A program made the translations under genes and the position numbers. Of a DNA stretch of 20,000 nucleotides, positions 1 through 20,000 are shown one piece after another. The stretch's first letter is position 1, and every line of letters starts with the position of its first letter. Origin of the DNA: an uncultured virus (IMG/VR IMGVR_UViG_3300025949_000021) (Duplodnaviria > Heunggongvirae > Uroviricota > Caudoviricetes). The stretch lies in the IMG/VR virus record IMGVR_UViG_3300025949_000021. One strand, given 5' to 3'. The notes beneath the pieces were generated by a model, which saw only the letters and a program-made list of their open reading frames with translations, had not been told where the DNA came from and ran no database searches.

Positions 1-318
1 ACCAGCGAGATTCAAAAGTTTGCCGAAGCACCAGGCCATGAACATTTTGACAAAGTTCGTATGCATATGAAAGCCTTGATTGATGGCGGACAGGCAAACG
101 ATTTGCAGGATGCTTATGACCAAGCAGTTTATGCCAATCCAGAAACACGGAAAGCTTTGCTCGAACAGCAAACCCGTGCGGCACAGGAACAAGCTAATGC
201 CCATCGTGCGAAATCCGCAGCAGTGAGCGTTAAAGGTTCTTCGCCAGCATCAGGTATGGCCTCTCAGCCTAAGAACTCGTTGCGAGACGAAATCTCGGCT
301 GCTTTCGAACAATCTTAA
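1..318 (+). CDS. Putative capsid scaffolding protein, C-terminal part (5' truncated by the window edge)
   Basis: The frame is open from base 1 (TSEIQKFAEAPGHEHFDKVRMHM...). It is helical and Q/A-rich, ends 'SLRDEISAAFEQS', and lies immediately upstream of the capsid gene. Confidence 0.7.
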   Translation, partial: TSEIQKFAEAPGHEHFDKVRMHMKALIDGGQANDLQDAYDQAVYANPETRKALLEQQTRAAQEQANAHRAKSAAVSVKGSSPASGMASQPKNSLRDEISAAFEQS

Positions 319-329
319 AGGAGTTTTAA

Positions 330-1319
330 ATGGCATTCCCCAATCTGACAGATATTGTCACTACCACGATTCAAAATCGTTCCGGCAAGCTCGCCGACAA
401 CACATTGAAAAACAATGCATTGCTTCAATACCTGAACTCGAAAGGTAACGTTAAGCCATTCTCTGGCGGTAACGTGATCCTTCAAGAGTTGATGTATAAC
501 GATCCAAATACTCAGAATGCAAGTTCGTATTCTGGTTATGATGTGATCGACATTACCCCGAATAGCCCGCTGACCGCGCCACAATATGACATCAAGCAAT
601 ATGCCGCTGCTGTCACTATCTCTGGCCTGGAACAGTTGATGAACTCGGGTAAGGAAGCAATCATCGACTTGCTGGAAGGCCGCATCATGGTCGCCGAAAA
701 GCAGTTGATGAATCAAATCTCTGCCGGTGTTTATTCGGACGGTACAGGTAACGGCGGCAAAGATATTACTGGTCTTGCTGCTGCAATCTCAACCACCCCG
801 ACAACTGGTACTTACGGTGGTATTAACCGTGCTACTTGGACTTTCTGGCGGAACGTTGCATTCTCGGCTGTCACTGATGGTGGCGCACCGGCGAATGCTT
901 CGAACATCCAGTCGTACATGAACCGTACAATCCTGCAAACTGTTCGTGGTACAGACTCCCCTGATCTGTGCGTTGCGGATAACAACTACTACCGCCTGTT
1001 CCTGGAATCGTTGCAAGCTATCCAGCGCGTGACTACCGAGGAAGATGCTGGTGCAGGCTTCTCCAGCTTGGCATACTACGGTGCAGGCAAGAAGATGATG
1101 GTTCGTCTGGACGGCGGTATCGGCGGGTCGATTCCAACAAACCGTATGTACTTCCTGAACACCGATTACATCTTCTTCCGTCCTCACCGTGACCGCAATA
1201 TGGTCCCAATTGGCGGTGATCGTCAGTCGGTCAACCAAGACGCAATTGTCAAGCTGATTGGTTGGGCTGGTAATCTCACTACATCCGGCTCGCAATTCCA
1301 AGCCGTTCTTGGCGCTTAA
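330..1319 (+). CDS. Major capsid protein (probable HK97 fold)
   Basis: 329 aa with a strong AAGGAG RBS. The N-terminus MAFPNLTDIVTTTIQNRSGKLADN..NNALL and internal GTYGGINRATWTFWRN resemble a widespread phage capsid family. It follows the scaffold gene. Confidence 0.88.
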   Translation: MAFPNLTDIVTTTIQNRSGKLADNTLKNNALLQYLNSKGNVKPFSGGNVILQELMYNDPNTQNASSYSGYDVIDITPNSPLTAPQYDIKQYAAAVTISGLEQLMNSGKEAIIDLLEGRIMVAEKQLMNQISAGVYSDGTGNGGKDITGLAAAISTTPTTGTYGGINRATWTFWRNVAFSAVTDGGAPANASNIQSYMNRTILQTVRGTDSPDLCVADNNYYRLFLESLQAIQRVTTEEDAGAGFSSLAYYGAGKKMMVRLDGGIGGSIPTNRMYFLNTDYIFFRPHRDRNMVPIGGDRQSVNQDAIVKLIGWAGNLTTSGSQFQAVLGA

Positions 1320-1336
1320 GAAAGAAAGGATAAATC

Positions 1337-1636
1337 ATGGCTGCACCATTTACCTCTACCCCCAAACTGGGGGTTAAAACTCTTGTCACAGTTCTGGCGA
1401 CAGACATTGCTTCGGGCGCTGACAAGCCTCAACAACGTCTTGGCGATCAGATTTGGGGAAGCGACGGCAAACGTTATGTGTACGCACAAGCAAATGCCTC
1501 TATCTCTGCTTCTACAGCAGTTTGCACAATCAGCCCTACGACCTTCCTAGTAACAGCGACAGGTGGCGCGTATACTTCTCCTGCGACTGCTATGGTCACT
1601 GGCGATCAAGGTTGGTTCAGCGCAGCATCTGTTTAA
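1337..1636 (+). CDS. Putative capsid decoration/cement protein
   Basis: 99 aa, A/T/S-rich and beta-type, with the motif GSDGKRYVYAQA. AAGGA RBS; directly after the capsid gene and before the terminator. Confidence 0.6.
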   Translation: MAAPFTSTPKLGVKTLVTVLATDIASGADKPQQRLGDQIWGSDGKRYVYAQANASISASTAVCTISPTTFLVTATGGAYTSPATAMVTGDQGWFSAASV

Positions 1637-1645
1637 GGAGTCATT

Positions 1646-2032
1646 ATGCCCGGCCTAATCAAAACATTGATGGGCAGTGGCTTTTCTGGTCAACAAGCAA
1701 TCGCCTTGAATGGGTATAGCACTGCTGGCGCAACCGCCACAGGCTCTACCCAAGGCACTGCTTATGCGATTCAGACAGAGTTCACTGAGTTTACAACTGT
1801 AGCAGCATCGACCGGCGCAATTCTCCCGGCCTCTACTGCTACTTCTGGCATCGTTGGTGGTGATAGCTTTTTTATCGCTAATCAAGGTGTAAATGCTTTG
1901 TCGGTATATCCCCCTACTGGTGGCTCTATCGGCTTGGCAGCAACAAACACAGCTGTCTCTGTCGCTTCTGGCAAGACAGCTTATTTCGTAGCCAAGGGTA
2001 ACGGCGTTTATTACGCTGTCCTATCGGCTTAA
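1646..2032 (+). CDS. Putative second minor head/decoration protein
   Basis: 128 aa, G/A/T/S-rich. AAGGAG RBS; last gene before the intrinsic terminator. Confidence 0.5.
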   Translation: MPGLIKTLMGSGFSGQQAIALNGYSTAGATATGSTQGTAYAIQTEFTEFTTVAASTGAILPASTATSGIVGGDSFFIANQGVNALSVYPPTGGSIGLAATNTAVSVASGKTAYFVAKGNGVYYAVLSA

Positions 2033-2038
2033 TTTTAT

Positions 2039-2060
2039 GCCCCTTCGGGGGCTTTTTATT
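2039..2060 (+). terminator. Rho-independent terminator after the capsid/decoration genes
   Basis: GCCCC-TTCG-GGGGC stem with a UUCG tetraloop, followed by TTTTTATT. Confidence 0.9.
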
Positions 2061-2071
2061 GGAGATATACA

Positions 2072-2647
2072 GTGGACAACTTCGCAAGTATGTCGGCAGA
2101 TCGCGTAAGTGATGCAGCTTTGCATGTCGAGTTTTATACAGATGCATTGCAAAGTGGTTATAAGAGTGAGCAGGCAGGGCATCCGGTTTTTGATGATGTT
2201 GAAATGATTCGGATCATCACACCGGGGGACAGCAAAACCATCATTGAAACAAAGGTTGATGAAACCCATAAATTCCGATTTGCAAGTCATTACAAGCGAT
2301 TTAAAGATGGTCTTGTAAATGTCGTCAGTGGCTGGGCATTGAAAGAATGGCCTGTAATTACGGCTTCTCAGGTAAAACTTCTGAATTACCACAACGTAAT
2401 GACGGTTGAACAACTGTCTACAATTTCTGATCAAGCATGCAATACGATTGGTATGGGCATGATGGAATTGCGGACGAAGGCTAAAGCTGCGTTGTCTGCC
2501 GCTGCTGGGAATGCAGAAAATGAAGCGCGAGCTTTACGTGAAGAAAATCTTCAACGCGAACTAGACAGTATGAAGTCGCAACTCGCCGCATTGAATACTG
2601 CTGCACTCGACAACAAACGCGGCCCAGGCCGTCCGAAAGCTGAATAA
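2072..2647 (+). CDS. Conserved phage head-region protein of unknown function
   Basis: 191 aa with a GTG start and GGAG RBS. It has a C-terminal coiled coil and a basic KRGPGRPK tail (AT-hook-like), and abuts the next gene. Confidence 0.7.
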   Translation: MDNFASMSADRVSDAALHVEFYTDALQSGYKSEQAGHPVFDDVEMIRIITPGDSKTIIETKVDETHKFRFASHYKRFKDGLVNVVSGWALKEWPVITASQVKLLNYHNVMTVEQLSTISDQACNTIGMGMMELRTKAKAALSAAAGNAENEARALREENLQRELDSMKSQLAALNTAALDNKRGPGRPKAE

Positions 2648-3550
2648 ATGAGCATGACCCTCCTGCAACTTATCCAGCAAACATGCCAAGAGTTGGCGCT
2701 TGATTCGCCTTCTCTTGTAGTCGGCAGTCAGGATCAGCAAACGGTGCAGTTGTTTGCATTGCTGAACCGCCATGGTCATGACCTCACCCGAAATTTTGAG
2801 TGGGAGAAATTGGATAAGCAATATTTGCTGACGACTGTTGCCTACAATCTTGTAGGTAACACCGTTGCAGGATCGGCCATCATTACAGGGGTCCCAAGCA
2901 CGGCGAATCTCTCTGTTAATTTCGGAGTAACGGGTTTGGGCATTAATCCGTTTGCTCAAATTCTTAGCATTGATTCTGCTACGCAAGTGACGATGGACCA
3001 ACCAGCAACTATGACGCAAAGTCAGACATTGCAGTTTTCTCAGGTCGGCTATCCGCTCCCTAGTGACTGGTTAAAGCAGATTCCACAGACAGAGTGGGAT
3101 CGCACAAATAGATGGCCTCTGATGGGCCCTAAATCGCCACAGGAGTGGCAATCGTATAAATCTGGTGTCGTATATGCAGGACCACGCGAGCGCTTCCGTA
3201 TTCAAGCTAATGCAATTCAGATTAGCCCGCCACCTCCTAATGCCTTGATCTTTGCTTATGAGTATATTTCGGCTAATTGGGCATATAGCGCAGCTAATGT
3301 GGGCAAGCCATATTTCACCGCCGATACAGATACTTGCATCTATGATGATTCGTTGATGGTTGCCGGTCTAAAACTTCGGTGGATGCAAGCGAAGGGCTTA
3401 GATTACTCATTCAATGCTTCTGAATATGGCGCATTGCTTCAAGCTTGTATGGCCCAAGATAAGAGTGCGCCTAAGCTTAGTTTGTCTCCCGTATATGGAG
3501 ATATCCTGCTTACGGAATTTAACGTGCAGGATGGCAATTACCCAGGATAA
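2648..3550 (+). CDS. Putative head-to-tail adaptor (tail tubular A / P22 gp4 position)
   Basis: 300 aa. The N-terminal helix MTLLQLIQQTCQEL and the motifs YPLPSDW and LKLRWMQAKGLDY are typical of podophage adaptors. It lies before the gp10-like gene. Confidence 0.65.
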   Translation: MSMTLLQLIQQTCQELALDSPSLVVGSQDQQTVQLFALLNRHGHDLTRNFEWEKLDKQYLLTTVAYNLVGNTVAGSAIITGVPSTANLSVNFGVTGLGINPFAQILSIDSATQVTMDQPATMTQSQTLQFSQVGYPLPSDWLKQIPQTEWDRTNRWPLMGPKSPQEWQSYKSGVVYAGPRERFRIQANAIQISPPPPNALIFAYEYISANWAYSAANVGKPYFTADTDTCIYDDSLMVAGLKLRWMQAKGLDYSFNASEYGALLQACMAQDKSAPKLSLSPVYGDILLTEFNVQDGNYPG

Positions 3551-4068
3551 ATATTTATCGAAGGCCAAGTTCTGCGATGAAGTACGTTTTCAATAGAGCT
3601 TTCAGAGAATTTAACAATTTCAGCAATTTTTTTGTTGGTAAGACGGGATTCTTTAAGAAGAAATATATGCCTCACAGTCTCTTCTGTCATTCGAGCATTC
3701 CCATATGTAGCATAATTTGATTTAAGCACATTTACGCTATGCTCTATATTTTCAGAGTGGGTAACACACTCTAAATTTGTTAAAAAATTGTCATCCCTGA
3801 CACCATTAAGATGATTGATTTCTTTGTCCGCTGGTATTGGATGCTTGAAAGATTCGAACACTACTCGATGTATTAAAGGATGGGTTGCTTTGCCATTTTT
3901 AAAGAAGCAAACTCGTAAATAGCCATCTTGTGTAATACCGGGCTTTAAAATTCGTTCTTTTCGGAATTTTCCAAGAGAATCAACACGCGCAATAGATTTT
4001 ACGATTCCAGTACTAGAAACGTAATATTGATCTTCATATCCATAAACAGGGACAAAGAAATATTCCAT
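3538..4068 (-). CDS. NUMOD4-HNH homing endonuclease with C-terminal HTH-like segment, antisense to the late operon
   Basis: NUMOD4-like start (VPVYGYEDQYYVSSTG) and HNH core (HRVVFESF...INHLNGVRDDNFLTNLECVTHSEN). AGGA RBS. AT-rich (18/60 GC at 3601-3660). Confidence 0.9.
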   Translation of the reverse strand: MEYFFVPVYGYEDQYYVSSTGIVKSIARVDSLGKFRKERILKPGITQDGYLRVCFFKNGKATHPLIHRVVFESFKHPIPADKEINHLNGVRDDNFLTNLECVTHSENIEHSVNVLKSNYATYGNARMTEETVRHIFLLKESRLTNKKIAEIVKFSESSIENVLHRRTWPSINIYPG

Positions 4069-4097
4069 GGGAAATCCTAATCTGATTGAATATGATT

Positions 4098-4103
4098 ATT
4101 ATA
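4098..4103 (-). promoter_or_regulatory. Putative -10 box for the antisense HNH gene
   Basis: Perfect TATAAT on the minus strand about 30 nt upstream of the HNH start. No well-spaced -35 was found. Confidence 0.4.
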
Positions 4104-4122
4104 CAGGTAATTGGGGAAACTA

Positions 4123-5643
4123 ATGGCAACAGCATCTAAGAATCTTCCGGCTCCTGTAGGAGGTCTTAATGATAGGGATTCGTTACAAGATATGCCGCCT
4201 CAAGATGCGGTTATTCTTGAAAACTGGTTTCCTTATCCTTCCCAAGTAGGTATCCGAAAAGGCTGTACAAATTGGGCAACTGGTTTTTCTTCCACCGTAG
4301 AAACTGTTGTGGATTATGCGCCTCCGACAGGGAATATTAAGCTGTTCGCCGCTTCGGCTGGGAATATCTACGATGTAACATCCTCCGGTGCAATTGGTGC
4401 ACCTGTAGTAACAGGGCAGATTAGCAACCGCTGGCAAGATGCTGCGATTACAACGCCAGGAGGTAGTTTTCTTTACCTATTTAATGGGGTGGATAAGCCA
4501 CAGCTTTATAACGGCACAACTTGGACGGCAATTGATGGAGCAAGCACGCCTGCAATTACAGGTGTTACTACTACACTTCTTGTTCAAGGCTGTTTATTTA
4601 AAAATCGTCTTTGGATGGCGGAAACAAATGCATTACGTGCTTGGTATCTTCCGGTCAATTCGATTGGCGGTGCAGCAAACCAATTTGATCTTGGTTCGGT
4701 ATTTAGAAAAGGTGGTTTTTTAGTTGCTATTACAGCATGGACTATTGATGCAGGCGACGGCGCAGATGACCATTTGGTTTTTGTATCGTCAAATGGAGAG
4801 TTTGCTGTTTATAGCGGTACAGACCCATCAACAGCCGCGACATTTCAGCTTGTCGGTGTTTATACAATTGGCCGTCCTATCGGCCGCCGTTGCTGCACTA
4901 AATTGGCGGGCGATATCCTAGTGATGACAGAAGAAGGGTTATACCCATTAAGCAAAGGTCTCCTTTCGGCAACAATTGATAAACGAGCATCTATTACAGA
5001 CAAAATACAAAATGGCATTTCTGCTGCTGTAACTCAATACAGGAATAACTTTGGGTGGATACCACTTTTGTTCAATAATATGAATATGGTTATCCTAAAT
5101 GTACCTGCTGGCAATGGGCAGAATTTCCAATACGTACAAAATACGATTACCGGAGCATGGGCAAAATTCACAGCCTGGAATGCCACTAGCTGGCGTGATA
5201 CATCCGCAGGTTTGTATTATGGGAATCAAAATTCTGTTCAATTGGCGTGGGTAGGATCAACGGATAATAGTTCTCAGATTGTTGCTGACGCACTGCCATC
5301 GTTCCAAACCTTTGGTTCGAGCGCGCAGCGTAAATACTTCACGATGGTAAAGCCATATCTTACAACGACTGGTATCCCGTCTATTGTCTACGGACTTAAT
5401 ATTGATTACATGATTTCAGATGTGACCGGCGTATTTTCATATACAGCACCATCTGGGATGATATGGGGGCAGATGTTTTGGGGGTCTATGTTTTGGGGTG
5501 GCGGACAACGATCTTTTACAAGTTGGAAAACGGTTGGGGATTGGGCGCAATCTGCTGCTTTACGCATCAAAGTGCAAGGTAATGCAGGGGACGTTTATTG
5601 GCAGGCTACTGATTATCTTTATCAGAAGGGCGGGATTCTTTAA
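4123..5643 (+). CDS. Tail hub / packaged-DNA stabilisation protein (P22 gp10-like)
   Basis: About 506 aa from the ATG at 4123 (the ORF track starts at TTG 4111). It begins with LPAPVGGLNDRDS...DAVILENWFP, has a W/G/Y-rich beta-propeller-like composition, and lies after the adaptor. Confidence 0.75.
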   Translation: MATASKNLPAPVGGLNDRDSLQDMPPQDAVILENWFPYPSQVGIRKGCTNWATGFSSTVETVVDYAPPTGNIKLFAASAGNIYDVTSSGAIGAPVVTGQISNRWQDAAITTPGGSFLYLFNGVDKPQLYNGTTWTAIDGASTPAITGVTTTLLVQGCLFKNRLWMAETNALRAWYLPVNSIGGAANQFDLGSVFRKGGFLVAITAWTIDAGDGADDHLVFVSSNGEFAVYSGTDPSTAATFQLVGVYTIGRPIGRRCCTKLAGDILVMTEEGLYPLSKGLLSATIDKRASITDKIQNGISAAVTQYRNNFGWIPLLFNNMNMVILNVPAGNGQNFQYVQNTITGAWAKFTAWNATSWRDTSAGLYYGNQNSVQLAWVGSTDNSSQIVADALPSFQTFGSSAQRKYFTMVKPYLTTTGIPSIVYGLNIDYMISDVTGVFSYTAPSGMIWGQMFWGSMFWGGGQRSFTSWKTVGDWAQSAALRIKVQGNAGDVYWQATDYLYQKGGIL

Positions 5644-6056
5644 TGGTTGTCATAGAACAGCATCCAGCTTTCTACGAGTTCATTAATCATATTTTAAAAG
5701 TAAAATTCACCCCCGAAAACGCAAAAGTTATCGCATCTGTAACACAAGATTGTCAGATAATGGGAGTGACAGCATTTTCACGGTTTTCTGAACATAATTG
5801 TGAATTGAGCGTTGCAAGTTCAACGCCTAGATTCATGACTAAAGAGTATTTACGAGCTGTATTTCATTATCCGTTCATAACGTGCGGTAAGCGAAGAATC
5901 ACGGCAATTATTGAAGATGACAATCATCGTGCACAAGAAATTGATAAGCGGTTAGGTTTTGTCTATGAGGCTACATTGAAGAATTGGTATGGCGAAAAAG
6001 ACGGAATTGTTATGCGCATGTTGAATGATGAATGTACTTGGATCAAGGATAAATAA
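5643..6056 (+). CDS. GNAT-family acetyltransferase-like protein (P22 gp14 position)
   Basis: 137 aa with a RimJ/RimL-like pattern (FHYPF...RRITAII..DNHRAQ....RLGFVYEATLKNWY). Coupled to both neighbours by TAATG overlaps. Confidence 0.75.
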   Translation: MVVIEQHPAFYEFINHILKVKFTPENAKVIASVTQDCQIMGVTAFSRFSEHNCELSVASSTPRFMTKEYLRAVFHYPFITCGKRRITAIIEDDNHRAQEIDKRLGFVYEATLKNWYGEKDGIVMRMLNDECTWIKDK

Positions 6057-6916
6057 TGCGATTGCTTAATCGAGACGGATACGACGCTACAGGCCGTCGC
6101 TTATATTACAAAGATGCGCCAGATCCTGCGCCTGCTCCTGATTATAAAGGTGCTGCTGAGCAAACTGCTCAAGGCAATATTGAGGCAGCTCGTGCAGCGG
6201 CAAAAGCGAACCGCGTAAACACATATACACCCTACGGCAGTATTACTTATAACCAACCTAATTCTGCTGATCCTGATCAATGGAATGCTAACGTAACTCT
6301 TGATCCTACCCAGCAAAAATTACTTGACCAGCAAAATCTGACAAGCTTGAATTTAGCTGGTCTACAAAACTCCGCATATGGCCGCGTCAATGATGCATTG
6401 AATGCCCCATATGCAGCGACATATGATCCGACTAAGGCAACCAATACAGCGTATGAATCGCTGATGACTCGCCTAAATCCTCAGTATGAGCAACAGCAAT
6501 CACAATTGGATCAGCGCTTGGCAAATCAAGGTATTACTCTAGGCTCTGAAGCATGGCGTAATGCTCAAAATCAGTTCGGTCAAACTCGTAATGATGCGCA
6601 AACGCAAGCAGCTTTGCAGGCGATCAACCTTGGAATGCAACAACAGCAACAGCAATACGGCCAAGAATCGACTAATCGCAATAATCCATTGAATGAATTG
6701 AATGCAATTCGAACAGGATCGCAGGTTACAAACCCATCGCAGATTAATGTTGCTCAACAAGGCCAAACCGCAGGGGCTAACTATCTTGGGGCTGCACAAG
6801 GACAGGCCGGTTACGATCAAAGCATTTACAACGCTGGTGTAGGTAGCGCAAATGCAGGGAACTCGGCAACGGCTGGCTTGGCTGGTGCAGCGATCGGCGC
6901 GGCGGCTTTGTTCTGA
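6056..6916 (+). CDS. Putative DNA ejection/pilot protein 1 (P22 gp7 position)
   Basis: 286 aa, Q/N/A-rich and helical, with a PAPAPDY motif and NRVNTYTPYGS. The C-terminus is hydrophobic and G/A-rich (AGLAGAAIGAAALF). Confidence 0.7.
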   Translation: MRLLNRDGYDATGRRLYYKDAPDPAPAPDYKGAAEQTAQGNIEAARAAAKANRVNTYTPYGSITYNQPNSADPDQWNANVTLDPTQQKLLDQQNLTSLNLAGLQNSAYGRVNDALNAPYAATYDPTKATNTAYESLMTRLNPQYEQQQSQLDQRLANQGITLGSEAWRNAQNQFGQTRNDAQTQAALQAINLGMQQQQQQYGQESTNRNNPLNELNAIRTGSQVTNPSQINVAQQGQTAGANYLGAAQGQAGYDQSIYNAGVGSANAGNSATAGLAGAAIGAAALF

Positions 6917-7560
6917 TGGACATTGATTTGATTGATGCTTTAACCCCAGCAATGGTTAATGCAGGACATAGGGTGCTACAAATTCACCGGTTTGCATCAT
7001 CAGATGTTGAGCATGTAAGACGCTTGGAAAGATGGGCAGATTTCCCGTTAAATTCGAATGTAATTGATATGGGTAGTGGTACTGGAGAGGTTGCCAGGAT
7101 ACTAGGAAGAAAACGGCCTGACTTGTTTTTCACTTTGGTTAACCTAAGCGAGGTTCAATTACGATATTCTCCAAAAAACTGCAAATGGATTCATGGCGAC
7201 TTTCTAAATGTTGATGAAAAAAACGGCGTCTTTGATGCAGTTATGTTTTGCTTCTCCATTGGTCACGAAGACCACGAAGCCGCATTGAAAGAAGCCTGCC
7301 GATTACTTAAAGTTGGTGGCGTTTTGTTTGTATATGACATGGTGAGAGTAAGCGGCTCTAATGAATCAATGGCTTCTGTTGAATACACGGTTCTTTCTAG
7401 AGGTGAATTTGAATCTATCGCAGTCGATAATGGATTCAAACTTGATCTTTACATTGAGCCAAAAGATTGCGGAGAATATGGAAAATCTGTTTTAGGAGAT
7501 GCATTTGAAGAAGTTTTCAATGGGACAATTCCTGCTATTTGGAGAATGATTAAATGCTAA
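6916..7560 (+). CDS. Class I SAM-dependent methyltransferase
   Basis: Motif I VIDMGSGTG, then IHGDF, FDAVMFCFSIGH and the post-motif RLLKVGGVLFVYD. TGATG overlap with the upstream gene. Confidence 0.88.
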   Translation: MDIDLIDALTPAMVNAGHRVLQIHRFASSDVEHVRRLERWADFPLNSNVIDMGSGTGEVARILGRKRPDLFFTLVNLSEVQLRYSPKNCKWIHGDFLNVDEKNGVFDAVMFCFSIGHEDHEAALKEACRLLKVGGVLFVYDMVRVSGSNESMASVEYTVLSRGEFESIAVDNGFKLDLYIEPKDCGEYGKSVLGDAFEEVFNGTIPAIWRMIKC

Positions 7561-8249
7561 AGAAGGCATTGCAATTCTCAGGTGGGAAAGACTCCCTGGC
7601 ATGCTTGTATTTGCTAAAGCCAATATGGGATGAGTTACTAGTGGTTTGGGGAAATACAGGCTCGGCCTATCCTGAAACAATCAAACTCATGGATAAAGTG
7701 AGATCATTGGTCCCGCACTTCTTGGAAGTAAAAAGCAATCAACCGGATTACATAGCTAACTACGGTTTCCCTTCTGATATTTTGACAATTCGAAATACGA
7801 ATTTCGGTCATATAGTACATGGTACGGGGGGTCGTAAATTCACTGATTATCTATCCTGCTGCAATGCAAATATCTGGCAACCACTTGCCAAAGCATGTGA
7901 GGGGATGGAAGTAATTTACCGTGGTCAACGTCTTGAGGATGAAAAGAAAAGTCCCGTGAGAAGTGGGGATGTTATCAATGGTATTGAGTACATTTTCCCT
8001 ATAGAAAACTGGTCAACAGCGCAAGTTAAAGAATATCTCGGTGAAAAACTTCCTGAGTACTATTCGCAAGAGAAATCATCGCATGATTGCTGGAATTGCA
8101 CAGCATATTTAGATGATAATCTTGAGCGAATTTCCAAACTTCCTAATGAAAAAAAAGAGTATGTCGAATCAGTGTTGATCGACATGCGCGATGCGATTAA
8201 ACAAGACTTAAACCAATTGGATGAGGTAATAAATGGCATTCACTACTAA
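7554..8249 (+). CDS. PAPS/APS-reductase-like PP-loop protein with probable Fe-S cluster (non-canonical)
   Basis: PP-loop FSGGKDS, NTGSAYPET, CC(NANIWQPL), GQRLED, FPIENW and C-terminal DCWNCT. The terminal ECG(L/I)H motif of true CysH is absent. Confidence 0.85.
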   Translation: MLKKALQFSGGKDSLACLYLLKPIWDELLVVWGNTGSAYPETIKLMDKVRSLVPHFLEVKSNQPDYIANYGFPSDILTIRNTNFGHIVHGTGGRKFTDYLSCCNANIWQPLAKACEGMEVIYRGQRLEDEKKSPVRSGDVINGIEYIFPIENWSTAQVKEYLGEKLPEYYSQEKSSHDCWNCTAYLDDNLERISKLPNEKKEYVESVLIDMRDAIKQDLNQLDEVINGIHY

Positions 8250-9615
8250 TACCGCAAATTTTGGGTCTGGTGATATCGCAACGGAACAAGCACAGCTAAC
8301 CCGACAACAGCAACTTGCTCAGGCTTTAGCGCAACAAGCACAAGCTCCATTGCAGTCTCAGCCGACGCCGCCTGGAGGCTATGCAATACCAATTGGTAAA
8401 GGTGAAGTCTGGGGGAAGATTGGACAAGCATTGGCATCGGCCTATGCAACAAAAGCAACCGCTGATAAAGAAAAAGATTTTAATCAGAATAAACAGGCAA
8501 AAATTGCCGAGGCGCTTGGGAACTATGACAAATTGCGTACAGGTACACCGGAACAAGATGTCAATATTTACGGCACAGATCCAAATCAGCCAACACAAGG
8601 AACAATGCCAGCAGTCGCGCCGAATCCTCGCGGAGCATCATTGGGGTTAATCAGTTCTGGGGTTCCTGAGTTGCAACAGTTCGGCATGCAATCTTTCTTG
8701 GCGCAAAAGGGCCCAGAATCCTTATTCGATAAAATTGCTCCTAAAGATTACACGCCTCAAAGTGTGCAGAAATTTGTTCAAACCCAAAATCCAGCGGATC
8801 TTGTGGCTGTCAGAAAGCAAGAATTCCTTAATACTGGTGGTGGTCACGTCGCCGTAGACCCTTATGCTTCGACGCCTGGGCAAGTTATTCAAAATACAGG
8901 AAGCCCCGCTAAAGACCTTCTTATTCAAGATGCTCAAGGGAATTGGGTCGCGAATACTCCATTGGTTGCGGTTAAGAAGGATATCGCAAAGTCTGGCGCT
9001 ACAAATGTCCAAGTTAAGACCGATGTGAAAACTGGAGAAAGTCTTGCATCACAAGTTGGTCCAATGATGAAAGAATCTACTTTGGCGGCTGAGGGCGCAG
9101 TAAAACAAGCACAGGCAGCAGACCAGATTTTAGGTGCGTTGAGTGGCCCCGCCTACACTGGTCCGGGCGCGAATGTTCGCCTTAAAGGCGCGCAAATTGC
9201 AGACACACTTGGCGTTGGTGGAAAGGATACAGCCGAGAAGATTGCCAACACTCGGACTGCATTGCAAAATCTTTCGCAATTGACTTTGCAAGGCCGTCAA
9301 CAGATGCGAGGCCAAGGAGCTATCACAGAAGGCGAAAGCGCACTTGCTCAACGCGCGGTATCGGGCGATATTGATTTGACTGCTAACGAAATCAAGCAAT
9401 TGGCGAATGCGGCTAAACGTGCAGCAGCATTCCAATATCAAGAACATCAGCGTAAGTTGCAGGTCATGCAGAACAATCCTAACTTGAGTGGAATCGCGCC
9501 GTTTTATCAAGGCCCCGCCATGCAAGATTCCGCGCCAGCACAACAGCCTGTACAAGCACCGCAAGCACCTGCAAAACGTCTTGTTTATGACCCAGCCACA
9601 GGGAGTTTCCGCTAA
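8233..9615 (+). CDS. Putative DNA ejection protein 2 (P22 gp20 position)
   Basis: 460 aa, Q/A-rich and helical, ending KRLVYDPATGSFR. GAGGT RBS; lies between pilot-like genes. Confidence 0.65.
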   Translation: MAFTTNTANFGSGDIATEQAQLTRQQQLAQALAQQAQAPLQSQPTPPGGYAIPIGKGEVWGKIGQALASAYATKATADKEKDFNQNKQAKIAEALGNYDKLRTGTPEQDVNIYGTDPNQPTQGTMPAVAPNPRGASLGLISSGVPELQQFGMQSFLAQKGPESLFDKIAPKDYTPQSVQKFVQTQNPADLVAVRKQEFLNTGGGHVAVDPYASTPGQVIQNTGSPAKDLLIQDAQGNWVANTPLVAVKKDIAKSGATNVQVKTDVKTGESLASQVGPMMKESTLAAEGAVKQAQAADQILGALSGPAYTGPGANVRLKGAQIADTLGVGGKDTAEKIANTRTALQNLSQLTLQGRQQMRGQGAITEGESALAQRAVSGDIDLTANEIKQLANAAKRAAAFQYQEHQRKLQVMQNNPNLSGIAPFYQGPAMQDSAPAQQPVQAPQAPAKRLVYDPATGSFR

Positions 9616-11474
9616 TGGCCCAACAAGTTGAAGTTCCTGGCGTAGGAGTTCTTGAATTCCCAGACAATATGCCTCAAGAGGCTATTGCATCTGCTATTCA
9701 AAAGAACTTTCCTCAAATCCATAATCAGCCACAACAACAAGAAGTTCCGCGCTCTAATGAAATGGGGCCGTCTCTTGACATTGGTGCGCTTGGCCCATTG
9801 CAGGCACAGCAGCCGCCTCAGCAAGCGCCACAGCCTCAGGCGCAACAGGGCGATGCCAGTTTCGGGAATAGGTTCGCTACTGGTCTTACAGATCCTATTC
9901 ACGGTGGTGCGCAAGCATTGACGCACATGCTGCCAGAAGGATTGGTAAATGCGGTAAATCGCGGTACTCAAGCAGTAAATGATGCGCCTATTATCGGCCC
10001 TATCACTAAAGCGTTAGGAATGACTCCTGCCAATTCTGCGCAGATTGATGCAGGAATTCAACAGCGTGAACAAGCGTTGCAAGAAGCTAGGCAAGCTGCA
10101 ATGCCAAATACGCTTACAAGCACCATTACTGGACAAAAAGAAAAGCCGGGTATTGATTGGGCGCGGATGGCTGGTAATGTACTTTCTACATTACCAGTTG
10201 GAGCAGGAATCCCGCAAGGCGCTTCACTTCTTCCTAGAATGCTTTCTGGCGCTGTTAGCGGCACACTGGGAAGTGCAGTAATGCCGGTGACAGAAGGTAA
10301 CTATGCAGATGAAAAAACGCGCCAAATGGCTTTATCTGCGGCATTGGGGTCTGTGGCTGCACCTGTAACAAATGCAGTTGCAAGTGTAATCAAGCCGAAT
10401 ACATCGCCGGAAGTAAAATCCTTGATGGCACAAGGCATAACTCCTACTCCAGGCCAAATTTTAGGTGGTGCAGCAGCCAGGACAGAAGATAAGCTAACCA
10501 GCTTGCCATTGATTGGCGACATGATTTCAGGTGCACAGCGTCGAGGCATAGAAGATTTCAACCGCGCAGCATATGCAAGGGCGTTAGATCCTATTGGTGC
10601 AGCAGTGCCGAAGGAAGTTGGTCGTGAAGGCATTGAGGGCGTGAAGTCTGCTCTTACAAAATCTTATGACGATTTGCTTCCAAAATTGCAATTCAAGGCA
10701 GACACACAATTTTCGACTGAATTACAAAACTTGAATAGCTTGGTTAAAAATGCCCAAACTAATCCTCAAGTTGCGCAGCAATTCAACAAAGTTTTGCAGA
10801 ATGATGTCCTAAGCAGAATTAGTAAATCTGGCGCAATGGATGGCCGTAATTTTAAAGACATGGAATCCGCCTTGGGACAAAGTATTAAGAAATATGCTGG
10901 TAGCTCGAATCCAGCTGATCAAGATATTGCCGCTGCGCTTGGTGAAGTATTGAAATCGGCACGCGAAACACTGTCTAGGTCAAATCCTAATTATGCTGAC
11001 CAATTAAGCAAAATCAATCAAGGATATGCGAACTTTGTTCGCCTGCGATATGCTGCGAGCAAGGTTGGCGCAGATGAAGGTATTTTCACTCCTGCTCAAC
11101 TTCAAAATGCTGTACGCAGTATGGATAAGTCTGCTGGCAAAGGCCGTTTTGCAACTGGCGATGCATTAATGCAGGATCTCAGCGAAGCAGGAAAAACCGT
11201 ATTGGGAAGTAAATACCCTGATTCTGGGACTGCTGGCCGTTCAATGGTTGGAGCAGGGGCAGCGGGAGGATTAGCAATGATCAACCCGAAATTGCTAGCG
11301 GCCGCATTGGCGGCAACCCTTCCTTATACAAAAGCAGGTGGAAAGGTAACCGCTGCTGTTTTAACAAAACGTCCGGAAAGCTTCAAAGCACTTTCTGATG
11401 CATTACGTGCTAGTGCTCCTGCGATTGCGGGTAGTCTTCCATTGGCGATAGGAACGCAAAACCAGTCTCCATAG
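9615..11474 (+). CDS. Putative DNA ejection protein 3 (P22 gp16 position)
   Basis: 619 aa starting VEVPGVGVLEFPDNMPQEAI, with Gly/Ala-rich amphipathic or hydrophobic segments. TAATG coupling to the upstream gene; precedes the tail fibre. Confidence 0.65.
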   Translation: MAQQVEVPGVGVLEFPDNMPQEAIASAIQKNFPQIHNQPQQQEVPRSNEMGPSLDIGALGPLQAQQPPQQAPQPQAQQGDASFGNRFATGLTDPIHGGAQALTHMLPEGLVNAVNRGTQAVNDAPIIGPITKALGMTPANSAQIDAGIQQREQALQEARQAAMPNTLTSTITGQKEKPGIDWARMAGNVLSTLPVGAGIPQGASLLPRMLSGAVSGTLGSAVMPVTEGNYADEKTRQMALSAALGSVAAPVTNAVASVIKPNTSPEVKSLMAQGITPTPGQILGGAAARTEDKLTSLPLIGDMISGAQRRGIEDFNRAAYARALDPIGAAVPKEVGREGIEGVKSALTKSYDDLLPKLQFKADTQFSTELQNLNSLVKNAQTNPQVAQQFNKVLQNDVLSRISKSGAMDGRNFKDMESALGQSIKKYAGSSNPADQDIAAALGEVLKSARETLSRSNPNYADQLSKINQGYANFVRLRYAASKVGADEGIFTPAQLQNAVRSMDKSAGKGRFATGDALMQDLSEAGKTVLGSKYPDSGTAGRSMVGAGAAGGLAMINPKLLAAALAATLPYTKAGGKVTAAVLTKRPESFKALSDALRASAPAIAGSLPLAIGTQNQSP

Positions 11475-11534
11475 GTAGGGCGCGACAACCATTGTAATTG
11501 CGACGGCAATCAGTCGTGCATATTGATCAGACAT
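11403..11534 (-). CDS. Unannotated 43-aa antisense single-pass membrane peptide (candidate superinfection-exclusion factor)
   Basis: Hand translation gives MSDQYARLIAVAITMVVAPYLWRLVLRSYRQWKTTRNRRSTST*. AAAGAGGT lies just upstream of the ATG. A hydrophobic helix is followed by a basic tail. Confidence 0.5.
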   Translation of the reverse strand: MSDQYARLIAVAITMVVAPYLWRLVLRSYRQWKTTRNRRSTST

Positions 11535-11555
11535 ATAACCTCTTTGGAGTAAATA

Positions 11556-12914
11556 ATGGCCCGTAATGGATCAGGAACGTATACAAGCCCAGTTAATTCA
11601 TGGAATCCACAAGTCAATGGTGCGCTTGCTACCGCTCCTGATTTTAACGCTCAATTAGTTGATATTGCTAATGCTCTTACACAAAGTGTATCGGCAGATG
11701 GACAAACGCCAATTACTGGCAATATCAATATGAATGGTAACAAGCTTACCAATCTTGCGCCAGGTGCGAATTCTGGGGATTCTTTACGCTGGCAGCAATT
11801 GTTCAGTCAAGGTATCGAGCAAGATATTGCATCTGCTGCTACGACGGACATTGGCATACAAAACACCAGTTTTCTACGAGTAACTGGGACAACAAGTATT
11901 ACAAGTTTTGGCACAAATTATAACGGCCCACGATATTTGCGATTTAGCGGAATTCTCACGCTTACCTATAATTCCACTACACTGCTTACGCCTGGTTCAT
12001 TAAACATTACAACTGCGCCTGGTGATATCTGCATTGTTACCCCTAAATCGACGGTTTCCGGTACGTCTGATGGATGGCAGGTTCTAGCCTATCAGCAAGC
12101 ATCCACAACGATTGGCTCTCAAATACAGTCTCAGTTGTTTACTGCTTTTACCACAGCAGGAACATCTACAGCTTACACGCTGACGCCAACTCCCGCTATT
12201 ACTGCATTGGCTCCAAATCAAAGATTGCGGGTCAAATTTAATGCTGCAAATACGACCTCTACACCGACCTTAAATGTATCAGCATTAGGCGCGATTGCGA
12301 TTAAATTGGTAGATAGTAATGGAACAAAGATTGACCCGCCAATTGGTATTTTCGCCAATAACAGTTTTTTTGATTTTGAATATGACGGCACAAACTGGGT
12401 TTGCTTATTCGGGACACCTAGCGTAAAAGCAACTCAAATTCAACTTAGCGCCGTAATACCTACTACCTCGGGAACCTCTATTGATTTTATTGGCATTGGC
12501 GCATGGGCAAAAAGAGTAACGATAAACTTTAATGGCGTATCCACCAATGGAACGAATACATTTGCCTTGCAAATGGGGACTTCTGGCGGAATTCAAACAA
12601 ATGCATATTCAAATGTACGTACAATTACCAATACAACAGGGTCTGCTACTGCGGCATCCTCAACTGGTTATTTTGAAATAGCCGGTCCATCATCTGCTGC
12701 ATCTTCTTGTACAGGGCAGGCAATACTCACTTTGCTAGATGCAACAAATGGTATTTGGGTACTATCATCTCAATTAGGCGATGTTCCAAATACTCGGTTT
12801 TATCAATGTGCTGGAAGTAAGCCGCTATCTGGCATTTTAGACAGGATCAGGCTTACAACATCGACTGGCACAGATACGTTTGATGCTGGATCAATCAACG
12901 TCACTTATGAATAA
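11556..12914 (+). CDS. Tail fibre / receptor-binding protein
   Basis: 452 aa with GGAG RBS. N-terminal anchor MARNGSGTY...DIANALTQSVSADGQTPITGNINMNGNKLTNLA, followed by T/S/G-rich beta modules. Confidence 0.8.
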   Translation: MARNGSGTYTSPVNSWNPQVNGALATAPDFNAQLVDIANALTQSVSADGQTPITGNINMNGNKLTNLAPGANSGDSLRWQQLFSQGIEQDIASAATTDIGIQNTSFLRVTGTTSITSFGTNYNGPRYLRFSGILTLTYNSTTLLTPGSLNITTAPGDICIVTPKSTVSGTSDGWQVLAYQQASTTIGSQIQSQLFTAFTTAGTSTAYTLTPTPAITALAPNQRLRVKFNAANTTSTPTLNVSALGAIAIKLVDSNGTKIDPPIGIFANNSFFDFEYDGTNWVCLFGTPSVKATQIQLSAVIPTTSGTSIDFIGIGAWAKRVTINFNGVSTNGTNTFALQMGTSGGIQTNAYSNVRTITNTTGSATAASSTGYFEIAGPSSAASSCTGQAILTLLDATNGIWVLSSQLGDVPNTRFYQCAGSKPLSGILDRIRLTTSTGTDTFDAGSINVTYE

Positions 12915-12926
12915 TTAGGGGATTAC

Positions 12927-13295
12927 ATGTCCTACGAAGCAGGGGTGTTAGGCCTGATAAAGGCCTATGGCTTTAAAGCCGTTTGTGGGGCAATAGGAGT
13001 TTCTATGCTTTACTTAGCTTTGCCACCTTTAAACAAAGATGGCACATTTAACCGTAAAGAGTTCATCTGTCGCATGGCTGCTGCGATTATCTTTTCAACG
13101 TGGCTTGGAGATTGGTTTGTATCAGTTGTAGATGGCGTTCTTCCAATGGTGAAAGCACATGAGTTCCCTGGTGTTTTCTATGCATTCATCGGCGCGCCAG
13201 CATGGTTTATTACGCGAGGGATAGCCGTCTGGATGCATAATAGACAAGATAAAGATATTGGTGAAGTCATCAAAGACGCGAAGGACATTGTATGA
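12927..13295 (+). CDS. Putative holin
   Basis: 122 aa with 2-3 hydrophobic segments and a charged C-terminus. First gene of the lysis cassette. Confidence 0.65.
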   Translation: MSYEAGVLGLIKAYGFKAVCGAIGVSMLYLALPPLNKDGTFNRKEFICRMAAAIIFSTWLGDWFVSVVDGVLPMVKAHEFPGVFYAFIGAPAWFITRGIAVWMHNRQDKDIGEVIKDAKDIV

Positions 13296-13690
13296 AATTA
13301 GTCTTGCAGCGCCAAAAAAGTTCCGACAAATCCACTCTTGGCACGATCTACATTGACGGAAAGTTCGAGTGTTACACATTAGAGGATGTTGAGCGCCCCG
13401 AGAAGATCAAAGGTGAGACGGCTATCCCCGCTGGAACTTACAAAGTCATCCTTACGCAATCTCCACGATTTGGCTGCATCCTTCCTCTTCTAGTTGACGT
13501 GCCAAACTATGAAGGTATCCGTATTCATCCTGGTAACACGGATAAAGATACAGATGGTTGTATTCTTCCGGGCCAATCTCAAGGAAAGGATTTCGTAGGT
13601 AATAGCCGTCTTGCATTCGATGCTCTATTTGCTAAACTGCAATCAGCGAAAAATCCGATTACGATTGAGATTAGGAGTGCAAATGCTTGA
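13292..13690 (+). CDS. DUF5675-family protein, putative endolysin
   Basis: Motifs TLG..YIDG..CYTLED, TAIPAGTY, SPRFG..LPLL.DVP and IRIHPGNT..DTDGCILPG. It sits between the holin and the spanins. Confidence 0.8.
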   Translation: MKLVLQRQKSSDKSTLGTIYIDGKFECYTLEDVERPEKIKGETAIPAGTYKVILTQSPRFGCILPLLVDVPNYEGIRIHPGNTDKDTDGCILPGQSQGKDFVGNSRLAFDALFAKLQSAKNPITIEIRSANA

Positions 13691-14150
13691 TCTGCCAACC
13701 AAGATTGCAATCTTCCTCGGAGGTCTTTTAATAGCGATTGCAGGCGTTTATTTCTACGGTAGCCATCAATACTCAAAAGGGTTTGACCAAGCCAATCTAG
13801 AGGCCACCGCACGCGCAGAAAAGGTATCAGAGGAATACAGGAAGAAAGAGCAAGATTGGAGCACTCAAGCAAAGCAAAAGGATGATGCATATGACCAAGC
13901 AAAAGCGAACACGCAATCTGCCGTTGTTACTCTTACCAGTTCTAATATCAGCTTGCACAACGCAATTGCCGATTACAAGCGTCGATTGTCCCAAGCCTCC
14001 ACAAGTCCCAACGGAACTAGCGACAAAGGAGAAGTCGGGATCGACCTATTTGCAGAATGCTCAGACAAATACAGCGAGTTGGCAAAAGAAACTGCAAGAC
14101 TCGCTGACAAAGTGAATGCTCAGGCTGACTACCTAGTCATAGGCCGATAA
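13683..14150 (+). CDS. Rz: Inner-membrane spanin (i-spanin)
   Basis: ATG at 13683 with an AGGAG RBS. N-terminal TM segment (IAIFLGGLLIAIAGVYFYG), then a coiled coil and a C-terminal Cys. Confidence 0.8.
   Translation: MLDLPTKIAIFLGGLLIAIAGVYFYGSHQYSKGFDQANLEATARAEKVSEEYRKKEQDWSTQAKQKDDAYDQAKANTQSAVVTLTSSNISLHNAIADYKRRLSQASTSPNGTSDKGEVGIDLFAECSDKYSELAKETARLADKVNAQADYLVIGR
13882..14115 (+). CDS. Rz1: Outer-membrane lipoprotein spanin (o-spanin), fully embedded in Rz
   Basis: In the +1 frame inside Rz. Basic N-terminus, hydrophobic stretch, lipobox LISA-C and Pro-rich CPKPPQVP. The exact start Met is uncertain. Confidence 0.8.
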   Translation: MMHMTKQKRTRNLPLLLLPVLISACTTQLPITSVDCPKPPQVPTELATKEKSGSTYLQNAQTNTASWQKKLQDSLTK

Positions 14151-14217
14151 ACTTCTTACGCATTCTACGATCATGCAAGCGCATTGAAACGATAAGTTTG
14201 CGTAATAGTTTTAGCAT
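14137..14217 (-). CDS. Possible 26-aa basic peptide
   Basis: Hand translation gives MLKLLRKLIVSMRLHDRRMRKKFIGL*. The RBS is weak, and the ORF overlaps the 3' end of Rz. Confidence 0.25.
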   Translation of the reverse strand: MLKLLRKLIVSMRLHDRRMRKKFIGL

Positions 14218-14222
14218 GATAG

Positions 14223-14291
14223 TTACCGGTTAGGGTTGCGCTTCTGATCGCGTGCTTTACGGCGTTCGTCTCGGCGTGGTTTCTTGCTCAA
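14223..14291 (-). CDS. Possible 22-aa Arg/Lys-rich peptide
   Basis: TTG start 1 nt after the upstream stop; MSKKPRRDERRKARDQKRNPNR*. Confidence 0.25.
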   Translation of the reverse strand: MSKKPRRDERRKARDQKRNPNR

Positions 14292-14292
14292 T

Positions 14293-14502
14293 TTAATAGC
14301 TCTCTTCAATTTGAATTGCACGCTGCAAACTAACTAACGCCTCTTGCAAATCTTCTGCTTTAGTCTTATGCCCGCGCTGTCCTGGCTGCAAAAGCTTTTT
14401 AATAGCATGTTGGATAGCTGGGTTTGTTACGTTCCATGCTGTCAAAACATCATAAACATCAATTGTTGTTGATGGCACAAGTCGCTGATATTTATTTGTC
14501 AC
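14293..14502 (-). CDS. Small conserved phage protein (DUF3310/SaV-like)
   Basis: Motif IDVYDVL...NPAIQHAIKKLL.PGQRGHK...DLQEA..SL.RA. GTGA overlap with the upstream gene. Confidence 0.65.
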   Translation of the reverse strand: MTNKYQRLVPSTTIDVYDVLTAWNVTNPAIQHAIKKLLQPGQRGHKTKAEDLQEALVSLQRAIQIEESY

Positions 14503-14774
14503 TTGACTATCCCTTTGCTGGCAGTAGCAGCGGTGATGCCGTGAGCCCGTTCGATGGCGCGGGCGAATAGGTGTAGTCGAATATCCATGCTTCCAGCATC
14601 AGGCTGGTAAAAATCTTGTTCGGCAATATCCTGAATCACTGACTCGCTCAGCGGCTCCCGCTTCACGCTGGCAATGGCGAGTTCGGCGTAGGCGCGCATT
14701 TGGTCTGCTGTGTAGGCCCAGCGAACGTTGTCAACGTCTTCTGGCTCTGGCAGCTTAGGTAATTTATCCATCAC
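14499..14774 (-). CDS. Hypothetical phage protein
   Basis: 91 aa with common phage modules LPKLPEP, YTADQMRAYA and FARAIERAHGI. Coupled by overlaps. Confidence 0.7.
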   Translation of the reverse strand: MMDKLPKLPEPEDVDNVRWAYTADQMRAYAELAIASVKREPLSESVIQDIAEQDFYQPDAGSMDIRLHLFARAIERAHGITAATASKGIVK

Positions 14775-15268
14775 TTTTCCTTCCCATGATTTTCATGGAA
14801 TCCAAATTTCTCATTTGCTAATTGTCGCGCTTGTATAGCGGCTTCTTTTGTTCTGAAATACCCTAGATGAATGCGTTTTTTATCCACGGAAATTCTTGCG
14901 TACCATCTATTAATTTCATCGCTGTAATTTATTCCATTGACGCCATATTTATTGTTGGACTGCAATGTCCTGTTTCTTAAGTTCTCAGAATTTGTAGCTT
15001 CTCTGAGATTTGAAATTCTGTTGTTGGATCGATTATGGTCAATATGATCAATGTCATGTGTGGGCCATACTTTGTATGTTAGAAGCCATGCAACTCTATG
15101 CCCTAAATATGTTTTGCCGCCGATTGAAACAGCAACATATCGCTTTGCGCTACCTTTCCCAAGTGGCCTATTCAAGGATCTTCCGACGCCAGGCTTTTTC
15201 CAAAACAAAAGGCCGCTATCAGGCTCGTATCTCAAAATTTCATTGAACTTCAAATAGTCGTCAGCCAT
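14771..15268 (-). CDS. HNH homing endonuclease with C-terminal AP2 domain
   Basis: Likely start at ATG 15268 (MADDYLKF). LRYEPDSGLLFW, HRVAW...IDHIDHNRSNNRISNLREATNSEN, and AP2-like WYARISVDKKRIHLGYF.TKEAA. Confidence 0.9.
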   Translation of the reverse strand: MADDYLKFNEILRYEPDSGLLFWKKPGVGRSLNRPLGKGSAKRYVAVSIGGKTYLGHRVAWLLTYKVWPTHDIDHIDHNRSNNRISNLREATNSENLRNRTLQSNNKYGVNGINYSDEINRWYARISVDKKRIHLGYFRTKEAAIQARQLANEKFGFHENHGKEK

Positions 15269-15845
15269 GCTTCCTAGCCTCCTTTGCTGCGATAGCCCGC
15301 AATGTCCAGCGTACCGCCTTGGTGAACGATTTGAGATTGCAAGGGCAATACGGGTTGCTGGTGCTGAATGTTTCATGCCAGCCGCGCTCGATCTCCGCAT
15401 CCTTCAGGTCGCTGTCCTTCGGCGGGGCGACATATCCGCTGTACTTGTCACCGTCATAGTCGAGAATGAAAGGCTCCTTGTCGATTTCGCCGATCAGGAA
15501 GCGCATGCTGTCGGCCTCGTAGCGCACCCGATCGGGGTATTCCGAGCGAGCGAAGGTGAAGCAGTTCGAGTCAAACAGCGCTGCGCCCTTGCGACGCAGA
15601 GTCGCCGTGAAATTCGACTTGCCGTTGCTTTCAGGCATGGAGCCGCACCAGACTTCCAACTTCACCGGCTCCGCACTTACAGGCGCTGGAGGGGCGGTGT
15701 AGAGCGTGCGGTACGTGTAGCCCTTGATTTCTTCGTTTTCGTCATCGTCTTGCGGCCTTACATCGCGCCATGTTTCGTCACCAAGCCATCTACGTTGCCT
15801 GATCGCCACCGGCTCCGCGCTGCCATTATCTTTATCCACACTCAT
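15261..15845 (-). CDS. Hypothetical mosaic early protein
   Basis: 194 aa with repeated SAEPV modules and LYTAPP. GC-rich; overlaps both neighbours. Confidence 0.7.
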   Translation of the reverse strand: MSVDKDNGSAEPVAIRQRRWLGDETWRDVRPQDDDENEEIKGYTYRTLYTAPPAPVSAEPVKLEVWCGSMPESNGKSNFTATLRRKGAALFDSNCFTFARSEYPDRVRYEADSMRFLIGEIDKEPFILDYDGDKYSGYVAPPKDSDLKDAEIERGWHETFSTSNPYCPCNLKSFTKAVRWTLRAIAAKEARKHG

Positions 15846-16374
15846 GGTTTTTCCTTGAGATCATTTGATCAATTGGTGAATTCCAATTTTTTCCATTGGC
15901 TGCTTTTTGTATTGCAGAACGACTAACGCAAAATCTCTCTTGAAATTCCTTTGCTTTATACAAGCCATTTGCACGATTTTGGTAAGCGCTACGAATTTCA
16001 TTTACTTGAGACAAAGTCAATTTTCTACAGCCATGATTTTCACCAGCGATTCCTCGCCCATGGCGTAACTTATCGGCATAATTTTCTGCCGCTGTTCCCC
16101 ATTTTAAATTTGATAAAGCATTGTTCTTACAATTGCCATCTATATGACAAGCTTCAAAATCTTCGCTTGGACGCGGCTTATCAAAAACAGTCAAAACAAG
16201 AACATGAATGAAATAATTCTTTTTTGTTGCATTTTTGCAAAGTGTTACGTAGTGATATCCGGGTGTACTTAGAGGCTGCTTCATGATCTTTTTTGAGTTT
16301 TTGACTCTACCAAGATCAGAGACACTATAATTTTCATATCCTGGGATTGGCATCCAACGTTCTTCGCTAATCAT
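15832..16374 (-). CDS. NUMOD4-HNH homing endonuclease with C-terminal HTH-like segment
   Basis: EERWMPIPGYENYSVSDLGRV and HVLVLTVF...ACHIDGNCKNNALSNLKWGTAAEN. AT-rich (17/60 GC at 16201-16260). Confidence 0.9.
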   Translation of the reverse strand: MISEERWMPIPGYENYSVSDLGRVKNSKKIMKQPLSTPGYHYVTLCKNATKKNYFIHVLVLTVFDKPRPSEDFEACHIDGNCKNNALSNLKWGTAAENYADKLRHGRGIAGENHGCRKLTLSQVNEIRSAYQNRANGLYKAKEFQERFCVSRSAIQKAANGKNWNSPIDQMISRKNHECG

Positions 16375-16828
16375 CTGTCACCTGCTGCGGTTGGGATTGC
16401 AGGGCGCGAATTTTCTCTCCGGCTTGCCGCAACAATCTATCTTGCAACTCTTCTTCAAACTCAGGGCGGCAGCGAAGGCCGTCGGTAATGGTTGCCGCCT
16501 CTTCCAGCGCCGCATTGCGGATCGCCTCCTTATCTGTTGGCAGTGCTGAGAGAAGGGCGCGGGCCTGCCAGATTTCCCATGCTGCTTGCACCTCATCGTC
16601 CCAGTAGTTTCCGTTGGCTCCTTGGCTAAAATCGTAGTCTTCCATGCGCATGCCGCCGATATCAATCCATGCAGCCTCGAATGCCATGCGCTCATCCGTT
16701 ACTTGCGGCGATGCCAGACTGTTTATGTGCGCAAGCAAAACTCGTGCAGCTTTAGCAGGCTCATTCAAGCAACCACGTTCTTCCAAATCAGCCGCAACTT
16801 TCATTGCTTGTTGTAGTGTCATGTCCAT
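16367..16828 (-). CDS. Hypothetical early phage protein
   Basis: 153 aa with modules ERMAFEAAW, AAWEIWQARA and IRNAALEEAA, typical of phage early ORFs. Confidence 0.7.
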   Translation of the reverse strand: MDMTLQQAMKVAADLEERGCLNEPAKAARVLLAHINSLASPQVTDERMAFEAAWIDIGGMRMEDYDFSQGANGNYWDDEVQAAWEIWQARALLSALPTDKEAIRNAALEEAATITDGLRCRPEFEEELQDRLLRQAGEKIRALQSQPQQVTDD

Positions 16829-16830
16829 GA

Positions 16831-17073
16831 TTAGACCTTTGCTTTCAGCATATGATCGTTTGCACGCGATTGTGCTTCTGCAAGTTGATCAGCAAGCGAT
16901 TGGACTCGCGCATCAGACGAGCGCACCAACTCTTCATTTTCTTGCTTCAAGAACTCAATTTGGCTTTGCAGAAAGCCGATAACTTGATCTGTTTCCTTCT
17001 TCAACGAATCCGAAGGTGAGCGTTGCAGATATGCGCGAACATATCCAATTTCATCTTTATTAAACTTTTGCAT
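16831..17073 (-). CDS. Hypothetical coiled-coil protein
   Basis: 80 aa with a strong AAGGAG RBS. Confidence 0.7.
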   Translation of the reverse strand: MQKFNKDEIGYVRAYLQRSPSDSLKKETDQVIGFLQSQIEFLKQENEELVRSSDARVQSLADQLAEAQSRANDHMLKAKV

Positions 17074-17112
17074 TTTAATGGCTCCTTCAAACCAACCCTT
17101 GTTTATACAAAA

Positions 17113-17170
17113 TGGCGCGATCTGGGTGAAGGGTAGATACCAGATGTTCAGCCGCTAAGCCTAAGCGCCA
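17113..17170 (-). ncRNA. Candidate structured cis-regulatory RNA leader
   Basis: An outer stem (TGGCGC 17113-17118 / GCGCCA 17165-17170) encloses a hairpin (ATCTGG 17120-17125 / CCAGAT 17140-17145). The hairpin loop is complementary to the downstream SD region. Confidence 0.5.
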
Positions 17171-17177
17171 CAAATCT

Positions 17178-17206
17178 ATATTAGGACATTTATTTAGACC
17201 ATGCAA
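17178..17206 (-). promoter_or_regulatory. Putative sigma70 promoter
   Basis: Minus strand TTGCAT - 17 nt - TAATAT. The predicted +1 falls at the 5' edge of the structured leader. Confidence 0.5.
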
Positions 17207-17483
17207 GCGATTTCAACTCATTCTTTTGAGCAGTCAGTTCGATTATTTCTTGAGACAACGCTTCCATCGTCTCCAAACTCTTTCGAGCGTTACCGAGCAA
17301 GCCTGGAAGCGCCTCATCTACGTCATCATCCTGCGACCGCTTAAGAATCTGTTGGTTAGCATGCATCATGATTTCACATGCTCCTGACAGCTTCTTAACG
17401 CGATCTTTCAGTTCAACGTGTAGAGTTGAATACTTCCCGCGAGCGATAAATGTCTCTGTTGAGATATCGTCTAGGTTTTTCAT
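17190..17483 (-). CDS. Hypothetical helical protein
   Basis: 97 aa, ATGA-coupled to the upstream gene. Confidence 0.7.
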   Translation of the reverse strand: MKNLDDISTETFIARGKYSTLHVELKDRVKKLSGACEIMMHANQQILKRSQDDDVDEALPGLLGNARKSLETMEALSQEIIELTAQKNELKSLAWSK

Positions 17484-17914
17484 TCAACATCCTTAATCAA
17501 TGCATGCGCTTCTTTGTGGTGGATTTGGCAAAGCCATACAACATCTAATGGCCTAGAATAATCTGGATGATGCCCAACAGATTTCACATCGCCGCATACC
17601 ATGCAAGGCCATTTTTCTAATCTGCCATCTCGGACGGCATTTGAAACTTCAGTGTTAGCCTTATATCTATCTGGATATTTAGCTCTATATTCTTTATTTA
17701 TTTTTACACCAAGTTCTAATCTATGAGGAAGTTTTGATCTTTCTCTGTCATATGATCTATAACTTTCCAAATTATCATTGCGATGTTGAATAGAATCTTT
17801 TTTTGAGCATTCTTTGCATTTCCCTAAAAGTCCATCTTTCATAGCTGGATGCTTATAAAAATCTGTCCTATCTTTTTCAACTTTACATTTGAAACAAATT
17901 TTCATAGCATCCAT
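17480..17914 (-). CDS. Zn-binding HNH-like protein
   Basis: CFKC...CKEC N-terminal zinc motif and C-terminal CMVCG...HHPDYSRPLDVVWLCQIHH. AT-rich; directly downstream of the SSB-like gene. Confidence 0.7.
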   Translation of the reverse strand: MDAMKICFKCKVEKDRTDFYKHPAMKDGLLGKCKECSKKDSIQHRNDNLESYRSYDRERSKLPHRLELGVKINKEYRAKYPDRYKANTEVSNAVRDGRLEKWPCMVCGDVKSVGHHPDYSRPLDVVWLCQIHHKEAHALIKDVE

Positions 17915-17920
17915 CCCCCA

Positions 17921-18595
17921 TTACATGGAAAGCAAAGATTTACGCGGGAAATAACTGAATGGGATATCGTCGTCCATATCCGAGAATGATGGGCCACGCG
18001 CACCCCCTGATTGAGGCGTGCTTTGCGCCGATTTCTTACGCGAATCTCGTACAGGTCGGGCCATCAAAGATTCAACCATCTTTGCCAACTTTTCGGGCTT
18101 TGTTTTCTTCTCCAGAATTTCCGAAGCAGTCAGTTCTGTAGAAGGCTGGAATACGCCTACAATGATCATACGTTCACGGTCCATTCCGTTTTGATCTGTC
18201 GTCAGTTCTTTTTGCAGCAACAGCCCGATATCATGCTTCATCAAATCTGGATAGCCATTCGCAGTAAACCATTCACGGGTTTTTGTCGTTTTGTCCCATG
18301 CTTCAAATTCAATTTCGCCTTCTTCGACTTTGCGAAGCTGCATGCACGCCAAAATCGCATTCACGGTTTTTGCACTTGGCAGTTCGTCGCCGGTTGACTT
18401 TTCTGTGTACAGATCCAGATAATCCGCCGTTTGGCCTTCTTTGCTTTTGAAAGAAAAGCCAACGCCCAACGTTCCATTGCTGGAAATTAGTTCCTGAGCG
18501 CGAGTAAAGCGACCAACATATTTCCCAGTCTCGCGGATGCCTGCGCTGAGATTATCGGCTGCTTTTGCGGAATCGCTATTGAGGCTTAGTGCCAT
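17921..18595 (-). CDS. Putative single-stranded DNA-binding protein
   Basis: 224 aa with AGGAG RBS. A flexible linker leads to acidic DMDDDIPF near the C-terminus. Directly downstream of the Sak4-like ATPase. Confidence 0.7.
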   Translation of the reverse strand: MALSLNSDSAKAADNLSAGIRETGKYVGRFTRAQELISSNGTLGVGFSFKSKEGQTADYLDLYTEKSTGDELPSAKTVNAILACMQLRKVEEGEIEFEAWDKTTKTREWFTANGYPDLMKHDIGLLLQKELTTDQNGMDRERMIIVGVFQPSTELTASEILEKKTKPEKLAKMVESLMARPVRDSRKKSAQSTPQSGGARGPSFSDMDDDIPFSYFPRKSLLSM

Positions 18596-18605
18596 AATTT
18601 TTCTC

Positions 18606-19262
18606 CTATTTCAAGTCAAAATAATCAACGATTACAGAATCAATCGCTGCAAGGTCATTCTCGATATGTTCTTCATCAAACATACCAAGAGGTGTTTTAA
18701 CGGTGTCGTTTCCGTCATTCTTTGTGCTGAAAACGTAGTTCCCATTGATGCGATGACTACGCATGACAATAGTCACCAAGCCTTCAATGGTAATTTTTTC
18801 ATCCAGCAACTTACCGATGGTTTTAATCTTTGTGTGGCCGGATTCATCTGTCTGCGTATGCGACAGGATATAGACGCGCTTGTCGTCAGCCAGATTGGAA
18901 GCCGCATTGAGAATGTCCCATGCATTGCGGGCAATCTCGTTGTACTTTGCGAACGCGGCATTGCCGGTTTCTTTGTCCAATACGCGGCGCATGAACTCAT
19001 TGCTCATGGTGTATTGGAAGTCATCCAAGATGATGATCTTCTTCTTTGCCCGCTCCATTGCCTTGACAATGATCGCACTGTTGTCGCTGACAAAGGTAGA
19101 CCCATCTGGATTATCCTTGGTAGCAGGAATCCAGTCTTTAGATTTGAATGGGAGCGGCTTTTTAACAGCCTGGATCAGCAATACATCTGCCGGATTGAAG
19201 TTGCGTAAGCTGGTTGTCTTGCCCGTACCAGATTCGCCAAGGATGATGGTTGAAATGCTCAT
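18606..19262 (-). CDS. sak4: Sak4-like single-strand annealing ATPase (AAA_24)
   Basis: Walker A GESGTGKT, Walker B IIILDD, YILSH, KIKTIGKLLD and KTPLGMF. Likely start at ATG 19262. Confidence 0.82.
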   Translation of the reverse strand: MSISTIILGESGTGKTTSLRNFNPADVLLIQAVKKPLPFKSKDWIPATKDNPDGSTFVSDNSAIIVKAMERAKKKIIILDDFQYTMSNEFMRRVLDKETGNAAFAKYNEIARNAWDILNAASNLADDKRVYILSHTQTDESGHTKIKTIGKLLDEKITIEGLVTIVMRSHRINGNYVFSTKNDGNDTVKTPLGMFDEEHIENDLAAIDSVIVDYFDLK

Positions 19263-19322
19263 ATTTAAAATTCCCAAGTCAATAAATCAATAAGTCGAAG
19301 TACTACTATAAAACAAATTTGG

Positions 19323-19508
19323 TCAGAAAGGAAGGATTCCCGCTGCGATCAATGCTTCTCTTTCCTCCTTCTCACTTTTGGTTAATTCAATTTTGATTGT
19401 CCCATTATAAGAAATAGGATGGGTGCGTAGATAGGCTTGGCGATCTTCTTCTGTTGGGACAGGAAGATTGCGGAATTCGCCAGCACGGCAACGGTCGAGG
19501 AATTTCAT
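19323..19508 (-). CDS. Hypothetical protein
   Basis: 61 aa, ATGA-coupled, with an AAGGA RBS. Confidence 0.6.
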   Translation of the reverse strand: MKFLDRCRAGEFRNLPVPTEEDRQAYLRTHPISYNGTIKIELTKSEKEEREALIAAGILPF

Positions 19509-19702
19509 GGCTTATCCTTTGGCGGTTTTGGGTAATACATCCAAAAATCAGGCTCTCGCATGCCATTCCAATCTAAACCATTAAATGACATAGAAGTTAC
19601 GGAATATACTGATGGTGCGTTTGTGTACTCAAAAAATATTGCCCCAAGCACTGGAACTCCAACTTTTGGCCGCTTTGTAGCTACAGAAATCCATTTCATC
19701 AT
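19505..19702 (-). CDS. DUF551-like small phage protein
   Basis: KWISVATKRP...VL...FWMYYPKPPK pattern. Confidence 0.65.
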   Translation of the reverse strand: MMKWISVATKRPKVGVPVLGAIFFEYTNAPSVYSVTSMSFNGLDWNGMREPDFWMYYPKPPKDKP

Positions 19703-19872
19703 CGAACTCCAAAACCAGTCATGAACTCAGCGCGACGAAACAACTCGTCCCATTCCTCTTTATATGGATCTTTCTTCACTTGCTTGATTACTGGTGGCTT
19801 ACTTTCTTCTACAGGCATAGTCATCAGATATACTACAGAAAGTAGGAAGGCGATTGCGTAGATGTATTTCAT
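19699..19872 (-). CDS. Unannotated 57-aa protein with N-terminal membrane anchor
   Basis: Hand translation gives MKYIYAIAFLLSVVYLMTMPVEESKPPVIKQVKKDPYKEEWDELFRRAEFMTGFGVR*. ATGA overlaps at both ends. Confidence 0.7.
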   Translation of the reverse strand: MKYIYAIAFLLSVVYLMTMPVEESKPPVIKQVKKDPYKEEWDELFRRAEFMTGFGVR

Positions 19873-20000
19873 ACTTTGGCTTCTTGTTCAATATTTGCGC
19901 AAATACGGCGCAGTTCTTTTTCTTGAACTTCCCTCGCAGCAGCCCTCGCAGCAGCCCTCGCAGCAGCCCCCGCAGCATCCCACGCAGCAGCCCTCGCAGC
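19869..20000 (-). CDS. C-terminus of an Ala-rich repeat phage protein (truncated by the window edge)
   Basis: ...AARAAAWDAAGAAARAAARAAAREVQEKELRRICANIEQEAKV*. The stop overlaps the next ATG. Confidence 0.75.
   Translation of the reverse strand, partial: AARAAAWDAAGAAARAAARAAAREVQEKELRRICANIEQEAKV
19931..20000. repeat. 12-bp coding tandem repeat (CCCTCGCAGCAG)n
   Basis: About 6 units, two of them variant, running off the window end. They encode AAAR/AAAW/DAAG. Confidence 0.9.

What the first reader, a model, noticed from the sequence alone, without database searches (positions are those of the whole stretch)
17074..17206. Promoter-linked structured RNA leader whose loop can pseudoknot onto the Shine-Dalgarno
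Seen on the minus strand: a TTGCAT-17-TAATAT promoter places +1 at the start of a 6-bp closing stem (UGGCGC/GCGCCA). This stem encloses a short arm (UAGGCUUAGCGGCUGAAC) and a 6-bp hairpin (AUCUGG/CCAGAU). The hairpin loop contains ACCCUUCA, which can pair with either of two downstream sites: AAGGGU (17095-17100) or UGAAGG (17084-17089). The second site overlaps the AAGGAG RBS of the 80-aa gene. Inference: two mutually exclusive pairings suggest a translational switch (riboswitch-like, protein-responsive or antisense-responsive) controlling the downstream early genes.
Basis: partly seen in the sequence, partly recalled or inferred. Interest (0 to 1): 0.7.

Follow-up and report, generated by a model that had tools for sequence, protein, structure and literature searches.

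The report
Conserved Y-shaped phage mRNA leader
A small group of uncultured soil phages carries a conserved three-stem RNA fold at the predicted start of one early transcript; it is real and undescribed, but its proposed role as a translational switch is unproven.

Summary
On the minus strand, a TTGCAT-17-TAATAT promoter-like site puts +1 at G17171. That base is the first of a 7-bp closing stem (P1). P1 encloses a 4-bp arm (P2) and a 6-bp hairpin (P3) with a 14-nt pyrimidine-rich loop.

The window is a fragment of an uncultured phage. Two related phage genomes each carry one copy. All three fold to the same Y shape, and 8 of 17 pairs change on both sides while staying paired. G-U pairs and the opposite-strand folds favour an RNA read from the minus strand. 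No Rfam family, tRNA or tmRNA matches.

The element is rare. Only these 3 IMG/VR contigs carry it, and contigs from three soil-type sequencing runs overlap parts of it. No copy turned up in the bacterial genomes scanned.

The switch idea is unproven. The loop–SD pairing never varies. The loop–AAGGR pairing shows one compensatory change. Shuffled loops pair about as well as the real one. Junction bases vary, which argues against a ligand pocket.

Best reading: a cis-acting 5' leader that displays an anti-SD-like loop. It is moderately interesting and a new variant of a known kind.

The parts
17201..17206 (-). -35-like hexamer TTGCAT, inside the 3' end of the upstream 97-aa gene
   Evidence: TTG lies 17 nt upstream of the -10 in all three copies. 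This includes the G003 copy, where the upstream gene is a different one (SSB) and sequence similarity to the window only begins at 17184.
17178..17183 (-). -10-like hexamer TAATAT (TAAGAT in both relatives)
   Evidence: It is a weak consensus match and was not listed by the promoter scan. The pattern occurs once in the window against 1.43 expected.
17171..17171 (-). Predicted transcription start (+1), 7 nt after the -10; first base of P1
   Evidence: Inferred from promoter geometry. No RNA data.
17165..17171 (-). P1, 5' strand: GUGGCGC
   Evidence: Pairs with 17112-17118. All 7 of 7 pairs are invariant in the 3 sequences. It is in the MFE structure of all three.
17150..17162 (-). P2 arm: 4 bp (17159-17162 with 17150-17153, one G-G mismatch in the window) and loop UUAGC (17154-17158)
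   Evidence: 4 of 4 pairs change on both sides, but the count depends on the alignment. UUAGC is present in all three copies.
17120..17145 (-). P3 hairpin: AUCUGG (17140-17145) with CCAGAU (17120-17125), and a 14-nt pyrimidine-rich loop (17126-17139) holding the conserved CCUUC
   Evidence: 4 of 6 pairs change on both sides and 100% of cells are paired. The loops have no G; 11, 14 and 13 of their 14 bases are pyrimidines.
17112..17118 (-). P1, 3' strand: GCGCCAU
   Evidence: It is followed by UUUUGU in the window, UUCUUG in L014 and GUCAGU in L013.
17095..17100 (-). Site 1: SD-like box AAGGGU, complementary to loop ACCCUU
   Evidence: 5 bp are possible in 3 of 3 sequences. One pair is compensatory: G-C becomes A-U in L014. 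The energy is no better than with shuffled loops.
17082..17089 (-). Site 2: UGAAGGAG, containing the Shine-Dalgarno AAGGAG
   Evidence: GAAGG with CCUUC is invariant in 3 of 3. There are 8 nt between the SD and the ATG.
16831..17073 (-). 80-aa gene (p80) served by the leader; predicted coiled-coil protein of unknown function
   Evidence: No Pfam hit. One weak PHROG hit. Only 8 proteins in the large protein collection, the window's own included.
17190..17483 (-). Upstream 97-aa gene; its stop codon (17190-17192) lies 18 nt before P1
   Evidence: No Pfam or PHROG family.

Best explanation
The element is a real, conserved, strand-specific RNA structure in the only large gap of the phage's leftward early gene block. 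It most likely forms the 5' leader of an mRNA that starts at about G17171 from a weak sigma-70-type promoter.

The leader folds into a Y shape. P1 (7 bp) involves the very 5' end. P2 (4 bp) carries a UUAGC loop. P3 (6 bp) displays a 14-nt, G-free, pyrimidine-rich loop whose CCUUC core resembles the ribosomal anti-Shine-Dalgarno sequence.

Proposed mechanism (inferred, not shown): the scaffold acts in cis on the first gene downstream. That gene is p80, or a homing-endonuclease gene inserted at this spot in one relative. The displayed loop pairs with purine-rich SD-like boxes in the same leader. One box is AAGGR, just upstream of the SD; pairing there would give a pseudoknot next to the ribosome-binding site. 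The other is the SD itself. This pairing would set the rate of translation initiation, and the paired 5' end would slow decay.

Shown: the fold, its conservation and covariation, its strand, its position, and its rarity. Inferred: the start site, any loop–SD contact, and any regulatory effect.
For: Structure:
- The same Y shape is the MFE structure of all three copies (z -1.30, -2.21, -2.74; ensemble frequency 0.26, 0.67, 0.54).
- 17 pairs are 98% paired. 8 show changes on both sides: P3 4 of 6, P2 4 of 4. None of 500 shuffles reached the covariation score, and slid controls gave 0-2 such pairs.

Strand:
- G-U pairs occur in P1 and P2.
- The opposite strand gives three different folds with low ensemble frequencies of 0.10-0.19.

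Not coding:
- The TTG-started frame that is open in the window hits TAG at its fourth codon in L013.
- The copies differ by 1-nt indels.

Position:
- It is the only intergenic gap over 50 nt between 14293 and 19322 on the minus strand.
- There is one copy per genome in 3 of 3 records, two of them 99-100% complete.

Promoter:
- TTGnnn-17-TAAnAT is kept in all three copies. In G003 the upstream gene is a different one and similarity to the window starts only at 17184.

Module behaviour:
- In G002 an HNH endonuclease gene sits exactly between the leader's SD/ATG and p80, and uses the leader's SD.

Loop:
- It has no G in any of the three copies and keeps CCUUC. A partial fourth variant from run X2 also reads pyrimidines only over the part shown.
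- 5 bp to AAGGR are possible in 3 of 3, with one compensatory G-C to A-U change. 5 bp to GAAGG of the SD are possible in 3 of 3.

Background:
- Pyrimidine-rich anti-SD-like sequences pair with the RBS over long range and repress translation in Bacillus subtilis (PMC12697547, abstract read).
- A loop-to-RBS-flank pseudoknot is essential for RepZ translation in IncI1 and IncB/O plasmids (PMC8053102, passages read).
Against: - Only three full sequences exist, about 82% alike. P1 never varies, so covariation says nothing about it.
- The P2 counts depend on a MAFFT register that puts the window's UUAGC one column off. The window's P2 has a G-G mismatch.
- Loop–downstream duplexes are no stronger than with shuffled loops: 27%, 87% and 15% of shuffles do as well or better. 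The complementarity therefore follows from composition alone.
- The loop–SD pairing is invariant and so untested.
- In nested-structure ensembles the SD is mostly unpaired in the window and L013 (0.69 and 0.68).
- The promoter is a weak match. The scan did not call it, and its pattern is expected 1.43 times per window by chance.
- The whole 105-nt leader has z -0.19.
- No transcript data were available.
Confidence: 0.45

Rival explanations
1. Passive 5' stabiliser or insulator. The Y structure only buries the mRNA's 5' end, and separates the downstream cistron structurally from upstream transcripts, so the mRNA resists 5'-end-dependent decay. The loop's complementarity to the SD is incidental.
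For: - P1 begins at the predicted +1, so the 5' end would be paired.
- P1 is the most conserved part (7 of 7 invariant pairs).
- Loop pairing is no better than with shuffled loops.
- That 5'-terminal stem-loops protect E. coli mRNAs such as ompA from RNase E is recalled knowledge, not checked here.
Against: - A stabiliser needs only a terminal hairpin. It does not explain a conserved three-helix scaffold, a conserved UUAGC loop, or a 14-nt loop kept free of G across variants.
Confidence: 0.2
2. Protein-binding operator. The scaffold presents the UUAGC and pyrimidine loops to a protein. Candidates are ribosomal protein S1 (translation enhancer or standby site), the product p80 itself (autoregulation), or another phage early protein.
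For: - Loops are conserved while stems covary, and junction bases vary. This is the pattern expected when loops are the recognition elements.
- The leader and p80 occur together in 3 of 3 contigs.
- S1's preference for pyrimidine-rich single strands is recalled knowledge.
Against: - p80 has no recognisable RNA-binding domain (no Pfam hit; atlas neighbours are unnamed or coiled-coil proteins).
- In G002 the leader directly serves an HNH gene rather than p80.
- No direct evidence of any binding.
Confidence: 0.15
3. Attenuator, terminator or separate small RNA. P1 plus the following U-run stops transcription. That would either end the upstream operon or release a roughly 60-nt RNA whose anti-SD-like loop acts in trans on other mRNAs.
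For: - P1 (5 G-C pairs) is followed by UUUUGU in the window and UUCUUG in L014.
- An exposed C/U-rich loop is the kind used by some small RNAs to target SD sequences (recalled).
Against: - L013 and the X2 variant have GUCAG after P1, with no U-run.
- The terminator scan did not list it.
- The SD and ATG follow within about 40 nt and belong to the same conserved block.
Confidence: 0.1
4. Metabolite-sensing riboswitch whose three-way junction binds a ligand and releases or sequesters the SD.
For: - Three-way-junction architecture with possible alternative pairings to two purine boxes.
Against: - Junction nucleotides differ among three close relatives: the second base of J1/2 is U, A or C; J2/3 is GAAC, GAAA or UAAA; J3/1 is C, GC or AC.
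- No Rfam match.
- Known from only 3 contigs, upstream of genes of unknown function or an HNH gene.
Confidence: 0.03
5. No RNA function: a DNA-level inverted-repeat site or chance structure in a spacer.
For: - The window alone is not significant.
- The sequences are closely related, so part of the covariation signal could reflect shared ancestry.
Against: - There are five or more independent double changes that keep pairing in P3 alone.
- G-U pairs would be A-C mismatches on the other strand or in DNA.
- The fold is the same only on the transcribed strand.
Confidence: 0.07

Closest known systems
Activator pseudoknot in the repZ/repA leader of IncI-alpha (ColIb-P9) and IncB plasmids
   Same: A hairpin loop in the leader is complementary to a short stretch just 5' of the ribosome-binding site of the regulated gene. 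In those plasmids this pseudoknot is essential for translation (PMC8053102, passages). Here the P3 loop can pair with AAGGR 6-8 nt upstream of the SD in 3 of 3 copies, with one compensatory change.
   Different: The scan listed no promoter-like site on the opposite strand within the element. There is no conserved leader peptide ORF. The sequence and overall fold are different, the context is a phage early operon rather than plasmid replication control, and the pairing is unproven.
Anti-SD-like pyrimidine sequences that repress translation by long-range pairing with the RBS
   Same: The loop is G-free and pyrimidine-rich, with a CCUUC/CUCCUU core resembling the 16S CCUCC motif (motif as named in the abstract of PMC6288834, listing). 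Such sequences pair with the RBS and inhibit initiation (PMC12697547, abstract).
   Different: Those are mostly incidental or engineered sequences that are selected against. Here the sequence is conserved and displayed in a hairpin loop on a covarying scaffold. The effect on expression is untested.
Three-way-junction riboswitch aptamers (purine-riboswitch type) and SD-sequestering pseudoknot riboswitches (SAM-II, preQ1-II)
   Same: A P1 stem closes two hairpins, and a downstream SD could be captured by a loop.
   Different: No Rfam hit at or near threshold. The one SAM-II match (17.8 bits against a gathering score of 44, E 0.62) lies upstream at 17171-17229 and was not seen in the other two copies. 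Junction bases are not conserved. P2 is only 4 bp, and I read no loop-loop complementarity off the sequences.
5'-terminal stem-loop mRNA stabilisers (ompA-type; recalled)
   Same: The predicted 5' end is base-paired from nucleotide +1.
   Different: The structure is more elaborate than a stabiliser needs, and its loops are conserved.

Membership tests
Any Rfam 15 family | Covariance-model score at or above the family's gathering threshold | tested here: not met
   0 matches at gathering score in the whole window. E-value scans of the three copies gave no hit over the element in the window and no family shared between copies.
tRNA / tmRNA | Cloverleaf or tmRNA detected by ARAGORN | tested here: not met
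   0 genes in the window.
Sigma-70-type promoter | -35 and -10 hexamers near consensus with 16-18 nt spacing | tested here: inconclusive
   TTGCAT-17-TAATAT matches 7 of 12 consensus positions by my count and is below the scan's cut-off. Its pattern is expected 1.43 times per window. TTG-17-TAAnAT is nevertheless kept in 3 of 3 copies, one of them with a different upstream gene.
Sigma-70-type promoter | Mapped transcription start | not testable with these tools
   No run listed as RNA holds the stretch.
Intrinsic (Rho-independent) terminator | G+C-rich stem directly followed by a U-run, conserved among copies | tested here: not met
   Not listed by the scan. The U-run is present in the window and partly in L014, and absent in L013.
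Metabolite riboswitch | Conserved ligand-binding core (junction and loop nucleotides invariant) | tested here: not met
   Bases of all three junctions vary among three sequences that are about 82% identical.
Metabolite riboswitch | Recurs upstream of functionally related genes across many genomes | tested here: not met
   Found in 3 IMG/VR contigs only. 0 of 20 pattern hits in genome contigs scored above 18.2 bits. The downstream genes are of unknown function or an HNH endonuclease.
repZ-type activator pseudoknot with antisense control | Loop complementary to the stretch just 5' of the RBS | tested here: inconclusive
   5 bp are possible in 3 of 3 copies, with 1 compensatory pair. The energy is not better than with shuffled loops.
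repZ-type activator pseudoknot with antisense control | Antisense RNA gene opposite the leader, and a leader peptide coupled to the main ORF | tested here: not met
   No promoter-like site on the plus strand within the element (a consensus scan only). No conserved leader ORF: TAG at codon 4 in L013, and 1-nt indels between copies.
Conserved structured RNA (generic criterion) | Compensatory base changes that keep helices, on one strand only | tested here: met
   8 of 17 pairs have changes on both sides and 98% of cells are paired; 0 of 500 shuffles reached this. The MFE fold is common to the sense strand only.

The most novel reading that the evidence does not exclude
The Y-shaped leader is a true switch. 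A trans factor (a phage or host protein, a small RNA, or a ligand) decides whether the anti-SD-like loop pairs with the decoy box AAGGR, leaving the SD free, or with the SD itself, closing it. That would time expression of the p80 operon during infection. It would be a new class of phage riboregulator with a displayed ribosome-mimicking loop.
Probability: 0.12. Interest if true: 0.7.

Novelty: new variant of a known kind. Interest (0 to 1): 0.4.

Why it matters
Very few structured cis-regulatory RNAs are known from phages, and almost none from uncultured soil phages. This one is small (about 60 nt) and sharply defined. It sits at a predicted transcript start and travels as a module with its promoter and ribosome-binding site. 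A homing endonuclease gene has even inserted behind it and uses its SD.

If the displayed anti-SD-like loop does control initiation, it would be a compact natural example of loop-mediated RBS control and could be reused as a genetic part. If it does not, it remains a well-supported new RNA motif whose function can be tested with simple reporter constructs.

Its rarity (3 contigs) limits both the statistical support and the general importance.

Tried and rejected
Known families:
- Rfam at gathering score found nothing. Permissive E-value scans of all three copies found nothing consistent.
- ARAGORN found no tRNA or tmRNA.

Cultured phages:
- blastn of 901 nt and tblastn of p80 and p97 against 50,697 phage records gave no match.
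- Sak4 and capsid searches found only distant cultured relatives: Acidovorax phage AP1 at 68%, and Bradyrhizobium phage ppBjS10J-1 at 55%. Downstream of Sak4, the AP1 gene table (mostly hypothetical proteins, then an integrase) shows no counterpart of this gene order.

Searches for more copies:
- Endonuclease-VII-anchored loci: 8 loci, no element, and no p80 or p97.
- Sak4-anchored loci: 79 of the 80 returned were searched (783,919 bases), leaving out L037, the window's own contig. There were 0 model hits at E <= 10.
- Strict DNA pattern in IMG/VR: 12 loci. 3 are the element; 9 show no resemblance beyond the enforced letters.
- Pattern requiring P1 only: 35 loci, 3 of them the element. The other 32 scored at most 25.7 bits, against 82.6-89.6 for the true copies. 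I inspected 11 of the 32 by eye and none has the Y shape or the loop.
- Loop-based pattern without P1: the same 3 loci.
- Genome contigs by p80 profile: 0. By DNA pattern: 20 loci, best 18.2 bits, not inspected by eye.
- Metagenome contigs by p80 profile: 1 locus, whose contig starts 5 nt before the p80 start, so it has no leader.
- The large protein search found 8 p80 proteins, the window's own included.

Sequencing runs:
- 11 runs were listed and no RNA holder was listed.
- Contigs of 4 runs were laid on the stretch. They gave partial variants only, and 54 differences were not shown.

Other:
- No other copy in the window (10 further hits at or below 9.5 bits) or in the two near-complete genomes.
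- The local SD hairpin predicted in the window and L013 is broken in L014, in 3 of its 6 pairs. I rejected it as a conserved feature.
- A leader peptide was rejected (TAG at codon 4 in L013).
- An RNase III site was rejected by inference: no helix approaches 20 bp.
- Counting pyrimidine runs across the three genomes did not show the loop to be unusual in composition.
- The L014 figure for SD accessibility refers to the first GAAGGA (site 1), not the SD, and is not used.
- Earlier notes of this scan: nothing on record.

Full report
**Context.** The window is a fragment of an uncultured tailed phage.
- It is 100% identical over the region to a 19.7-kb IMG/VR contig.
- The plus strand carries head, tail and lysis genes.
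- The minus strand from about 20000 down to 14293 carries early genes. In order they are: Sak4-like annealing protein, SSB, an endonuclease-VII-like protein, a 97-aa protein, the element, an 80-aa protein (p80), a 153-aa protein, and two free-standing HNH endonucleases among small unknown genes.
- The closest cultured relatives are distant: capsid 55% to Bradyrhizobium phage ppBjS10J-1 and 50% to Myxococcus phage Mx8; Sak4 68% to Acidovorax phage AP1.
- The 116-nt gap at 17074-17189 is the only intergenic gap over 50 nt between 14293 and 19322 on this strand.

**The observation.**
- TTGCAT (17206-17201), a 17-nt spacer, then TAATAT (17183-17178).
- Standard geometry puts +1 at G17171, the first base of the closing stem P1 (17171-17165 with 17118-17112; 7 pairs including a terminal G-U).
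- P1 encloses P2 (17162-17159 with 17153-17150, loop UUAGC) and P3 (17145-17140 with 17125-17120).
- The 14-nt loop of P3 (17139-17126) reads UAUCUACCCUUCAC.
- Downstream lie AAGGGU (17100-17095), UGAAGGAG (17089-17082, with the SD) and the ATG (17073-17071).

**The window alone is not convincing.**
- The 105-nt leader folds no better than shuffles (z -0.19). The 62-nt core gives z -1.30.
- The promoter is a weak consensus match and was not listed by the scan. Its pattern is expected 1.43 times per window.

**Relatives.** p80 and p97 searches in IMG/VR found two more phage contigs, G002 (37 kb, 99% complete) and G003 (38 kb, 100% complete).
- G003 shares 85-88% identical structural genes with the window but has a mosaic early region. 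G002 shares only early and lysis segments.
- Each has exactly one copy of the element (82.6-89.6 bits with a covariance model built from the three). The window has no second copy.
- In G003 the gene upstream is an SSB rather than p97, and nucleotide similarity to the window begins only at 17184, just before the -10. A TTG still sits 17 nt upstream of TAAGAT there.
- In G002 an HNH endonuclease gene lies exactly between the leader's SD/ATG and p80, and uses the leader's SD.
- So promoter, leader and SD behave as one module.

**Structure.**
- All three cores fold on their own into the same Y shape as their MFE structure (z -1.30, -2.21, -2.74; ensemble frequencies 0.26, 0.67, 0.54).
- On the alignment, 17 pairs are 98% paired. 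8 have changes on both sides: P3 4 of 6, P2 4 of 4.
- None of 500 column shuffles reached the observed covariation score. Sliding the partners by 1-3 columns gave 29-52% pairing and 0-2 such pairs.
- P1 is invariant (7 of 7), so covariation is silent about it.
- The P2 counts depend on the alignment register, and the window's P2 has one G-G mismatch.
- G-U pairs in P1 and P2 point to an RNA read from the minus strand. So do the opposite-strand folds, which differ among the copies and have low ensemble frequencies (0.10-0.19).
- The region is not coding. The only frame open in the window stops at codon 4 in L013, and the copies differ by 1-nt indels.

**The loop and the proposed pseudoknots.**
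- The P3 loops are UAUCUACCCUUCAC, UCUCUCCCCUUCUC and UUCCUCUCCUUCAC. None has a G; 11, 14 and 13 of 14 bases are pyrimidines; all share CCUUC.
- A partial fourth variant, seen as the loose end of a contig in run X2, also reads pyrimidines only over the part shown.
- The loop can pair with AAGGR (site 1) over 5 bp in 3 of 3 copies, with one compensatory G-C to A-U change in G002.
- It can pair with GAAGG of the SD over 5 bp in 3 of 3 copies, all invariant.
- These duplexes are no stronger than expected from composition. 27%, 87% and 15% of shuffled loops do as well or better, as do 13%, 33% and 1.5% of random genomic 14-mers.
- In nested-structure ensembles the SD is mostly unpaired in the window and L013 (0.69 and 0.68).
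- The small SD hairpin predicted in two copies is broken in the third.
- So the two alternative pairings exist on paper, but no result here shows that either forms.

**What it is not.**
- No Rfam family matches at gathering score, and none consistently at permissive E-values in the three copies.
- It is not a tRNA or tmRNA.
- It is not a conserved intrinsic terminator. The U-run after P1 is absent in L013 and in the X2 variant, and the scan did not call it.
- A metabolite riboswitch is unlikely. The bases of all three junctions vary among these close relatives. The element is known from three contigs, upstream of genes of unknown function or a homing endonuclease.
- The scan listed no promoter-like site on the plus strand within the element that could drive an antisense RNA.

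**Distribution.**
- Three DNA patterns, one of them without any P1 constraint, recovered only the same three IMG/VR contigs: 3 of 12, 3 of 35 and 3 of 3 loci.
- 79 Sak4-anchored related phage loci gave no model hit.
- Bacterial and archaeal genomes gave none by p80 profile or by pattern (20 loci, best 18.2 bits).
- The JGI metagenome scan gave one p80 locus that lacks the upstream region.
- The p80 family has 8 members among 5.8 billion clustered proteins, the window's own included.
- Contigs from three further soil or plant-associated runs overlap parts of the element.

**Most likely mechanism.** I read the element as the 5' leader of a transcript that starts at P1.
- *Shown:* a conserved, covarying, strand-specific Y-shaped fold that travels with a promoter-like site and an SD.
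- *Inferred:* the start site, and that the scaffold displays an anti-SD-like loop acting in cis on initiation at the first downstream gene, while the paired 5' end slows decay.
- Two bodies of knowledge make this plausible. Pyrimidine-rich anti-SD-like sequences pair with the RBS over long range and repress translation (PMC12697547, abstract only). In IncI1 and IncB/O plasmids a pseudoknot in the repZ leader is essential for RepZ translation (PMC8053102, passages). That it joins a hairpin loop to the stretch just 5' of the RBS, and the cited primary papers, are recalled and were not read.
- The single compensatory change favours the site-1 pseudoknot slightly over direct SD capture, but one pair among three sequences is weak evidence.
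- Rivals, with my weights: passive 5' stabiliser (0.2), protein-binding operator for S1, p80 or another protein (0.15), attenuator or small RNA (0.1), no RNA function (0.07), metabolite riboswitch (0.03).

**Verdict.**
- It is a new RNA motif of a familiar kind, restricted to a very small phage group.
- Interest is moderate (0.4). The bold reading, a trans-controlled switch with a ribosome-mimicking loop, keeps about 12% probability.

Noticed in passing
L012:15-509 and L014:1908-2040 (G002); window 15832-16374, 14771-15400 and 3538-4068 (all minus strand): Presence and absence of free-standing HNH homing-endonuclease genes differs between relatives. G002 has one inserted exactly between the leader's SD/ATG and p80, and both ORFs begin with ATGCAAA. 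G003 has an HNH gene upstream of its SSB. The window has three HNH genes, one of them antisense inside the structural module.
   Followed up: partly
window 14293-15845 (minus strand): The 69-aa ORF (14293-14502) matches only the C-terminal quarter of longer PHROG families (for example positions 150-217 of the 235-position phrog_2452, and an 'ATPase' family). An HNH gene (14771-15400) lies just upstream. This may be a gene split or truncated by endonuclease insertion, or an intron; Rfam found no group I intron.
   Followed up: no
window 19919-20000: A 12-nt tandem repeat (CCCTCGCAGCAG-like, at least 5 overlapping copies) runs to the window's end inside a minus-strand ORF. It is probably an in-frame peptide repeat.
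   Followed up: no
window 6916-7560 and 7554-8249: Two adjacent ORFs each match different halves of a phosphoadenosine-phosphosulfate-reductase-like PHROG (phrog_424). They lie within the virion and tail gene block. This could be a split or two-subunit enzyme, possibly for DNA modification.
   Followed up: no
window 14169-14188 and 17197-17216: A 20-nt direct repeat at 80% identity includes the -35 region CGCTTGCATG. Its second copy lies in the gap between the convergent lysis and early operons. I read no -10 at the right spacing there.
   Followed up: partly
window 17243-17282 (minus strand): A sub-threshold Rfam hit to a plastid group II intron domain hairpin (26.7 bits against a gathering score of 43, E 0.0079) lies inside the p97 coding region. 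It is most likely a chance hairpin.
   Followed up: no
window 16899-17108, run X2: A run labelled with a single organism (coded 'organism A') holds a 2029-nt contig at depth 55 with p80 and an L013-like copy of the element. If it comes from a culture, it could allow experiments.
   Followed up: no
window 1-14136 compared with G003: Structural and lysis genes are 85-91% identical to G003, while the early region is a patchwork of short shared segments. This is strong modular mosaicism, with one junction at 17184, just upstream of the -10.
   Followed up: partly
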